From NCBI GenBank assembly GCA_017856375.1, contig JAFMFC010000001.1:27455-91454 (forward strand): DNA of 64,000 bases. Reading direction: 5' to 3'. Position numbers and translations under genes: made by a program. Positions 1 through 64,000 of this stretch are shown one piece after another. The notes under the pieces were generated by a model. It was not told the DNA's origin, did no database searches, and saw only the letters and a list, made by a program, of their open reading frames with translations. This stretch comes from Ilumatobacteraceae bacterium (GTDB lineage Bacteria; Actinomycetota; Acidimicrobiia; Acidimicrobiales; Ilumatobacteraceae). The stretch's first letter is position 1. Each line of letters opens with the position of its first letter.

Positions 1-880
1 CCTTGCCGCCGGCAGCTTCGCTCAGCGAACACACCTGATCGATCCAACGCTTGAGACGTGAACCGTCCTCGTCCTCGCCAGGCCCCCTGATGATGTCCGA
101 GCCGAAAATGATGCGGTGTGCGCCAAGCCTCTGCACCATCACCCGCATTCGACTCCGGAACTCCTCCATGTCACGATCAGCACAGATTTGCCAAAGTGAA
201 ATGTCGACGTATGCCGATCGCCAACCCGAGGCAAGATCGACTGCCTCCATCCACCATGCCTCAAAGCCGGCGTGCGCAAAGATCCAAGTTGCGTTGGGGT
301 GCTTCGCCATCTGGCCAACGAGTGCGGCAGGACGCGAATTGGGCGTGACCAACGGATCACCACCCAAGGCTGCCGTATGGATCACCATCGGAACCCGACG
401 CTCTTCGCAAAACTGCGGCAGCCACGAAAACGCTGGATCATCAATGGACCATCCAGCTGCTGGATAGAGCTTGAATCCGACACAACCTTCGATTCCAACT
501 GTTCGTTCGGCGCGTTCTCGGGAGTCGGGATGACGTGGATCAATTCCCGCGCAATACGCAAGTCTCTTGTTGGTTTCCTTGAACAACCGATCGTAATGCC
601 ACAACATTTCATCCACGGTGAGGTCGCCGGGTTGTTTCGGTGCGGCCAACGTCCAATCGACCGAGGGGATCATCCCACCCGCAACTCCACACTTGTCGAA
701 AGCAGCAACGGTCAGTCTTGCGGTTGGATCGCTCTGCTTGACCATCACATTTGGCTCGACATCCTCGATTCGACGTTCAGGGTGCCGTCGACCAAGGGCC
801 TGACGAGCCCAGGCTGTTCGCACTCCACCGGGAATCCACTCCCGATCCATCACATGAAGGTGCCCGTCGATGACTTTCAT
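1..880 (-). CDS. amidohydrolase-2 family metal-dependent hydrolase (TIM barrel; lactonase/decarboxylase type); C-terminus runs off the window
   Basis: My own minus-strand translation from ATG 880-878 gives MKVIDGHLHVMDREWIPGGVRTAWARQALGRRHPERRIEDVEPNVMVKQSDPT... with an N-terminal DGHxH metal motif. It is absent from the ORF track because there is no stop inside the window. The start lies 2 nt after the thiolase stop. Confidence 0.8.
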   Translation of the reverse strand, partial: MKVIDGHLHVMDREWIPGGVRTAWARQALGRRHPERRIEDVEPNVMVKQSDPTARLTVAAFDKCGVAGGMIPSVDWTLAAPKQPGDLTVDEMLWHYDRLFKETNKRLAYCAGIDPRHPDSRERAERTVGIEGCVGFKLYPAAGWSIDDPAFSWLPQFCEERRVPMVIHTAALGGDPLVTPNSRPAALVGQMAKHPNATWIFAHAGFEAWWMEAVDLASGWRSAYVDISLWQICADRDMEEFRSRMRVMVQRLGAHRIIFGSDIIRGPGEDEDGSRLKRWIDQVCSLSEAAGGK

Positions 881-882
881 CG

Positions 883-2061
883 TCACCACGCCTCGTCACG
901 CACAAGAACATGAACGGAAGAGACCGAAGTCTGCCAATCGATGACACCGCCACCAATTTGGGCCAAAGCAACCCGAGGTTGGTGAACTTGACGAGCTCCG
1001 CTGATACCTCGAAGTTGACTTACCAACTCATGGATCTGCGCGACTCCACTTGCACCGAGCGCATGACCCCGAGAAACGAGCCCACCTGAGGGATTGATTG
1101 GGAGCTTTCCACCCAAGGCGGTATGCCCGGACATCGCCCAGTCGTATTCGTTACCTGGCTGACACAGACCTGTTTCGCGCCATGCAATGACTTCATAGGC
1201 CACGCTCGCATCATGCACTTCTGCAACGTTGACATCAGCCACGGAAACCCCAGCCATCGCCAACGACTTCTGTGATGCCGCTTCAGCAGACGTCGGATGA
1301 CTCTGGCCCTTCTTCGGTCGCGACGCCATCGACGATCCGGCAATCCTGACGTTTGTTCCCGATCGCTTGCGGCGCGAGACGATCACTGCAGCAGAACCAT
1401 CACTCACCGGAGAGCTCATCAATGTGGTGATGGGATCAACCACCAATCGTGAACCGAGAATCGCCTCGATGGAATGGCCCTCCTGGCGATGAGCCATGGG
1501 GTTCAAGGCGCCGTACGCATATGCCTTCTCGGCGATCTTGGCAAGAGCCTCCACCGTCATTCCGCGTTCGTCGATCAACATCTTGGCAAGTGCGGCTTGA
1601 CGATCGACAAGAGGCGTACGGTCGGTTCCGGCACCCTCACCGACAGCAAACATTGCATCGATATCGGTTCCTGATCGATAGGCGGAAAATGTTCGCGTCT
1701 TGTCTACGTGGTTAGCCTTTTCTACGCCCAATGCCAGCGCGGTCTCGCACATGCCTGAGGCCACAGCGAGCCAAGCCAAATGCACCGCGTTGCCACCAGA
1801 GGCGCATGCGTTCTCGACGTTGTAGATGGGAACCGTTCCGAATCCCAGTGGGTACAGCATCACTTCTCCACGGATGCACTCTTGCCCCGTGATCAAACCC
1901 GCCAATGAATTGGAGAAAAAGACCGCACCGATCTCGTCAACGGACATCGATGCATCAGCGAGCACCGCTTCCACTGCGCCCCGCGACATTTCCTTCATCG
2001 AAATGTCGAGATGACGGCCGAAACGGGTCATTCCCGTTCCTGCTATGTACACCTGTTCCAT
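883..2061 (-). CDS. thiolase-like protein (SCP-x / lipid-transfer-protein type acetyl-CoA acyltransferase)
   Basis: ORF 883..2097. The likely start is MEQVYIAGTGMTRFG (ATG 2061), preceded by AAAGGA. An active-site Cys context NVENACASGGNAV and a C-terminal GGLVSRGHALGASG are present. Confidence 0.88.
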   Translation of the reverse strand: MEQVYIAGTGMTRFGRHLDISMKEMSRGAVEAVLADASMSVDEIGAVFFSNSLAGLITGQECIRGEVMLYPLGFGTVPIYNVENACASGGNAVHLAWLAVASGMCETALALGVEKANHVDKTRTFSAYRSGTDIDAMFAVGEGAGTDRTPLVDRQAALAKMLIDERGMTVEALAKIAEKAYAYGALNPMAHRQEGHSIEAILGSRLVVDPITTLMSSPVSDGSAAVIVSRRKRSGTNVRIAGSSMASRPKKGQSHPTSAEAASQKSLAMAGVSVADVNVAEVHDASVAYEVIAWRETGLCQPGNEYDWAMSGHTALGGKLPINPSGGLVSRGHALGASGVAQIHELVSQLRGISGARQVHQPRVALAQIGGGVIDWQTSVSSVHVLVRDEAW

Positions 2062-2072
2062 CTGGGGTCCTT

Positions 2073-2882
2073 TCAGCCTTTTCGGGGCGACGGCCACTGG
2101 GCCGACACCCCACCATCGACAATCAAAGAGTGCCCGTTTACGTAGCTCGCATCGTCACTTGCAAGAAACGCAGCTGCACCAGCTACTTCTTCCGGACGAC
2201 CTTGTCGCCGCATGGGGCCGATCTCCGACCGCGCCGCTAGAGCCTCCTCCGAATCCCCGAATTCTCGCCGAACGAGCGCGGAGTCGATTACCCCGAGCAC
2301 AACGGCATTCGAGCGGATTCCTTTGCTTCCAAAGCGAACTGCGATATGGCGCATCACCGCGAGTTGAGCAGCTTTGGTTGCTTCATACGCAAGTGAACGT
2401 CCCGAACTCAATTGACCTGCTGTTGATCCGACAAAAACGAAACTGCCGGCTCCACGCTCGATCATCTGCGGAAGAGCCTTCTGAGCAACGAGCCAATGGC
2501 CGCGGACGTTGACATCGTTCGAGAATTCCCAATCCTCAACCGTCTGTTGAACTGCCGACATGGAACTCGACACGGCGGCATTTGCAATCACCACGTCAAC
2601 TCGACCGTATTTGTCAAGCGAAGATTCGACGATTCGAGTGCAATCCTCGATGTTCGCGAGGTCAGCTTCAACGGCGTGCGCTTCGCCCTGCAGGTTGTCG
2701 ACGGTCAACTTTGCGAGATCAAGACGACGATCGACAACCACGACTCGCGCCCCTTCGCTCGCCAGGCGCATCGCGATTGCTCGACCGTTACCCATCGGGA
2801 TCTTGCCTCGCTCTCGCGAGGGACCATCGGCACCTCCGCCAAGCACCACCGCAACTTTTCCTTCGAATCTGCGCAATGTCAT
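2073..2882 (-). CDS. SDR family oxidoreductase with an atypical insertion in the Gly-rich cofactor loop
   Basis: ORF 2073..2981. The likely start MTLRRFEGKVAVV overlaps the ACAD stop (ATGA at 2882). A Rossmann N-terminus and NAAV, S...YxxxK (YEATKAA) motifs are present. The loop reads GGGADGPSRERGKIPMGNGRAIA. Confidence 0.85.
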   Translation of the reverse strand: MTLRRFEGKVAVVLGGGADGPSRERGKIPMGNGRAIAMRLASEGARVVVVDRRLDLAKLTVDNLQGEAHAVEADLANIEDCTRIVESSLDKYGRVDVVIANAAVSSSMSAVQQTVEDWEFSNDVNVRGHWLVAQKALPQMIERGAGSFVFVGSTAGQLSSGRSLAYEATKAAQLAVMRHIAVRFGSKGIRSNAVVLGVIDSALVRREFGDSEEALAARSEIGPMRRQGRPEEVAGAAAFLASDDASYVNGHSLIVDGGVSAQWPSPRKG

Positions 2883-4051
2883 CAGTAACTCTTCGGGAGT
2901 CCCATTACGTTTTGAGCCAAGTAATTGAGAGTCATTTCTTGGCTTACCGGGGCGATTCGAATGACCCTCGACTCTCGCCAATAGCGCTCGACGTTGTATT
3001 CCGTCGCATAGCCCAAGCCACCGAACGTTTGCATTGCCCGATCAGCGGCCTGAAATCCGGCTTCTGCAGCCAAATACTTCGCCGTATTAGCTTCCTCGCC
3101 ACACGGCTCGTTGCGATCAAATTTGGCGGCCGCTACTTCCACCATCTGCCATGCGGCCCGGAGTCTGGCGTACGAATCGGCAAGAGGATGGCTGATCGCC
3201 TGATTGGCGCCGATTGCTCGACCAAAGACTTCACGTTCCTTTGCGTAACGAACTGCCGCTCGCAATGCAGCCTCACCTGTACCAATCGCTGTTGCAGCCA
3301 GCAAGATTCGTTCGGGATTCAGCCCGGAAAGAATGTGGTAAAAACCGCGGCCTTCCTCGCCCACCATTCGCCAATCGGCCACGGGAAGGTTGTCGTAGAA
3401 CGTCTCACAACTGGCCACGGCATTTCGACCGACCTTCTTGATCGGACGAATCGTCACGTGCTTTGGATCTAGATCGGCAAGGAACAATGTCAGGCCGCCG
3501 AACCGATCCTTCGGATCAGTGCCCGTCCGCACCAGCAGAAGTACTACTTCAGATTCCAGAGCCTTGGATGTCCAGATCTTTTGACCGTTGATGATCCACG
3601 AATCGGCGTCGACACGCGTGGCCTTCGTGGCGATTCTGCTCGTGTCCGTTCCAGCGTTCGGCTCGGTGACGCCGAAGGCAACGTGGAGGTCACCTTGCAC
3701 TGCTCTCGGAAGATACGAATCTTTCAAACGCTTGCTTCCGAACTTGACGACCGGCTGAAGACCGAACACCGTCAGGTGCATTGCGGTGCAACCGTTCATT
3801 GCGGCACCCGACGCAGCGATCTCCCGCATCATCACTGCCGATTCAGCAATACCTCTGTTTCCGCCGCCGTACTCTTCAGGGAAGGACAGGCCAATCCAGC
3901 CACCCTCAGCCATCGCTGCGTAAAAATCCCACGGAAATTCATGATTCTCATCACAGCGCGACCAATAGCTGTCGTCGAACGAACTACAACGCTGACGGAC
4001 CGCCTCGGCGATCAGTTGGTGGTCTTCGTTCCCGTAGACCGGCTCATTCAT
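2882..4051 (-). CDS. acyl-CoA dehydrogenase family protein
   Basis: 389 aa with ACAD-like blocks FGVTEPNAGTD, WIINGQKIWTS and GGLGYATEYNVERYWRESRV. The start overlaps the upstream stop by 1 nt (TAATG). Confidence 0.9.
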   Translation of the reverse strand: MNEPVYGNEDHQLIAEAVRQRCSSFDDSYWSRCDENHEFPWDFYAAMAEGGWIGLSFPEEYGGGNRGIAESAVMMREIAASGAAMNGCTAMHLTVFGLQPVVKFGSKRLKDSYLPRAVQGDLHVAFGVTEPNAGTDTSRIATKATRVDADSWIINGQKIWTSKALESEVVLLLVRTGTDPKDRFGGLTLFLADLDPKHVTIRPIKKVGRNAVASCETFYDNLPVADWRMVGEEGRGFYHILSGLNPERILLAATAIGTGEAALRAAVRYAKEREVFGRAIGANQAISHPLADSYARLRAAWQMVEVAAAKFDRNEPCGEEANTAKYLAAEAGFQAADRAMQTFGGLGYATEYNVERYWRESRVIRIAPVSQEMTLNYLAQNVMGLPKSY

Positions 4052-4851
4052 TACATGGCCGCCGCTGCTACCAACAATGACACTTCCGTGCCGAGGGCTC
4101 CTGATTCATAGGGGGTCATGTGAGCAGTCTGGGCGATCGTCTTGACCTGTGCATGAGGAAAGGCCGTTGACCATTCATAAGCCAACTCACTCGGCACAAT
4201 TCCATCCTTTTCGCCGAACAACACCGTCATGGGAACGGTAGCCAGGCGGTAGGCACGCTTGGCGATGTTCGTATCAGGCAAGGGGAAGATGAATCGACTT
4301 GCGGCGCCAAGCACTTCGACGCGGCGAATCGCCATGAGCCCCCGTTCGTAAGCATCGCTCGGGGATGGGTAGTGCGCTGTGGCGATCGAGCCGGCCGGGT
4401 CCATGTACACGTGATGCATCACGTCCTTCGGCAACAGACCAAAGATGTCTGCTCCCGGATACACCGAATTGAAGAATCCGAAGGGATTCGACAGCACCAA
4501 TCCACGTACCTTCAAGGGCTGCGTTATGGCCATCTCCGTGGCCAACGCACCACCGAGGCAATGACCTACCAGCACTACTGGCTCGCTCGACAGTTGTTCG
4601 ACGGCCCACCACATGGCAAGGGCGAGTTCAGAAATGTCGTCGAAATGTTCGATGCCCTTCGAAAGTCCCCAGCCGGGTATGTGCAGGGTCGCAACGTCCA
4701 TCGTCGACATCACCTGGTCGCCGAGCGGCGCATCACCAAAGGCACCCCATGCGGAATGGAGAAACACCACCAGCGGGCCCCCGCGATTTTCGGTGCGATC
4801 GACCACGAAACTGAGGCCCTTGAGCGGCCCCTCGATCACCTGGCGGGTCAT
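4051..4851 (-). CDS. alpha/beta-fold hydrolase with a Cys nucleophile elbow (GHCLGG; dienelactone-hydrolase-like chemistry)
   Basis: ORF 4051..4917. The likely start MTRQVIEG forms an ATGA overlap with the LLM stop at 4848-4851. Motifs are VVFLHSAWG, a nucleophile elbow VGHCLGG (TGC codon verified in the DNA), GEKDGIVP (Asp) and QTAHMTPYE (His). Confidence 0.85.
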   Translation of the reverse strand: MTRQVIEGPLKGLSFVVDRTENRGGPLVVFLHSAWGAFGDAPLGDQVMSTMDVATLHIPGWGLSKGIEHFDDISELALAMWWAVEQLSSEPVVLVGHCLGGALATEMAITQPLKVRGLVLSNPFGFFNSVYPGADIFGLLPKDVMHHVYMDPAGSIATAHYPSPSDAYERGLMAIRRVEVLGAASRFIFPLPDTNIAKRAYRLATVPMTVLFGEKDGIVPSELAYEWSTAFPHAQVKTIAQTAHMTPYESGALGTEVSLLVAAAAM

Positions 4852-6113
4852 ACGCGGACCTCGCGCCTGACCGAAGCAACCTCGGCGGGCGAGAATCCAG
4901 CAATCGGCTTCGGCCACCAGTGGTGTTGGTGATTGGAGAACACGTCCGACAATCCGGGCATTACCTTCTCCGTAAAGAGGTCGATGTTGTACATGGCCAG
5001 GTCCTTCGGCATCGAACCCAACTGCATCAACAACACCCAGTTGCCGATGCTGTTCTCACGGCCAGCCGCTTCAAGGCGCTCACGCACGGTGTCCGGGCTT
5101 CCACCGATGATGATTCCCATGTCGACCATCTGATCCCACGAGTACTTCTGGGCAGCCGCAAAGGAATCGGCACGACTTGCACTCGCCGCTCCCGGCTTGG
5201 GCAGAACTTCCTTCAAGGACTCCACTGATTTGTAACCGGGGGCCTCGGTGTAAGCGGGATAGATGTGAGTGCAGCGCTGGAAGAAATACTTGGCGTGCTC
5301 TTCATAGAGCCTCTTGGCTTCAGCATCGGTGTCGCCGACCATCACCACTTGAACCATTCCCGTGCGATACGGGTTCTGGTCCATTCCTGCCTTTTCTACG
5401 CGATCCCAATACTTGCGGAAGTTGTCCGTCGCAAACTTTGCACCGAAATAGGAGAGCAAGAAGAACGGCGAGTTCATTTCGATTGCAAAATCCATCGTCT
5501 CCAACGAACCACTTCCTGGAGTCCAGATTGGAGGATGCGGGTTCTGCAATGGCTTTGGCCATGGATTGACATATCGCAACTTGGTGAACCGACCATTGAA
5601 TGAAAACACCTCGGGTTCTGTCCAAGCTCGCAAAACGAGTTCAATCCCTTCACGATGCTGTTCACGCATGGTTGCCGGTTTGACGCCGTATGCAAAGTTC
5701 GCATCCGAACTACTCCCCAGGGGGAATCCGGTGATCAAACGACCGCCGCTGATCACGTCAAGCATCGCCAACTCTTCGGCAACGCGGATCGGGGGGTTGT
5801 ACAAACAAACCGCGTCGCCCAAGACCAACAACTTGGCATCTGTGTCGGTGATACGCCTCGCAAGAGCGGCACCCATCATGTTCGGACTGCACATGAGTCC
5901 GTAGCCAGAGTTATGGTGCTCGTTTACACCGATTGCATCGAATCCCTTTGTTGCCGCATATTCGAGTTCGTCGAGGTACTCGTTGTACAAGCGGTGAATA
6001 CGCGGAACATCTTGGAGAGAAGGCGGGATGTCCACCCACACGCTGCGATGATTCGTGGTGAAGTCATCGGGCAACCCGTCAAATGGCATCAGATGGAAGT
6101 AGGTAAATTTCAT
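4848..6113 (-). CDS. LLM-class (luciferase-like) flavin-dependent monooxygenase/oxidoreductase, long form
   Basis: 421 aa starting MKFTYFHLMPF. Blocks GVNEHHNS and DVISGGRLITGFPLG are typical of bacterial luciferase-like monooxygenases. GGGGGAG Shine-Dalgarno upstream. Confidence 0.9.
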   Translation of the reverse strand: MKFTYFHLMPFDGLPDDFTTNHRSVWVDIPPSLQDVPRIHRLYNEYLDELEYAATKGFDAIGVNEHHNSGYGLMCSPNMMGAALARRITDTDAKLLVLGDAVCLYNPPIRVAEELAMLDVISGGRLITGFPLGSSSDANFAYGVKPATMREQHREGIELVLRAWTEPEVFSFNGRFTKLRYVNPWPKPLQNPHPPIWTPGSGSLETMDFAIEMNSPFFLLSYFGAKFATDNFRKYWDRVEKAGMDQNPYRTGMVQVVMVGDTDAEAKRLYEEHAKYFFQRCTHIYPAYTEAPGYKSVESLKEVLPKPGAASASRADSFAAAQKYSWDQMVDMGIIIGGSPDTVRERLEAAGRENSIGNWVLLMQLGSMPKDLAMYNIDLFTEKVMPGLSDVFSNHQHHWWPKPIAGFSPAEVASVRREVRV

Positions 6114-6141
6114 GAGCTCCCCCGCTTGCTTTTCATTGACC

Positions 6142-6157
6142 TAACACTTGCTTGGTA
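6142..6157. promoter_or_regulatory. candidate operator, copy 1 of a recurring 16-mer (TAACACTTGCTTGGTA)
   Basis: Lies 28 nt upstream of the LLM start at 6113. It matches the copy at 7186-7201 at 14/16 positions. An extra half-site GCTTGCT sits at 6124-6130. Confidence 0.5.
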
Positions 6158-6234
6158 TCCTAGAAAACGAGAACGCGAAGCGCAAGCCCGACCAAAAAAT
6201 CGGTCGCCCTTCCCCACCAGTATTTCCTCGGCGT

Positions 6235-7140
6235 TTACGAACCCTGCTTGTTCATCTCCACGATCATGCCCATCTCTGCCGCTACGTCGGCAATCAGGAG
6301 GGGCTGGGTCGGATCGGTAATCGTCCCCCAGGCCTCGGCAACCTGCTCGGCCGACATCGTTTCAGCAAAGAAGGCACCCCGATTTTGTTCGACCAACAAC
6401 CGAGCAACGCGTCCGCCTCCGACGATCAAGACCTCGCCCGTCACCGGACACGAATCGTGCGAGAGGTACACGACCACCGGAGTAACGAATCCTGGATCCA
6501 TTCGTGACGCCAAGTCGCCGATCAGGTTCTCGGTCATTCTGGTGAGCGCTCCAGGAGCAATCGCGTTCACCTTGATTCCGGCTCGAGCGCCTTCGATTGC
6601 AAGCGTCCTCGTCAACCCGATCAACGCGGCTTTCGCCGAGCCGTAATTCGCTTGACCAAAGTTTCCGAGATAGCCGGCGACCGATGTCGTCATCACTACT
6701 CGTCCGCCACCTTGTTCCTTCATGTGCGGCCACGCTGCTTGCGTCACATAGAAGCTGCCAAAAAAATGGACACGCATTACACGTTCGACATCTTCATTCG
6801 TCATCTTGGGGAAGGATTTGTCCAAAAGTATTCCCGCGTTGTTGACGACCACATCGATCCGTCCGAACTCTTTTACTGTGCGATCAACCAATGCAGCTGC
6901 CGACTGGGGCTGCGAGATGTCACTGAAATCAGCGATCGCCGTACCGCCCTGCTGGTTGATTGATTTCACCAGTTCGTCGGCTGGCGACTCAGTTGTCGTC
7001 TCGCCATGGAGCCCTGCTCCGACATCGTTTACGACAACAAGTGCGCCACGCTGCGCGAACTGCAAGGCATGTGATCGTCCGAGCCCGCGCCCTGCGCCGG
7101 TGATCACTACGACCTTTCCGTCGAAACCCAATTGGTCCAT
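6235..7140 (-). CDS. SDR, MFE-2/17beta-HSD4-type (3R)-hydroxyacyl-CoA dehydrogenase-like
   Basis: 301 aa with VVVITGAGRGLGRSHAL, NNAGIL and S...YGSAKAA motifs. Confidence 0.88.
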   Translation of the reverse strand: MDQLGFDGKVVVITGAGRGLGRSHALQFAQRGALVVVNDVGAGLHGETTTESPADELVKSINQQGGTAIADFSDISQPQSAAALVDRTVKEFGRIDVVVNNAGILLDKSFPKMTNEDVERVMRVHFFGSFYVTQAAWPHMKEQGGGRVVMTTSVAGYLGNFGQANYGSAKAALIGLTRTLAIEGARAGIKVNAIAPGALTRMTENLIGDLASRMDPGFVTPVVVYLSHDSCPVTGEVLIVGGGRVARLLVEQNRGAFFAETMSAEQVAEAWGTITDPTQPLLIADVAAEMGMIVEMNKQGS

Positions 7141-7185
7141 AACTCTTTCCTCTTTTCACCCCACGGTGTTGGACGTTCGAGAACC

Positions 7186-7201
7186 TAGCACTTGCTTGCT
7201 A
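7186..7201. promoter_or_regulatory. candidate operator, copy 2 (TAGCACTTGCTTGCTA; TAGCA-N6-TGCTA inverted repeat)
   Basis: Sits in the 63-nt divergent region between the SDR (start 7140) and the CoA-transferase gene. It overlaps the TTG at 7192 that the ORF track uses as a start. Confidence 0.55.
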
Positions 7202-7203
7202 CG

Positions 7204-8493
7204 GTGAGCAGTGTGACGAAACAAGTCGGATCACTTCAGCTCGTCGATGTCGCCGCAGCCGTCCGAACACTGGAGCCCGGGGCGCGCATCATTGCTTCAC
7301 CGGGATGCGGAAGTCCGACGACTCTTCTCTCCGCGCTGAACGATGCGGCGAGCCAACGCGACACGTACACCATCTACTCAGGGCTGCAAATGTCCTACCC
7401 CTTCCTGGACGCTCTGAAGGAAGGGCGCGTGCGCCACGTTTCCTGGCACGTCATGCCCGAGATACGCGACTTGGTGCAATCGGGAGTAGTCGATTACCTG
7501 CCGACCAGGGCGAGCGAGGTTCCCTCACATATCGACCGCTGGAGGATAGATACGGCTTTCGTGCGAGTCTCTCCGCCAGACAACCAGGGAAACGTGAGTC
7601 TCGGACCTTGCGGCAGTTACCCCATCGAGGCCGTGCAACGCTGCAAACGAGTCATTGCTGAAATCGACGAGCAGTTGCCACATACCCATGGCAACCGATT
7701 TCCCAAAGACTTGATCACGCTCGCCGTCGAATCAACATCACCTATGCCTCGATATGAGTCCGCCGTTCCTTCTCCGGAGGCACACTCGATTGCGGAGACT
7801 GTTGTCCAATTGATCCCAAATGGCGCCACGATCCAAGTCGGCATCGGTGCAATTCCGGAGTCGATCGTGGAAATACTTGCCGACTCAGACGTCGGAGAAT
7901 TGCGATTCGTCGGCATGGGTACCGACTCGATGACCAAGATTGCCGAGAGAGGGAAACTGGCAACCGGAGTGGGTGCAGCGATTACCGCTGTCGAGCTCAT
8001 GGGTGGCCCCACGATCATGGACTTCGCTCACGAGAACTCTCTTGTTCGAGTCGTCAGTTCACTCGAAGGCCAGGGCGTCAACAAACTTTCGGCGTTTGAG
8101 TCTCTCCACTCGATCAACTCGGCCATTGAAATCGACCTGTCCGGACAAATCAATTCGGAGTCAGTGGGTTCCAAGGTGATGAGTGGGGTCGGAGGAAGCG
8201 TCGACTTCGTTGAATCCGCGTATCAGTCGAGCAGCGGCAGGAGAATAACGGTGTTGGCTTCGACTGCAAAAGGTGGATCGACATCAAGCATCGTTCCAAC
8301 GCTCAGTCCCGGCAGTGCGACATCGATCCCACGCAGCCTTGCCGATCTCGTGGTCACCGAATATGGAGTAGCCGACCTTCGAGGCAAGACGATGACCGAA
8401 AGAGCAACAGCCCTGATTGCTATAAGTCATCCCAATTTCAGGGAACAATTAAATGACGCTAGAACTGCTCAACAAGGGGGAAACAAGAAATGA
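7204..8493 (+). CDS. acetyl-CoA hydrolase/transferase family protein (4-hydroxybutyrate CoA-transferase-like)
   Basis: ORF 7192..8493. The family is called from overall length, composition and gene context (immediately upstream of a MaoC hydratase), with segments such as GMGTD and GVGGSVDF; I recognised no diagnostic motif with certainty. The start is uncertain: TTG 7192 lies inside the palindrome, and GTG 7204 or 7213 are in frame. Confidence 0.8.
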   Translation: MSSVTKQVGSLQLVDVAAAVRTLEPGARIIASPGCGSPTTLLSALNDAASQRDTYTIYSGLQMSYPFLDALKEGRVRHVSWHVMPEIRDLVQSGVVDYLPTRASEVPSHIDRWRIDTAFVRVSPPDNQGNVSLGPCGSYPIEAVQRCKRVIAEIDEQLPHTHGNRFPKDLITLAVESTSPMPRYESAVPSPEAHSIAETVVQLIPNGATIQVGIGAIPESIVEILADSDVGELRFVGMGTDSMTKIAERGKLATGVGAAITAVELMGGPTIMDFAHENSLVRVVSSLEGQGVNKLSAFESLHSINSAIEIDLSGQINSESVGSKVMSGVGGSVDFVESAYQSSSGRRITVLASTAKGGSTSSIVPTLSPGSATSIPRSLADLVVTEYGVADLRGKTMTERATALIAISHPNFREQLNDARTAQQGGNKK

Positions 8494-8966
8494 CCGTGTA
8501 TGAACGTCGCGGACGCTTTTATGACGAAATGGAAATCGGAGACATCTTCCGTCACAAACCAGGCCGAACAATTACCGAAGCAGACAACGTGTTGTTCACT
8601 ACTTTGACCATGAACTCGCAGAGTCTTCACCTCGATGCCGAAGTAGCGGCCAAAAGCGAGTTCGGTCAACGCCTGGTGAACAGCTTGATGACGCTGGCAA
8701 TCATCTGTGGGGTGAGCGTCAGTGACACCACTGAGGGAACGACCATTGCCAACCTGGGATTTGGTCAAATTTTGTTTCCTGCACCCGTCTTCATTGGAGA
8801 CACTCTGTACTCCGAGACCGAAGTCATCGACAAACGCCCCTCCAAGTCTCGGCCAGGCCAGGGAATCGTGACCTTGGAGCACCGTGGCAGAAACCAAAAC
8901 GGTGTGCTCGTTGCCTCGGCCCAACGAAGTGCTCTCGTCAAGTTCAGTCCGGGTGCAGCTTCGTGA
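8490..8966 (+). CDS. MaoC-like (R)-specific enoyl-CoA hydratase/dehydratase (hot-dog fold)
   Basis: 158 aa with GRTITEADNVLFTTLTMNSQSLHLD, typical of MaoC / itaconyl- or mesaconyl-CoA hydratase-type proteins. ATGA overlap with the upstream gene. Confidence 0.88.
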   Translation: MTVYERRGRFYDEMEIGDIFRHKPGRTITEADNVLFTTLTMNSQSLHLDAEVAAKSEFGQRLVNSLMTLAIICGVSVSDTTEGTTIANLGFGQILFPAPVFIGDTLYSETEVIDKRPSKSRPGQGIVTLEHRGRNQNGVLVASAQRSALVKFSPGAAS

Positions 8967-9994
8967 AACTTGACGTCAGCCTGATCGGACATACCTCCAG
9001 GAGAGCTCTCGAAGACGCGCAGCGAGCAGAGATCAATGGTTTCGACGGCGTTTGGGCCACGGAAAGCGTGACCGATGCGTTCCTCCAATCGATGGCAATT
9101 GCCCTCACCACGGAGAGAGTGGACATTGGAACTGCGATCGCGGTTGCCTTCGCGCGCAACCCGATGAGTACCGCCTATTGCGCGTGGGACATCGCAAGCG
9201 CAAGCAACGGGAGATTCACCCTCGGACTTGGATCTCAAATTCAAGCCCACATCACCAAGCGATTCTCCATGCCATGGAGCAGTCCAGGGAATCGAATGGA
9301 GGACTACATCAAGGCGCTCCGAGCGATCTTCCACGCGTGGCGCACGGGTGACCGCCTCAGATACGAGGGCGAGCACTATCGACACACCCTGATGACCCCG
9401 GTATTCACGCCGCCGCACCACAACCACGCAATTCCCATTGCGATCGCAGCAGTCGGGGAAACCATGACGGCTCTCGCTGGACGTCTGTGCGACGGTGTGA
9501 TTCTGCACGGGATGACCAACCCCACTTATCTCGATCAAGTCACCATTCCGGCGCTCGAACGCGGCCTTGCAGAAGCGGGAAAGAAGCGCACCGACTTCGA
9601 AGTCTCGCTCCCCCTCTTCATGGCAATCGGAGACGACGATGAGACAATCGAAAAACAACGTGATGCCTCGCGCAACCAACTTGCGTTCTATGCGTCAACA
9701 CCCGCTTACCGAGGAGTGCTAGAAGCCATCGGCAAGGGGGAGTTACAGGACAAGTTGCACACCATGTCCAAAGAAGGAAAGTGGGACGAGATGGCCACCC
9801 AAATTAGCGATGACATCCTCGATCAACTCGTTGTATCTGGCAAGCCAGAAGAGATGCCCGGGCTTGTCGGCGAGAGATTTGGTACTCGATTCGACCGCGT
9901 GTCGTCCTACTTTGGCTGGCCCATCGATGATCCGGAAAGGATGCGCGGGATCGTCCAGGCTTTTCACGATCTCGACAAGTCGAAAGGAGCATAG
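8963..9994 (+). CDS. LLM-class (probably F420-dependent) oxidoreductase
   Basis: 343 aa with GFDGVWATES, GRFTLGLGSQ and ITKRFSMPW blocks of the luciferase-like family. 4-nt overlap with the MaoC gene. Confidence 0.88.
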   Translation: MKLDVSLIGHTSRRALEDAQRAEINGFDGVWATESVTDAFLQSMAIALTTERVDIGTAIAVAFARNPMSTAYCAWDIASASNGRFTLGLGSQIQAHITKRFSMPWSSPGNRMEDYIKALRAIFHAWRTGDRLRYEGEHYRHTLMTPVFTPPHHNHAIPIAIAAVGETMTALAGRLCDGVILHGMTNPTYLDQVTIPALERGLAEAGKKRTDFEVSLPLFMAIGDDDETIEKQRDASRNQLAFYASTPAYRGVLEAIGKGELQDKLHTMSKEGKWDEMATQISDDILDQLVVSGKPEEMPGLVGERFGTRFDRVSSYFGWPIDDPERMRGIVQAFHDLDKSKGA

Positions 9995-9996
9995 AA

Positions 9997-10437
9997 ATGG
10001 AGCCGTGGGAGCACCTTCTGTATGGGTACTGCGACTGTGTCGATCGGGCCTCCCTCGATGAATTCGGCCAGTTGTTCACTGACGATGCAGTGATGGATTA
10101 TGGATTTGGTCGGGTGTTCTCGGGTCGCGAAAACATCGTTGGACTGCTGAGGGCACGACTCGGAAATTACCGAGCAACCAGCCACCACTTGAGCAACATC
10201 GTTCTCCTTGATTCAACTTCGACAACAATTCGGACTCGCTCCACCATCTATGCATGGCACGAATTGATGGATGGAACCCAAGCAGAGGTATGGGGCCGCT
10301 ACTCAAACGTCTTAAGCCACACCAAAAAGGGTTGGAAAATTGCCGAACACGTTGTTCGGGCTGCCGGCTCGAAAGGATTTGCCATTCCCGAAGGACTTCC
10401 CAGCCCGTTCCAACCATTCGAAAGGACTTTCTTGTGA
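9997..10437 (+). CDS. SnoaL-like / NTF2-fold protein (SnoaL_4-type)
   Basis: 146 aa with LLYGYCDCVDRASLDEFGQLFTDDAV...ATSHHLSN, the pattern of nuclear-transport-factor-2 family proteins. Confidence 0.8.
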   Translation: MEPWEHLLYGYCDCVDRASLDEFGQLFTDDAVMDYGFGRVFSGRENIVGLLRARLGNYRATSHHLSNIVLLDSTSTTIRTRSTIYAWHELMDGTQAEVWGRYSNVLSHTKKGWKIAEHVVRAAGSKGFAIPEGLPSPFQPFERTFL

Positions 10438-11048
10438 ACCAATTCGAGTCGACCATGGAAATTCTCTCGTCAACCCGGTCAATCCGACACTACGAATCGC
10501 GACCAGTGGAACGAGATCTACTTGAGTCACTGGTGCGCGCCGGCACATACGCATCAAACCCCAGAAATACTCAGCCCTGGCGATTCATCGTGGTGGACGA
10601 GCCGACAATCATCGCTGAGCTTGGCGAGTATCTCGTCCCTCGAGTCGCCGAATTGGACAAGATTATTTCTCGCATCGAAGACCCCGTGCGGGCGAAGGTC
10701 TACAAATCCGGGGCTCATCTGCTGCGAAACTTCGGCGCCTCGCCCGCGCTCATCTTTGTCTGCAGTGAGGAACGTGATTTCGGGCCCGGATTCGATTCTC
10801 GCGAAGCCGTGTTGAGCGCCGTACATGCTGCGGCGCAAAACATCTTGATTGCCGCGCGGGCGGCAAACCTCGGAGCGGCCTACACCACGTTTCATATCCA
10901 CGCCGAAGAGCACTTCAATACCTTGCTGAACATCCCCCAGGGAGTGAAGATCGACATCACGATCCCCGTAGGACATCCGAGCGTCAAGTTCGGACCCGTG
11001 AACCGTAAGGCCACGAGCGAGGTGATGCACTGGAACCGTCACCCCTAA
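10434..11048 (+). CDS. nitroreductase family protein
   Basis: ORF 10254..11048. The likely GTG start at 10434 (GTGA overlap with the NTF2 stop) gives VNQFESTMEILSSTRSIRHYESRPV and NTQPWRF, hallmarks of nitroreductases. Confidence 0.85.
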   Translation: MNQFESTMEILSSTRSIRHYESRPVERDLLESLVRAGTYASNPRNTQPWRFIVVDEPTIIAELGEYLVPRVAELDKIISRIEDPVRAKVYKSGAHLLRNFGASPALIFVCSEERDFGPGFDSREAVLSAVHAAAQNILIAARAANLGAAYTTFHIHAEEHFNTLLNIPQGVKIDITIPVGHPSVKFGPVNRKATSEVMHWNRHP

Positions 11049-11989
11049 GGGGCGATTCCAAAAACATCGAATGCGTGCAAGGTGTCACAGTACTCACGCA
11101 CTCTTGCGACCTTGTCTCCGCTGAGTTCAAGCACGAAGCAATAACGGTTTTGGTACGACTTGGTCGTTCCGTCCTTACGCACCCTGATCCCATGACTTTC
11201 GGCTTCGAGCGCAACGGATGAACCGTCACCGAAAACTCTCCATGGTCTGAGCGACCAACCGTCCGAAAATGAACTGCGCAACTGTGGAAGAACGGCAGCA
11301 CGGTCATGCACATGCGCATTACCGACGAGGAACTTCCGCGGATCACTCTCGATAGGCGCTGAGCGGTCCCCGCGCGCACGATCATGTCCAGCATCGCCCC
11401 ACCACACTGAGTCAGGCGTAGAAATTGCCCTCATCGCTTCGGTGTCGGCACGATCGATTGCCGCAGCGAAGGCCAAGGCAACGTCAGTTCCCTGCCCAAT
11501 TTGCTCGATGACATCGTTCTCGAGATCTGGGGCAACTCCACGGCGATCCACGTTTCGCCCCTCGAAAGTGTTCACCGCATGGTGCGTATCGAGGTACTCA
11601 CGAACATGGAGAACCTTTCCTCCAGAAATCTCGATCACAAATGCGTAGCGATTCCGGTAGTGGCGACCACCTGAAGTTACGCCATCTCCATCAACTTCGA
11701 TCAAGGTGTATTGCCCTATCCCGAAGGAGTTCCATTCGATTTGTCGGACCCCCGCGGGAAAGCGAGTTCGAATTCCGCGCAACAACTCGACCTTCTCACC
11801 AAGGTTCATCGTCCCGTGCACTGGCCACGCACGATTCGTTCCCGGGTCATATCCGCGCACGCCGCACGACCGGTCGAGACCCGAGTCGACCCACCACGAG
11901 CCCCGTGGATCGATCAACTTGGCCATCCAGTCGGCGTCGTTTGCGTCGAGCGCCGCGATGAACTCAGTTGCTAGAGGATCAGCCGCCAT
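11045..11989 (-). CDS. tandem double SnoaL/NTF2-like domain protein
   Basis: 314 aa with internal duplication: ...GRHYRNRYAFVIEISGGKVLHVREYLDTHHAVNTFEG versus ...TKSYQNRYCFVLELSGDKVARVREYCDTLHAFDVFG. The start overlaps the ACS stop (TAATG). Confidence 0.8.
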   Translation of the reverse strand: MAADPLATEFIAALDANDADWMAKLIDPRGSWWVDSGLDRSCGVRGYDPGTNRAWPVHGTMNLGEKVELLRGIRTRFPAGVRQIEWNSFGIGQYTLIEVDGDGVTSGGRHYRNRYAFVIEISGGKVLHVREYLDTHHAVNTFEGRNVDRRGVAPDLENDVIEQIGQGTDVALAFAAAIDRADTEAMRAISTPDSVWWGDAGHDRARGDRSAPIESDPRKFLVGNAHVHDRAAVLPQLRSSFSDGWSLRPWRVFGDGSSVALEAESHGIRVRKDGTTKSYQNRYCFVLELSGDKVARVREYCDTLHAFDVFGIAP

Positions 11990-13524
11990 TACAGACCCAA
12001 CTGTTCTCGAAGGATGTGTTTTTGAACTTTCATACCTGCGTTTCGCGGCAATGCTTCGACGAACATCACACGTGTCGGCTTCTTGTATGACGCCAACAGA
12101 CTCTTGGCGCCATCGATCACCGCTGCTTCGGTGAGCGTCTCATCCTTCCGCACGACGACGGCAACGACCGTTTCCCCCCATCTTTCGTCAGCCGTTCCCA
12201 CCACGGCAACTTCAGAGACGCCGTCCACCTGAAGCAGTGCATTTTCGACTTCGGCGGGATAGATGTTCATTCCGCCCGAAATGATCATGTCCTTTGCCCT
12301 GTCAGTGACGTAGACATATCCGCCGGTATCCAACCGACCAAGGTCTCCCGTGAAGTACTCACCATCCCGGAGAACCTCGGCAGTCTTCTCCGGGTTCTTG
12401 TAGTAGCCAGAAAACATGGTGTCGCAGCGAGTCACGAGCTCGCCCGTCTCGCCCGTGGGCAGATCATTGCCGTTGCGATCGACCACCCTGACACTCGCAG
12501 TAGCCAACGGCCGACCAACCGTTGCATAGATGTCGTCTGCGAGGTGCCCGCCTCGCCAATCTGCGCGCGTCGTACCAGTGAGCGGGCCGACGGTTTCGGT
12601 CATTCCCCACACTTCTACGTACCGGTCTCCAATCAGGTCAGTCAGCGCCTTCGACTGTGCCGGTGAGATTGCCGAAGCAGAGTGCAAGACCGTCTGCAAA
12701 TGATCGAGCACCTCGGGCCTCTTGGTTGCCTCCTGGACAAAACCCATCACGAGCGGCGTCGGCGCGTAGGTGAACGTCGAGCGATTTTCGATCATGTGGT
12801 TTACCCACGATTCGATCGTGTAGGGAAACAAGAAATTGACCGTGCCACCAAGATAGAGGTGCGGCAGAATCACTCCCCAAATGCCACTCACGAACGAGAG
12901 CGTTCCAGTGAAGGCACAGCGCCCGTACATCGGAAGCCGGTATGCAAAAGGGATCAGCTTGATGCACCCGACTACGGCGCGATTGCTGACCATCGCGCCT
13001 TTGGGAAAGCCTGTCGTGCCCGACGTATAACCAAGAATTGCCAAATCCTCTGGCCTTCGCTCGACGATCGGCACATGTCCCGACGCCTTCGCGAGAAGAT
13101 CTTCGTAGGCGTGAGCACCCTGAGCGCAATTCGTTCCAATCGTGACGACGTGCGCCAAGGAATCCTTCGTTTCGAGTCCATCCACGATCGGCGTTCGGCC
13201 GTCTGTATGCACAAGAGCTCGAGCGTCAGAGTTGTCGAGGATGTAGTCGACTTCACGGGAAACCAGGCGATCGTTCACATGAACGATCGGAAATCCGCCG
13301 AGAGCGCACCCGATGTAGGTTTCGAAGGCGGTCACGGTGTCCTCAAGCAGTGCGGCGACATGGTCACCTGGTTTGAGACCCAGACCAGCAAGCGCGTTCG
13401 CCAATCGAGAGCCCCGCTCAAGAAGTTCGCGGTATGTGCGCGAGCCGTCTCGACCTACCAGTGCAGTGCGATCACCATATCGCTCACACGCATTTCGCAG
13501 AATCGAACCAAGCGTCTCAGTCAC
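11989..13524 (-). CDS. AMP-forming acyl-CoA synthetase (ANL family)
   Basis: 511 aa with YTSGTTGFPKGAM, GETGEL, YFTGDLGRLD and GMKVQKHILR. Confidence 0.92.
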   Translation of the reverse strand: MTETLGSILRNACERYGDRTALVGRDGSRTYRELLERGSRLANALAGLGLKPGDHVAALLEDTVTAFETYIGCALGGFPIVHVNDRLVSREVDYILDNSDARALVHTDGRTPIVDGLETKDSLAHVVTIGTNCAQGAHAYEDLLAKASGHVPIVERRPEDLAILGYTSGTTGFPKGAMVSNRAVVGCIKLIPFAYRLPMYGRCAFTGTLSFVSGIWGVILPHLYLGGTVNFLFPYTIESWVNHMIENRSTFTYAPTPLVMGFVQEATKRPEVLDHLQTVLHSASAISPAQSKALTDLIGDRYVEVWGMTETVGPLTGTTRADWRGGHLADDIYATVGRPLATASVRVVDRNGNDLPTGETGELVTRCDTMFSGYYKNPEKTAEVLRDGEYFTGDLGRLDTGGYVYVTDRAKDMIISGGMNIYPAEVENALLQVDGVSEVAVVGTADERWGETVVAVVVRKDETLTEAAVIDGAKSLLASYKKPTRVMFVEALPRNAGMKVQKHILREQLGL

Positions 13525-13536
13525 AGTGGTCCCCTC

Positions 13537-14412
13537 TCAGCCGATCAAGACTCTCGCGTACTTTTCAATCTGCTCACGCCATGAGCGTCGTGAGAGCGCG
13601 AGACCAAAGTTGAATTCCGTGATCCCTCGTGCTTCGATTCCGCGGAGGTATTCCACCAGCTCGACGGGATCACCATGATGAGGAATCCCATTGACGAGTC
13701 GGAACCCGTCGTCCAAACTCCGGCCTGCTTGATCCAGTTCCTGACGCAACAACGCGAGCGCATCGTCGATTTCTTCCAAGGTCATCTTCCAGCCATACCA
13801 GCCATCGCCATGGCGCGCGGCGCGACGTATTGCAGCAGGCGTTACTCCGCCAACGAGGATCGGCGGATGAGGCTTCTGCACGGGTTTTGGAAAAGCCACG
13901 ACGTCATCGAAGTTGAAAAAATCTCCATGAAAAGAAGCCCGATCCTGGGTCCACAGAGCCTTCATCACCTTGATGTACTCGTCGCCGCGATCACCACGAC
14001 GCTCCCACGGCACACCGCAAGCGTCGTACTCCTCTTTCATCCAACCGATTCCCACGCCGTAGTCGAATCTTCCTCCACTGAAATGGTCGACGGTGGCCAC
14101 ATGCTTGGAACGGACGACGGGATTACGCAACGTGATTACCTCGACCGAGGTGCCCACCCGAATCTCTTTGGTCGCAGCTGCCGCCAGTTGACACACCATG
14201 ATCGGCTCCATCAAACCTTGGTCCTCGAGCCAACCAAATTTGCCGTCTTCACTGTGTGGATAGCGAGAATCGATGCGATCGAAGAACATGGCGTGGTCGG
14301 GAGCCCAGAAACTGGCGAAGCCGAGCTCTTCCATGTAGCGAGCAGATTCGGCGATGAATTCATCGGCTCGACCGGGCACGCCGTCCACGGTCAAAACAAT
14401 TCCCCACTTCAT
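13537..14412 (-). CDS. LLM-class F420-type oxidoreductase (Rv2161c-like subfamily), paralogue 1
   Basis: ORF 13537..14433; the likely start is MKWGIVL. Shared blocks WAPDHAMFF...YP, GGRFDYGVGIGWMKEEYDACG and FPKPVQKPHPPILVGG. Confidence 0.88.
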   Translation of the reverse strand: MKWGIVLTVDGVPGRADEFIAESARYMEELGFASFWAPDHAMFFDRIDSRYPHSEDGKFGWLEDQGLMEPIMVCQLAAAATKEIRVGTSVEVITLRNPVVRSKHVATVDHFSGGRFDYGVGIGWMKEEYDACGVPWERRGDRGDEYIKVMKALWTQDRASFHGDFFNFDDVVAFPKPVQKPHPPILVGGVTPAAIRRAARHGDGWYGWKMTLEEIDDALALLRQELDQAGRSLDDGFRLVNGIPHHGDPVELVEYLRGIEARGITEFNFGLALSRRSWREQIEKYARVLIG

Positions 14413-14447
14413 CGCTCTTACCCCCTCTGACAAAACGACTGTACCCC

Positions 14448-14463
14448 TAGCAAGCGATTGCTA
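14448..14463. promoter_or_regulatory. candidate operator, copy 3 (TAGCAAGCGATTGCTA; near-perfect palindrome)
   Basis: Lies 35 nt upstream of the LLM start at 14412, in the 94-nt gap after the ACS at 14528. Its reverse complement TAGCAATCGCTTGCTA matches the 7186 copy at 14/16. Confidence 0.55.
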
Positions 14464-14527
14464 CAAAAGAAGTAATCCCCGTACGGATCCGACTCAGCTC
14501 TTCTCCCCCACCTGATTTCGACTTCCG

Positions 14528-16078
14528 TCAGATCTTGAAAATGGAGTCTTTCCAGTACGGCTCACGAAGCACCCGCCGAAGAATCTTTCCCGTGGGGTTG
14601 AGCGGCAAGGGTTCTTCGCGAACGACTACTTCTCGCGGACACTTGTAATGAGCCAATCGATCACGCGTGTAAGTGATGACTTCAGCGGGTTCGATGGCGA
14701 CGCCCGAATGCGGCACGACGAACGCCAAGACGCGTTCTCCCCATTTTTCATCGGGAACCCCGACGACCGCGGCTTCGCGCACCCCCGGCATCGAACAAAT
14801 CACATTCTCCACTTCGGCCGGGTAAATGTTTTCACCGCCAGAGATGATCATGTCCTTGATGCGATCGGTCAGATACAAGAAGCCGTCTTCATCAACGAAG
14901 CCCGCATCTCCCGTGTACAACCAACCTTCACGATCGACGACGCGCGCCGTCTCTTGAGGATTGTTGAAATAGCCCTTCATCACAATTGACCCGCGAACTG
15001 CCACTTCACCTACCTCTCGCAAACCAAGCGAGATTCGGGATTCAGGATCGACGATCCTCATCTCCACCCAGGGAAACGGTCTTCCGACCGAGCGCATTCG
15101 CTCTGTTCCTGGGCGGTGCTCGTCCCACTGCATGGTCGTTATCGTTCCCGTGGACTCCGTGCTTCCATAAGCGTGATGAAATGCGCATTGCGGCATCCGC
15201 TCGATTGCTCGATTCAACAACGCCTGAGTGATCGGCGCCACTCCATAAACGACGTTACGCAGGCTCGACAAATCGGCGGACGATGCACGCTCATGATTGA
15301 GCACCATTCCCAGAACTGCAGGAACCATGAGCGTGAGATTGACCCGATGCTTTTCGATTGAAGTCAGGACATCCAGCACGTCGAACTCTCTCCGGAATAT
15401 GACCATGCCATCACGCAGCATGGGTAAGAGGACCCACAAGATCCCTGCTCCATGAAATACGGGATATGGGTTATAGACCACACAGCCGACTTCGAAGTGC
15501 CAGGAGTCGGCAAGCGCCTCAGCGATACCGAACATGTTTCCGTTCGTCAGCATTACACCTTTGGGTTTTCCAGTGGTGCCCGAGGTATACAGCTGATACA
15601 TCACGTCATCGGGCGCCAACTCGATCTCGGGATCCTCATCGGAATAATCGCCGATCAGCGAAAGCCACTCTTCGCTCGTTGGCGGCAACTCGATGATGTT
15701 GATTCCCATCCCCTCGAGAACCTCGCGGTTGAAGAGTCTGTCGAGGTCCGGATCGACGAAGAGGAACCGAGGTTTGGCATCTGCAAGGACTCCTGCAACT
15801 TCGTTCTCCGCGAGTCGCCAATTCACGGGAGTGGTTGCCGCACCAGCCTTCGCCACACCAAAGAGAATGTCAAAGAACTCGGGCCTGTTCTTGGAGAGAT
15901 AGCCCACCAGGTCTCCGCGCTGGAGCCCGCGATCCAACAACATGTTCGCCACCCTGCTGGAACGTTCTTGAAGTTGCTCATAGGTAACTGACGATTCTTC
16001 AGCGATGATCGCCGTCTTGACCCCATTGTTCGCCGCGCTGCGGCGAACAAGGTCAGCAAGATTTCGAACGTCGTTCAT
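14528..16078 (-). CDS. AMP-forming acyl-CoA synthetase
   Basis: ORF 14528..16111. The likely start MNDVRNLADL (ATG 16078) forms an ATGA overlap with the NTF2 stop. YTSGTTGKPKGVM, YTGDAGFVDEDG and GKILRRVLR are present. Confidence 0.92.
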   Translation of the reverse strand: MNDVRNLADLVRRSAANNGVKTAIIAEESSVTYEQLQERSSRVANMLLDRGLQRGDLVGYLSKNRPEFFDILFGVAKAGAATTPVNWRLAENEVAGVLADAKPRFLFVDPDLDRLFNREVLEGMGINIIELPPTSEEWLSLIGDYSDEDPEIELAPDDVMYQLYTSGTTGKPKGVMLTNGNMFGIAEALADSWHFEVGCVVYNPYPVFHGAGILWVLLPMLRDGMVIFRREFDVLDVLTSIEKHRVNLTLMVPAVLGMVLNHERASSADLSSLRNVVYGVAPITQALLNRAIERMPQCAFHHAYGSTESTGTITTMQWDEHRPGTERMRSVGRPFPWVEMRIVDPESRISLGLREVGEVAVRGSIVMKGYFNNPQETARVVDREGWLYTGDAGFVDEDGFLYLTDRIKDMIISGGENIYPAEVENVICSMPGVREAAVVGVPDEKWGERVLAFVVPHSGVAIEPAEVITYTRDRLAHYKCPREVVVREEPLPLNPTGKILRRVLREPYWKDSIFKI

Positions 16079-16539
16079 TCCGGTCTGACGAAGAACTTCG
16101 CCAGAGGCCACTCCCGGTCCTCGCCGTGGTATTCAATCGCATCCTTCACGATCACCGTTCGTCGAGCCACCGCGCACTCCTCTCCGCGGATCTCGACGAT
16201 GTCGTCGTAGAGCGCACCCATCAGCAAACTTTTGTCGCCAGTTCCCCGTTCTGCCCAATGAAAGGCAAGACTTGGCGTGCGCACCAGGAAACGATTGGGT
16301 GTTTCCTGCTCAATCTCAGGCTCGCCCACGAGGTGCAAAGTGGCGGAGAAGGTTTTCAGGGCGCGCTCAAAGTGGGCGATCAGTGCGTCACGGTCTCCCT
16401 TGACCACACCGTGATCGTCGTACGCATCTGCGAAGTAACACGACTTGACGGTTTCCCAATCACCCCGATCGACTGCCGCGGCGTATCGACGCATCAGATC
16501 AACGATCCTCGATCGAGTTTCGAAAGAAACAGAGTTCAC
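16075..16539 (-). CDS. SnoaL/NTF2-like protein
   Basis: 154 aa with IVDLMRRYAAAVDRGDWETVKSCYFADA, typical of SnoaL_4 or ring-hydroxylating-dioxygenase-beta-like folds. Overlaps both flanking ACS genes by 4 nt. Confidence 0.8.
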   Translation of the reverse strand: MNSVSFETRSRIVDLMRRYAAAVDRGDWETVKSCYFADAYDDHGVVKGDRDALIAHFERALKTFSATLHLVGEPEIEQETPNRFLVRTPSLAFHWAERGTGDKSLLMGALYDDIVEIRGEECAVARRTVIVKDAIEYHGEDREWPLAKFFVRPE

Positions 16540-18074
16540 GATCGGCCGATGAACGAGTCCCGGATCAGCCGCTTGTAGAGCTTGCCGTTGGGATCACGCG
16601 GGAGCTGATCCACAAAGTCGATCTTGCGAGGCAACTTGTAGCGAGCCAAATGATGCGAGCAAAAGTCGACCAATTCGTCAGCCAATTCGGGGGATCCCAC
16701 CACTCCAGCTATCGGCTGCACGACACACTGGATGTACTCGCCCCACTCTGGATCCGGCAGACCAAAGACTGCGACATCCGCCACCTTGGGATGTTGCTGC
16801 ATCACCGCCTCAACTTCCGATGGGTGCACATTCACTCCACCCGTGATGATGATGTCACTCGCACGACCATGGAGAAACAAGTAGCCCTCTTCGTTCAAGT
16901 GACCGAGGTCACCTACCGTGAAGAAACCATCGCGCGTCGATGATGCTGTCTTTTCTGGCGCATTGTGGTACTTGAATTCGAAAGCACCTGAAAGCATCCA
17001 CACCAGTCCTTCGGTGCCTGCAGGAACATGATTCCCCTCTTCATCAAGAATTCTGATTTCCGCACCGTGATAGGGACGTCCGACCGTGCCGGGGTACTTG
17101 AGCCATTCAGTCGAGTTCACCGTTGTGCCGCCACCTTCGGAGGCTCCGTAGTACTCGTACAACACCGGTCCGAGCCACTCGATCATTGCTTGTTTCGTCT
17201 CCACCGGACAGGGTGCGGCACCGTGCATGACGTACTTCATCGTCGACAGGTCGTACTTGGCGCGAACTGTGGGGTCGAGTTTGAGGAGTCGGTGAAAATG
17301 GGTGGGGACCATGTGCGAGGTGGTGATGCCGTACTTCTGGATGTTCTGCAGCACCACTTCGGCGTCCCACTGGTTCATCAAAACAAGAGTGTGACCATAT
17401 TGCGCGGATGCGTTGGCAAAGTTGAGGACGGCAGTGTGGTAATAGGGCGACTGGATTAACTGGACCTGATACTCCTCGCCGATCCCGAAGATCTTGAAGG
17501 GATGACTCCACAGCATTCCCACCTCATCGGGGTTTGCGCCCGACGCTGGACGCTTGATGCCCTTCGGTTTGCCCGTGGTGCCCGATGTATAAGTCATCAT
17601 CAAACCCATCGCGCGACCTTCAGGCTCATGGTCCGGCTGTCCAGCGAGGGCACCTGCAAGATGAACGAATCCAGTGACGGGTTCGGTGCAGAACAGCGAT
17701 TCGTTGGCGAGCCCAACACTCCGTGCGGCCGTCATGGTCTTGTCAGCAAACTCTGGAGTCGTGAAGATGGCTTTCGTTTCGCTGTCTTCGATGATGTACG
17801 CAATCTCCGCGTCAGTCAGATGGTAATTGATCGGGACGAAATACAGACCTGCCTGCATCGCCGCAAGAAAAACCGTCACTGATTCGATGCGATTGTCCAT
17901 CACCGCCGCAATCACGTCGTTCGCCTTGACGCCCTGATTTCTCAGCAGGTGAACGAGCTGGTGGGTCATCGCCGCCAGCTCTCCACGGGAAACGCTTCGA
18001 CCGGTTTCGGCTTCGATGATCGCCACGACATCCGGTTCCCGTCTTGCCACGTTCCAGAAACCGATCATCGTCAA
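16536..18074 (-). CDS. AMP-forming acyl-CoA synthetase
   Basis: 512 aa with YTSGTTGKPKGIK, FTVGDLGHLNEEG and GKLYKRLIRD. Confidence 0.92.
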   Translation of the reverse strand: MTMIGFWNVARREPDVVAIIEAETGRSVSRGELAAMTHQLVHLLRNQGVKANDVIAAVMDNRIESVTVFLAAMQAGLYFVPINYHLTDAEIAYIIEDSETKAIFTTPEFADKTMTAARSVGLANESLFCTEPVTGFVHLAGALAGQPDHEPEGRAMGLMMTYTSGTTGKPKGIKRPASGANPDEVGMLWSHPFKIFGIGEEYQVQLIQSPYYHTAVLNFANASAQYGHTLVLMNQWDAEVVLQNIQKYGITTSHMVPTHFHRLLKLDPTVRAKYDLSTMKYVMHGAAPCPVETKQAMIEWLGPVLYEYYGASEGGGTTVNSTEWLKYPGTVGRPYHGAEIRILDEEGNHVPAGTEGLVWMLSGAFEFKYHNAPEKTASSTRDGFFTVGDLGHLNEEGYLFLHGRASDIIITGGVNVHPSEVEAVMQQHPKVADVAVFGLPDPEWGEYIQCVVQPIAGVVGSPELADELVDFCSHHLARYKLPRKIDFVDQLPRDPNGKLYKRLIRDSFIGRS

Positions 18075-18086
18075 TTCACCCCCTGC

Positions 18087-18956
18087 TCAGATCCCCAGCG
18101 CTGTTGCCAGGTCTGAAATCTGTTCCTTGAACCTTGTCCGCGACATTCCCATTGCCACAACCATCTCGTCGATTCCCAATTTGACCAACCCGTCCCGATA
18201 ATCCGCGAGGTCTCGGAGGTCTCCTTTGAAGGGCAGGCCGACATTGAGTTTGACCTGCTCGCGAGTTCGCCCGAACTTCGCCAACTTGAGATCGATTTCG
18301 ACCAACTTTTCGGCCACTTCATCGAGCGAGAGCTTCCAACCATGCCAGCCATCGCCCAGTTTGGCCACTCGTGTGAGTGCTGCGGGACTGTTGCCACCAA
18401 TGACGATGGGAATTCTGCCGCTGGTCGGCTTGGGAAAAAAGATGGCGTTTTCGAACGAGACGAACTCCCCGGAGAAGTTGGATCGCTTGGACGACCACAA
18501 TTCGCGCATCGCGAGGATCCACTCATCGCATCGCTTCCCACGATCATCGAAGGAAATTCCGAGTGCGGCGTACTCCTCGACTGACCAACCGACGCCAATT
18601 CCGTATTCGACTCGCCCCTTCGACACCATGTCGAGTGTCGCCAGTTCCTTTGCGCGGATGACGGGATGGCGCTCAGTGACAATCTCGACGGATGTCCCCA
18701 GACGAATCCGGTCGGTCACCAGTGCCGCCTCCAAGAGCGTCATCGCGGGTTCGAGGATCCCCTGGTTCGCCTTGAATTGAATTGCACCATCATCCGTGTG
18801 CGGATATTTCGACTGATAGTTGTCGAAGAACACGACGTGGTCAGGAACCCACAACGAATCGAACCCACAGTGTTCGACATGTTTGGCGAATTCTCGCACG
18901 TGTTCGACACCGCGCCCTTCCGTACCGTCAAAGATCTGAACGATTCCGACTTTCAT
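18087..18956 (-). CDS. LLM-class F420-type oxidoreductase (Rv2161c-like), paralogue 2
   Basis: 289 aa with WVPDHVVFF...YP, KGRVEYGIGVGWSVEEYAALG and FPKPTSGRIPIVIGG. About 45% identical by eye to 13537..14412. Confidence 0.88.
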   Translation of the reverse strand: MKVGIVQIFDGTEGRGVEHVREFAKHVEHCGFDSLWVPDHVVFFDNYQSKYPHTDDGAIQFKANQGILEPAMTLLEAALVTDRIRLGTSVEIVTERHPVIRAKELATLDMVSKGRVEYGIGVGWSVEEYAALGISFDDRGKRCDEWILAMRELWSSKRSNFSGEFVSFENAIFFPKPTSGRIPIVIGGNSPAALTRVAKLGDGWHGWKLSLDEVAEKLVEIDLKLAKFGRTREQVKLNVGLPFKGDLRDLADYRDGLVKLGIDEMVVAMGMSRTRFKEQISDLATALGI

Positions 18957-19043
18957 CAGTTGTCAACAGCCACGGTTACCACCAGTGCTTTTTCCCCAAA
19001 CAAACGCTAGTTAGCATAATGATGAGGGGCAAAAGGGGACAAG

Positions 19044-19478
19044 TTGACTACCTATATGTCGTTCCTTGAACGAGTTCGGCGACTCCACTCGTCGTACTGC
19101 GCCTGCGTCGACAACGAGGATTTTGATGGGCTCGTCTCACTCTTCGCCCCAGATGCGGAGATCAACTACGGACCGACCATGAAAGCGCAAGGTTCCAAGT
19201 CGATCGACCGATTGTTCCGTGCCCTGCGCACGAGTTGTGAGGCGACCAGCCACCACACCACCAACACCACCGCCGATCCGTCATCGCTTTCCGGCATGAC
19301 CTACGTGATGGCTTGGCACAAATTTGCGGATGCCCCAGACCTCGTGGTGTGGGGTCGCTACCTCGACGAATTCGTCACCAAGGATGACGAGCTGCTCGTC
19401 TCCAAGCGAACATTGCTCGTGCACGGATCCACCCGTCCCATGCCCTTCAACTCACTGCCGCGAATCATGCTGAAGTGA
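19044..19478 (+). CDS. SnoaL/NTF2-like protein
   Basis: 144 aa with RLHSSYCACVDNEDFDGLVSLFAPDA...ATSHHTTN. The TTG start lies 5 nt after AAGGGGA. The 3' end overlaps the convergent LLM by 14 nt. Confidence 0.75.
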   Translation: MTTYMSFLERVRRLHSSYCACVDNEDFDGLVSLFAPDAEINYGPTMKAQGSKSIDRLFRALRTSCEATSHHTTNTTADPSSLSGMTYVMAWHKFADAPDLVVWGRYLDEFVTKDDELLVSKRTLLVHGSTRPMPFNSLPRIMLK

Positions 19479-20454
19479 CGTATTTGGCGTACTCACGCAT
19501 GTTCTTTTCGTAATCGACGTTGGGAAACCTGGGCGAGCAGACGATGTCGCTCACGCCACCCAAGGCCTTCACTTCACGGATGAATTCTTCGTCGGACTTC
19601 CACGACTCTTGCGTGCGCCCCTCATTACGTCTACCGACCACCACCCGGACGTCGCTCATCTTTCGACCACAATCTGCGAGCTTGCCGTCAAAGACATCCA
19701 GCACCTTGGCAATCTGAGAAACGTCGAGGTCATAGATGATAAGGCCGTCACCGATTCGCGCCGCACGATCGATCGCCCGCAGCGACTGTCCTCCCACGAG
19801 AAGGGGTACGTGCGGTTTCTGCAGCGGCTTCGGAAACGCCAGCAGCGGCTTGAAACTCACCGTGTCACTTGTGTACGAGCTGACATTCTCCGTCCATAGC
19901 GACTTGAGTGCACCGACATAGTCCTCCATGCGCTCGCCGCGATTCTCGAATGGAACGCCACATGCCTCGTACTCCTCTTTCAACCAACCGACTCCCACAC
20001 CAAGATCGAAACGGCCGCCAGTCAGTTGATCAACCGTGGCGATTTCTCTGCCGAACACAACTGGGTTGCGCTGGGGAAGGATGACGATGAACGTGCCGAA
20101 TCGGAGAGTGGTCGTCACTGCCGCTGCGGCCACCGCGACGATTGGTCCATCCATTATTCCTCGTGTTCCGGTATTCCCTTCCTCCTTGCGGGTACGTGAA
20201 ATTTCAGCCGCGCCTGTCGCACCATAGGGATATTTGGATTCGAAGGTTTCAAAAAAGACGACGTGTTCGGGCAACCACAGCTGGTCGTATCCGATGGACT
20301 CAATGAGCTGAGCGGTCTCTCTCAGGAAACCGAGCTCTCGTCCTGCTTCACCTAGGAATACCTCACTCAAGCCGATTCGCACCGAGCTGCGCGGCTCAAA
20401 CGAAGTCTTCTTTGGCTCGTACTCTTTCATCCAACCAAGCTCTCCACCGGACAT
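19465..20454 (-). CDS. LLM-class F420-type oxidoreductase (Rv2161c-like), paralogue 3
   Basis: 329 aa with WLPEHVVFF...YP, GGRFDLGVGVGWLKEEYEACG and FPKPLQKPHVPLLVGG. Confidence 0.88.
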   Translation of the reverse strand: MSGGELGWMKEYEPKKTSFEPRSSVRIGLSEVFLGEAGRELGFLRETAQLIESIGYDQLWLPEHVVFFETFESKYPYGATGAAEISRTRKEEGNTGTRGIMDGPIVAVAAAAVTTTLRFGTFIVILPQRNPVVFGREIATVDQLTGGRFDLGVGVGWLKEEYEACGVPFENRGERMEDYVGALKSLWTENVSSYTSDTVSFKPLLAFPKPLQKPHVPLLVGGQSLRAIDRAARIGDGLIIYDLDVSQIAKVLDVFDGKLADCGRKMSDVRVVVGRRNEGRTQESWKSDEEFIREVKALGGVSDIVCSPRFPNVDYEKNMREYAKYVTSA

Positions 20455-20456
20455 CG

Positions 20457-21215
20457 TTAGTTCCCCCCTTTCAATTGCCCACCCGTGACGCGTGCAAAAT
20501 CGTTCAGTGTCAAGGGAGTTTTGATTTCGTCGACTACTAGCTCTGCCGAGTTGGCGACACCTTGCGTCAACCGAATCCGACGATCGTTGTTCCAGCAGAA
20601 ATCCACACCGTCGCTGTCCTCTCGTTCCACTGTGCCACCGAGAAGATCTCCAAACACCCGACGGGCTCCTCTGACATCACTAGAAGACAGGTCAACTCGC
20701 ACGAACTTTGTCGGACGAGCAGCGACGAGATCATTCCACTCCGGTTCGGTGGGTGACTCCTTTTCGTGGGGACACTCAGCGATTTGGACAAGGATGCCAC
20801 CCGCCGTCTTCGGATGAACGAAAGCCTCCATCCAATTCGGGTTGTCGAGGCTGATTTGGATCAGCTCAATGCCCAGTTCTTTTGCCAGGTCGATCATCCC
20901 CCGAATGTCCTTGGTCCTGAAGGTCAAGTGATGGGGACCTGGACCGCGGCGTGACAGGAATCGGTTGGTGAAGTGATCTTCATCGGTCGAATTCGGGTGA
21001 ATCAGTTCCACTTTGAATCCACCGGGAAACGTGACCTGCACACCGCCGAATTGCCCATTCATCTCCCATAGACGCCACGTGAGTCCGAGTTCGTTGCGTA
21101 ACACCTTGAAAGACGTCCGCGGATCTGCCACGCAATATGCGATGTGGTCAAACCACAGGTCAGGGAAGGTTTCAATCGATGAATAGGTGACTGGTTTGTC
21201 AGGGAACAACGTCAT
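20457..21215 (-). CDS. VOC (glyoxalase/dioxygenase/epimerase fold) family protein, two-module
   Basis: 252 aa with FDHIAYCV and GPGPHHLTF His-containing beta-alpha-beta modules. 4-nt overlap with the ACS. Confidence 0.8.
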   Translation of the reverse strand: MTLFPDKPVTYSSIETFPDLWFDHIAYCVADPRTSFKVLRNELGLTWRLWEMNGQFGGVQVTFPGGFKVELIHPNSTDEDHFTNRFLSRRGPGPHHLTFRTKDIRGMIDLAKELGIELIQISLDNPNWMEAFVHPKTAGGILVQIAECPHEKESPTEPEWNDLVAARPTKFVRVDLSSSDVRGARRVFGDLLGGTVEREDSDGVDFCWNNDRRIRLTQGVANSAELVVDEIKTPLTLNDFARVTGGQLKGGN

Positions 21216-22741
21216 AACTCATCCCGCAGCAATCGCTTACGAATCTTTCCTTGCAAATCCTTCGGCAGATCGCTTCGAAAGACGACGCGCTTGGGCACCT
21301 TGTATGGAGCCAGTCGTTGTCGACAATGTCCGATAATCGCACCTTCGTCTGTGGACTTACCGTCACGAATCACCACGCAAGCGACCACCGCCTCGCTCCA
21401 CTTTTCATCCGGAACGCCAATGACCGCTACCTCGATCACTCCATCCACCTCGAGAATCGCTTGCTCTACCTCGAGTGACGAAACATTCATGCCGCCAGTC
21501 TTGACCACATCTTTCTTACGGTCATAGAAGAAGAGGTTGAGGTCATCATCTCGTCGAACGATGTCACCCGTGTGCAGCCACCCTCCGCGCACTGCCTCAG
21601 CGGTACGTGCCGGATCGTCGCGATACCCCTTCATCACGGCAGGAGATCTGACCACCATCTCACCCACCTCCGCCTCTTGTCCCTCATCGTCTACGACTCG
21701 AACTTCGAGGTGTGCAGTAGGTTTTCCGATCCAACGGAGATCACCGCCGGGGATATCCTCGAGTTGGCGAAACCATCCAATACTCCCCAGTTGGCTGAGT
21801 TCGGACTGTCCCCAATAGGTTGCCCACCACAGCTTCGGGACTTTGTCGACGAATGCCTTGAACACGCTCGCCTGATTCAAACCACCATATGTATGACACT
21901 GCTGGAGTGAACCCAGATCCGCCTGAATGAATCTCGGACTCTCGACCATCCTTCGATAGAACGTGGGCGTCTGCGACATATTCGTCACTCGTTCGGACTC
22001 GATTGCATCGATCACTACGTCAGGGTCAGTGGAGTCGAGAACCACCATCGTCGAACCCATCGACATGGCGTTGGTCACCGTGCCGATTCCAGCCATCGTG
22101 TGAATCGGTGCCAAGAGCAAGAACACATCAAGATTTCGCAAATAACCCTCGTAGGACCAAGCAGGCGTGGTGGCAATCATGAAGTTCCGATGGGTGATCT
22201 CTACACCCTTCGGCCTACTCTCCGTTCCACTCGTGTAGACAATTGCCGCAGTTGACGACTCGTCGATTAGCACCTCTGGCACATCAAATCGCATGCCCAG
22301 CGATTGTTCGAGCAAACCATCGAATTCGGTTACGGCAGCACCGTGACTCGTGAAAGGTACCCGGCTGTCCGTCGATCTTGTGGCCACGATTGCCGGTTTG
22401 CTGTGTTCGATCTGAAAGTCGATTTCATCATCGGTGTGGGCGTGATTGAGCATCGTGAACGAACATCCAGATTTCAATGTCGCCATGTAAGCGGCCACGA
22501 GATCTACGCCGTTCCGACCGATACCTGCAACGACAGAACCTGGAGCAAGTCCCGCCTCGATCCAGCGCGCAGCGAGCATGTTTGCATAATTGTCCAGCTG
22601 GCCGTAAGTGACGACCCGTCGCGAACCCGTCACCGATCTCTCAATCAGTGCCGCTCTCGTCGAATGACGTGCCGCATTGCGTTGCAGCATGTCTGAAATG
22701 ACTGCTCGGCGCAGACGATTATCGACGATGTCGTCCGCCAT
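21212..22741 (-). CDS. AMP-forming acyl-CoA synthetase (variant P-loop TSGTESRPKG)
   Basis: 509 aa with YTSGTESRPKGVE, LHTGDIVRRDDD and GKIRKRLLRD. The start directly abuts the mutase small-subunit stop. Confidence 0.9.
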   Translation of the reverse strand: MADDIVDNRLRRAVISDMLQRNAARHSTRAALIERSVTGSRRVVTYGQLDNYANMLAARWIEAGLAPGSVVAGIGRNGVDLVAAYMATLKSGCSFTMLNHAHTDDEIDFQIEHSKPAIVATRSTDSRVPFTSHGAAVTEFDGLLEQSLGMRFDVPEVLIDESSTAAIVYTSGTESRPKGVEITHRNFMIATTPAWSYEGYLRNLDVFLLLAPIHTMAGIGTVTNAMSMGSTMVVLDSTDPDVVIDAIESERVTNMSQTPTFYRRMVESPRFIQADLGSLQQCHTYGGLNQASVFKAFVDKVPKLWWATYWGQSELSQLGSIGWFRQLEDIPGGDLRWIGKPTAHLEVRVVDDEGQEAEVGEMVVRSPAVMKGYRDDPARTAEAVRGGWLHTGDIVRRDDDLNLFFYDRKKDVVKTGGMNVSSLEVEQAILEVDGVIEVAVIGVPDEKWSEAVVACVVIRDGKSTDEGAIIGHCRQRLAPYKVPKRVVFRSDLPKDLQGKIRKRLLRDEL

Positions 22742-23140
22742 TTATATTCCAGAAGTCAATCGGTGCGCAGCCTCGGCAATGGCGGCGAGCGTTGTTCCCG
22801 GTGGATACACCTCGACGCCAAGTTCCCGGAGTTTCGAGGCGGCACCTGGCGGCACTGTTCCCCCGCAAAAGACCGGGATGCCATCGAGACCGACTGCCTT
22901 CAGTTCATCCATGATGCGATAGACGACTTCAATTCGTCCACCCACATTGAGACCGACCAAATCGACGTCCTCATCGCGCGCAACCTGAGCGATCTGAGAG
23001 GGGCGCAACATTCCCCCGAGGATGACCTCGAACCCTGCATCACGCAGGGCTCTAGCGACGAGTGACACGCCACGCCAGTGACCATCCAGGCTCGTCTTGG
23101 CGATCAGTACCTTTGCGCGAAATTCATTCTGGTTCGACAT
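22742..23140 (-). CDS. cobalamin (B12)-binding small subunit of an acyl-CoA mutase
   Basis: ORF 22742..23176; the likely start is MSNQNEF. The DxHxxG motif reads SLDGHWRG, followed by DVDLVGLN and a CGG Rossmann-like B12-binding domain. Confidence 0.88.
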   Translation of the reverse strand: MSNQNEFRAKVLIAKTSLDGHWRGVSLVARALRDAGFEVILGGMLRPSQIAQVARDEDVDLVGLNVGGRIEVVYRIMDELKAVGLDGIPVFCGGTVPPGAASKLRELGVEVYPPGTTLAAIAEAAHRLTSGI

Positions 23141-23142
23141 GA

Positions 23143-24768
23143 TCAGACTCCAAACTGATTTTCCGACACGTTCCACACTCCGAACGCATCACGAAATACT
23201 TGCCCGATTTCCCCGATAGATGCGTCCGCCTGGACCGCACCCATCACAGCAGGAACGATGTTGCCATCACCACGACAGACTCCCTCCAACTCCCGCAATG
23301 CAGTCATCGTCGCTGTCGTGTGTCGCTCGCGTCGTAAAACCGTGAGCCTCTCCATTGCCTGAGCCCACGTCACGTCCCCCGAACGACCTTCAAATCCGTC
23401 CACATGCATGATCGGATCATCCACCAAGTGCGCATTGACGCCAACCAACTTCATCTCGTTCGCTTCGAATCGCTTGGCCTGTGCAGTCTGCTCGTCCGAA
23501 GCACGACCCCTCAACCAACCATTTTGAACTGTCGCCACAAAGCCTCCCTGACCTTGAATCTCGTCAAAAACCTCCCAGGCTCGCTTCTCCAGTTCATTGC
23601 AGAGACTCTCGATGTAGAACGACCCTCCAAGTGGGTCGACTACTGACGTGAGACCAGTTTCCTCTTGGAGAACTTGCTGGATTCTGATCGACATCAGGTG
23701 GGCATGATCGGATGGAATCGACAAAGCCTCGTCGTAGCCAGACACACCAAGCGACTGAGTTCCACCAAGAGCTGAAGCAAGAGCCATCACCGTGCCACGA
23801 ACGATGTTGTTGAATGGTTCTTGATACGTCATTGCACTTCCCGCAGTTACCACGTGGATACGCATACGCGAAGCCTTCGGGTCAGAAATCCCATAACGAT
23901 TCAGCAGCAGGTCGTGCCACATCTTGCGAGCCACACGCAACTTGGCAATCTCCTCGAAGAAGTCCATCGACACGCGGAAATTGACACCGCCAATTTGGTG
24001 TGCGAAATCAGCGGGCTTCAACCGACCCCGAGCCTGGATCCCATCGAGGTACTCGACCGCGGTCGACAACACCGCTGCCAATTCTTGTGGAGCATTCAAG
24101 CCGGAATCGGCCCCGTTGTATCCAGCGATCGAAACAGGTACCCACTTGGGCATGTGTTCGTTGCAGAACTCGATGATGTCGAGGTTGAAGCGCAGTGCAG
24201 CTTCGGGAGGGATCTGCTCCTTGCACGGGCAACCGAGATACGTAAGAAAGAAATCGCTCTGCCCCGTTCCCGCAATTTGCGACAACTTGAGCCCACGCGA
24301 CAGGGCCACGGACCAGTACGAACTCTGCGTATAAGGAGCCGACTGAGGCACACCTCCGCCGGGCTTGGCGTAGACCGACTCGATCGGAATGCCGTCCATG
24401 ATCGTCTGGTAGTCGCGGAGTCCAACGGTTACGGTGCCCGTCAAGCCCACGTCTTCACGCCGCTCGGCAACCTCCGGGTGATCGACGTCGTACAAATGGT
24501 CATCGGTCATGCGATCGTGCTTGACGATGATGCCGGTTTCACCAGCCTTGAGGAGAAACTTCAACCTTGCGTTCATGTCCTCGGGGCTGCCGAATCCGCT
24601 CAGCTGAAAGATTCGCCATGGCTTGCTGCGATACATCTCCGGGTAAGCACCGCGAATGAACGGCGCCTCGCCTGCTCCACCACGCAGTAGGTCCCACCAC
24701 GAATCTGGGACGTCATTTCGATCGTAAATCAATTTGCGCTCGATGCCTGAAGCTGACTGGTGTTCCAT
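23143..24768 (-). CDS. methylmalonyl-CoA mutase-family large (substrate-binding TIM barrel) subunit, divergent
   Basis: 541 aa with PFIRGAYPEMYRSKPWRIFQLSGFG, ISIAGY-type block VSIAGYNGADSG, FFEEIAKLRVARKMW and VDPLGGSFYIESL, which match the MCM/ICM family scaffold. Confidence 0.88.
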   Translation of the reverse strand: MEHQSASGIERKLIYDRNDVPDSWWDLLRGGAGEAPFIRGAYPEMYRSKPWRIFQLSGFGSPEDMNARLKFLLKAGETGIIVKHDRMTDDHLYDVDHPEVAERREDVGLTGTVTVGLRDYQTIMDGIPIESVYAKPGGGVPQSAPYTQSSYWSVALSRGLKLSQIAGTGQSDFFLTYLGCPCKEQIPPEAALRFNLDIIEFCNEHMPKWVPVSIAGYNGADSGLNAPQELAAVLSTAVEYLDGIQARGRLKPADFAHQIGGVNFRVSMDFFEEIAKLRVARKMWHDLLLNRYGISDPKASRMRIHVVTAGSAMTYQEPFNNIVRGTVMALASALGGTQSLGVSGYDEALSIPSDHAHLMSIRIQQVLQEETGLTSVVDPLGGSFYIESLCNELEKRAWEVFDEIQGQGGFVATVQNGWLRGRASDEQTAQAKRFEANEMKLVGVNAHLVDDPIMHVDGFEGRSGDVTWAQAMERLTVLRRERHTTATMTALRELEGVCRGDGNIVPAVMGAVQADASIGEIGQVFRDAFGVWNVSENQFGV

Positions 24769-24776
24769 TGCTCCTC

Positions 24777-25718
24777 CTAGAGACTTTCCAATTCGCCGGT
24801 CTGCGGTACGGCGATTTCACCGTCTACAAAACCAACCATGAACAAGAACGAACCTGGCTGGACCATGTTCGGCGAAGTCGTCAACATCAGCACCACGCCG
24901 TCGCGCGTTGACGAGAAACTCTCGTGAATGCCGTTCGATTGCGGGCTAACGATCTGGCCAATAGAGCCTGCATCAATTTTCGCTCCCACTTTGAGATCCC
25001 GTGAGGTTGACCAAATTCCCGTTGTCGAGGCCAACGCCAGTTGCACCTCCGCAATCCGGGGAACGCTTGACGCCCCAACCAAAGGCTCGTTGAGATGTCC
25101 ACGGGCACGTAAAAAATTGAGCGAACTGGTCACACCGGGGAGTTCATCCGCCGCAAGTCCACCCCCAAACTCCGCAAGGCAACTGGGAATCCCCCGAGCG
25201 GTCAAGACGGAAGACAACTGGGTGGGGTGTCCGCGCCCCACGATCACGGGCAGTACGCCCGTTGATGCAGACAACGACGGCAAACCGTAGTCGTAGGTGT
25301 AGTGCAGACCCATCGTTGGCGTCCCGGAATGAAGGTCGAGTACCGCATCACAACGGTCTTCGAGGAAGCGCAGAAGGTGATGTGCGGTCTGATCCGTTAC
25401 AAAACCCGATTGAGATCCAGGAAATCTGCGATTGAGCAACAGGGCGTCGGGGCCCATGCGACTGCCAATCTCGAGAGCTGCGGGGTTAGCACCAGGAACA
25501 ACAACAACCGAACCGCGGAAGTCGTCGCGCGAAGACAGATCCTCGACAACCCGATGCGCGGCAATCACGCCGAGAGGTTTGTCGCCCCAGATACCTGCAA
25601 CAATCCCCGAACGCGGGCCTGGTCGTCCGCCTTCAATGATGTACGCGGTAATTGACCAAGGGCTTCCATCGCCTCGCGCACCGAACGTGATCTGCGTGCG
25701 CTCAACTTTTGATCCCAT
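24777..25718 (-). CDS. succinylglutamate desuccinylase/aspartoacylase (M14, AstE/AspA) family homologue with a degenerate Zn site
   Basis: 313 aa with family blocks VVPGANPAA, LNRRFPG and VLDLHSG, but the expected GxHGxE reads GIWGDK (TGG and AAA codons verified). Confidence 0.8.
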   Translation of the reverse strand: MGSKVERTQITFGARGDGSPWSITAYIIEGGRPGPRSGIVAGIWGDKPLGVIAAHRVVEDLSSRDDFRGSVVVVPGANPAALEIGSRMGPDALLLNRRFPGSQSGFVTDQTAHHLLRFLEDRCDAVLDLHSGTPTMGLHYTYDYGLPSLSASTGVLPVIVGRGHPTQLSSVLTARGIPSCLAEFGGGLAADELPGVTSSLNFLRARGHLNEPLVGASSVPRIAEVQLALASTTGIWSTSRDLKVGAKIDAGSIGQIVSPQSNGIHESFSSTRDGVVLMLTTSPNMVQPGSFLFMVGFVDGEIAVPQTGELESL

Positions 25719-25725
25719 GGCTGAA

Positions 25726-27153
25726 TCAGACCGTCATCAACGGGCGCCGATCAGCCCATGGCGACTCGACTTCCAATTGTCGAGCCAGCTGGAAGAGCGT
25801 CTCTTCGTCTCCATAACGAGCGGCAAATTGCATTCCGACCGGCAAACCATCTGCCCAACCCAGAGGGACCGACATCGCTGGCTGGCCAGTTGCATTGAAC
25901 ATTGCGGTGAATGGGATGTATCCCCACAACGCCTTGAGGAATGACTGGAGATCATCGGTGTTCATGTCGAAGGTGCCGATCGGTTGCGGTGGCTTTGCCG
26001 TAGTGGGGCGCAGAATCACGTCGTACTCCCGCATGAATTCACCTACTGCTCGTCCTGCTTGATGGAGCGTTTCGACGGCTTTTACGTAGTCCACGGCACT
26101 CACCTGCTTACCGACGTCGACTCGGTATTGCATCACCTTCTCGAGATCTCCAGCCTGGGGTTCACGCCCGAGCACCGCTGCTCGCTTGCCCACATTGAAT
26201 GCGTGGTGCACTGCGATCACCTTCACATTGGCGTCTGATACCGCAGCTCCATCTATCTCAGGAATCGCCTCGACACACGTATGCCCGTTTGATCTCAGGA
26301 TGTTCACTGTTGACATCAATTCAGCGACTACGCGATCGTCCACCGGCGCGCCAGAAGGAGCAACGGCGGTGTACGCGATTTTTAACGGGCGCACACGTTC
26401 ACTGAGCGCATCGACAAACGATCGGCGAGGTGTGGGAATCCCATACGGATCTCCCGGCGCAGGTCCCGCGATCACGTCGAGGAGTGCAGCGGAATCGCGC
26501 ACCGATCGCGTGATGGCATGCTCGCTCGTCATACCGTTCCATCCTTCGCCCAGTTTCGGCCCAAACGAGGTACGCCCACGTGATGGCTTCAGCCCGAACA
26601 ATCCACAACAGGAGGCAGGAATACGAATCGAACCACCGCCGTCGGTGGCATGGGCAGCGGGGACGATTCCCGCGCACACCGCGGCGGCGGCTCCGCCGCT
26701 AGAACCACCCGCCGAATAAGCAAGGTTCCAAGGGTTTCGAGTGGGTCCGAACAATTGCGGCTCCGCAGACACGTTGCCACCCAGTTCCGGTGTATTCGTC
26801 TTGCCGAAAATGACCAAGCCGCTCTCTCGCAGCCGTCGGACGGTCACCGTGTCGTAGTCAGGCACGAAGTCCTTGAAGAACACGCTTCCTTGTGTCGTGG
26901 GAACCCCCGCATACATAGCGGTGAGGTCCTTCAACAGGTACGGCACACCATAGAGAACGGCGCTCTTGTCCGATTCCCGTAGCGCCCGGCGACCTTCAGA
27001 CTCCATCAAAGTTACGACAGCATTCACACTTGGATTAACGCGCTCAGTGATCGCAAGTGCAACGTCCAACAACTGACTACCAGAAACTTGACCGGACTTG
27101 ACCAATTCCGCCAGTCCCAGCATGTCGAAGGTCTGATACTCCTCGGTTTTCAT
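25726..27153 (-). CDS. amidase (amidase-signature family)
   Basis: 475 aa with LLKDL (Lys), GGSSGGAAAAV and GGSIRIPAS signature motifs. Confidence 0.92.
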   Translation of the reverse strand: MKTEEYQTFDMLGLAELVKSGQVSGSQLLDVALAITERVNPSVNAVVTLMESEGRRALRESDKSAVLYGVPYLLKDLTAMYAGVPTTQGSVFFKDFVPDYDTVTVRRLRESGLVIFGKTNTPELGGNVSAEPQLFGPTRNPWNLAYSAGGSSGGAAAAVCAGIVPAAHATDGGGSIRIPASCCGLFGLKPSRGRTSFGPKLGEGWNGMTSEHAITRSVRDSAALLDVIAGPAPGDPYGIPTPRRSFVDALSERVRPLKIAYTAVAPSGAPVDDRVVAELMSTVNILRSNGHTCVEAIPEIDGAAVSDANVKVIAVHHAFNVGKRAAVLGREPQAGDLEKVMQYRVDVGKQVSAVDYVKAVETLHQAGRAVGEFMREYDVILRPTTAKPPQPIGTFDMNTDDLQSFLKALWGYIPFTAMFNATGQPAMSVPLGWADGLPVGMQFAARYGDEETLFQLARQLEVESPWADRRPLMTV

Positions 27154-27160
27154 TCGTCAA

Positions 27161-28303
27161 CTACTTGGACTCGCGAGCGATGGAAATCAGTTCACCACCG
27201 CGACCCATGCTGGTCTGCACCGCTTCGGCAATCTTCGTGACTTCAAGACCATCAATCCCGGACGGAAACTTGCCCTCGAGATCGGCGATGTTTCCACCGT
27301 TCAAGACGTACCCGAGATTCAGCGCAAAATCCTGGATCGATTCGATGCCGTAACCAGCGAACTCCGGCTGTCCCCACCGATCGTTGCTCTGAATGAACAG
27401 ACCAAGATTGGGTGTGAACATCGCGTTCTCCGGGAGCACCCTGTCGGACTTCCCGACGGCCGAACCCACCGAGCCTTTCAAGCAACCTCGGGCACCCCGA
27501 TCCTGTGAGTCAACCGTCAACCAGCCCTCCGAACCGACAACCTTGATTCCCTGATTGACGATTGCTTCGTTGCCGTCAGGAATATGCCATGAAACGTCGA
27601 AATGGAAAGAGGCCCCGGATTCAAACTGCACACGAGCGTTGACGGCGTCGTACGTATCGATGCCGATACCCGACAGTTTGCCCTTGTGCCCGACCGCAGA
27701 TACCGCAGTGGCATCGGACTTGATCAGCCATCGCACGAGATCGAAGAGATGCACGCCAAGGAACCAAGCGGGGCTGCTCTCTGATGCCCACCTTGGCAGC
27801 CAATCTCGCGGCACTTCGATGCGGTCTTCCATCCACGCATATCCGTATTGCACATTGCCCAGCTGCCCACGCGCGATGCGCTGTTCAAGATCGATGTGAT
27901 ACGGATCCTTGCGCTTCATGAATTCCATTTGAATGAACTTGCCATTGGCCTTTGCGATTTGGAGGAGTTCACGGCAACCGTCCGAGGTGATGTCCATCGG
28001 CTTTTCGATCAACACATTGCTTCCCGCCTTCATTGCAGTGGCCGCAACAGCGCGGTGCAGGTGGTCGGGAACGGCAATGGAAACGCCATCGGGCTGGCAG
28101 CTCGACAACATCTCATCCAAGGACGTGAATGTCGGTACTCCGAACTCTGACTTGCGCTCTGCGAGCACCGACTCATCCAAGTCGACGAGACCAACCAACT
28201 CGCAACGACCATTCCGCTGTAATTGCGAAAACGCACGCAAATGCATGTGACCCCACGTTCGACCGCCTACTACCGCGATGCGTGGAACTCTCTTGCTGCT
28301 CAT
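27161..28303 (-). CDS. Gfo/Idh/MocA family NAD(P)-dependent oxidoreductase
   Basis: 380 aa with an N-terminal Rossmann segment RIAVVGGRTWG and a LIEKPM motif. Confidence 0.88.
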   Translation of the reverse strand: MSSKRVPRIAVVGGRTWGHMHLRAFSQLQRNGRCELVGLVDLDESVLAERKSEFGVPTFTSLDEMLSSCQPDGVSIAVPDHLHRAVAATAMKAGSNVLIEKPMDITSDGCRELLQIAKANGKFIQMEFMKRKDPYHIDLEQRIARGQLGNVQYGYAWMEDRIEVPRDWLPRWASESSPAWFLGVHLFDLVRWLIKSDATAVSAVGHKGKLSGIGIDTYDAVNARVQFESGASFHFDVSWHIPDGNEAIVNQGIKVVGSEGWLTVDSQDRGARGCLKGSVGSAVGKSDRVLPENAMFTPNLGLFIQSNDRWGQPEFAGYGIESIQDFALNLGYVLNGGNIADLEGKFPSGIDGLEVTKIAEAVQTSMGRGGELISIARESK

Positions 28304-28332
28304 TTTTCCCCCCTTGCCCCCTGTCGTAGACT

Positions 28333-28348
28333 AAGCAAACGAGCGCTT
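28333..28348. promoter_or_regulatory. candidate operator, weaker copy 4 (AAGCAAACGAGCGCTT)
   Basis: Sits in the 89-nt divergent region between the Gfo gene (start 28303) and the ALDH gene (start 28393). 11/16 match to the 14448 copy; AAGC...GCTT inverted repeat. Confidence 0.35.
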
Positions 28349-28392
28349 GGGCAACAACTCACCGTCCATGCGCGACAAGGGGGAGACGGGCT

Positions 28393-29808
28393 ATGGAGTA
28401 CCAGTTTGATCGTCATTACATCGGCGGAAACTGGGTGGCACCACATAGCAACGCCGTTCTTGACGTCGAAAACCCTTTTCTCGTCGAGGCATGCGGGTCT
28501 GCACCTTTCGGCGATGAACACGATGTAGATCTTGCAGTGAGGGCAGCAAGTACAGCTTTCGAATCGTGGCAGCACTCGTCGATCGCGCAGCGTCAACAGG
28601 TTCTGCGCATGATGCACGAGGTGCTGGTCGCCAACGTGGAAGAGCTTGCACAGCTGTGGGCACTGGAGGTGGGTACACCAATCACTACGGCCCGCCAGGC
28701 AACAAGCTTTCTCCCCGTGAAAGTGCTCGAGGATTTAATCACCATTCTCGATGAGTTTTCATTCTCCTCGACGCTGGGTACCACCCGAGTTGACCGCGTA
28801 GCCGTGGGACCTGTCGCCGCAATCACGCCATGGAATTACCCCATCTCACAACTGCTGATTAAGTGTGCTTCGGCTATCGCTGCAGGATGCACCGTGGTGG
28901 CCAAACCGAGTGAGATCGCCCCGCTCTGCGCATTTCGACTTGTGCAGCTTTTTGACAAACAGGGATTGCCGCCGGGACTGATCAACCTCGTCGGAGGAGA
29001 TGGACCGAAGGTCGGAGATGCAATGGTCAAGCATCCGGGAATTCGATTCGTTTCTTTCACTGGATCCACTAACACCGGGAGATCCATTGCCGCAGCAGCA
29101 GGTGAGCGATTGGTCCGCACATGTCTCGAACTTGGGGGCAAGTCCGCATCCATCGTTCTTGACGAGCAAATCCTTGGCACGGCAATTGCCGGCACCGTGG
29201 GCAGCTGTTCGCGTAACACGGGTCAAACCTGCACCGCACTTACCCGTCTGGTGGTACCTGCCAACCTGCTCGACATGGCCTGCGAGCTGGCTGTCTCACA
29301 TTTCGCGAATCTCGTGATTGGTGATCCGCGTGACGAGTCGACGGTGATTGGGCCTCTCGTGTCGGCCAAGCAACGAGAACGGGCGCTCGAAATCATCGAA
29401 AGCGGCGAACGTCAAGGCGCAGAGAAGATCTTCTCTGCGAAGGTGCCGACTACGGGCCATTTCGTGTCGCCCACCGTGTTCCGCAACGTCGAGCCCACGA
29501 TGCGCATCGCCCGAGATGAGATTTTCGCGCCCGTGCTATCAATCCTGAGTGCACCGGAGTCAGAGTTGGTGGACCTAGCCAACGACAGCGATTACGGACT
29601 GGCTGCGTCGGTTTGGGGAACAGATACTGCGCAGGCACTCTCCGTCGCCGATCAAATTGACGCGGGCACCATCACCGTTAACGGGGGCGCCTTCAACCCA
29701 GCAGCTCCGTATGGAGGCCTCAAGCAATCAGGTTTGGGCCGCGAACTGGGCAGGTTCGGACTTGAAGAGTTCCTCGAATACAAGACATTCCACGGAGGGG
29801 TGCGATGA
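28393..29808 (+). CDS. NAD(P)-dependent aldehyde dehydrogenase
   Basis: 471 aa with ITPWNYP, LELGGKSA (Glu) and GQTCTALTR (Cys) motifs. Confidence 0.93.
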   Translation: MEYQFDRHYIGGNWVAPHSNAVLDVENPFLVEACGSAPFGDEHDVDLAVRAASTAFESWQHSSIAQRQQVLRMMHEVLVANVEELAQLWALEVGTPITTARQATSFLPVKVLEDLITILDEFSFSSTLGTTRVDRVAVGPVAAITPWNYPISQLLIKCASAIAAGCTVVAKPSEIAPLCAFRLVQLFDKQGLPPGLINLVGGDGPKVGDAMVKHPGIRFVSFTGSTNTGRSIAAAAGERLVRTCLELGGKSASIVLDEQILGTAIAGTVGSCSRNTGQTCTALTRLVVPANLLDMACELAVSHFANLVIGDPRDESTVIGPLVSAKQRERALEIIESGERQGAEKIFSAKVPTTGHFVSPTVFRNVEPTMRIARDEIFAPVLSILSAPESELVDLANDSDYGLAASVWGTDTAQALSVADQIDAGTITVNGGAFNPAAPYGGLKQSGLGRELGRFGLEEFLEYKTFHGGVR

Positions 29809-30407
29809 CCCACCTCTATCTCGCTCGAATGGATGTCACCCCGTCGTTTCTTCCGACATTCGAACAGTGGTACGACGAGCGCCATGCCCCCGACTTGCTC
29901 AAATCGGGATTTTTCTCTTGTTCGGCTTTCTACGCGACAGAAGGAAACCCCCTCGTTCACAACGTCTACTTGATTCCATCGCCCGAGATATTTCAGTCGC
30001 CGACTTACCTTGGAGCGCGTGACCCCAAGGTTGACACCTTACGACCGACGGTGTTGGAAAACGTCTCCAATCGCAGCAACACGCCCTATGAACAAGTTGT
30101 GGTGTTACGCGGTGAACCAGATGATCTTCCTCTTCCGCAACCAGCGATGGCACTGCAATTCGACTTGACCAGCTCACGCGATACTTTGATCGACCGCTTT
30201 CATCAACTTTTCCAATCGAGCGAAGAAACGATTCGACTCTGCAGACGAGAAGGAACACACATCAACGTGTCCGAAGAACCCGAGTGGTTGGTATTTGCTC
30301 AGCAGACGACCGCATCGACGCGCCAAGCCCTACAGGAACTCACTCTTAGCGGTGTATCAGGACAAAAGTTTCAGGCATTAGATCATCGCGCAACGTTCGC
30401 GCGTTAG
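29805..30407 (+). CDS. hypothetical protein, possibly dimeric alpha/beta-barrel (EthD/ABM-like)
   Basis: 200 aa with an ATGA overlap to the ALDH stop. The N-terminal FEQWYDERHAPDLLKSGFFSCSAFY...HNVYLIPSPEIFQSPTY resembles EthD-like barrels. The family assignment is weak. Confidence 0.6.
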   Translation: MTHLYLARMDVTPSFLPTFEQWYDERHAPDLLKSGFFSCSAFYATEGNPLVHNVYLIPSPEIFQSPTYLGARDPKVDTLRPTVLENVSNRSNTPYEQVVVLRGEPDDLPLPQPAMALQFDLTSSRDTLIDRFHQLFQSSEETIRLCRREGTHINVSEEPEWLVFAQQTTASTRQALQELTLSGVSGQKFQALDHRATFAR

Positions 30408-31108
30408 ACCATCACCCAGCCGCCGTTGACGTCCAGCGTCGCGCCGGTAATGAAACCTGCGGACTCACCAACAAGGAACATCACGATGTCGGCAAATTCC
30501 TGGGCCGTCGAAAATCTACCGACGGGAATATCGTTCTCGAGCTTTGCCCGCGCCTCAGGAGAAAGGAAACTGTTCAACTCCGTGTCGATTGCCGCTGGTG
30601 CAACTGAGTTCACCGTCACACCCGACTTGGCCACATCCTTGGCGATGCTCTTAGACAGGGCAATCACGCCAGCTTTGGCTGCCGCGTAGGCAGCCGACGT
30701 CGTACCTCCGGTGCGCGCATTGACTGATGAAAAGTTGATGATTCGCCCCCACTTCTGAGCGACCATCCCCGGCACGACACCTTGACAAAGCTGGAAAACG
30801 CTTCGTAGGTTTACCGCCACCGCGTAGTCGAATTGTTCAATGGTCATCTCATCAAGCCGACACGGGCGGAGTAGCCCAGCAGCATTGACCAGTACGTCAA
30901 TATGGCCGACCTGCTGCAACACGGAGCGACAAAACTCCGCATCCCCCAAGTCTCCAATGAACCGAGAATCAGCCGCATCGGCAGGAATCTCATTGATGTC
31001 GATGGCAGCAACCCACGCACCCGCCGCTTTGGCGGTACGGCAAACGGCAACGCCGACCCCCCTTGCACCACCAGTAACCAGGACTCGTTTGCCAGTAAGT
31101 GAAGTCAC
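30404..31108 (-). CDS. SDR family oxidoreductase (FabG-like)
   Basis: 234 aa with VLVTGGARGVGVA, NAAG and S...YAAAKAG. It is the last gene of the transporter operon. Confidence 0.88.
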   Translation of the reverse strand: MTSLTGKRVLVTGGARGVGVAVCRTAKAAGAWVAAIDINEIPADAADSRFIGDLGDAEFCRSVLQQVGHIDVLVNAAGLLRPCRLDEMTIEQFDYAVAVNLRSVFQLCQGVVPGMVAQKWGRIINFSSVNARTGGTTSAAYAAAKAGVIALSKSIAKDVAKSGVTVNSVAPAAIDTELNSFLSPEARAKLENDIPVGRFSTAQEFADIVMFLVGESAGFITGATLDVNGGWVMV

Positions 31109-31815
31109 GAGAAGTAGCCGGTTGAGATGAAATCGTTCTTGTTCAAATCATCCGGAGTTCCCTGTGCCGCGACCTCACCCTGCTGCAACAAGAACATGTA
31201 ATCGGCTACCGAGGACGCGAGAATCGCATCTTGCTCAACCAGGAGGACGGAGATGCCCGAGTTGTTGATGCTGATCAACGACTCGTACACCTTGTCGACC
31301 ACGAATGGTGCAAGACCCATCGAGGGTTCGTCAAGAACGATCAATTCGGGATGAGTCATCAGTGCCCGTCCGATCGCGAGCATCTGCTGTTCACCACCCG
31401 AGAGAGAGCCGGCGTACTGCTTAGATCGATCCTTAAGGATGGGAAACAGCTCAAAAACCCACGTTTCCATGTCCCGATCGGACTTTCGACGGGCCGCCTT
31501 AGACAGGTTCAGATTTTCTCGGACTGTCAGCGGAGCAATGATTCGGCGGCCCTCAGGGACCAAGGCCACACCAGATCGGGTCACCTTTTGGGCAGATTTA
31601 CCCGACAAGTCGTCATCTCCGAAGTGAACGGATCCTTCATCCGACTTCATCACACCACAGATGGTGTTGAGAAGTGTCGACTTCCCTGCACCATTACGAC
31701 CCACCACTGCCACGACACTGCCAGCGACCACTTTGAGATCAACGCCACGAATGGCCTGGATCGAACCGTAAGAGGCCTTCAACCCCTTGACTACGAGTGC
31801 CCTATTGCCACTCAC
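31105..31815 (-). CDS. ABC transporter ATP-binding protein (HAAT/LivF-type)
   Basis: 236 aa with Walker A GRNGAGKST, signature LSGGEQQ and Walker B LIVLDEP. Confidence 0.92.
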   Translation of the reverse strand: MSGNRALVVKGLKASYGSIQAIRGVDLKVVAGSVVAVVGRNGAGKSTLLNTICGVMKSDEGSVHFGDDDLSGKSAQKVTRSGVALVPEGRRIIAPLTVRENLNLSKAARRKSDRDMETWVFELFPILKDRSKQYAGSLSGGEQQMLAIGRALMTHPELIVLDEPSMGLAPFVVDKVYESLISINNSGISVLLVEQDAILASSVADYMFLLQQGEVAAQGTPDDLNKNDFISTGYFS

Positions 31816-32648
31816 GATGCAAACTCCCCCATGTTGATGTTGCGGTGTGTACCTGCTCGGAGACTTTGAAAGGTCGCCAATCGCTCATCCCTTTGCTTAC
31901 CCAAGTAAGCCTCGCGAACGAGTTGTGAATTGAATACCTCTTGCGGCGTTCCGCTCAAGAGTTTCTCGCCAAAGTTGATCACGGTGACCTCTTGGCACAA
32001 GTCACGAACAAACTTGATGTTGTGCTCCACCACGAGGAGGGTCAGGCCCTTCTGATTGAGACCCCGAAGCACTTCTGCCACCTCGGATGACTCTTGCTGG
32101 TTCATTCCTGCGGTTGGCTCATCCAGCAGCAACAACTTGGGCTCCGTGGCCAACGCTCGGGCAATCTCCAGTCGTCGCTGCAGACCATACGGCAGCGTCG
32201 TCGCTTCGCTTTCGGCAAGATGGTCGATCGACATCACCTTGAGAAACTCCATGGCCTTGTCGCGCATTGCTGCGCGCTCCTTGCGCTCGATGGGATTCGG
32301 GACCAAGGCATGAAAGAAGGTGGTCTTTCGTCGCGAGTCCAAACCCACGATGACGTGATCAATCACCGACAGGCCGTGAAACATCTTCATGTTCTGGTAT
32401 GTGCGAGCGATACCCAGACGAACGAACTCGTGGCCTTTGATGGTGGATGTGTCCTGGCCGGCAATCGAGATCGTGCCGCTCGTGGGCTTGTCGATACCAC
32501 TGACCATGTTGATCACGGTGGTCTTGCCAGCCCCGTTCGGACCGACCAGACCCGCAATGGCACCCGGCGAAACCGAGAACGAGAGATCCTTTACGGCAGT
32601 GAGGCCGCCGAATTGTCGGGTGAGAGAGACGACGTCGAGTTGACTCAC
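31812..32648 (-). CDS. ABC transporter ATP-binding protein (HAAT/LivG-type)
   Basis: ORF 31812..32693. The likely GTG start at 32648 forms a GTGA overlap with the permease stop. GPNGAGKTT, LPYGLQRRLEIA and LLLLDEP are present. Confidence 0.9.
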   Translation of the reverse strand: MSQLDVVSLTRQFGGLTAVKDLSFSVSPGAIAGLVGPNGAGKTTVINMVSGIDKPTSGTISIAGQDTSTIKGHEFVRLGIARTYQNMKMFHGLSVIDHVIVGLDSRRKTTFFHALVPNPIERKERAAMRDKAMEFLKVMSIDHLAESEATTLPYGLQRRLEIARALATEPKLLLLDEPTAGMNQQESSEVAEVLRGLNQKGLTLLVVEHNIKFVRDLCQEVTVINFGEKLLSGTPQEVFNSQLVREAYLGKQRDERLATFQSLRAGTHRNINMGEFAS

Positions 32649-33535
32649 GATGCCACCTCCTTCGTCTGACGCGATTTGCGTTTCAGAGACCAAGCGCGGA
32701 ACTGGCGTGGATCAATGAGTCCGCGCTGGAGGAAGACCATGATGATTACCAACAGGATGCCGTTAACAACGTTCTTGGATGATCCGAGAAATGGCTCCAA
32801 GAACTCGGGAATCGCGGTATAGAGCAGTGCACCCACAATTGGACCAACCCAGATGTAGGCCCCGCCGAGCACCGCCGATGCGATCGAAATGAACGCGAGT
32901 TCCACGTAAAGCGTCTCAGGAACTAGGTATTGAACCAGTTGGGCTTGCAATACTCCCGCCAAACCTCCCAGCACGCCAGCAAAAGTGAAGGCGTAGCGGC
33001 GAACTCGCTGGACATTGATACCCAGCGAGGACGCTACTTCTGGCTGCTCACGAACCGCATCGAGTGAGTACCCGAATCGCGACTTTCTCAGCACACCAAA
33101 CATCACTGAAACGACGCCGAGAATGAGCAAAATGTGCCATGTGGTGATTTGACGTGGTACCGGGATGCCCACCGTGCCACCCGTGTACTCATCAAGGTTG
33201 AGCGCGATCACTCGTGCAATCAACACCAAAGCGATCGTTGCGAGCGCCAAGTAGTGGGAGCCGAGTCTCAACAACACAAAGGAGGTGATCCATGCGAGAA
33301 ACCCTCCCACCACCATCCCCACGAATAGATGGAAAACAAGCGGGTAGTTCGCCTCGCCCATCATCACCTTGTCGTAGGCAAGGCGTGCCGAGACGTAAGC
33401 CGCACCTGAGGCATACGCGATCGGCGCCAGGCTGAGCACTCCCGACCACAGACCAAGGAACGCACTCAGGGCAAAAAGCCCGAGCACGAAAGCAAACTCG
33501 AAGGTGATGCCGTAGATGTCCCAAAACTGGCTCAT
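32645..33535 (-). CDS. branched-chain-amino-acid-type ABC permease (LivM-like)
   Basis: 296 aa, a multi-TM hydrophobic protein within the Liv-type operon. Confidence 0.88.
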   Translation of the reverse strand: MSQFWDIYGITFEFAFVLGLFALSAFLGLWSGVLSLAPIAYASGAAYVSARLAYDKVMMGEANYPLVFHLFVGMVVGGFLAWITSFVLLRLGSHYLALATIALVLIARVIALNLDEYTGGTVGIPVPRQITTWHILLILGVVSVMFGVLRKSRFGYSLDAVREQPEVASSLGINVQRVRRYAFTFAGVLGGLAGVLQAQLVQYLVPETLYVELAFISIASAVLGGAYIWVGPIVGALLYTAIPEFLEPFLGSSKNVVNGILLVIIMVFLQRGLIDPRQFRAWSLKRKSRQTKEVAS

Positions 33536-34464
33536 CGCGCGGCTCCAAACTTGATCTCGCCGAAGATTCCTTCTGGTCTAAAGAGCAGGAACAAAATCAG
33601 CAATCCGAAGGTGATGACGTCGCGGAAATCCCCCGAGACGTACTGCGCACCCAGGACCTCGGTAACCCCGATGATGATTCCGCCGAGGAATGCTCCCCGC
33701 ACATCACCGAACCCCCCGACCACCACGGCAGCAAATCCCTTCAGGAGCAGCCCTTCGCCGAGAGGAACGGAGACGTTGTCAAAGGCAATCGAGGAGAGAT
33801 AACCGACGATCCCTGCGAGTCCAGCGGAAATACCCACCGTGCTCAGGATCACCACCGTCGACGAAACACCACTGATCCGAGACCACACATCGCTAAAGCC
33901 CACGGCTCGGATCATCGTGCCGATCGGCGTCCGAGTGAGCACGAGGTAAAGCGCAACCACAGAAATTGGCCCAATAATCATGAGCCAAATTTGGCCAGGG
34001 GCAAGGTAAATGTTGGTGGTCACCAGTCGAGGCCACGAAAGCAGATCGGGAGGGAAGGTCTTGATCTGATGATCAAGAGCTGTTTCACCAAGGGCGATGA
34101 GCACGATCCAAACGCCGATCGAGGTGATCAGATAGCCGAGCGTGTTGGCTCTCGCGCGGAGGGGTTGGAAAGCCAAGCGATCAGTGACGATGCCAATTGC
34201 GGCGCCCGTCAAGATGGCTATCAGCAGTGCGGGGAAGAATGAAAAACCCCAGTTTTCCACCACAGTGAGAGCGGCAATTGCGCCGAACGTGGCAATCGTT
34301 CCATGAGCCACGTTGAGAATTCCCATCGTGGCGAAGATGAGCCCGAAGCTCATCGCAAACATTCCGTAAGCAGACCCGACGGCCAAACCGTTGAGCACCT
34401 GCTGGATAAAGAGATTCAAGAGATTCTCATTTCTTTTCTTCTGACTTGTGAGAAGGGGCCCCAC
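33532..34464 (-). CDS. branched-chain-amino-acid-type ABC permease (LivH-like)
   Basis: 310 aa. FIQQVLNGLAVGSAYGM is a typical LivH N-terminus. The exact start is uncertain. Confidence 0.88.
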   Translation of the reverse strand: MGPLLTSQKKRNENLLNLFIQQVLNGLAVGSAYGMFAMSFGLIFATMGILNVAHGTIATFGAIAALTVVENWGFSFFPALLIAILTGAAIGIVTDRLAFQPLRARANTLGYLITSIGVWIVLIALGETALDHQIKTFPPDLLSWPRLVTTNIYLAPGQIWLMIIGPISVVALYLVLTRTPIGTMIRAVGFSDVWSRISGVSSTVVILSTVGISAGLAGIVGYLSSIAFDNVSVPLGEGLLLKGFAAVVVGGFGDVRGAFLGGIIIGVTEVLGAQYVSGDFRDVITFGLLILFLLFRPEGIFGEIKFGAAR

Positions 34465-34521
34465 CGGACTAGCCGGTGGGACCCCAACTTCACTATGTCA
34501 ATTAGTTGATGGACCTAGGAA

Positions 34522-35808
34522 CTACTTGCCGTTCCATTCCTTCTGGGTGGCATCCGCTTGCCACTCGAGGAAGATCGGCTTGGCCGTGCGAGCCAATTCA
34601 ATTTGACCCTTATTGAATCGCACCGTGCCATATACCGAGTCCATTCGCCCAATCTTGTTGAGGGCCTTCGCAACGTTTGCCGGGGAACCGTCACCCGAGT
34701 TCTTCATCGCGATCGCAAGGTACCACGCAGCGGTGTAACCCATTCCTGGGTACGCCGAGGGCAATGCACCACCGTTCTCGCTCTTCCACCACTTGACGAT
34801 GTCGCGACCAAGCTTGTTAATCGGCTTGGCCGGGTTGAACGTCACCGGCATCACAACACCGGCAAGCGAAGCACCGGCAATCGCGAAGTTGGTTTGATCG
34901 GAGAGTCCGTAGTTGCCCACGATGCGACCCTTGTAACCACGATCCCTAAGCGCCTTGACCAAGCGGCTGGCAGGACCACCGAGCATTGCTGGGATGACCA
35001 ACTCGGGGTTGGCGGCAATGATCTGGCTGGCTGCACCCGACAAGTCGGTGTCTGCAGCCTGAGTCTTAATCGAAATGACATTGGTTGCACCAGCGGCCGT
35101 GACGGCTTCCTTGTACATGACGGCGTCCGCCACCATGCCTTGGTTGTCCGAAGTCTCCGGGATCGCGACTGTCTTAGCCTTAATCGCCTTCACCATGGCC
35201 TGGGCACTCTGCCACTGCACGCCATTCTTCGCGCCGGTCATGATCACCGTGCGGTGAATGTACGGCGGCTTGGCCAAGCCAGGCAGCACCGCGGCATCGA
35301 TGATCACCGGAGTCTGGTTGTTTGCGGCAACCTGGGAGATCGCACCTGCAATGCTCGAAAGCGCACAGCAGATGATTCCCGACACCTTGTTGGCGACAAA
35401 CTCGTTAACCGCGGCTAGAGCAAGGTCGGCCTTTCCGGCAGAGTCACGAGTGATCAATTCGATTTTCGCTCCCTTACCAAGGAAGCCTGAAGCGTTGATT
35501 TCGGCAACTGCCTTTTCCACACCCTTGTTCATCGGTACTCCAGCAAACGCAGCAGCGCCCGAGAGCAGCATTTCTGAGCCCACCTTGTAGGTGCCCTTCG
35601 GAAGGGTCTTGTTGACCCATGTCAGGGTCGTGCCCTTCTTCTCACAGATCAGCGCGTAACCCGTGCTGAGATCGCCCTCCTTGTCACAACGTCCGCCTTC
35701 CTTCTCGGTTGCGGCCGAAACTGACCCCACGCCGACGAACATTGAGACGCTCAAGGCAGCTGCTGTCATCAGCCCCACGAGCACTCGCTTCTTTGACCTA
35801 CCCACCAT
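34522..35808 (-). CDS. ABC transporter periplasmic/extracellular substrate-binding protein (type I PBP, LivJ-like), secreted
   Basis: 428 aa with signal peptide MVGRSKKRVLVGLMTAAALSVSMFVGVGSVSA/AT. The remainder resembles a Leu/Ile/Val-binding-protein-family fold. Confidence 0.88.
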   Translation of the reverse strand: MVGRSKKRVLVGLMTAAALSVSMFVGVGSVSAATEKEGGRCDKEGDLSTGYALICEKKGTTLTWVNKTLPKGTYKVGSEMLLSGAAAFAGVPMNKGVEKAVAEINASGFLGKGAKIELITRDSAGKADLALAAVNEFVANKVSGIICCALSSIAGAISQVAANNQTPVIIDAAVLPGLAKPPYIHRTVIMTGAKNGVQWQSAQAMVKAIKAKTVAIPETSDNQGMVADAVMYKEAVTAAGATNVISIKTQAADTDLSGAASQIIAANPELVIPAMLGGPASRLVKALRDRGYKGRIVGNYGLSDQTNFAIAGASLAGVVMPVTFNPAKPINKLGRDIVKWWKSENGGALPSAYPGMGYTAAWYLAIAMKNSGDGSPANVAKALNKIGRMDSVYGTVRFNKGQIELARTAKPIFLEWQADATQKEWNGK

Positions 35809-35878
35809 GAATTCCCCCCATGATTAATGTCCACCCCGAATAGGGCTTGCGGAGAAACTAGCCAGCCATTGATCGACT

Positions 35879-35894
35879 GGTCAAGCGGTTGCTC
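35879..35894. promoter_or_regulatory. candidate operator, weaker copy 5 (GGTCAAGCGGTTGCTC)
   Basis: Lies 70 nt upstream of the substrate-binding-protein start at 35808. 11/16 match to TAGCAAGCGATTGCTA, with the core CAAGCG-TTGCT conserved. Confidence 0.35.
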
Positions 35895-35936
35895 GGTTGT
35901 TACCGTTCGGTTACAAGCCCTTCCTCGAGGCTTGAT

Positions 35937-36974
35937 TTACCAGCGGGAAACCTCGGGAATGATGTGTTTGCTGATCATTTCCATACTGCGCAAGGCCACC
36001 TCCAACGGCGGGCCATAGAAATAGCGAAGGCGCAGGAGCACCTCGTCGGGATCAATCGTGCGCTTCCACTCCGCAAGGTTTTCCAACCACCTATCAACGG
36101 AGCCGATTAGGAAGCGATCAGGCGAGACCATGTCGAGTGTCATTTCGCTCGAAGAGGAGATGTTCGCTACCCACGGGTCGTATTTTTCCTCGTAGGTTCC
36201 ACCCCGGTCGAAATAGATCCTTGCGTATTCAAGGAGGTAGTCGCCCATCGTGTCAACCGCAGCTTGGTCAGTTACGCCAATTGCCGCCTCGCGCATCAAA
36301 ATGACCTTCGGTTTGCGACCAGACTTGGCGCACTCCTCGCGATAAAGCGATGCCAACTCGGCTTCAGCAGTCACCGTGCGGATCGGCCCCGTGTGCCATC
36401 CGTCGGAGAGCCAAGCTGCGCGCTTTACCCCAGGATTGCTCCAACCGCCTGCCAGAACTTCCAAAGGAATGTCGCCCATTGCGGGGTCACGAAGAGGAAC
36501 ATTTCCACTCCATGGTCCTTTCAATTCATATGGTTCATTTTTCAAAAACGCGTTGATGGCTTCGAGTCCGACCTGCATCCTCTTTCCGCGCTCACTCAAT
36601 GACACTCCGAAAGCGTCGAAGTCCTCTTTTGTGTATCCCGCACCTACGCCCAACATGAATCGACCTGGAAAGAGTGAGTTGACCATCACCGCATCTTGGA
36701 CAACGCGAACTGGATGATGGAGCGGAAGCAACGTGACGTGCGAGCCAAACTTGAGATTGGTGGTCCGCGATAATCCGTACATGCATGCCAGGTCAGGGTT
36801 GTACGTGACGGCCGTCTGACCGGAGGCTTTTCCTCGTCCGCGGCGTTCCCCCGTATAAGCGGCATAAAAACCCAAGTCATCAGCAACTTTGCATTCACGC
36901 TCGAAGGAGTCGAGGTCCCACACACGTTGACCATCGCGCATTCCAACGACGGACGCGACAAAACTGATCTTCAT
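35937..36974 (-). CDS. LLM-class flavin/F420-dependent oxidoreductase
   Basis: 345 aa with GFYAAYTGERR, GRFMLGVGAGY and a WSNPGVKRAAWLSDGW block. AGGAGGAG Shine-Dalgarno upstream. Confidence 0.85.
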   Translation of the reverse strand: MKISFVASVVGMRDGQRVWDLDSFERECKVADDLGFYAAYTGERRGRGKASGQTAVTYNPDLACMYGLSRTTNLKFGSHVTLLPLHHPVRVVQDAVMVNSLFPGRFMLGVGAGYTKEDFDAFGVSLSERGKRMQVGLEAINAFLKNEPYELKGPWSGNVPLRDPAMGDIPLEVLAGGWSNPGVKRAAWLSDGWHTGPIRTVTAEAELASLYREECAKSGRKPKVILMREAAIGVTDQAAVDTMGDYLLEYARIYFDRGGTYEEKYDPWVANISSSSEMTLDMVSPDRFLIGSVDRWLENLAEWKRTIDPDEVLLRLRYFYGPPLEVALRSMEMISKHIIPEVSRW

Positions 36975-37030
36975 TCTCCCACTCCTCCTACGGCTTTCCC
37001 GAAGAGTACGAGCGAGAACGCAAGAAACGC

Positions 37031-37062
37031 AAAAGGGGCGGGCCGATGGCCCGCCCCTTTTA
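37031..37062 (-). terminator. rho-independent terminator hairpin (bidirectional shape)
   Basis: AAAA-GGGGCGGGCC-GATG-GGCCCGCCCC-TTTT: a perfect 10-bp GC stem with a 4-nt loop, flanked by A and T tracts. It starts 16 nt downstream of the membrane-protein gene stop. Confidence 0.8.
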
Positions 37063-37077
37063 CTTTGGAGAAACCGC

Positions 37078-37845
37078 TCAGCCGAGCAATACCTCGGAGA
37101 GAATCCACATGATCAACCACAGGATGCCGCTCGTGATAATCGCATTCTTGTGGCTCTCGTAGATCCACAGCATCTTGTTGCCGGCCTTGATGCCACCGAA
37201 GATGCCGAGGGCGTTCAACTGCAACAACGCGGTGATTGCCATCGCGATGATGAAGAACGTCCAGGCGTTGGATGACGTGGCGTCAGCGAACGCGCCACTG
37301 TAGAAGTGCGCAGCACCGACCATGAACCACAGCATGGACACCGAAAAGATCATGTTCTGGCGTGAGGCAAGCATCGCACGACGACCAGCGGTTGCGGCGT
37401 TCGGATCTGCCTCGGCTCCACCAAGCACGTTGACCGCGTTGGCCAACACGACTCGCTGGTTCTTCCAGATGATCATCCAGACGTTGGCTGCCATCAGGGT
37501 GCCGAGCACCATGCCGACGCTGATCGCCACGTTGTGGCCGATCCCCGACGTGGATCCCTCACCCATGAAGTTCTGCCAGTAGTTCGTTTGACCCGTAATC
37601 AACAAGCCAGTGCCGAGCGTGGCGATGGCGGCCCAACGGAACCACCACAGTGCGCGACGCGCAATCTTGTCGAGCGTGATGTTGCGGGCCTTGCCCTCGT
37701 CGCCGTAGGCAGCGAGGCCTGGCACCTGCACCAGGTTGAAGTAGTAGAGCAGACCGATCCAAGCGATACCCACAAGAATGTGGAGCCACCTGAAACCGAA
37801 TCCGAGCAAAATGTCGCGGCTGGCGAACAATTCCATAACGGTCAT
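37078..37845 (-). CDS. integral membrane protein (multi-TM; possibly related to the N-terminal membrane domain of PuuD-type urate hydroxylases)
   Basis: 255 aa with several hydrophobic helices. WLHILVGIAWIGLLYYFNLVQ resembles the Urate_ox_N-type motif, recalled from memory only. Confidence 0.7.
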   Translation of the reverse strand: MTVMELFASRDILLGFGFRWLHILVGIAWIGLLYYFNLVQVPGLAAYGDEGKARNITLDKIARRALWWFRWAAIATLGTGLLITGQTNYWQNFMGEGSTSGIGHNVAISVGMVLGTLMAANVWMIIWKNQRVVLANAVNVLGGAEADPNAATAGRRAMLASRQNMIFSVSMLWFMVGAAHFYSGAFADATSSNAWTFFIIAMAITALLQLNALGIFGGIKAGNKMLWIYESHKNAIITSGILWLIMWILSEVLLG

Positions 37846-37863
37846 CCCCTTTGGACTGAGTGG

Positions 37864-37959
37864 TACGCGCCGATGGGCGCGTCAAACCCAAATTACCAGT
37901 GCTTCAGGTAATAACCGGGGTATTCGGAGCCCGCTGCGACGCGACCTGCGTTGGGTTTG
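37864..37959 (+). promoter_or_regulatory. possible structured 5' leader of ettA
   Basis: Hairpin ACGCGCC(37865-71)/GGCGCGT(37876-82). A 9-bp long-range helix CAAACCCAA(37883-91)/TTGGGTTTG(37951-59) encloses a hairpin ATTACC(37892-97)/GGTAAT(37907-12). Confidence 0.3.
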
Positions 37960-37982
37960 CCAGCACTAGGTTGGAAGACCGC

Positions 37983-39662
37983 ATGGCTGCCGAATTCATC
38001 TATACGTGTTACAAACTCGCGCGCTTCTATCCCCCCGATCGCACCGTGCTCGAGGACATCTCGTTGTCCTTCTATCCGGGCGCCAAGATCGGCGTGATCG
38101 GCTCGAACGGCAGCGGTAAGTCAAGCCTTCTGCGAATCATGGCGGGCAAGGACGACGGCTTCACCGGTGAAGCACGACTCACGCCAGGATTCACGGTCGG
38201 CCTTCTCGAACAAGAGCCACAACTCGACTCTTCCAAAGACGTCCTCGGCAACGTGATGGATGGAGTTGCGCCGATTCGTGACCTGCTTGCTCGCTATGAA
38301 GAGGTCACGGCAATGTGGGGCGACCCCGATGCGGACTTCGACAAAGTTGGTGCTCTACAAGCTGACCTCGAAGCAAAGATCCAAGCAGCAGATGCATGGA
38401 GTTTGGAACGCAACGTAGAAATTGCAATGGACGCATTGCGGTGCCCGCCCAACGATTCAGACGTGACGAAACTCTCCGGTGGCGAGCGGCGTCGCGTTGC
38501 ACTGTGCCGACTACTGCTCTCGAGGCCCGACCTCCTGCTGTTGGATGAGCCCACGAACCATCTCGACGCGGAGAGTGTCGACTGGTTGGAGCGATTCCTG
38601 CAGGAATACCCCGGCACCGTGGTCGCGATCACCCACGACCGGTACTTCCTGGACAATGCAGCGAAATGGATCCTGGAGCTCGACCGCGGACGTGGCATCC
38701 CCTTCGAGGGCAATTACTCGAGCTGGTTGGAACAGAAGCAGGAGCGGCTCGGTCGCGAAGAGAAGGCGAACGATGCACGCAAGCGGGCACTGCAGCGCGA
38801 ACTCGAATGGGTGCGAATGGCGCCGAAGGCGCGCCAGTCGAAAGGCAAGGCTCGTCTCGCCGCGTACGAGAAGTTGCATGCAGAAGCACAGGCGGCAGAG
38901 CGAGGCCCCGACAAGTTGGAGATCGCAATTCCTGCTGGTCAGCGACTCGGCGATCAAGTCATCGAAGTGCAGCACTTGTCGAAGGGCTACGGCGATCGGC
39001 TGCTGATCGAAGATCTCTCGTTTTCCCTCCCGCCTGCTGGCATCGTCGGAATCATCGGTCCGAACGGCGCAGGTAAGACGACGTTGTTCCGAATGCTGAC
39101 CGGTCAGGAAAAGCCCGATTCGGGTTCGATCACGGTCGGCGACACCGTGCAAATGAGTTACGTCGATCAAAGCCGCGACACGCTGAACGACGACTCGACG
39201 GTCTATGAAGAGATTACGGGCGGCGCAGACACGATCAAAGTGGGTGGCCGCGAGATTCACGGCCGGGCCTACGTGGCCAGCTTTAACTTCAAGGGCAGCG
39301 ATCAGCAGAAGCGCGTCGGCGACCTCTCTGGAGGTGAACGAAACCGCGTGCACCTCGCAAAACTGTTGAAGAATGCCGGGAACGTGCTGCTTCTGGACGA
39401 GCCCACCAACGATCTCGACGTGGACACCTTGCGTGCCCTCGAAACCGGCCTCGAGTCGTTTCCTGGATGCGCCGTGGTGATCAGCCACGATCGTTGGTTC
39501 CTCGACCGAATCGCCACCCACGTACTCGCCTTCGAAGGTGACAGCCAGGTGCGCTGGTTCGAGGGCAACTTCACTGACTACGAGGCATGGCGCAAGAAGG
39601 AACTCGGCGTGGCCGCGGAACAACCCCGTCGAATCAAGTACAAACCCCTGTCCAGGAACTAA
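37983..39662 (+). CDS. ettA: ABC-F ATPase, energy-dependent translational throttle protein EttA
   Basis: ORF 37860..39662. The conserved N-terminus MAAEFIYTCYKLARFYPPDRTVLEDISLSFYPGAKIGVIGSNGSGKSS starts at ATG 37983 (559 aa). Two ABC cassettes are present (LSGGERRRVAL, LSGGERNRVHL). Confidence 0.93.
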   Translation: MAAEFIYTCYKLARFYPPDRTVLEDISLSFYPGAKIGVIGSNGSGKSSLLRIMAGKDDGFTGEARLTPGFTVGLLEQEPQLDSSKDVLGNVMDGVAPIRDLLARYEEVTAMWGDPDADFDKVGALQADLEAKIQAADAWSLERNVEIAMDALRCPPNDSDVTKLSGGERRRVALCRLLLSRPDLLLLDEPTNHLDAESVDWLERFLQEYPGTVVAITHDRYFLDNAAKWILELDRGRGIPFEGNYSSWLEQKQERLGREEKANDARKRALQRELEWVRMAPKARQSKGKARLAAYEKLHAEAQAAERGPDKLEIAIPAGQRLGDQVIEVQHLSKGYGDRLLIEDLSFSLPPAGIVGIIGPNGAGKTTLFRMLTGQEKPDSGSITVGDTVQMSYVDQSRDTLNDDSTVYEEITGGADTIKVGGREIHGRAYVASFNFKGSDQQKRVGDLSGGERNRVHLAKLLKNAGNVLLLDEPTNDLDVDTLRALETGLESFPGCAVVISHDRWFLDRIATHVLAFEGDSQVRWFEGNFTDYEAWRKKELGVAAEQPRRIKYKPLSRN

Positions 39663-39680
39663 CCCGACGAGGAACAACCG

Positions 39681-39992
39681 ATGTCTCTACGAGTAATCCG
39701 AATCGTGTGCATCGCGATATTCGTTGCCGGAATCGCCGGGATGATCGTCACGTCGATCAATGGCAACAACGTCGGACTCGTCACCACTATCGGGCTCTCC
39801 ACCGCTATCTCGGCGTTGATTCTGATGACTGCGTCGACGGTGGCCAACAAGCGTCGCCTCGACGTTTTCGACGATGCCAGGGCCGAGAGAATCGAACGGC
39901 GGATCGCCGAATTGCGCGCAACCGGTGCAGACGAAACCGAATTGCGCGCGTTGGTTCGTGATTCGATCGATCTTGGCCGCAGCGTCTCGTGA
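39681..39992 (+). CDS. small membrane protein (2 TM helices plus a charged C-terminal helix), hypothetical
   Basis: 103 aa: MSLRVIRIVCIAIFVAGIAGMIVTSING...LSTAISALILMTA followed by an Arg/Glu-rich tail. 4-nt overlap with the next gene. Confidence 0.6.
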   Translation: MSLRVIRIVCIAIFVAGIAGMIVTSINGNNVGLVTTIGLSTAISALILMTASTVANKRRLDVFDDARAERIERRIAELRATGADETELRALVRDSIDLGRSVS

Positions 39993-40756
39993 ACGACGCC
40001 GAACTCGCACGTCATCTCGCGATCGAAACTGGCAAACGACTTCTCGAAGTTCGCCGTCGCCTCTACAACGATGGTGCCTCGGAATGGTTCGCGAAGGACG
40101 TGGGCGATGCTGCGGCACAACGGTTCATCGACGAGACACTTGCCGAACACCGACCTGACGACGCGATGTTGTCAGAAGAAGCACTTGACGACCCTCGGCG
40201 CGCCAGTGCCGATCGGGTGTGGATCATCGATCCGCTCGATGGCACACAGGAATACAGCGAGTTCGATCGTGTCGACTGGGCCGTGCACATCGCTCTGTGG
40301 GAGCGAAACGAAACGGGAGGCCAATTGACGGCGGCGGCCGTGAGTCTCCCCGCACTTGAGTTGACGCTGACAATGGATCCTCCACCGTTGCGTCCACCGA
40401 CTTATGACGGCCGCCCACGTCTCGTCGTCTCGCGCAGCAGAGCCTCGCTCGAAGTGATTCGTGTCGCTGAGCAACTCGACTGTGAAATCATCCGCATGGG
40501 TTCGGCCGGTGCAAAAGCGATGGCCGTCGTGCTCGGTGAGGCAGACATTTACGTTCACTCAGGCGGACAACACCAGTGGGATTCGGCTGCACCAGTTGGC
40601 GTAGCCCATGCTGCTGGCCTGCACACGAGCCGAATCAACGGCTCAGAACTCATCTACAACCAACGGGACTCGTGGCTACCCGACCTGATTATCTGCCGCC
40701 AACATCTCGCTCGACCAGTCCTCGAGGCTCTCGGTCACGGCACAATTGAGGCGTGA
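39989..40756 (+). CDS. inositol monophosphatase family / 3'(2'),5'-bisphosphate nucleotidase (CysQ-like)
   Basis: 255 aa with MLSEE, WIIDPLDGTQEY and QWDSAAP motifs. Confidence 0.85.
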   Translation: MNDAELARHLAIETGKRLLEVRRRLYNDGASEWFAKDVGDAAAQRFIDETLAEHRPDDAMLSEEALDDPRRASADRVWIIDPLDGTQEYSEFDRVDWAVHIALWERNETGGQLTAAAVSLPALELTLTMDPPPLRPPTYDGRPRLVVSRSRASLEVIRVAEQLDCEIIRMGSAGAKAMAVVLGEADIYVHSGGQHQWDSAAPVGVAHAAGLHTSRINGSELIYNQRDSWLPDLIICRQHLARPVLEALGHGTIEA

Positions 40757-42372
40757 ACCCCCCTTCACCTTCTTCGACCCACGCCTCCCCGCAGGATTGC
40801 GAATGGGCTGCGTTCGACGCACATGGTCAATGGGTCTTGGTCGAGGACGAAATCAGTTGGCTCAAGACCGCCCCTGCACTTCGCGACGATGCGCGCCGCG
40901 AAGTCCCCGTGCTCACCAAAGCATCGAAAACACCGCCGATTACGCGACTCTTCGAAGTGGTGTGGGTGCTCGGGCGAGCGATTCTCCCCTGGTGGTTGAA
41001 GAAGCGAACGCGGCGATTCAGCGACTCGAGCGAATCCCGCGCATATCTCTCACTCAGAATGCGCAAGGCGATCGAGCGCCTCGGCTCCACGTACATCAAG
41101 CTGGCACAGATCATCTCGAGCGGTGAGGGCCTCTTCCCTGCCGAGTTGGTGGACGAATTCAAAAAGTGTCGGGATCAGGTGCCGCCGATCCCCTTCGACG
41201 AAGTTCGCCGCGTGATTGAGGAAGAGACTGGCGCTTCGCTCGAGCACACCTTCGCCACCTTCGATCGCACTCCTCTTGCAGCAGCATCCATTGCCCAGGT
41301 GCACGTGGCGACGTTGCGAACCGGCGAGGAAGTCGTCGTGAAGGTGCAACGGCCAGTCGTGTCGAAACTGGTGCGCAAAGACCTTCGCGTGATGGCCTGG
41401 CTTGCTCCTCACCTGGTCGGCCGCATCAAAGTCTCGGCACTGGCCAATCCCCCTGCACTCGTCGAACTGTTTGCAGAGACGATCGTCGAGGAACTCGACT
41501 TCCGGATCGAAGCAAGCAACATGTTGGACGTTGCCAAAGTGCTGAAGGAGCTGAAGCAGGACGGCTACGTGATCCCACGACCGCATCCCACGCTCGTCAC
41601 CCGGCGCATTCTCGTGATGCAGCGCCTGCACGGATTCAAGTTCGACGACGTGGCGGGAATGAAGGAAGCCGGCATCGACACCGAAGCGGTGATCCGCACG
41701 GGAATGATCGCGTTCATGGAGGGGGCGATGATCTACGGCGTTTTCCACGGCGACCTGCACGGAGGCAATCTGTTCGTGCAAGAGGACGGCCGAACAGCAC
41801 TGCTCGACTTCGGCATTGTTGGTCGGCTCACCGGGGCCCGCCGCATGGCCTTCCTGCGATTGATGCTGAACGCCACCACCAACAATGTGACCGGTCAGGT
41901 GGAAGCGCTTCGCGACCTTGGAGCTTTGCCCATGGACACCGACATCGAGGCAGTGATCAAGGATCTCAATCTCGGTGCACCAGTAATCGATCCCACCACG
42001 CTCTCTGGCGAGGAACTCGTGCAAGAAGTTCAACGTGTGGTCAAAGCCATGCTCGGCTATGGCGCAAGGTTGCCCAAGGAACTCATGCTGTACGTGAAGA
42101 ACATGGTGTTCCTCGATGGTGCGATCGCCCGCCTTGCCCCCGACCTTGACCTGCTTGCGGAGATCGCCAACATCTCGATGCTCTTCGCCGAAAGACATGG
42201 CGAGCGACTCGGACGAGAACTGGGAATCGACCACACTGCGGTCGAAATCAACCTCGACAGTGTGAAGGCTGGCTTCGGCGTAGATGCGAGCACGAACTCG
42301 ATGACATATCGCGACCTCCAGAAGCGTCGGGAACTCATCCAGAAGCGCATGCGCGAACACGTCGGCCGTTGA
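40753..42372 (+). CDS. ABC1/UbiB (AarF) atypical kinase family protein
   Basis: 539 aa with YIKLAQIISS, PLAAASIAQVH, VVKVQRP and FHGDLHGGN motifs. Confidence 0.9.
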   Translation: MNPPSPSSTHASPQDCEWAAFDAHGQWVLVEDEISWLKTAPALRDDARREVPVLTKASKTPPITRLFEVVWVLGRAILPWWLKKRTRRFSDSSESRAYLSLRMRKAIERLGSTYIKLAQIISSGEGLFPAELVDEFKKCRDQVPPIPFDEVRRVIEEETGASLEHTFATFDRTPLAAASIAQVHVATLRTGEEVVVKVQRPVVSKLVRKDLRVMAWLAPHLVGRIKVSALANPPALVELFAETIVEELDFRIEASNMLDVAKVLKELKQDGYVIPRPHPTLVTRRILVMQRLHGFKFDDVAGMKEAGIDTEAVIRTGMIAFMEGAMIYGVFHGDLHGGNLFVQEDGRTALLDFGIVGRLTGARRMAFLRLMLNATTNNVTGQVEALRDLGALPMDTDIEAVIKDLNLGAPVIDPTTLSGEELVQEVQRVVKAMLGYGARLPKELMLYVKNMVFLDGAIARLAPDLDLLAEIANISMLFAERHGERLGRELGIDHTAVEINLDSVKAGFGVDASTNSMTYRDLQKRRELIQKRMREHVGR

Positions 42373-42408
42373 TCTAACTTTCTTCCCGATGTTCAAAGGT
42401 TTACGGGG

Positions 42409-43068
42409 ATGAGACTCGTCGTTGCTCGATGCAGCGTGGAGTACGCGGGGCGACTGAATGCCGCGCTACCCGAAGCAACGCGTTTGATCATGGTGAAACA
42501 AGATGGCTGCGTGGCTATCCATGCCGACGGTGGCGCCTATAAGCCACTGAACTGGATGAACTCGCCCAACACGCTGCACGAACATGATGACCGCTGGGTG
42601 ATCAGCAACCCAAAAGGCGAATCGTTGACCATCTTCCTGCACGAGGTGTTCAGCGATTCGTCACACGACCTCGGAGTCGACCCGGGACTGACGAAAGACG
42701 GAGTCGAATCACACCTGCAGGAGTTGCTCGCCAGCGCGCCTCACGTGATCGAGGAAGGCCTCACCTTGATTCGTCGCGAGTTCCCCACCGCCGTGGGACC
42801 GGTTGATTTGCTGTGCCGGGCAGCTGATGGGCAAACGGTTGCAGTTGAAGTGAAACGGCGTGGCGAAATCGACGGAGTCGAGCAGCTCACGCGCTACATC
42901 GAATGTCTGCGCGCCGACAGTTCGCTCGGCGATATCCGGGGCATCTTCGTTGCTCAGTCGATCAAGCCACAAGCGCGCGTTCTCGCCGAAAGCAGAGGAA
43001 TGAATTGGCGCGAAGTGGATTACGAGGAACTGAAGGGCACCAAGCCCGACGACCTCACGCTGTTCTAG
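42409..43068 (+). CDS. nucS: endonuclease NucS (EndoMS mismatch endonuclease)
   Basis: 219 aa: [50 protein letters not shown]... with C-terminal [20 protein letters not shown] (PD-(D/E)XK). Confidence 0.93.
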
Positions 43069-43070
43069 CG

Positions 43071-43130
43071 ATCAATCTTTCGACGATCAATCCTTGGGCT
43101 ATCAATCCTTCGACAATCAATCCTTTGGCC
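43071..43130. repeat. 4 x 15-bp-period tandem repeat with core ATCAATCCTT
   Basis: Core copies start at 43071 (ATCAATCTTT), 43086, 43101 and 43116 (each ATCAATCCTT). The array fills the 48-nt convergent gap after nucS and overlaps the last codons of the SDR at 43117. Confidence 0.85.
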
Positions 43131-44037
43131 AGGGCCACGACCCGTCGCGGCCGTCCATGCCCGCGTTTTTGCGGGCTTTGCCCAGCATTTCTTCGACGAT
43201 CGGTCCGAGACGCGTGGGATCTTCTACCGGATCGTGCATCGGTCCACGGTGCCAACCCTCGGCAACGGCAAGCACTTGTCCGCTGGCTTCGAACACGCGC
43301 GCAGTGACGCCCTTCGACTCCGTGCTGGCCAACCACGTCACGATCGGTGCAATCCATTTCGGTGATCGTGACTCACGCTCCTCTTCGGTCTCTGGCGCTG
43401 GACCGAGGCCTTCAGTCATGCGCGTCAGCGCAACGGGGGCAACCGCATTCACCGTGACGCCGTAACGGCCAAGTTCAAGCGCAGCGATCGTGGTGAAAGC
43501 GGCGATACCCGCCTTTGCCGCTCCGTAGTTCGTCTGACCAACGTTGCCGTAGATGCCCGAAACGGACGACGTATTGATGATTCGAGCGTCCACCTCGTGA
43601 CCGGCTTTGCTTCGCTCCTTCCAGTAGGCGGCCGCAAAACGCGATGGGGCGAAGGTGCCCTTCAGGTGCACGCGGATGACCGCATCCCACTCTTCTTCGG
43701 ACATGTTGACGAGCATGCGGTCGCGCAGGATTCCCGCATTGTTCACCACGACATGGAGATCACCGAACGTTTCGATTGCGGTATTGATCAGACGCTCAGC
43801 GCCTTCCCACGAGGAGATGTCGTCGCCATTGGCGATGGCCTTGCCGCCCATCGCCTCGATCTCGTCAACCACTTGCTGTGCGGGACTGGTGTCGCCACCC
43901 TTTCCGTCCACTGCAGCGCCGACATCGTTCACCACCACATGAGCGCCGTGTCGAGCGAGGCTGAGAGCGTGCTCCCTGCCAATTCCACGACCTGATCCGG
44001 TTACTACTGCCACACGTCCTTCACATAGGCGAGCCAT
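43117..44037 (-). CDS. SDR, MFE-2-type hydroxyacyl-CoA dehydrogenase-like
   Basis: ORF 43117..44046; the likely start is MARLCEGRVAVVTGSGRGIGREHAL. NNAGIL and S...YGAAKAG present. Paralogue of 6235..7140. Confidence 0.88.
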   Translation of the reverse strand: MARLCEGRVAVVTGSGRGIGREHALSLARHGAHVVVNDVGAAVDGKGGDTSPAQQVVDEIEAMGGKAIANGDDISSWEGAERLINTAIETFGDLHVVVNNAGILRDRMLVNMSEEEWDAVIRVHLKGTFAPSRFAAAYWKERSKAGHEVDARIINTSSVSGIYGNVGQTNYGAAKAGIAAFTTIAALELGRYGVTVNAVAPVALTRMTEGLGPAPETEEERESRSPKWIAPIVTWLASTESKGVTARVFEASGQVLAVAEGWHRGPMHDPVEDPTRLGPIVEEMLGKARKNAGMDGRDGSWPWPKD

Positions 44038-45340
44038 GGGGCGCAACTCTAGTCTGAGGTTCGTGCAGAGCGTCCCCCCACTGCGCGATCGACATGATGT
44101 TCTCGTTGTCGGCGCTGGTCCCGCAGGAATAGCTGCTGCGATTCATCTCCATCGTCGGGGAATCAAGGTGACCGTGGTTGACAAGGCATCGTTTCCGCGC
44201 GACAAGTGCTGCGGAGACGGTCTGACCACCGGTGCTCTACGCCTGCTGGACGAATTGAACTTCGAACCCACCACAGTGGCACGTTGGACCGAGTGCCACG
44301 ACGTTGTGCTGCGCTCACCCACGGGCAAATTGGTGCAGCTTCAGCTCCCTGAGGGAACCGGCCAATTTGCAGCGATCGCCCCGCGCAAGGAACTAGATAC
44401 CTCGCTCGTCAAGCACGCCCGACAACTCGGCATCGACGTGATCGAAAGAGTTTCGTTCGAACGCATCCTTGGTTATGACAACGGCAACGTCCAGGTGATG
44501 CTCGATCCGCTCGGAGAACGGACCTTCTCGTGGATCGTGGCAGCAGACGGCATGTGGTCTGCAGTGCGCAAAAGCCTTGGTGCGAACCTCCCCGACTACT
44601 TGGGAGATTGGCACGCCTTTCGCCAATACGCCACGAATGTCACGGGGCCTGCGAAGGAGAAATTGTTCGTGTGGTTCGACGAAGATCTCCTACCCGGATA
44701 CGCCTGGTCATTCCCGATACAAGGCGGCAGGGCGAACGTGGGGTTTGGCATACTGCGCGGCAGCAAGAGCAGTCCTGCCGAGATGAAGTCGCAATGGCAA
44801 TCGCTGCTTCAGCGTCCACACGTGCGCGCTGCCCTCGGGGACAGCGCAGAAATGGTCGATCGCGTTACTGCGTGGCCGATTCCTGCACGCGTCACGAGCG
44901 CCACATTGTCGGCACCGGGTGTCGTCTTTATTGGTGACGCGGCATGCGTCACCGATTCACTCACCGGCGAAGGAATCGGTCAGGCACTGCTCTCCGGAAA
45001 ACTTGCCGCTGAGGCCATCGCGTGCACGCCACTCGGCGACCTCCTCTCCGCGGGAAAGCACTATGAGCAGTCGATACGCAAAGAATTCTTCGCCGACCAC
45101 CGGATGTCGGTGGTCTTGGGCAAGATTCTCGCTTATCCAATCGGTGCTCGCGGCGCACTACGGGCGGTAAACCTCACCGATTGGACCAGACGCAACTTCG
45201 TGCGCTGGATGTTCGAGGACGAGCCGCGGTCAATCATCACCACTCCTTCACGCTGGCACCGCAAGTTCCTCAAGCGACCTGGTGCCTACGCGAGCCGGCG
45301 TTCCGCATACAGAGATTCTGCAAACAGGGATATGGTGTAA
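44036..45340 (+). CDS. geranylgeranyl reductase family FAD-dependent oxidoreductase
   Basis: 434 aa with HDVLVVGAGPAGIAAA, DKCCGDGLT and GDAACVTDSLTGEGI. The start is ATG 44036 or GTG 44063. Confidence 0.85.
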   Translation: MGRNSSLRFVQSVPPLRDRHDVLVVGAGPAGIAAAIHLHRRGIKVTVVDKASFPRDKCCGDGLTTGALRLLDELNFEPTTVARWTECHDVVLRSPTGKLVQLQLPEGTGQFAAIAPRKELDTSLVKHARQLGIDVIERVSFERILGYDNGNVQVMLDPLGERTFSWIVAADGMWSAVRKSLGANLPDYLGDWHAFRQYATNVTGPAKEKLFVWFDEDLLPGYAWSFPIQGGRANVGFGILRGSKSSPAEMKSQWQSLLQRPHVRAALGDSAEMVDRVTAWPIPARVTSATLSAPGVVFIGDAACVTDSLTGEGIGQALLSGKLAAEAIACTPLGDLLSAGKHYEQSIRKEFFADHRMSVVLGKILAYPIGARGALRAVNLTDWTRRNFVRWMFEDEPRSIITTPSRWHRKFLKRPGAYASRRSAYRDSANRDMV

Positions 45341-45344
45341 CTCG

Positions 45345-46298
45345 ATGCGCACTCGGTTGACCGACCTCCTACAAATCGAACATCCGGTGATGCTCGCGGG
45401 AATGGGCGGAGTGTCGTATCACCGACTCGTCGCAGCGGTTTCAGCGAGCGGAGGCATCGGCACGCTCGGAGCTTCCACCATGGGCGAGGGCGAACTGGCT
45501 CGCGAGATTGCGGCTGTTCGGGAGCTCACCGACAAACCCTTCGGTGTCGACTTGCTCACCGCCTTGCCACACACCCTCGAACGCGACGTCGACACCATCA
45601 TCAAGGGTGGAGCGAAGGTGTTCGTTGCCGGCCTCGGCGTTCCACGCGAGATCATCGATCGCCTCCACCGAAGTGGCGTCATCGTTGGTTCGATGTGCGG
45701 CAAGGTGCGACACGCCGTCGCTGCTGCAGAGAGTGGCTGCGACTTCGTAGTGGCGCAAGGCACCGAAGCCGGTGGGCACACGGGAACCGTCGCCACAATG
45801 GCACTCGTTCCTCAAGTAGCGGATGCAGTGGGCGACCGCGTCGTGGTGGTTGCTGCCGGCGGCATCTTCGACGGTCGCGGTCTCGCGGCAGCGTTGGCGT
45901 TGGGAGCAGACGGCGCGTGGATCGGCACACGGTTCATTGCCACTCCCGAAGCACGAGCTGTCGAGGGTTACAAGGAGACGTTGATCGAGTCATCTGAAGA
46001 CTCGACCGTGGTGACGCGCAGTTACACCGGCAAGACATGTCGGGTGATCCGCAACGACTGGACGAACGAGTGGGATGCCCAGCCTGAACGAATCGAAAAG
46101 TTTCCAATGCAAGCCATTGCCTCGATGCAGGCGGGTGCCAACCATCTCGGCCACCCCGAGGGCACCGTCGTCGATGTAAAGCGAGAATTCATGCCGGCGG
46201 GCCAGGGTGTCGGCGCGATCACCGGGCTTGTCAGTGCCGGAGAACTCGTCTGTCGAATAGTGCAAGAGGCTGAGGCGTCGATCAGCAGATTCGGCTGA
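45345..46298 (+). CDS. nitronate monooxygenase / NAD(P)H-dependent flavin oxidoreductase (NMO family)
   Basis: ORF 45282..46298. The conserved N-terminus MRTRLTDLLQIEHPVMLAGMGGVS is at ATG 45345. AQGTEAGGH motif present. Confidence 0.88.
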   Translation: MRTRLTDLLQIEHPVMLAGMGGVSYHRLVAAVSASGGIGTLGASTMGEGELAREIAAVRELTDKPFGVDLLTALPHTLERDVDTIIKGGAKVFVAGLGVPREIIDRLHRSGVIVGSMCGKVRHAVAAAESGCDFVVAQGTEAGGHTGTVATMALVPQVADAVGDRVVVVAAGGIFDGRGLAAALALGADGAWIGTRFIATPEARAVEGYKETLIESSEDSTVVTRSYTGKTCRVIRNDWTNEWDAQPERIEKFPMQAIASMQAGANHLGHPEGTVVDVKREFMPAGQGVGAITGLVSAGELVCRIVQEAEASISRFG

Positions 46299-46306
46299 AG
46301 CGTCGA

Positions 46307-47461
46307 TCAGCCGATCACCGAATACACGGCTGCAGCAAGTCGCACCGCTCGATCATCACCGATGAGCATGTCGCCCATTCGATTCATAACGTAGGCGAAG
46401 GCGATCCCGCGCGATGGATCTGCAAAACCAAGCGAACCTCCAGCGCCAGGATGGCCGTAACTCGACTCACCCGTGAACGGAACGATGGCGCTCGGAGTCA
46501 TGAACCCCATCGCGAACGAAGTCTCTATTCGCAACACGTCGTCACGTTCTCCGAGCGGTGTTATTCGCCTCGTCGCCAACTGGCGGATCTCATCATCGAG
46601 TATTTTCACCGAGCCAGCAGGCGTCTGCGTCTCAATGAACGACGCAGAGTAGATGGACGCCACTGTGCGGGCATTCGACACGCCATTTGCTGCCGGGATA
46701 GCGGCTGCCCGAACGTCTCGGCGATTGAATCCGCCTTTCACCGCGAGCGCACCATTCACGGAGAGCACACGTGACAGCAAGCTGTCTGGAGATCCACCGC
46801 CACTCGTAGAAGTTTCTCGCCGTTCCCATCCCGTGTTCAAGGGAGCAACGCGATGTTCGAAGCGCTCGGGCAATCCGAACCAACATTCGCCACCCACCGG
46901 CGCAGCGAGTTCCTCGGCAACGAATGTGCCGACGTCACGTCCGTCGACCCGTCGCACCAATTCGCCCGCAAGCCAACCCCACGTGAGAGCGTGATAGCCG
47001 TGACCAGCGGTTGCTTGCCGCGTGGTGGACGCCAAACGTCGCGTCATCGCCCCCCAATCCAAAGCTTCTTTCAAAGATGCGGGGGCGTCGAGGCAATACA
47101 GGCCAGCTTGATGAGACATCACCTCGCCAACGGTGATCGCCTCCTTCCCGCCGACGCCGAACTCTGGCCAGAACAAGCCCACCGGTTCGTCGTAGGTAAG
47201 AAGTCCTCGCTGAACACACAGTGCAACGGCCAGTGCGACGACTCCCTTCGACGTACTGAACAACACCTGCAGCGTCGCGTCGTCGTATGGCGCAACACGG
47301 TCGATGTCGCGCCAACCTCCGGTCAGGTCGACCACCCTCTCCCCATGATGAAACACACAGAGCCCCGCACCGACGTCCGCGCCGTCGACGAGCAACGCAC
47401 GGAACACCTCCCCCACGCGCTCCCATCCGGGAGCAACGTCACCCTGAAACGGTGTCGTCAT
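46307..47461 (-). CDS. serine hydrolase (class C beta-lactamase / esterase family)
   Basis: 384 aa with an SxxK motif FSTSKGV and a GHPGAGGS block. Confidence 0.85.
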   Translation of the reverse strand: MTTPFQGDVAPGWERVGEVFRALLVDGADVGAGLCVFHHGERVVDLTGGWRDIDRVAPYDDATLQVLFSTSKGVVALAVALCVQRGLLTYDEPVGLFWPEFGVGGKEAITVGEVMSHQAGLYCLDAPASLKEALDWGAMTRRLASTTRQATAGHGYHALTWGWLAGELVRRVDGRDVGTFVAEELAAPVGGECWFGLPERFEHRVAPLNTGWERRETSTSGGGSPDSLLSRVLSVNGALAVKGGFNRRDVRAAAIPAANGVSNARTVASIYSASFIETQTPAGSVKILDDEIRQLATRRITPLGERDDVLRIETSFAMGFMTPSAIVPFTGESSYGHPGAGGSLGFADPSRGIAFAYVMNRMGDMLIGDDRAVRLAAAVYSVIG

Positions 47462-47465
47462 GTGG

Positions 47466-48521
47466 TCAGAGCGAGTCGATCAGGCTCCGCAACAACTCGA
47501 TCTGCTGCATTGCATTTGGGCCGATCGGGTTCACCTGGAGCATCGTGACGCCCGCTTCCTTATAAGCAGCAAGGCGCTCCTTCACGAAACCTTTGCTGCC
47601 CACGAGGTGTGAGTTGCGCAACCACTCGGTCGGGACCACCTTGGCCGCTTCGTCTTTCTTGCCATCGAGATACAGATCCTGGATCTGCACCGCCTCCTGC
47701 TCGAACCCGTAGGCCTTGCAAATGTCGTTGTAGAAGTTCTTGCCTCGCGCACCCATGCCGCCGACGTAGAGCGCCGTCGAAGGACGAGCAAAGTCGAGCA
47801 CTTTGTCCTGATCCTCGCCAACGAGTGACTCGTCGATTGCCAACATGCCGCCAGCCTGGATCTCGAGCGGCTCAAGATTCGAGGAGCGCTTGGCCAATCC
47901 CTTGCGCAAGGGATCGCCCCACACCTCCATCATTTTTTCCGGCCACACGAAAATCGGCATCCATCCATCGGCGATCTCACCGGTTGCTTCGACTGCCTTT
48001 TCCTTCACCGCGGCCCACCAGATGGGAATGCGATTGCGCACCGGATGGTTGATGATCTTGAGCGGTTTGCCGAGTCCGAGTCCCTGTCCGGCAGGCAACG
48101 GAACGGTGACGGTCTTGCCTTCATAAGTCAATGGCTTTTCGCGCTTCCACACTTCGCGACAAATCTCGATGTACTCACGTGTACGCAACATCGGCTTGTC
48201 GTACGGCATGCCATGGAAACCTTCGATCACCTGAGCACCCGAAGCACCGAGCCCGAGTGCGAAGCGACCTCCGCTGACGTAGTCACAACCTGCAGCCGTC
48301 ATCGCCATCAACGCCGGGGTGCGCGAATACACGTTGACGATGCCCGTGCCGATTTGCACCTTCTCGGTGACAGCTGCGAGATAACCGATTTGGGAAATTG
48401 CGTCGAACGAGTACGCCTCTGCAACCCACACCATGTCGAGGCCAACCTTCTCCAGCTCGGCTACCTGCTTTGCCGAGGACGGGAAGTCGCCCACGTAGTT
48501 GATCATCATCGCCAGCTTCAT
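47466..48521 (-). CDS. LLM-class F420-dependent oxidoreductase
   Basis: 351 aa: MKLAMMINYVGDF..., GRFALGLGASG and YVGGMGARGKNFY are typical of F420-dependent LLM subfamilies. Confidence 0.88.
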   Translation of the reverse strand: MKLAMMINYVGDFPSSAKQVAELEKVGLDMVWVAEAYSFDAISQIGYLAAVTEKVQIGTGIVNVYSRTPALMAMTAAGCDYVSGGRFALGLGASGAQVIEGFHGMPYDKPMLRTREYIEICREVWKREKPLTYEGKTVTVPLPAGQGLGLGKPLKIINHPVRNRIPIWWAAVKEKAVEATGEIADGWMPIFVWPEKMMEVWGDPLRKGLAKRSSNLEPLEIQAGGMLAIDESLVGEDQDKVLDFARPSTALYVGGMGARGKNFYNDICKAYGFEQEAVQIQDLYLDGKKDEAAKVVPTEWLRNSHLVGSKGFVKERLAAYKEAGVTMLQVNPIGPNAMQQIELLRSLIDSL

Positions 48522-48578
48522 TGCACCGCCTTTGGTTTGGAGACGGCTCCGACTCTAAGCGTCAGAGGCACGATGTGC

Positions 48579-50153
48579 TCAGTTGACTTGGCGAGCCTTG
48601 CCTTCCCAATAGGGAGCGCGGAGATCCTTCTTCAGGATCTTGCCGCTTGGGTTTCGTGGCAACGCGTCGATCCAGTCGACCGACTTGGGCACCTTGAACC
48701 CGGCAAGACGTTCACGGGCGAAGGAGATGATCTCCTCCTCAGTTACCGGCGTGTCCGCCTTACGCACGACGAGCGCCTTCGGCACCTCGCCCCACTTCTC
48801 GTCGGGAACACCGATGACCGCAACGTCGGCGATTGCCGGGTGCCCCATCAACGCATTCTCGACCTCGGCGGGATACACGTTTTCACCACCCGAGACGATC
48901 ATGTCCTTTACTCGGTCGTAGATATACACATAACCCTCGTCGTCGAGGTACGCGGCGTCACCCGTGCGGAACCATCCATCGGTATCGATCGACTTCTTGG
49001 TCTCTTCAGGCATATTCCAGTAGCCCTTCATGACCTGCGGACCCTTCACCCAGATCTCGCCAACGTCGCCCGTCTTCACGTCCTTGCCCGTGTCTGAATC
49101 AACGACGCGCAGCTGCATACCCGGAACGATCTTGCCGCACGAGCGCAACAACTTCTTGCGGGGTCCGGTGAGATCGTGTTCTTCGGGGAGCAAGATCGTG
49201 GTGGCACCCGTCGTCTCGGTGAGCCCGTAAATCTGCATGAAGTTGGTTTTGAACGCCTTGATCGACGCGCCGAGCACCTCTTCCGAAATTGGTGATGCTC
49301 CGTAGGCGATCAACTCGATGCTCGAGAAGTCGGCTTTGTCGAGATCCGGCACCATCAACATGAACTGCAGGAGCACCGGCACGACGAATGCATGCGTGAT
49401 GCGGTGCTTGCCGAACATCTGCACCATCTCGACCGGGTTGATGTCGCGCACCACCACCGTGGTCGCACCCATCGTGTGACCTGCCGTTGCCCAGCCACCG
49501 CCACCGATATGGAACAACGGCATCGCTGCCATGTTCACCGTGTGGTCGGTAAAACCCCACAACTCCTGCGCAAACGGAATCAGCGCAAAGAAGTTGTCGT
49601 TGGTGAGCATCACACCCTTCGGTCGTCCCGTGGTGCCGCTCGAGTACAACTGGAATGCGACGTCGCCTGGGCCAGCGGTAACACCTGGATCGGTAGCACT
49701 ACCAGTAGCGACAAAATCGTCGTAACTGGTGAACTTGGGGTGACCACCGATGACGACGATCGTCTTGGCGGTAGTGAGTTGATCGGCAATTGCATCGAGC
49801 ACGTGGACGAATTCAGGGCCGACGATCAACACCTTTGCTTGCGCGTCATTGACGATGTAGGCGACTTCAGGAGCTGCAAGGCGCCAGTTGACATCCACGC
49901 TGACCGCGTTGATCAACGAACAGCCGTAGAACACTTCAAAGTGTTCGATGCCGTTCTTGTCGAGGAACGCGACCCGATCCTGACTACCGACTCCGGCAGC
50001 TTTCAACGCTTGAGCCATCTGGCAGGATCGTTGGTACAACTCCGTCCACGACTGGTGACGATCTCCCAGTATCAGAGCGGTTTTGTTGGCGAGAGCCGGT
50101 CCGTGCGTTCGAACGATGCCGGCAATGGTGTTGATTGAGTTCCCCATGGCCAA
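48579..50153 (-). CDS. long-chain fatty-acid--CoA ligase (FadD-type)
   Basis: 524 aa with YSSGTTGRPKGVM, WFRTGDAAYLDDEG and GKILKKDLR. Confidence 0.92.
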   Translation of the reverse strand: MAMGNSINTIAGIVRTHGPALANKTALILGDRHQSWTELYQRSCQMAQALKAAGVGSQDRVAFLDKNGIEHFEVFYGCSLINAVSVDVNWRLAAPEVAYIVNDAQAKVLIVGPEFVHVLDAIADQLTTAKTIVVIGGHPKFTSYDDFVATGSATDPGVTAGPGDVAFQLYSSGTTGRPKGVMLTNDNFFALIPFAQELWGFTDHTVNMAAMPLFHIGGGGWATAGHTMGATTVVVRDINPVEMVQMFGKHRITHAFVVPVLLQFMLMVPDLDKADFSSIELIAYGASPISEEVLGASIKAFKTNFMQIYGLTETTGATTILLPEEHDLTGPRKKLLRSCGKIVPGMQLRVVDSDTGKDVKTGDVGEIWVKGPQVMKGYWNMPEETKKSIDTDGWFRTGDAAYLDDEGYVYIYDRVKDMIVSGGENVYPAEVENALMGHPAIADVAVIGVPDEKWGEVPKALVVRKADTPVTEEEIISFARERLAGFKVPKSVDWIDALPRNPSGKILKKDLRAPYWEGKARQVN

Positions 50154-50261
50154 AAACTAGCCATCACGTTGGGACAAAGCCAAGGCGGGCAATGCAGAAA
50201 TCTGCTTCCTCACTTCCGCGGGTCACCCCCGCGCCACCCCCATCGGCTCTAATGGACGGCT

Positions 50262-51128
50262 ATGGATGGGCGACTGAACAGTTCCGATGGAGTCTCCCTT
50301 GCGTACCATAGATATCCGTCAACTCCAGACGGTGCGGCCACTGCACCAATTCTGTTCTCCCATGCCAATGGGTTCCACGGGAGGTGCTTTGACCCCGTGG
50401 CTCGGTTGCTGCCCGGGCACCCCTGTTTTACGTTCGACTACCGCGGGCATGGAGACAGCACTGTCCCGCCGGACTGGCAGGTGCGCTGGTCGGCGTACGG
50501 CGATGACGCCATTGCCGCAACACGAATCGCTGCAGCCAGCGGCCCCGTGATCGGCGCGGGGCACTCGATGGGTGCGGCCGGGTTGATCATGGCCGCACTC
50601 CGTGAGCCGACGCTATTTCGAGCACTCGTGCTCTATGAACCGATCGTCTTCCCGGCCAATTATCGCCAACTTGGCACCAACCCCATGGCTGCTGCAGCTC
50701 GCCGACGTCGAACCAGCTTCGACAGCTACGAGGAAGCATTTGCCAACTATGCGTCAAAACCTCCACTAAACGTCTTTCATCCCGACTGCCTGCACGCATA
50801 TGTCGACCATGGCTTTCGTCCCACCGCTGATGGTCGGGTCGAGTTGAAGTGCTCTCCCGAACTCGAAGCGCGCACGTTCGAGTCGGGCAACATCCACGAA
50901 ACGTGGGATCAACTGGGAGAACTTTCAGTGCCAACGTGGCTCGTGAGTGGCCACATCGAAGACATGCCACCCGCGTCTCTCATCCCATCAATCGCCTCAA
51001 CAATTGCTGCGAAATCTTCGATCACACCCACCGTGATCGAGTGGAAGGATCTTGGACACTTCGGACCACTGGAAGACCCCGCGCGTTTTGCCTCCCTACT
51101 TGTCGACGTGAGCATGGCCGTTCAATGA
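50262..51128 (+). CDS. alpha/beta hydrolase
   Basis: 288 aa with ILFSHANGFHG and the nucleophile elbow GHSMGA. Confidence 0.85.
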   Translation: MDGRLNSSDGVSLAYHRYPSTPDGAATAPILFSHANGFHGRCFDPVARLLPGHPCFTFDYRGHGDSTVPPDWQVRWSAYGDDAIAATRIAAASGPVIGAGHSMGAAGLIMAALREPTLFRALVLYEPIVFPANYRQLGTNPMAAAARRRRTSFDSYEEAFANYASKPPLNVFHPDCLHAYVDHGFRPTADGRVELKCSPELEARTFESGNIHETWDQLGELSVPTWLVSGHIEDMPPASLIPSIASTIAAKSSITPTVIEWKDLGHFGPLEDPARFASLLVDVSMAVQ

Positions 51129-51952
51129 ACAGTTTCGACGTACCCACTTCGCTCTCGCCTTCGCGTGCAAGTTCTTTCCAGGATTGTCCACTGCAATTTC
51201 GTTTTGCCTCCATTCAGGGATTGCCACAACCTCCCGGCTTCCACGCCGTCAAGGGCAACGTCGTCCATCGCGCTCTCGAGTTGCTGCTCGGCTTGGCCCC
51301 TCTGGAACGAACTCGTGAAGCGGCGCGCGATGCAATGGCCGCGTCACGCAACGAGTACGAACCGAAATACGACTTCGTGGGCTTGGAGTTGGATGAGTTG
51401 GCTGCACGTGATTTCTGGACCGACTGTGGTCGGTTGGTGGACGCGTACTTCGACTTGGAAGATCCCACGACCCTCGACAACGTCGAATTGGAGTTGTGGG
51501 TGGAGGCGCCACTCGGCACGTTCAACGTGCGCGGTTATGTGGACCGGCTAGAGCGCGCGCCCGATGGAGGCCTCGTAATCACCGATTACAAAACGGGACG
51601 AGCACCTCGGGAGAGCGATGTGGGCAGCAAGATGCGCCAACTCGAGATGTACGCCTACATGATTCGCGCTTTGCGCGGGGAGCTTCCTGCTCGGATGCGT
51701 TTGATGTATCTCAAGGACAAGGTGGTGCTCGAACAACAGCCGACTGAGTCGTCGATGAAGTTTCTCGAAAAGCGGACGATCGCGCTGTATGACGCAATCG
51801 AACGCGCCTGTAACAACGGAACGTTCCCCGCGCGGCGGAGCGGCCTCTGCAACTTCTGCAATTTCAAACCGTGGTGCCCCGAGTTCGGTGGTAATCCTGA
51901 ATTGGCAGCCGTCGAAGCACCGCTCAAGTACCCTCGCGTCGTCGAATCATGA
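51125..51952 (+). CDS. PD-(D/E)XK nuclease, RecB/Cas4-like with a 4-Cys Fe-S signature
   Basis: ORF 50849..51952. The likely start MNSFDV forms an ATGA overlap with the hydrolase stop. SSFQDCPLQF (Cys1), GYVDRL...VITDYKTG (D..DxK) and CNFCNFKPWC (CxxCx5C) are present. Confidence 0.82.
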   Translation: MNSFDVPTSLSPSRASSFQDCPLQFRFASIQGLPQPPGFHAVKGNVVHRALELLLGLAPLERTREAARDAMAASRNEYEPKYDFVGLELDELAARDFWTDCGRLVDAYFDLEDPTTLDNVELELWVEAPLGTFNVRGYVDRLERAPDGGLVITDYKTGRAPRESDVGSKMRQLEMYAYMIRALRGELPARMRLMYLKDKVVLEQQPTESSMKFLEKRTIALYDAIERACNNGTFPARRSGLCNFCNFKPWCPEFGGNPELAAVEAPLKYPRVVES

Positions 51953-52494
51953 GTGATCGAATTCCCTTCTCCCGTTTCGACGACCGGTTCGACGCACTGC
52001 TCGAGCCATTGCGCAACAAACGCGCCGTCGTCGTGGTGTTCTCCGTGGCAACAGCGTTGGGTGACTTCGGCATCCTGTGGCACATCATCGGGTTCATCCG
52101 CTCGATCGGTTCCATGGATCGACTCAATCAAGCGCTGTTCTTCTCGACGATGATCGGAATCGAGAGTTTGATTCTCAATCAAGGGATCAAACGGCTGTTC
52201 CGCCGGACACGGCCAACCGAACGCGGGGACGATCGATTCACTCTTCGCAAACCGCGCACGTCGAGTTTTCCAAGCGGTCATTCCTCTTCGGCGTTCTTTT
52301 CGGCACTTGTTCTCACCTCAATCACGCCGTGGCCGTGGTGGATCTTGTTCTATGCGTTTGCCGTGACCATCGCCACGAGCAGGGTGGGCGTACGTATTCA
52401 CCACGCAAGCGACGTGATCGGCGGAGTGATCGCTGGCACTGTCATGGGAATTCCAGGTTTTTTTGCAATGCAATGGTTCGTCGGCCAAGTCTGA
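51949..52494 (+). CDS. PAP2 family (type 2 phosphatidic acid / undecaprenyl-PP-like) phosphatase, membrane
   Basis: 181 aa with KRLFRRTRP, FPSGHSS and SRVGVRIHHASD, the three PAP2 motifs. ATGA overlap with the nuclease gene. Confidence 0.85.
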   Translation: MSDRIPFSRFDDRFDALLEPLRNKRAVVVVFSVATALGDFGILWHIIGFIRSIGSMDRLNQALFFSTMIGIESLILNQGIKRLFRRTRPTERGDDRFTLRKPRTSSFPSGHSSSAFFSALVLTSITPWPWWILFYAFAVTIATSRVGVRIHHASDVIGGVIAGTVMGIPGFFAMQWFVGQV

Positions 52495-52579
52495 CTTCTA
52501 TTTCGTGAGGCTTTCAACCTGGTAAGCGCCTCAGTAAGAAATGAGGAATAACTCCCGTCTCTCGCAGGTTGCATAGGGC

Positions 52580-53176
52580 ATGCTTCGATTCGCCGTCACC
52601 TATGACTACCGCTGCCCCTACGGACGGATCGTCCACGACCATTTGTATTGGGGTTTGCAGGGTGGTGCCGACTGGGCCGTGCACTTCGTTCCCTTCTGTC
52701 TCGGACAGTCACATGTTGAGCCAGGCGAACCGGACATCTGGGAGCGTCCCGAGCAAGATTCTGGTCTGCTTGCGCTACAACTCTCGGTGGCGATCCGTGA
52801 CACCCAAGCCGAGCGATTCCTAGAAGCACATCACGCTCTCTACGAGCATCGCCATGCCGATGCAGGAAACCTTCGCGATCTGAACGTGTTGTTGGATCTG
52901 GTGGGAGGTGTCGGCGTCGACGCATCTGCGGCAAAACGTGAACTGGAGAGTGGTCGCCCCCTAGCCACGATCCGCGATGAGCACACCACCTATGCACGAA
53001 CCCACGAGGTGTGGGGCGTACCCGTCTTCATTCAGGATGACAAGGCCGTGTTCGTGCGCCTGCTTGACCGCCCGAACGGCAATCAAGCCGTGGCACAACA
53101 AACCATCGAGCGCATTATCGAAAATATCTCGTGGGATTCATTGAACGAGTTCAAACACACGTCGGTTCCCCGTTAG
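52580..53176 (+). CDS. DsbA-like thioredoxin-fold protein (monothiol CPYG variant)
   Basis: 198 aa with an N-terminal FAVTYDYRCPYGR where DsbA/FrnE-type proteins carry CxxC. C-terminal WGVPVF motif. Confidence 0.75.
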   Translation: MLRFAVTYDYRCPYGRIVHDHLYWGLQGGADWAVHFVPFCLGQSHVEPGEPDIWERPEQDSGLLALQLSVAIRDTQAERFLEAHHALYEHRHADAGNLRDLNVLLDLVGGVGVDASAAKRELESGRPLATIRDEHTTYARTHEVWGVPVFIQDDKAVFVRLLDRPNGNQAVAQQTIERIIENISWDSLNEFKHTSVPR

Positions 53177-53186
53177 AAATGACCTC

Positions 53187-54428
53187 GTGACTCAGTCCCG
53201 TCGACCAGCCGTACTCGTCGACGTCCTCTTGGTCGATGGTCGGGTCGATTCATCGGAGATGCTGCAGCGCATGCGAACCTTTGCGCTGGCTGGTGGCGCA
53301 TTGCGTGAGGTAGTGAGTGGCACAAGCGCGCAGGATGACCCCCACTTCGACCCAGACTTCCATGTCCGTCTTGAGTCGCTTCCCGACCCGCGCAGCGTTC
53401 GCGAACTCAAGCGCTTGGCAGCCCGCCTCATCGAGGAACCATTCGCCGAACAACGACCGAGCTGGACCCTCCACTTTGTGGAGAAGGTTGCTCGAAACAG
53501 AAGTGCATTGATCGTGCGCAGGTCGGCCGATTTTGAAGAACGCCTCGTCGGCGCCCTCACGGGACACCCCGTCAATCCGAGCGCATCGACCAAGTCATCG
53601 GGATTCGACTACACGAGCCTTCTCAGCGCTGCACAACGACTGCTCATGCAGCCCGATCCCGTGAATGCGCTTATCGACCGAGGCGCAACTATCGCAGCCC
53701 GGGTGATGCAGGATTTGGAGAAACCAGATGAAGCGCGCTCAGGGCTATGGATCAACCGCTCTGGTTCGCTCGATCATCAAGATTTACGAATCAATCGCCA
53801 TGACATTCAACGCACCGCAACGAATCTGAACGCGGACGAGCGAGCAATCATCCTCGCCTTACTTGCCGACGCCGCTGCACAACTCCACCGATCGTCCCCC
53901 ACCGACACCTTGCGGTGTGGCGTAGCAACTAGACGTCGCGATATCTCGAGACTCATCGACGTTTCACTGCCTACGAGTCAGATGTCGTTTCAGGAACGGG
54001 TTCTCGCGATTCAGGAGTTGCTCGTCCACCTACCCCGGCCGTCAACTTCGGCCACGTCGATGCCATTCGAGATCGGCGAGTGGATTCCACCAGTTTTGGC
54101 TGAATTGATCGACGAGCGTCGCGCGAAGTCAATCGATTTGGCGTGTGTGTTCGCTGAGCCCTTCGCTCCACTCACCGGCCTCGGCGTCAACCACAGCACG
54201 GTGCTTCCGATCGTCTCATTGCTTGGCGCAGCAATCTCAGTGATTGCCACGGTTGATGGAGACTCTGTGCGTCTTGGGTTCTCCGTGGACAAGCGCTGCG
54301 GAACTAATGTCGACGAGGTTCGGCTCGCCTACGAGGCGAGCATGCATACCCACATTGGGGCATCAAGCTACGGAAACGGATTCAGTCGTTGGTGGGCAGC
54401 TCTGCGGAAGCAGTCAACAACAGTCTGA
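53187..54428 (+). CDS. WS/DGAT (wax ester synthase/acyl-CoA:diacylglycerol acyltransferase)-like protein lacking the HHxxxDG motif
   Basis: 413 aa with a GTG start. DDPHFDPDFHV...RPSWTLHFVE...ALIVRRSADFEERL parallels the WS/DGAT N-domain (PLWE..HH..DG), and a C-terminal DUF1298-like region is present. Similarity judged by eye. Confidence 0.6.
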   Translation: MTQSRRPAVLVDVLLVDGRVDSSEMLQRMRTFALAGGALREVVSGTSAQDDPHFDPDFHVRLESLPDPRSVRELKRLAARLIEEPFAEQRPSWTLHFVEKVARNRSALIVRRSADFEERLVGALTGHPVNPSASTKSSGFDYTSLLSAAQRLLMQPDPVNALIDRGATIAARVMQDLEKPDEARSGLWINRSGSLDHQDLRINRHDIQRTATNLNADERAIILALLADAAAQLHRSSPTDTLRCGVATRRRDISRLIDVSLPTSQMSFQERVLAIQELLVHLPRPSTSATSMPFEIGEWIPPVLAELIDERRAKSIDLACVFAEPFAPLTGLGVNHSTVLPIVSLLGAAISVIATVDGDSVRLGFSVDKRCGTNVDEVRLAYEASMHTHIGASSYGNGFSRWWAALRKQSTTV

Positions 54429-54552
54429 GATCGAGAAGCAAGTCCGCAACCTCGTCAGTGGAGACCAATTCCCGATTCAGCATTTCGGCAAGGGCCTTGT
54501 CGACCACTGCCAGCGCCTCGGCAATCACCGTCGTCTCTCGCACTGCAGTCAT
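54382..54552 (-). CDS. small hypothetical protein (56 aa, helical, acidic)
   Basis: Not in the ORF track (<60 aa). The ATG at 54552 is preceded by GCGAGGAGGAAACG (strong SD). Translation: MTAVRETTVIAEALAVVDKALAEMLNRELVSTDEVADLLLDLRLLLTASAELPTND. Overlaps the convergent upstream gene by 47 nt. Confidence 0.4.
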   Translation of the reverse strand: MTAVRETTVIAEALAVVDKALAEMLNRELVSTDEVADLLLDLRLLLTASAELPTND

Positions 54553-54630
54553 CGTTTCCTCCTCGCTGTTGTTGTCAGCAAACTACCCCACCCGACCTCC
54601 GATTGGGTGGCACGTGCCTAGCATCGCCAT

Positions 54631-55431
54631 GTGAAACTTGCCGGAAAAACTGCAGTGGTAACCGGGTCCGCGCGTGGAATAGGGCGTGCTCTCGCATCGG
54701 CCTTCCATGCAGAAGGCGCCCGAGTAGCCCTGGTCGACCTCGACCAATCCGATTTGCACACGTTGGCAGGACACATGAACGCTGCGCGCCCGGAATCGGC
54801 GATGGCGCTTCCCGCCGACCTCACCACCGAGGCGGCCAATGTCGAAGTGATCGACGCTGTTCGTCACGCATGGGAGGACATCGACCTCTTCTTCGCCAAC
54901 GCCGGCATTGCAGCAGGAACCGACCTCACGACTGATGAAGAAACATGGAACAAGGCATTCGCCATCAATCTTCACGCCCACCGGTGGGCCGCCAAACACC
55001 TCATGCCTCACTGGCTCGAGCGCGGGGATGGCTACTTCTGCAGCACCGCATCTGCGGCAGGGTTGCTCTCCCAAATCGGCTCCGCTCCCTACACGTTGAC
55101 CAAACACGGAGCGCTCGCCTTTGCCGAGTGGCTCTCGATCACCTACGGCAATCGCGGATTGAAGGTGAGTTGTCTCTGCCCGCAGGGAGTGAATACCGAC
55201 ATGCTCCATCAGGCTGATGACTTCGGACGAGGCGCAAACGTGGTGAAGGCTGCCGGTGCCGTGCTCGAACCCGAGGATGTGGCACGGGAAGTCGTGCAAG
55301 CAATCGACGAGGAACGGTTCCTCATCCTTCCCCACCCTGAGGTTGCCGAGTACGCGAAGGCCAAGGCCAATGATCGCGGGCGGTGGATCGGCGGTATGCG
55401 CCGGTTACAGATGAAGGTGTACGGCTACTGA
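54631..55431 (+). CDS. SDR family oxidoreductase
   Basis: 266 aa with AVVTGSARGIGRA, NAGI and S...YTLTKHG. Confidence 0.88.
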   Translation: MKLAGKTAVVTGSARGIGRALASAFHAEGARVALVDLDQSDLHTLAGHMNAARPESAMALPADLTTEAANVEVIDAVRHAWEDIDLFFANAGIAAGTDLTTDEETWNKAFAINLHAHRWAAKHLMPHWLERGDGYFCSTASAAGLLSQIGSAPYTLTKHGALAFAEWLSITYGNRGLKVSCLCPQGVNTDMLHQADDFGRGANVVKAAGAVLEPEDVAREVVQAIDEERFLILPHPEVAEYAKAKANDRGRWIGGMRRLQMKVYGY

Positions 55432-56342
55432 GCTCGACGTGAAGCGAACTCGGGAACGAGCGTGGCGATCTCCCGCCACTCAGCACTCGGCAACTCCGTG
55501 AGATCGTCCTTCAACACTTGAATGCAGACGTGATCAGCGCCAGCGTCGAAATGCTCGGCCACGCGCTTCGACATGGCATCAAGATCACCCCAGGTGCAAA
55601 TGGCATCCACCAAGCGATCACTCGGCACGCCGTGCTCGTTTTTCAGATCGGATTCGGTGAAACCATGACGCAACAAGTTGTTCGCATAATTCGGTAGGCG
55701 CACATAGGTGGCCATGAACTTGCGACCAATTTCGCGAGCCTTCGTAGCATCGCGCTCGAAAATGACCGCCATTTCTGGTGCAAGCAGTGGTCCGCGCCCC
55801 ATGATCGATCGCGCAGCGGCGGTGTGCTCGGGCGTGGTGAAATACGGATGCGCACCCTCCGTGCGGGCGGCCGCCAACTGCAACATTTTCGGACCGAGCG
55901 CGGCGAGCATTCGACGTGGTGTCGTCGTCGGGGGTGCCGCCGCGAACATTGCGCCGTCCATCGTGTCCAGGTATTCGACCATCCGCGAATAGGGCTTTTC
56001 GTATGCCGACTTGTGCAGTGCCTTAGCCATGTGACCGTGGCTCGCACCGATCCCGAGGAGAAATCGCTCGGGAAATGCTTCGGTCAATGTCTTCAACCCG
56101 GCCTGCATCGTGACCGCGGTGCGCGCATACATCGAGGCGATGCCTGTCGCTACGACGATCGACTTGCTCCCCGACAACAACAACGCGGCGTGCGCGAATG
56201 GCTCACGCCCGACCGCTTCGGGAATCCACACGGCACCAAAGCCGAGTGACTCGATTTCGGCAACGGCCTCTTGAGCCTTTCGAGCAGGCTGCGCATCGAG
56301 CGTCCATGTCCAAATTCCGAGAGGTGCAAGCGAGAATGTCAC
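55425..56342 (-). CDS. LLM-class F420-dependent oxidoreductase
   Basis: 305 aa with GFGAVWIPEAVGRE and RFLLGIGASH blocks. Confidence 0.85.
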   Translation of the reverse strand: MTFSLAPLGIWTWTLDAQPARKAQEAVAEIESLGFGAVWIPEAVGREPFAHAALLLSGSKSIVVATGIASMYARTAVTMQAGLKTLTEAFPERFLLGIGASHGHMAKALHKSAYEKPYSRMVEYLDTMDGAMFAAAPPTTTPRRMLAALGPKMLQLAAARTEGAHPYFTTPEHTAAARSIMGRGPLLAPEMAVIFERDATKAREIGRKFMATYVRLPNYANNLLRHGFTESDLKNEHGVPSDRLVDAICTWGDLDAMSKRVAEHFDAGADHVCIQVLKDDLTELPSAEWREIATLVPEFASRRAQ

Positions 56343-56388
56343 GGAAAAGACCCTAATTCACGAACTCGTTCACGCACACTTTCGCTCG

Positions 56389-56859
56389 ATGCTCAAGTTC
56401 ATTCTGCCGCTCTGTGTTCTCACACTCAGTACATGCGCCGACCAACCGGAACCAGGTATTGCCACCGTGAGAAAGGTGATCGACGGGGACACGATCGAAC
56501 TGCGCATCGGCACGTCGAACGAAACGGTTCGACTGCTCGGGATCGACACGCCGGAGACCATTCACCCCTCGAAACCCGTCGAGTGCTTTGGACCAGAGGC
56601 TTCGGCTCGAACCAAGCAGCTCCTGCCTCAGGGCACGAAAGTTCGCATCGAACGTGACACCGAGGCGCGCGATCACTTCGGCAGATTGTTGTTGTACGTC
56701 TACCTCGGGGATCGAATGGTCAACGAAGTTCTCCTGAGTGAGGGATTTGCTGTCCCGCTCTCGATCGAACCGAACACCACCCACGCCACGCAGTTCGACC
56801 AAGTCTCGGGTGAAGCACGCACCGCGAGCGCCGGGTTATGGGGAGCATGTCGGCAGTAG
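56389..56859 (+). CDS. thermonuclease (staphylococcal nuclease, SNase) family lipoprotein
   Basis: 156 aa with lipobox LTLSTC and DGDTIELRIG...VRLLGIDTPE...RDHFGRLLLYVY. Confidence 0.88.
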   Translation: MLKFILPLCVLTLSTCADQPEPGIATVRKVIDGDTIELRIGTSNETVRLLGIDTPETIHPSKPVECFGPEASARTKQLLPQGTKVRIERDTEARDHFGRLLLYVYLGDRMVNEVLLSEGFAVPLSIEPNTTHATQFDQVSGEARTASAGLWGACRQ

Positions 56860-56869
56860 CGTTTGACGG

Positions 56870-57706
56870 GTGACGAACACGCTGAACGAGCGACTTGGCC
56901 ATTCACCAACGGCCAAATTGCTGATCATCAGTTGCGACGATCTTGGTTCTTTTCACGCCGCCAACGAAGGCATCTTCGCGGCATTGCGCACAGGCGTGGC
57001 CACGTGCACGTCGCTCATGGTTCCCGCGCCGTGGGCTCGACACGCCGTACTCAATCAACGTGGCGAGGACATCGGTGTGCACCTCACCATGAACAGTGAG
57101 CACGACCTCTACCGCTGGGGCCCGATCACTCACGCACCGTCACTGTTGTCGGGAGAAGGTGGGTTCCCGCGCACCATTGACGACCTGTGGGAGCACGCCG
57201 ACACGACCGAAGTTCTGCGCGAACTCCGCGCCCAGATCTCCCGCGCAATCGAGTGGGGAATCGATGTGACTCACCTTGCGCCTCATCTCACTGCGATCAC
57301 CTTGCGACCCGAGTTTTTTGACGTGTATCTCGAACTTGCGGTCGAGTTCAACCTGCCCATTCGCCTTCCCTCCACCATCACTGAAGCGCAAGCAGGATTC
57401 CCTTTCCGCAAGTTGGCAAGTGATGAGGGCATTCTGTTCCCCGACCACTTCGATCACGACTGGCGCGAAGGAAGTCGCTCACGAGTTCTGAATGCACTAG
57501 CCAACCTGCAATCAGGTGTCACGGAGATTCATGTGCAGCCGTGCATCGACACACCGGAAATCCGTGCACTCGGCGAGGTTGCCGATGGCTGGATCGACGA
57601 TTACCGATTCGTGGTCGAAGATTCTTCGCTGCGTGACGCAATCGAGCGCAGTGGAGCATCCCTGATCGGCTACCGCCAGATCAGGGATGCAATGCGAGCT
57701 GGCTGA
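56870..57706 (+). CDS. ChbG/HpnK (YdjC) family carbohydrate deacetylase
   Basis: 278 aa with LIISCDDLG, ANEGI and GVHLTMNSE motifs. Confidence 0.85.
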   Translation: MTNTLNERLGHSPTAKLLIISCDDLGSFHAANEGIFAALRTGVATCTSLMVPAPWARHAVLNQRGEDIGVHLTMNSEHDLYRWGPITHAPSLLSGEGGFPRTIDDLWEHADTTEVLRELRAQISRAIEWGIDVTHLAPHLTAITLRPEFFDVYLELAVEFNLPIRLPSTITEAQAGFPFRKLASDEGILFPDHFDHDWREGSRSRVLNALANLQSGVTEIHVQPCIDTPEIRALGEVADGWIDDYRFVVEDSSLRDAIERSGASLIGYRQIRDAMRAG

Positions 57707-57938
57707 GCCGCTTCGCCGCGTTTCCGGTCATCAATTCGCCGAGTATCACTCCGGTGTGCCCGGTGGCCTTCAATTTCCCCTGCACATAGGCCGCGGTCGG
57801 ATCAACAAGTGCGTCCGCCAACGCACAAACAAACACCACGTCTGCATCATCGGGTCCGTCAACCCGCGCCTCAGTCTTGGACACCGTCACCCGATATTGC
57901 ACTGACGGTTTAGGTTTCGGAACTTTCTTTGTGGCCAC
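57681..57938 (-). CDS. SCP2 sterol-carrier-like small protein
   Basis: 85 aa. AAYVQGKLKATGHTGVILGEL resembles the SCP2 C-terminal GKLKIxGxxxL motif. 26-nt convergent overlap with the YdjC gene. Confidence 0.6.
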   Translation of the reverse strand: MATKKVPKPKPSVQYRVTVSKTEARVDGPDDADVVFVCALADALVDPTAAYVQGKLKATGHTGVILGELMTGNAAKRLSQLALHP

Positions 57939-57965
57939 GCAGCGACATTACTGCTGCCCTATTGC

Positions 57966-58868
57966 TCAGGTAAGGGTGATACCTGCGAGCAGATCGTCCT
58001 CATAGTCGGATCCACCTTGCACACGATCGACGTGTGACTTGGCAAGAATCCAATCCTCATAGGGATAGGCAACGGCCAATTCATCGTCGCTCAGGCCGAA
58101 CCAAAATGGTTCATCGGGGTCGATTTGTGTGGCGTGTGCACGAAGAGCACCTGAGCGTGCCCACAAGTACTCCCCGACATGAACGCGCGTGGTGATTTGT
58201 CCGTCGAGATCGGGTCGCTCAAACCACTTTTCGTCGAAAGGCGACGAACCGCGAAGTCTCAACAACGCTTCATGGATCGCCGTCAATCGCATCCTCGACC
58301 ATGCCGAGTAGTAGAGCTTTTGTGGCTGCCACACCTCGCCCGCTTCGGGAAACTTCGTTGGGTCGCCCGCCATGTCGAATGCCATCACACTGACTTCGTG
58401 CACGCGCACATGATCGGGGTGCGGGTAGCCGCGCTGGTCCTCGTTGTATGTGATCATCACGTAGGGACGTTCTCGACGCACGATCGCCACCAACCGCCCT
58501 ACTGCCTCAAGCAGATCGGCGCGATGGAAACATTCGGGATGTTCGTTTGCTTCACTGCCGAGCATTCCCGAATCGCGATAGCCGAGCATCTCGACATGGT
58601 GAAAACCGATAATCGAAGCTGACTCGGCCAATTCGAAAGGACGGCGTCGAGCCATCTCTGCGCGTTCGGCTGCACGATTGAGTCCATGAAACGGTTGACC
58701 AGGATCGCGCAGACGAGGATTTTGCAGATCACCCTCCTCGCCTCCCGTGCAACACACGAGAACGGTCTTCGCTCCCTCACGCGCATACTTGGCGAGCGTC
58801 GGTGCTCCCTTGGATGCCTCGTCGTCCGGATGGGCATGAATGGTGAGGATGCATGGCGCGCTCGACAC
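57966..58868 (-). CDS. mca: PIG-L/LmbE family deacetylase, mycothiol S-conjugate amidase (Mca)-like
   Basis: 300 aa. ILTIHAHPDDEASKGAPTLAKYAREGA...TGGEEGD matches the Mca N-terminus better than MshB, from memory. Confidence 0.75.
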   Translation of the reverse strand: MSSAPCILTIHAHPDDEASKGAPTLAKYAREGAKTVLVCCTGGEEGDLQNPRLRDPGQPFHGLNRAAERAEMARRRPFELAESASIIGFHHVEMLGYRDSGMLGSEANEHPECFHRADLLEAVGRLVAIVRRERPYVMITYNEDQRGYPHPDHVRVHEVSVMAFDMAGDPTKFPEAGEVWQPQKLYYSAWSRMRLTAIHEALLRLRGSSPFDEKWFERPDLDGQITTRVHVGEYLWARSGALRAHATQIDPDEPFWFGLSDDELAVAYPYEDWILAKSHVDRVQGGSDYEDDLLAGITLT

Positions 58869-58921
58869 GGCGAGCAGATTAGTGGTGACTCATCACGCCG
58901 CACCTGTCGTAACCTGCGTTC

Positions 58922-59512
58922 GTGCCGCATCGCGCTTCGCTTTTCAATCTGTCGTTCAAGTTGTCGCTTCTTGCCCTGGTGGTCGCAAGTTGCTCGGACG
59001 ATGGTCGTCAGATGCGCGAGCCCTCACCCGACCAGACCCAGTCGGTCGCGATCCCCACGACTTCGACAACCCCCGAGGAAGCGGTGGGCTTCTCAATGAC
59101 CACCCCGTGGGTATCCGGAGAGACCATCGACGAACGTCACACTTGTCTCGGCGCATCTGTTTCGCCGCGTATCGAGTTTTCCAATGTGCCGATCGACATC
59201 GTCACCATCGGTCTCGTTTTGATTGACGAGACGGCGAACGGCGAGGTGCTGTGGGCGATGGCAAACATCGATCCCGCGACGCTGGTAATCGAGGAAGGAG
59301 TGATTCCCAACGGCGCGATCGTCGGCCGCCTTGCAGACGGCACCGCGGGCTACAAGGCTCCCTGCCCGAGCGAACCACACACATTTCAACTCATTGGCTA
59401 TGCGCTACCCCAGCAAGTCGAACTCGAGTCGGGCGCCGATGCCCAGTCAATCGTCGACACTCTGGAAGCCGCGGCTCTCGACGTCGTGACCAGTTCGTTC
59501 GTCTCTCCGTAA
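58922..59512 (+). CDS. YbhB/YbcL (PEBP) family lipoprotein, divergent pocket
   Basis: 196 aa with lipobox LVVASC. SPRIEFSNVP...GYKAPCPSEPHTFQLIGYAL follows the PEBP scaffold, but DPDAP/HW reads DETAN/LW. Confidence 0.65.
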   Translation: MPHRASLFNLSFKLSLLALVVASCSDDGRQMREPSPDQTQSVAIPTTSTTPEEAVGFSMTTPWVSGETIDERHTCLGASVSPRIEFSNVPIDIVTIGLVLIDETANGEVLWAMANIDPATLVIEEGVIPNGAIVGRLADGTAGYKAPCPSEPHTFQLIGYALPQQVELESGADAQSIVDTLEAAALDVVTSSFVSP

Positions 59513-59594
59513 TCGAAGAGAAGCCATCGAAAAGAGGCCAAGGGGCCGGCTTTCAGCCTGCCAAGATGGAGATATTGACCGCTCCTTAAACACG

Positions 59595-61616
59595 GTGCCG
59601 ATCGCGGTTTACGAGACCGATCGAGACGGCAGATTGGTGGATGCCAACGACGCCTTCCGCCAATTGGTTCTTCATGGCGGCCCGATCACCTCGGGTGCGG
59701 CGCCGTGGGCGAATGCTCAGCCCACTGAACGCGCCGAAGCCGAATCGGCATGGCGTCGGGCGGCAGATGGCCCCTTCACCTTCGAGTTTCGACTGTGGCG
59801 ACCGAGCGGCGAAGTGATGTGGATAGGCGTCAGCTCACAACCAGTCACGGCCCACGACGGCGCAATTACCGGGCACATGGGTGTCGCAACGGAGGTTTCG
59901 GAGTCGGTTCGTAGCCGCACACTCGGCGAACAATTGGTGGGACTACTCGACTCTTCTCGCGATGCCGTCGTGGTCTTCGACACTCGCGGTGAAGCATTGT
60001 TCGCCAACGAAGGTGCGCGCACGCTGATCGGTGTCGACGAACGCAACGAAAACGACCCTGCCACTCAACTTTTCATTCGTGCGATTCTCGATCAACTTCC
60101 ACGCGAGGTTCAATCATCACCCTTGCTAAGCAAGTGGGACGGCGAGATCGGCTTCCGCGGACCGGACGGAATCATGCGCACGATGGCCATCGTCCTGCAG
60201 ATCGTTCGATCACACGACGGTGTCGTCGAGCACTACTCGGCGATCGCTCGTGACATCACCGATGCCAAACAACTGCAGGACGAACTGACGAGACAAGCAA
60301 CGCACGACGCCATGACCGGCTTACCCAACCGGGTCCTGTTCCTCCGCAAACTTGCCGAGGCATTGGAGCGAAGCCGCACGCTCAAGCGCGGAGTCGCGGT
60401 GATCTTCGTCGATCTCGACAAGTTGAAGGACGTCAACGACAACATCGGCCACGGCGTCGGCGATCAATTGCTGAACACGATCGCCAAGCGATTGGTGGCG
60501 GCCACCCGCCCATCCGACTTGGTTGCACGAATCGGCGGCGATGAATTCGTTGTGCTGTGCGATGGATTGTCCGACGCCCAGGTCGCCATGGACGTGGCGG
60601 AGCGAGTTCGACAAGCGATGACGGGGCAGGTGATCCTGCAGGGAATCGAGATCTTCACGAGCGCAAGTGTGGGCATTGCCGTCTCCACCGAGGCACTGCT
60701 TACCGAAGAAGCACCTGCCGATGCTGCGGTGACCTTGCTGCGCAACGCCGACACGGCGATGTACCTGGCCAAACAGCGTGGACGTGGGCGCAGCGAGATG
60801 TACAGCGATGAAATGAGGCGGGCTGCCAAGGAGCGCGTTGCGCTGTCTGCCGAGTTAGAACGTGCACTTGCACTCGACCAACTCTTCATCGTCTATCAGC
60901 CGATCGTGTCCGCCCAGTCATCGCGAATCTCGGGAACCGAGGTGCTGTTGCGTTGGAACCACCCCGCTCGTGGAGTCCTCACGCCTCCGGCGTTTCTTGA
61001 GCTCGCCGAGGAGTCGGGTGCCATCACTCCAATCGGCGACTGGGTCATTCGCACAGCATGCAACGAAGCAAAACGATGGATGGAAACAGGAATCGTCGAT
61101 CGATCGTTCCTCCTGCACTTCAACGTGTCGGTCCGCCAACTCGGAGACTCCGCATTCGTCGAGCGCGTCATGGGAGCACTGCGCGACTCTGCTCTCGACC
61201 CGTTTCACGTCGTCATCGAAGTGACGGAAAAGGTGATGTTGAGTGATAACCCCACCGTCTCGCGGACCCTCGCAGCGCTCAAACGACTCGGCGTGCGCTT
61301 GGGCATTGACGATTTCGGGACCGGCTACTCCTCGCTTGCCCGCCTGAAGGAATTCCCTGCCGACTACTTGAAGCTGGACGGCACCCTGGTGCGCGATATC
61401 GGTATCCAAGGTGGCGATGATCCGATCGTGCGTTCGATCATCCAGCTCGCGCATTCTCTCAACATGTCGGTGATCGCCGAGTGGGTCACCACGGACGATC
61501 AGACCCAACGGCTACGGATTCTCGGATGCGATTTCGTGCAGGGCAACAGGATCGCCGAACCAATGACGGCAGCTGAGTTCGTCACGCGCGGAAACACGCC
61601 GGTCGAACGAACCTGA
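59595..61616 (+). CDS. PAS-PAS-GGDEF-EAL c-di-GMP signalling protein
   Basis: 673 aa with two PAS-like regions, GGDEF (RIGGDEFVV) with an RxxD I-site (RPSD) 5 aa upstream, and an EAL domain (EVLLRW, EVTE, DDFGTGYSSL, KLDG, QG). Confidence 0.92.
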   Translation: MPIAVYETDRDGRLVDANDAFRQLVLHGGPITSGAAPWANAQPTERAEAESAWRRAADGPFTFEFRLWRPSGEVMWIGVSSQPVTAHDGAITGHMGVATEVSESVRSRTLGEQLVGLLDSSRDAVVVFDTRGEALFANEGARTLIGVDERNENDPATQLFIRAILDQLPREVQSSPLLSKWDGEIGFRGPDGIMRTMAIVLQIVRSHDGVVEHYSAIARDITDAKQLQDELTRQATHDAMTGLPNRVLFLRKLAEALERSRTLKRGVAVIFVDLDKLKDVNDNIGHGVGDQLLNTIAKRLVAATRPSDLVARIGGDEFVVLCDGLSDAQVAMDVAERVRQAMTGQVILQGIEIFTSASVGIAVSTEALLTEEAPADAAVTLLRNADTAMYLAKQRGRGRSEMYSDEMRRAAKERVALSAELERALALDQLFIVYQPIVSAQSSRISGTEVLLRWNHPARGVLTPPAFLELAEESGAITPIGDWVIRTACNEAKRWMETGIVDRSFLLHFNVSVRQLGDSAFVERVMGALRDSALDPFHVVIEVTEKVMLSDNPTVSRTLAALKRLGVRLGIDDFGTGYSSLARLKEFPADYLKLDGTLVRDIGIQGGDDPIVRSIIQLAHSLNMSVIAEWVTTDDQTQRLRILGCDFVQGNRIAEPMTAAEFVTRGNTPVERT

Positions 61617-61629
61617 GTAGCTCCCCTCG

Positions 61630-62658
61630 TTAGTCCGTTTCTAGCTGAGGCCGCGGCCCGGTTCCTGCGAAGAAGGCCAGGAGCTCTCCCGAACCCTCGC
61701 CGAGACGGAGAACCGAATTGCCCTGCACCGTGTCGCCATAGACCGGCAATGGGAACGACGTCATCCCTCCGCCTGCAACACCGCGCATCTTCTTCGCGAA
61801 CTCCATGATGTCGAGTGACTCGCTGACCACGAGTGCATCGAGACCGTTCGACATGACCGCACCTGCTCGAAGTGGATTGGCCAGGAGACGACTCACCGCT
61901 TCGCTCGCTAGGGTCTGGACGAATTTGCGCTGACGAGCCGTCCTGCCGATGTCAGCAGTGGCATCCATGCTCCACTCTCCGTCCAGGTTTTGCTCGAAAT
62001 GTCGGCTTCGGGCGTATGCAAGAGCCTTCACGCCGTCCAGGGTCGTGCACCCCGGTTTGAGGAAGAGTCCGGTGCTCTTGTCCCGTGAGGGTCGGTCGAC
62101 GCAAATGGTCACACCACCAATGGCATCGACAATCTGTTTAAAACCCTGGAAGTTGACTTCGACGTAATGGTGAATGGGAATGCCCAATGCACGACGCACG
62201 GTGCGCACGAGCACGTCGGTGCCCACCTGATATGCAGTGTTGATTCGCTGTTCCTTCTCGCCGTTGCCGATCTTCACCCACAAATCTCGAGGCACGGAGA
62301 TCAGCGAAACACCTCCGGTCTTCTTGACGTAGTGCATGACCATCAACGTGTCACCGCGCTTTCCACCCACTTCCGACTCCGCACCCATCGTCGCGAAATC
62401 AGGATCGTTCGGATCCGCACCCTCGCGAGAATCGGAACCGACGAGCAGGATGTTTTCGAAGTCGGGATTTGATGCGTCCAAGGTTTCGGTGACCGCAGTT
62501 TCTCGAGCGACGCCATCGACTGCTTGCCGCAATTGGCGAACGAGTCCAGTCGCACCGACGCACCCCACGATGAAGGCGATGAGGGCGACCTTGGCGAATG
62601 TCGACATCAACGAACTACGACTCTTCGATCTCACTGTCTTTGACCCAAAAGGCATCAA
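61630..62658 (-). CDS. LCP (LytR-CpsA-Psr) family cell-envelope glycopolymer transferase
   Basis: 342 aa with an N-terminal TM helix and ILLVGSDSR, RGDTLMVMH and SVPRDLWV motifs. Confidence 0.9.
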   Translation of the reverse strand: MMPFGSKTVRSKSRSSLMSTFAKVALIAFIVGCVGATGLVRQLRQAVDGVARETAVTETLDASNPDFENILLVGSDSREGADPNDPDFATMGAESEVGGKRGDTLMVMHYVKKTGGVSLISVPRDLWVKIGNGEKEQRINTAYQVGTDVLVRTVRRALGIPIHHYVEVNFQGFKQIVDAIGGVTICVDRPSRDKSTGLFLKPGCTTLDGVKALAYARSRHFEQNLDGEWSMDATADIGRTARQRKFVQTLASEAVSRLLANPLRAGAVMSNGLDALVVSESLDIMEFAKKMRGVAGGGMTSFPLPVYGDTVQGNSVLRLGEGSGELLAFFAGTGPRPQLETD

Positions 62659-62676
62659 TGCAAAAGGTAGTCGGGG

Positions 62677-63420
62677 CTACGCACGCAGGTGGATCACATC
62701 ACCCACATCCACCGAGATCGTCTCCCCTGATTCGAGTCGAACGGTGAGTCGCGCCTCGTCGTCGATACCAATTGCAGTTCCCTCGACGATGACACCATTG
62801 GCCAACTCGACCCGAACCCGCCTTCCGATTGTCGCGAGTTGCGACTCGTATAACGCGCGCAATTCAATGTTCGACAACGACTCGAGGCGCTCGACCTCTG
62901 CGAGCATCTCGCGCAATAAGTCGAGTGGCCCAAGTTCAATGTTCGAACCACGAGCTTGATCACCGAGTCGCGCAGCACCATCAGGAGCCCAACCCACGTT
63001 GACGCCGATTCCCACGACGACGAAATCGGTGCCACCTTGGGCCAGAATTCCTGCCACTTTGCGGTCGCCGATCAAGAGGTCGTTAGGCCACTTCAAATCA
63101 GGACGAACTCCGAACAAGTTATTGCTTGCGTTGCGAGCAGCAAGACCAACAATGTGGGTGAAGTGGTGCAACGGTCGAAACAACGACGGCTTGAACAGGA
63201 TCGAAACCAAGAGATTTGCCCCAGGCGGTGCCTCCCACTTTCGATCCAGTCGCCCACGACCTGCGGTCTGATGATCGGCGACGATTACCGAATGATGCAC
63301 CGCACCCGCCCGGGCAAGTTCGACGAGATCCGCGTTCGTGCTGCCCGTTTCCTGGACATGGCGCACGTGCCAACCCGTCGGCCAATGCTCTGTTGACGGG
63401 TTGGCGTCAGGTACGGCCAT
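62677..63420 (-). CDS. birA: biotin--[acetyl-CoA-carboxylase] ligase (class I, no HTH domain)
   Basis: ORF 62677..63552; the likely start is MAVPDANPS (ATG 63420). QTAGRGRLDRKW and KWPNDLL motifs present. Confidence 0.88.
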   Translation of the reverse strand: MAVPDANPSTEHWPTGWHVRHVQETGSTNADLVELARAGAVHHSVIVADHQTAGRGRLDRKWEAPPGANLLVSILFKPSLFRPLHHFTHIVGLAARNASNNLFGVRPDLKWPNDLLIGDRKVAGILAQGGTDFVVVGIGVNVGWAPDGAARLGDQARGSNIELGPLDLLREMLAEVERLESLSNIELRALYESQLATIGRRVRVELANGVIVEGTAIGIDDEARLTVRLESGETISVDVGDVIHLRA

Positions 63421-63439
63421 TGGAGCAAGATAGTCACCC

Positions 63440-64000
63440 GTGCTGAAAAAGATCCTGATCGCCAATCGTGGCGAAATTGCCGTTCGTGTTATCCGGACGG
63501 CTCGCGAGATGGGTATCGCGACGGTCGCCGTGTATTCGGAACTCGACCGCAATGCCCTTCATGTGCGTTTGGCCGATGAGGCCTACGCGCTCGGCGGGCA
63601 AACCGCCGCGGAGAGCTACCTGAACACCGCCGCGATTGTGGATGCAATCAAGCGCAGTGGGGCCGACGGCGTGCACCCGGGGTACGGATTCTTCAGCGAG
63701 AATGCCGACTTCGCCCGCACCATCACCGAGATGGGAGTTGCCTTCATCGGTCCACCGCCCGAAGCGATCGTGGAAATGGGCGACAAGGTCTCCTCGCGCA
63801 AGGCTGCACTGCGCGGAGGCGCCCCGATCGTTCCCGGAACGACTGAGTTCGTCACCAGCGCCAAGGAAATCATCGACTTCGGCAACGACCATGGCTGGCC
63901 TGTCGCGATCAAGGCCGCCTTCGGTGGCGGAGGTCGCGGAATGAAGGTGGTGCAATCGGCGGACGCCGTGCAGGAAGCAATGGATTCAGCTCAGCGAGAG
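63440..64000 (+). CDS. acetyl/propionyl-CoA carboxylase alpha chain, biotin carboxylase domain (partial; continues beyond the window)
   Basis: My own translation from GTG 63440 gives VLKKILIANRGEIAVRVIRTAREMGIATVAVYSELDRNALHVRLADEAYALGG...HPGYGFFSEN...IKAAFGGGGRGMKVV. No stop in the window. Confidence 0.92.
   Translation, partial: MLKKILIANRGEIAVRVIRTAREMGIATVAVYSELDRNALHVRLADEAYALGGQTAAESYLNTAAIVDAIKRSGADGVHPGYGFFSENADFARTITEMGVAFIGPPPEAIVEMGDKVSSRKAALRGGAPIVPGTTEFVTSAKEIIDFGNDHGWPVAIKAAFGGGGRGMKVVQSADAVQEAMDSAQRE

Follow-up and report, generated by a model that had tools for sequence, protein, structure and literature searches.

An apparently uncharacterized branch of the family of B12-dependent acyl-CoA mutases with Leu, Cys and Asn at the Tyr, Arg and His positions of methylmalonyl-CoA mutase

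The mutase locus

We analysed a 64,000-nucleotide stretch of an Ilumatobacteraceae genome (contig JAFMFC010000001.1; hereafter the window, to which all coordinates refer). A tightly packed run of genes on the minus strand includes both subunits of a member of the family of B12-dependent acyl-CoA mutases:

27161–28303, minus strand: GFO/IDH/MocA oxidoreductase, with which the tightly packed run begins (PF01408 + PF22725)
25726–27153, minus strand: amidase-signature amidase, separated by 7 nt from the AstE-like gene downstream (PF01425, E = 1e-96)
24777–25718, minus strand: AstE/AspA-family protein resembling Zn deacylases, upstream of the mutase at a distance of 8 nt (PF24827, E = 7e-18)
23143–24768, minus strand: acyl-CoA mutase large subunit (substrate-binding TIM barrel), 541 amino acids, with L56/C180/N218 (PF01642, TIGR00641, AF2 model)
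22742–23140, minus strand: small B12-binding subunit, 132 amino acids (PF02310, E = 1e-18; TIGR00640, 103 bits)
23069–23086, minus strand: DGHWRG (D19-G-H21-W-R-G24), the DxHxxG base-off/His-on cobalamin motif (from the translation)
21212–22741, minus strand: AMP-binding acyl-CoA ligase, directly adjoining the small-subunit gene (PF00501 + PF13193)
20457–21215, minus strand: two-domain VOC/glyoxalase protein with a 4-nt overlap with the ligase stop (PF13669/PF00903)
19465–20454, minus strand: F420-type luciferase-like oxidoreductase, next in the same-strand run (PF00296; TIGR03619, 210 bits)

The large-subunit open reading frame begins with ATG, encodes 541 amino acids and is an acyl-CoA mutase large subunit of the PF01642 family: it matches this profile over positions 3–512 of 512 (E = 2e-134, 449 bits; cutoff, 22.1) and scores above the cutoff of TIGR00641 (382 versus 303.8 bits). 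The IcmF model of NCBIfam gives 135 (cutoff, 1500). An AF2 model of the subunit (pLDDT 83, pTM 0.88; confidence <50 at residues 340–353) superposes in Foldseek on 4r3u_A with a TM score of 0.89 and on 1req/4req with scores of 0.88–0.89, and 88 of the 129 family-conserved columns are retained, consistent with the family-typical scaffold described in the original prediction. The small-subunit ATG lies 2 nt past the TGA of the large subunit, and this order, with the small subunit directly downstream, recurs in 82 of 83 loci of the clade described below. The DxHxxG motif previously read in the partner subunit is present as DGHWRG; its D, G, H, W and G, together with the GG motif, are invariant in all 82 homologous loci.

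Substrate-pocket and catalytic residues

The three motifs from which unusual pocket residues had been proposed, PWRIFQLSGF (24592–24621), GTGQSDFFLTYLGCPCKEQIPP (24205–24270) and SIAGYNGADSG (24100–24132), translate exactly and at the expected places in the window. Their register was determined by three alignment methods, including HMMER pairwise alignments with P. shermanii methylmalonyl-CoA mutase (MCM; 5req/1req), human MCM and HcmA (4r3u), and MAFFT applied to 143 family sequences. The Tyr89/Arg207/His244 triad of MCM is absent, and the large subunit has Leu56/Cys180/Asn218:

24601–24603, minus strand: Leu56 codon, position of MCM Tyr89 and HcmA Ile90 (alignments; clade conservation)
24511–24522, minus strand: K83-H84-D85-R86 (alignment; clade conservation)
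24229–24231, minus strand: Cys180 codon, position of MCM Arg207 and HcmA Gln208 (MAFFT; clade conservation)
24115–24117, minus strand: Asn218 codon, position of MCM His244; the preceding Tyr217 (Tyr243 in MCM) is retained (alignments)

In the HMMER pairwise alignments, Leu56 pairs with Tyr89 of P. shermanii MCM, a position that is Phe in the Y89F mutant 5req and Ile in HcmA, and Asn218 pairs with MCM His244 for 5req/1req, human MCM and HcmA; MAFFT agrees, and the earlier by-eye register was right at both positions. The Arg207 region contains a one-residue insertion after the helix in the pairwise alignments. An ungapped count from a conserved Gln (Gln197 in MCM, Gln170 here) places Cys180 at Arg207, and in the MAFFT column of Cys180, MCM has Arg, HcmA has Gln and Xaut_5043 has Asn. 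Because Cys180 occupies this column and is invariant, and positions 181 (P/I/V) and 182 (T/P/C) vary within the clade, we assign Cys180 as the Arg207 equivalent; the original prediction, which had named Cys180 and Pro181 together, stands for the former residue and falls for the latter.

Source annotations label members of the clade 'methylmalonyl-CoA mutase', and the Pfam family itself is named MM_CoA_mutase. Were this an ordinary MCM, the odd residues would be tolerated variation or an alignment artefact, a reading to which we give almost no credence: the register is the same in all three alignment methods, the score against the NCBIfam MCM equivalog NF006944 is 345 bits with a cutoff of 876, the sequence belongs to a separate clade with 100% bootstrap support, and His is present in 26 of the 26 Tyr/Arg sequences among 40 canonical references. 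The alignments already effectively refute this reading, and the equivalog score and the separate clade make the earlier argument against methylmalonyl-CoA and succinyl-CoA as substrates a reasonable one.

Beyond the triad, 38 more family-conserved positions differ, including Arg87, Gln330 and Asn366 (MCM numbering). Presumed adenosyl-contact positions are altered (Gln330 to Val307, Asn366 to Ser343 and a His to Gly341), and the canonical H-Q-T and H-x-D read H-V-T and G-V-S in the clade. The residues Gln170, Tyr217, His305 and Glu347 align with Gln197, Tyr243, His328 and Glu370 of MCM and are invariant in the clade; in MCM, these residues handle the cofactor and the radical. Judged by these four residues and the DxHxxG and GG motifs of the small subunit, the cofactor machinery is intact.

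Several substitutions are particular to the clade. Lys83, at the position of HcmA Asp117, is Lys or Glu among members (Glu in 73 of 120), His84 is a clade-specific residue where the family has a conserved Phe, and Arg86 is a clade-specific, invariant Arg. Arg52 and Arg265 are likewise invariant, and canonical mutases have Thr, Leu/Met and Phe at the barrel positions of Arg52, Arg86 and Arg265. The family-conserved Arg87 of MCM is Phe54 here. Arg52, Phe54 and Leu56 lie on the same strand in alternate positions, as do Thr85, Arg87 and Tyr89 in MCM, so that the arginine has apparently moved by two residues. With these invariant arginines gained by the clade, the loss of Arg207 would not exclude an anionic substrate. 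The substrate may still be a carboxylated acyl-CoA, dicarboxylyl or otherwise anionic (an alkyl- or aryl-succinyl- or malonyl-CoA, for instance, or a longer methyl-branched dicarboxylyl-CoA), whose distal carboxylate is held by the relocated Arg52, Arg86 and Arg265 instead of Arg207; we consider this unlikely, and the same arginines may equally bind the CoA phosphates.

A widespread clade without the catalytic His

The same enzyme, at 54–100% identity, is found in at least 120 protein clusters and in no fewer than 189 species-level genomes of Acidimicrobiia, Chloroflexota, Gammaproteobacteria and Alphaproteobacteria, including the cultured Halieaceae genera Congregibacter and Pseudohaliea. The signature is not confined to this gene: Leu/Cys/Asn is retained in all 83 loci examined (56–94% identity to the query). 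Of 120 clade members, 115 have Leu and 4 have Ile in the Leu56 column, and Cys180 and Asn218 are each invariant in 120 of 120. Both also belong to the 96 of 541 columns that are invariant among the 116 full-length members, for which the median pairwise identity is 63%. These unusual residues are under purifying selection.

The clade is monophyletic (neighbour-joining bootstrap, 100/100) and collapses into one representative on clustering at 50% identity (872 bits), the next representatives scoring 536 and 452 bits before a continuum begins; its members are about 30–33% identical to HcmA, MCM and Xaut_5043. A search of a plasmid collection, by way of which the Xaut_5043 sequence was retrieved, found no clade member (best match, 36.5% identical). 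The clade is apparently a discrete, widespread and so far uncharacterized branch of the B12 acyl-CoA mutase family.

Invariance also bears on whether the protein is a paralogue that is catalytically dead or serves only regulation or scaffolding, comparable to MutA, the beta subunit of MCM in P. shermanii. Such a role could explain why the catalytic His is lost along with several residues of the adenosyl pocket and why the 64-kb window has no MeaB gene. Dead subunits drift, however, and the clade's pocket residues are invariant over 54–100% identity; Glu347, Tyr217 and Gln170 are kept, a dedicated B12 subunit with an intact DxHxxG motif accompanies the protein in 82 of 82 loci, MeaB is linked in 17 loci, and a canonical large subunit is not encoded beside the clade mutase in 82 of 83 loci. 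We assign this reading a very small probability.

The clade lies inside a larger group of homologues, all of which are devoid of the catalytic His. Among 133 neighbouring 50%-identity cluster representatives, the His244 column contains Asn in about 25 and Asp in about 12; the novelty therefore concerns a large uncharacterized part of the family and not one gene. In the Arg207 column, the nearest sister clusters have Asn or Thr and not Cys, and an unrelated cluster (P0132, signature I/V/C/N) has the same pairing of Cys and Asn at both columns.

The enzyme could instead perform AdoCbl radical chemistry other than a thioester 1,2-shift, such as a thiyl relay through Cys180 (compare class II ribonucleotide reductase) or a reaction in which a hydroxyl or amino group of a CoA ester migrates or is eliminated. 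Points in its favour are the missing acid catalyst of the acyl shift (His244), the invariant Cys where the distal group of the substrate binds, the remodelled adenosyl side and the recurrence of the Cys and Asn pairing in P0132; the class-III aminotransferase, AstE-like deacylase and amidase genes hint at nitrogen-containing substrates in Acidimicrobiia. Asn could, however, still hydrogen-bond the thioester carbonyl, and a rearrangement of the carbon skeleton is expected to be followed by neighbours of the β-oxidation type, such as those seen here. With Asn or Thr in the Cys180 column of the nearest sister clusters, the wider His-less group can evidently do without Cys, and we regard such chemistry as improbable. 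The chance that the clade and its sister clusters together constitute a 'His-less' branch of the mutase fold, with radical chemistry unlike the classical thioester 1,2-shift, is similarly small; if true, this would be a new B12 reaction class in abundant aquatic and sponge-associated bacteria.

Gene neighbourhood

The ligase that abuts the small subunit presumably supplies the substrate of the mutase. Its best PDB matches are FadD13, feruloyl-CoA synthetase and malonyl-CoA synthetases, and the 2-HIBA-CoA ligase was absent from its top 60 PDB matches. The VOC protein encoded after the ligase is weakly similar to methylmalonyl-CoA epimerase (TIGR03081, 51 bits, below the cutoff of 115), which would fit an anionic substrate held by relocated arginines; this epimerase-like gene is, however, confined to the two closest Ilumatobacteraceae loci, there is no linked carboxylase or enzyme that adds succinate, and the ligases resemble fatty-acyl- and feruloyl-CoA synthetases. 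Upstream, the AstE-like protein has N-acetyl-DABA deacetylase as its nearest PDB entry (E = 2e-12), is only distantly DoeB-like and is encoded directly upstream on the same strand in 13 of 83 clade loci; an amidase at the upstream position was found, among these loci, only in the closest relative (L006). The amidase and the AstE-like deacylase in the window suggest an N-acyl compound as the source of the acid. Scanned against Rfam, the window showed no cobalamin riboswitch.

Across the 83 clade loci, neighbours were counted by tblastn, using a distance of 5 kb for ligase, SDR, enoyl-CoA hydratase (ECH), acyl-CoA dehydrogenase (ACAD) and MeaB genes. A CoA ligase was present in 62 loci, SDR in 26, ECH in 19, the MeaB G-protein chaperone in 17 and ACAD in 10; Congregibacter variabilis, for example, has the order mutL-mutS-meaB-ECH-SDR. 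An acetolactate synthase (ALS)-like ThDP enzyme, nearer to ALS than to 2-hydroxyacyl-CoA lyase, is encoded in 13 loci, the class-III aminotransferase neighbour is a generic omega-transaminase, and a P450, generic and CYP107-like, is a variable neighbour. Acetone-carboxylase-like genes adjoin the clade mutase in one locus. No specific substrate clue was found in the ligase, P450, ThDP enzyme, aminotransferase or AstE-like neighbours. Genes past the ligase differ strongly between lineages and the linked ligases share only about 34% identity, and a single clade-wide substrate is therefore not assured.

Proposed function and mechanism

We propose that the gene pair probably encodes an active two-subunit AdoCbl mutase in which Leu/Cys/Asn take the place of Tyr/Arg/His and whose substrate is not methylmalonyl-CoA. 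Given that the residues that define MCM are Leu, Cys and Asn here, some other acid would almost certainly be rearranged. On the basis of gene linkage, the adjacent AMP-forming ligase may activate a carboxylic acid as its CoA ester. By analogy with the family, His21 of the small subunit would hold AdoCbl base-off/His-on, and the CoA ester would thread the TIM barrel of the large subunit, with ensuing homolysis of the Co–C bond. A 1,2-shift of the thioester between neighbouring carbons would then interconvert an α-branched acyl-CoA and a straight or β-substituted one, and the product could pass to the enoyl-CoA hydratase, SDR-type dehydrogenase, acyl-CoA dehydrogenase and thiolase whose genes recur beside the clade. 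The amide of Asn218, and not a His, would polarize the thioester carbonyl, possibly assisted by the clade-specific His84 or His91. Mutation of His244 in MCM lowers activity by approximately 100–1,000-fold, and an Asn enzyme may therefore be slow or work differently. The pocket (Leu56, Phe54, Phe173, Phe174, Leu175 and Cys180) looks more hydrophobic than that of MCM; a 2-hydroxy-2-alkyl-acyl-CoA, as in HCM, and an alkyl- or aryl-branched acyl-CoA, as in ICM and PCM, are about equally plausible substrates.

To our knowledge, only a handful of acyl-CoA mutase specificities have been described (MCM, ICM/IcmF, ECM, HCM/RCM and PCM). Each opened up a pathway (propionate, valine and polyketide precursors, the ethylmalonyl-CoA pathway, MTBE/2-HIBA and pivalate), and the known mutases have also provided biotechnological routes to branched building blocks. 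With its invariant non-canonical pocket, its spread over at least 189 species-level genomes and its linkage to CoA ligases, the clade, whose proteins are currently mis-annotated as methylmalonyl-CoA mutase, is a testable candidate for another specificity. It would represent a so far unrecognized B12-dependent function in freshwater and marine Acidimicrobiia and in sponge symbionts, with a bearing on the cobamide demand of those communities. Since the clade does not have the His regarded as the acid catalyst, its study would also test how essential that residue is.

Comparison with characterized mutases

No characterized mutase with the Leu/Cys/Asn signature was found in the full-text literature searched. 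The earlier statement that no characterized mutase has the His-to-Asn change holds for MCM, HCM, Xaut_5043 and the ICM-like Phe/Gln clusters, which are the enzymes that the sequence comparison covered.

Among solved structures, HcmAB of Aquincola tertiaricarbonis (4R3U) is the best match in both sequence (E = 2e-83) and fold (TM 0.89). As in HcmAB, the large and small subunits are separate and a CoA ligase lies in the operon, many clade loci also have a MeaB-type chaperone and an SDR dehydrogenase, and the Tyr89 position is aliphatic (Ile in HcmA, Leu in the clade). The HcmA specificity positions, which we take to be Ile90, Asp117 and Gln208 (located in the 4r3u alignment), are not matched as a set by Leu56 (a conservative change), Lys83 and Cys180. 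Clade members differ from HcmA, to which they are about 30–33% identical, in having Lys/Glu83 for Asp117, Cys180 for Gln208 and Asn218 for His; they are also phylogenetically apart from it, and their linked ligase is FadD13-like, whereas that of HCM is HCL-like.

Xaut_5043/5044 of Xanthobacter autotrophicus Py2 is presumably the isovaleryl-CoA/pivalyl-CoA mutase PCM, an identification of the Xanthobacter genes said to have been made by Kitanishi et al. in 2015. It shares with the clade the two-subunit layout and a Leu at the Tyr89 position (WTQRQLIGLG in Xaut_5043), and its neighbourhood includes TetR, MeaB and AMP-binding ligases. Xaut_5043 nevertheless forms a separate branch (31% identity), with Gln-His at 243/244 and Asn in the Arg207 column where the clade has Tyr-Asn and Cys, and it keeps the H-Q-T and H-x-D that read H-V-T and G-V-S in the clade.

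MCM (P. shermanii MutB, 1REQ/4REQ; human MMUT, 2XIJ) resembles the clade in fold (TM 0.88) and in cofactor-binding mode; in the clade, however, Tyr89, Arg207, His244, Arg87, Gln330 and Asn366 are all replaced and a separate polypeptide carries the B12 domain. The Phe/Gln/His signature of ICM/IcmF is not matched by Leu/Cys/Asn, and representatives of Phe/Gln/His clusters (for example, P0148, P0212, P0244 and P0264) fall outside the clade.

RcmA of Kyrpidia tusciae has the accession D5WTR7 (PMC11599936). It was not recovered by a homologue search seeded with P0132 or by two cluster look-ups. P0132 itself is unlikely to be RcmA, because the abstract of the RCM paper reportedly names only Asp117 to Val as a striking difference from HcmA. 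The mutases of the ketone pathways of Desulfococcus biacutus and Desulfosarcina cetonica are described as RcmAB-like, with a large subunit of 64.7 kDa (PMC7888143, PMC7176365). Their gene cluster (ThDP enzyme, mutase, MeaB and SDR) is reminiscent of the clade, near which ThDP, SDR and MeaB genes recur, whereas the clade's large subunit is 59 kDa.

The mutase gene pair and its key residues

From its sequence, the gene pair at the centre of this analysis is predicted to encode an acyl-CoA mutase that depends on AdoCbl and belongs to a clade that is distinct, widespread and apparently uncharacterised:

23143–24768, minus strand: mutase large subunit (541-aa ORF)
22742–23140, minus strand: B12-binding small subunit (132 aa), with its ATG 2 nt past the large-subunit TGA

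The 541-aa protein matched the Pfam methylmalonyl-CoA mutase domain from end to end (E 2e-134) and passed the cutoff of the NCBIfam acyl-CoA mutase N-terminal domain (382 bits; cutoff 303.8). Its score against the NCBIfam MCM equivalog (345 bits) was far under the cutoff of 876 and it carries neither the MCM nor the ICM signature, upholding the original prediction of a non-canonical acyl-CoA mutase; a plain MCM is extremely improbable. The window comes from an Ilumatobacteraceae (Acidimicrobiia) genome, and its mutase shares 94% identity with the one in a MAG of this family. The genes lie in a packed same-strand run of GFO/IDH/MocA oxidoreductase, amidase, AstE/AspA-like deacylase, mutase large subunit, small subunit, AMP-binding CoA ligase, two-domain VOC protein (epimerase-like) and F420-type LLM oxidoreductase. 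An antisense ORF within the mutase gene (23821–24690, plus strand, 289 aa) is not a gene; ORFs of this kind are to be expected at this GC content.

The three motifs that had drawn attention to the protein are exact translations at their expected coordinates, and HMMER alignment to solved structures paired Leu56 with Tyr89 of P. shermanii MCM (Ile in HcmA, the 2-hydroxyisobutyryl-CoA mutase large subunit) and Asn218 with His244, the preceding Tyr243 being conserved. The Arg207 region has one extra residue in the window protein, and the HMMER gap falls differently in the MCM and HcmA alignments. Ten-residue spacing from an invariant Gln (Q197 in MCM, Q170 here) leads to Cys180. When 143 family sequences were aligned with MAFFT, Cys180 shared its column with the Arg of MCM, the Gln of HcmA and the Asn of Xaut_5043 (a Xanthobacter autotrophicus Py2 mutase gene); residues 181 and 182 vary across the clade and Cys180 is invariant. 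The original reading of all three positions is confirmed and, of the Cys180/Pro181 pair proposed originally, Cys180 is therefore the Arg207 equivalent and Pro181 is not. Non-classical radical chemistry in which this invariant Cys takes part is very unlikely. The large-subunit scaffold is that of the acyl-CoA mutase family, as the original prediction held, because an AlphaFold2 model built from 48 clade sequences (pLDDT 83, pTM 0.88) matches HcmA (PDB 4R3U; TM 0.89) and MCM (TM 0.88–0.89).

Pocket remodelling and a His-less sector of the family

Against a canonical set of 40 MCM-, ICM-, HCM- and PCM-like sequences with His244, the H-x-Q-T motif and Glu370, the clade keeps 88 of the 129 columns conserved at ≥80% and differs at 41.

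Some of the substitutions at family-conserved columns, besides the triad, canonical to clade (MCM numbering, counted by us)
Thr85 to Arg52
Arg87 to Phe54
Phe117 to His84
Asn198 to Ser171
Lys202-Glu203 to Leu175-Thr176
Glu247 to Asp221
barrel Phe to Arg265
Gln330 to Val307
H-T-N before Glu370 to G341-V342-S343

Equivalents of Gln197, Tyr243, His328 and Glu370 are retained (Q170, Y217, H305 and E347). With these substitutions added to the triad, the pocket is far more deeply remodelled than that of ICM, HCM or PCM, where two or three positions depart from MCM. Arg52 and Arg265 occupy columns without canonical arginine, and Cys180 replaces Arg207. An anionic substrate gripped by relocated arginines is unlikely.

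The His-to-Asn change is, judged by alignment, not unique in sequence space: the His244 column holds Asn in ~25 and Asp in ~12 of 133 neighbouring cluster representatives, and all four sister clusters lack His there. The family evidently holds a large uncharacterised 'His-less' sector, with the clade as a prominent, well-populated member. The Tyr89 and Arg207 columns are very diverse among 50%-identity representatives of the wider family (P0121–P0269); example signatures are I/V/C/N (P0132) and L/T/N (Streptomyces P0134). Absence of the supposedly catalytic His gives the clade its interest, which is lessened because many more clusters of this family are non-canonical and uncharacterised.

Distribution and conservation of the clade

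Database searches revealed a clade rather than a single gene, with the L/C/N triad in 83 of 83 genomic loci. At least 120 cluster representatives share 58–100% identity with the query (5.8 billion protein clusters searched), and a relative turned up in 189 genomes when one genome per GTDB species was scanned for DNA patterns. Among these genomes are many Acidimicrobiia, including the sponge symbionts 'Ca. Spongiisocius', Chloroflexota (Ca. Leptofilum, Ktedonobacterales), Nitriliruptorales, Thermoleophilia, Alphaproteobacteria and Gammaproteobacteria. Among cultured organisms the gene is carried by Pseudohaliea rubra DSM 19751, Congregibacter variabilis IMCC43200 and strain NOR5-3, and cultured Halieaceae make the clade directly testable. 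When 1.84 billion 50%-identity representatives were searched exhaustively with HMMER, the clade proved discrete: all of it fell into one representative (872 bits), followed by P0121 (45% identity, 536 bits), P0122 (43%, 452 bits) and a continuum at 30–38%. Neighbour-joining recovered clade monophyly, and its grouping with P0121 and P0122, in 100/100 bootstraps each; P0123 and P0127 joined this group in 91/100, with HcmA, MCM and Xaut_5043 outside. Two sub-clades are distinguished: K-type (K83/K135/P141/S143/P181; 29 loci including the window, all Acidimicrobiia-type MAGs wherever the record names a taxon) and E-type (E83/H135/V141/H143; 54 loci from several phyla).

Across 116 full-length members (pairwise identity 54–100%, median 63%), invariant columns number only 96 of 541 and include Cys180 and Asn218; position 56 is Leu in 115/120 members and Ile in 4. 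This pocket invariance speaks against decay, and a dead paralogue, for all the lost canonical residues, is highly improbable. Further features point to a functional B12 enzyme. In 82/83 loci the small-subunit gene comes directly after that of the large subunit. The small subunit carries DGHWRG in the window, in line with the original reading of DxHxxG, and D, G, H, W, G and a GG motif are kept in 82/82. Of the 83 loci, 17 have a gene for a MeaB-type G-protein chaperone no more than 5 kb away; the order in Congregibacter variabilis is mutL-mutS-meaB-enoyl-CoA hydratase-SDR, with a divergent gene set for Fe-alcohol dehydrogenase, TetR, CoA ligase and TonB-dependent receptor.

Small-subunit residues 61–69 (window 22940–22960) read L-V-G-L-N-V-G-G (Asn65 in 80/82 loci) where MCM-type B12 domains have an SxL motif, which may alter how the dimethylbenzimidazole tail is held. 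In one MAG (L034, 8001–13000) another mutase pair, with the small-subunit gene first, directly follows the clade pair and may make a tandem of two different mutases.

Gene neighbourhoods and proposed role

Apart from the B12 subunit, only one neighbour comes close to being universal: an AMP-forming acyl-CoA ligase, encoded within 5 kb in 62/83 loci. Others are recurrent yet lineage-specific.

Other genes within 5 kb
SDR dehydrogenase: 26 loci
TetR: 21 loci
enoyl-CoA hydratase: 19 loci
ALS-like ThDP enzyme and class-III aminotransferase: 13 loci (sponge Acidimicrobiia)
AstE/AspA-family deacylase: 13 loci (window copy 24777–25718)
P450: 10 loci
acyl-CoA dehydrogenase: 10 loci

Clade-linked ligases are ~34% identical to the window ligase, which in PDB comparison resembles FadD13 and feruloyl-CoA synthetases, not the 2-HIBA-CoA ligase of the HCM operons. 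In 12 loci, drawn from both sub-clades (L004–L006, L030–L032, L035–L038, L044, L061), the AstE-like gene directly precedes the mutase on its strand, and in the thirteenth (L082) it lies elsewhere; this recurrent coupling suggests an N-acylated precursor. Sponge-associated and other Acidimicrobiia (L007–L012, L014–L019, L024) share the fixed order mutL-mutS-ThDP enzyme (ALS-like, 596 aa)-class-III omega-aminotransferase-CoA ligase with neighbours ~91% identical between loci, and therefore probably carry a distinct pathway variant. PDB matches of the P450, ThDP enzyme, aminotransferase and AstE-like protein were generic and gave no substrate-specific clue. In a gammaproteobacterial MAG (L002, 15376–21629) a distance of 3.7 kb separates the mutase from acetone-carboxylase-like genes (Hydantoinase A/B and Acetone_carb_G), and the Desulfobacterales sister cluster likewise has a Hydantoinase_A neighbour, hinting at a possible link to ketone metabolism. 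In that sister cluster the mutase is followed by a Liv-type ABC transporter with an AMP-binding ligase.

The window itself holds five AMP-binding ligase paralogues among F420/luciferase-like oxidoreductases:

11989–13524, minus strand: ligase
14528–16111, minus strand: ligase
16536–18074, minus strand: ligase
21212–22741, minus strand: ligase
48579–50153, minus strand: ligase
13537–14433: oxidoreductase
18087–18956: oxidoreductase
19465–20454: oxidoreductase

SnoaL-like proteins are also interleaved with these ligases (11989–22741 and 48579–50153). So dense an 'acid activation + LLM' island suggests that many unusual acids are catabolised.

We favour, with moderate confidence, a reading in which the adjacent ligase makes an alpha-branched or 2-hydroxy acyl-CoA, neutral or weakly polar, that the mutase isomerises. 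An acid would be taken up or released, activated to its CoA ester, isomerised by the mutase and passed to beta-oxidation-type enzymes.

Comparison with known mutases

The literature searched, in which subscription journals were thinly covered, yielded no characterised enzyme with the clade signature, an absence of evidence only. Sequence comparison covered MCM, ICM, HcmA and Xaut_5043. HcmA is the nearest solved relative (E 2e-83, ~30–33% identity); its Ile/Asp/Gln/His correspond to Leu/Lys/Cys/Asn of the window protein. Like the window protein, Xaut_5043/5044 from plasmid pXAUT01, which we take to be the native PCM of Kitanishi et al. 2015, has Leu at the Tyr89 position; however, Xaut_5043 is only 31% identical and retains His and the canonical adenosyl-side motifs. 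Among known pathways, pivalate (PCM) and 2-hydroxyisobutyrate (HCM) are handled by activation, isomerisation and a beta-oxidation-type route (PMC7176365), and the ThDP, SDR and MeaB contexts of the clade bring to mind the pathway by which Desulfococcus and Desulfosarcina handle ketones (PMC7888143).
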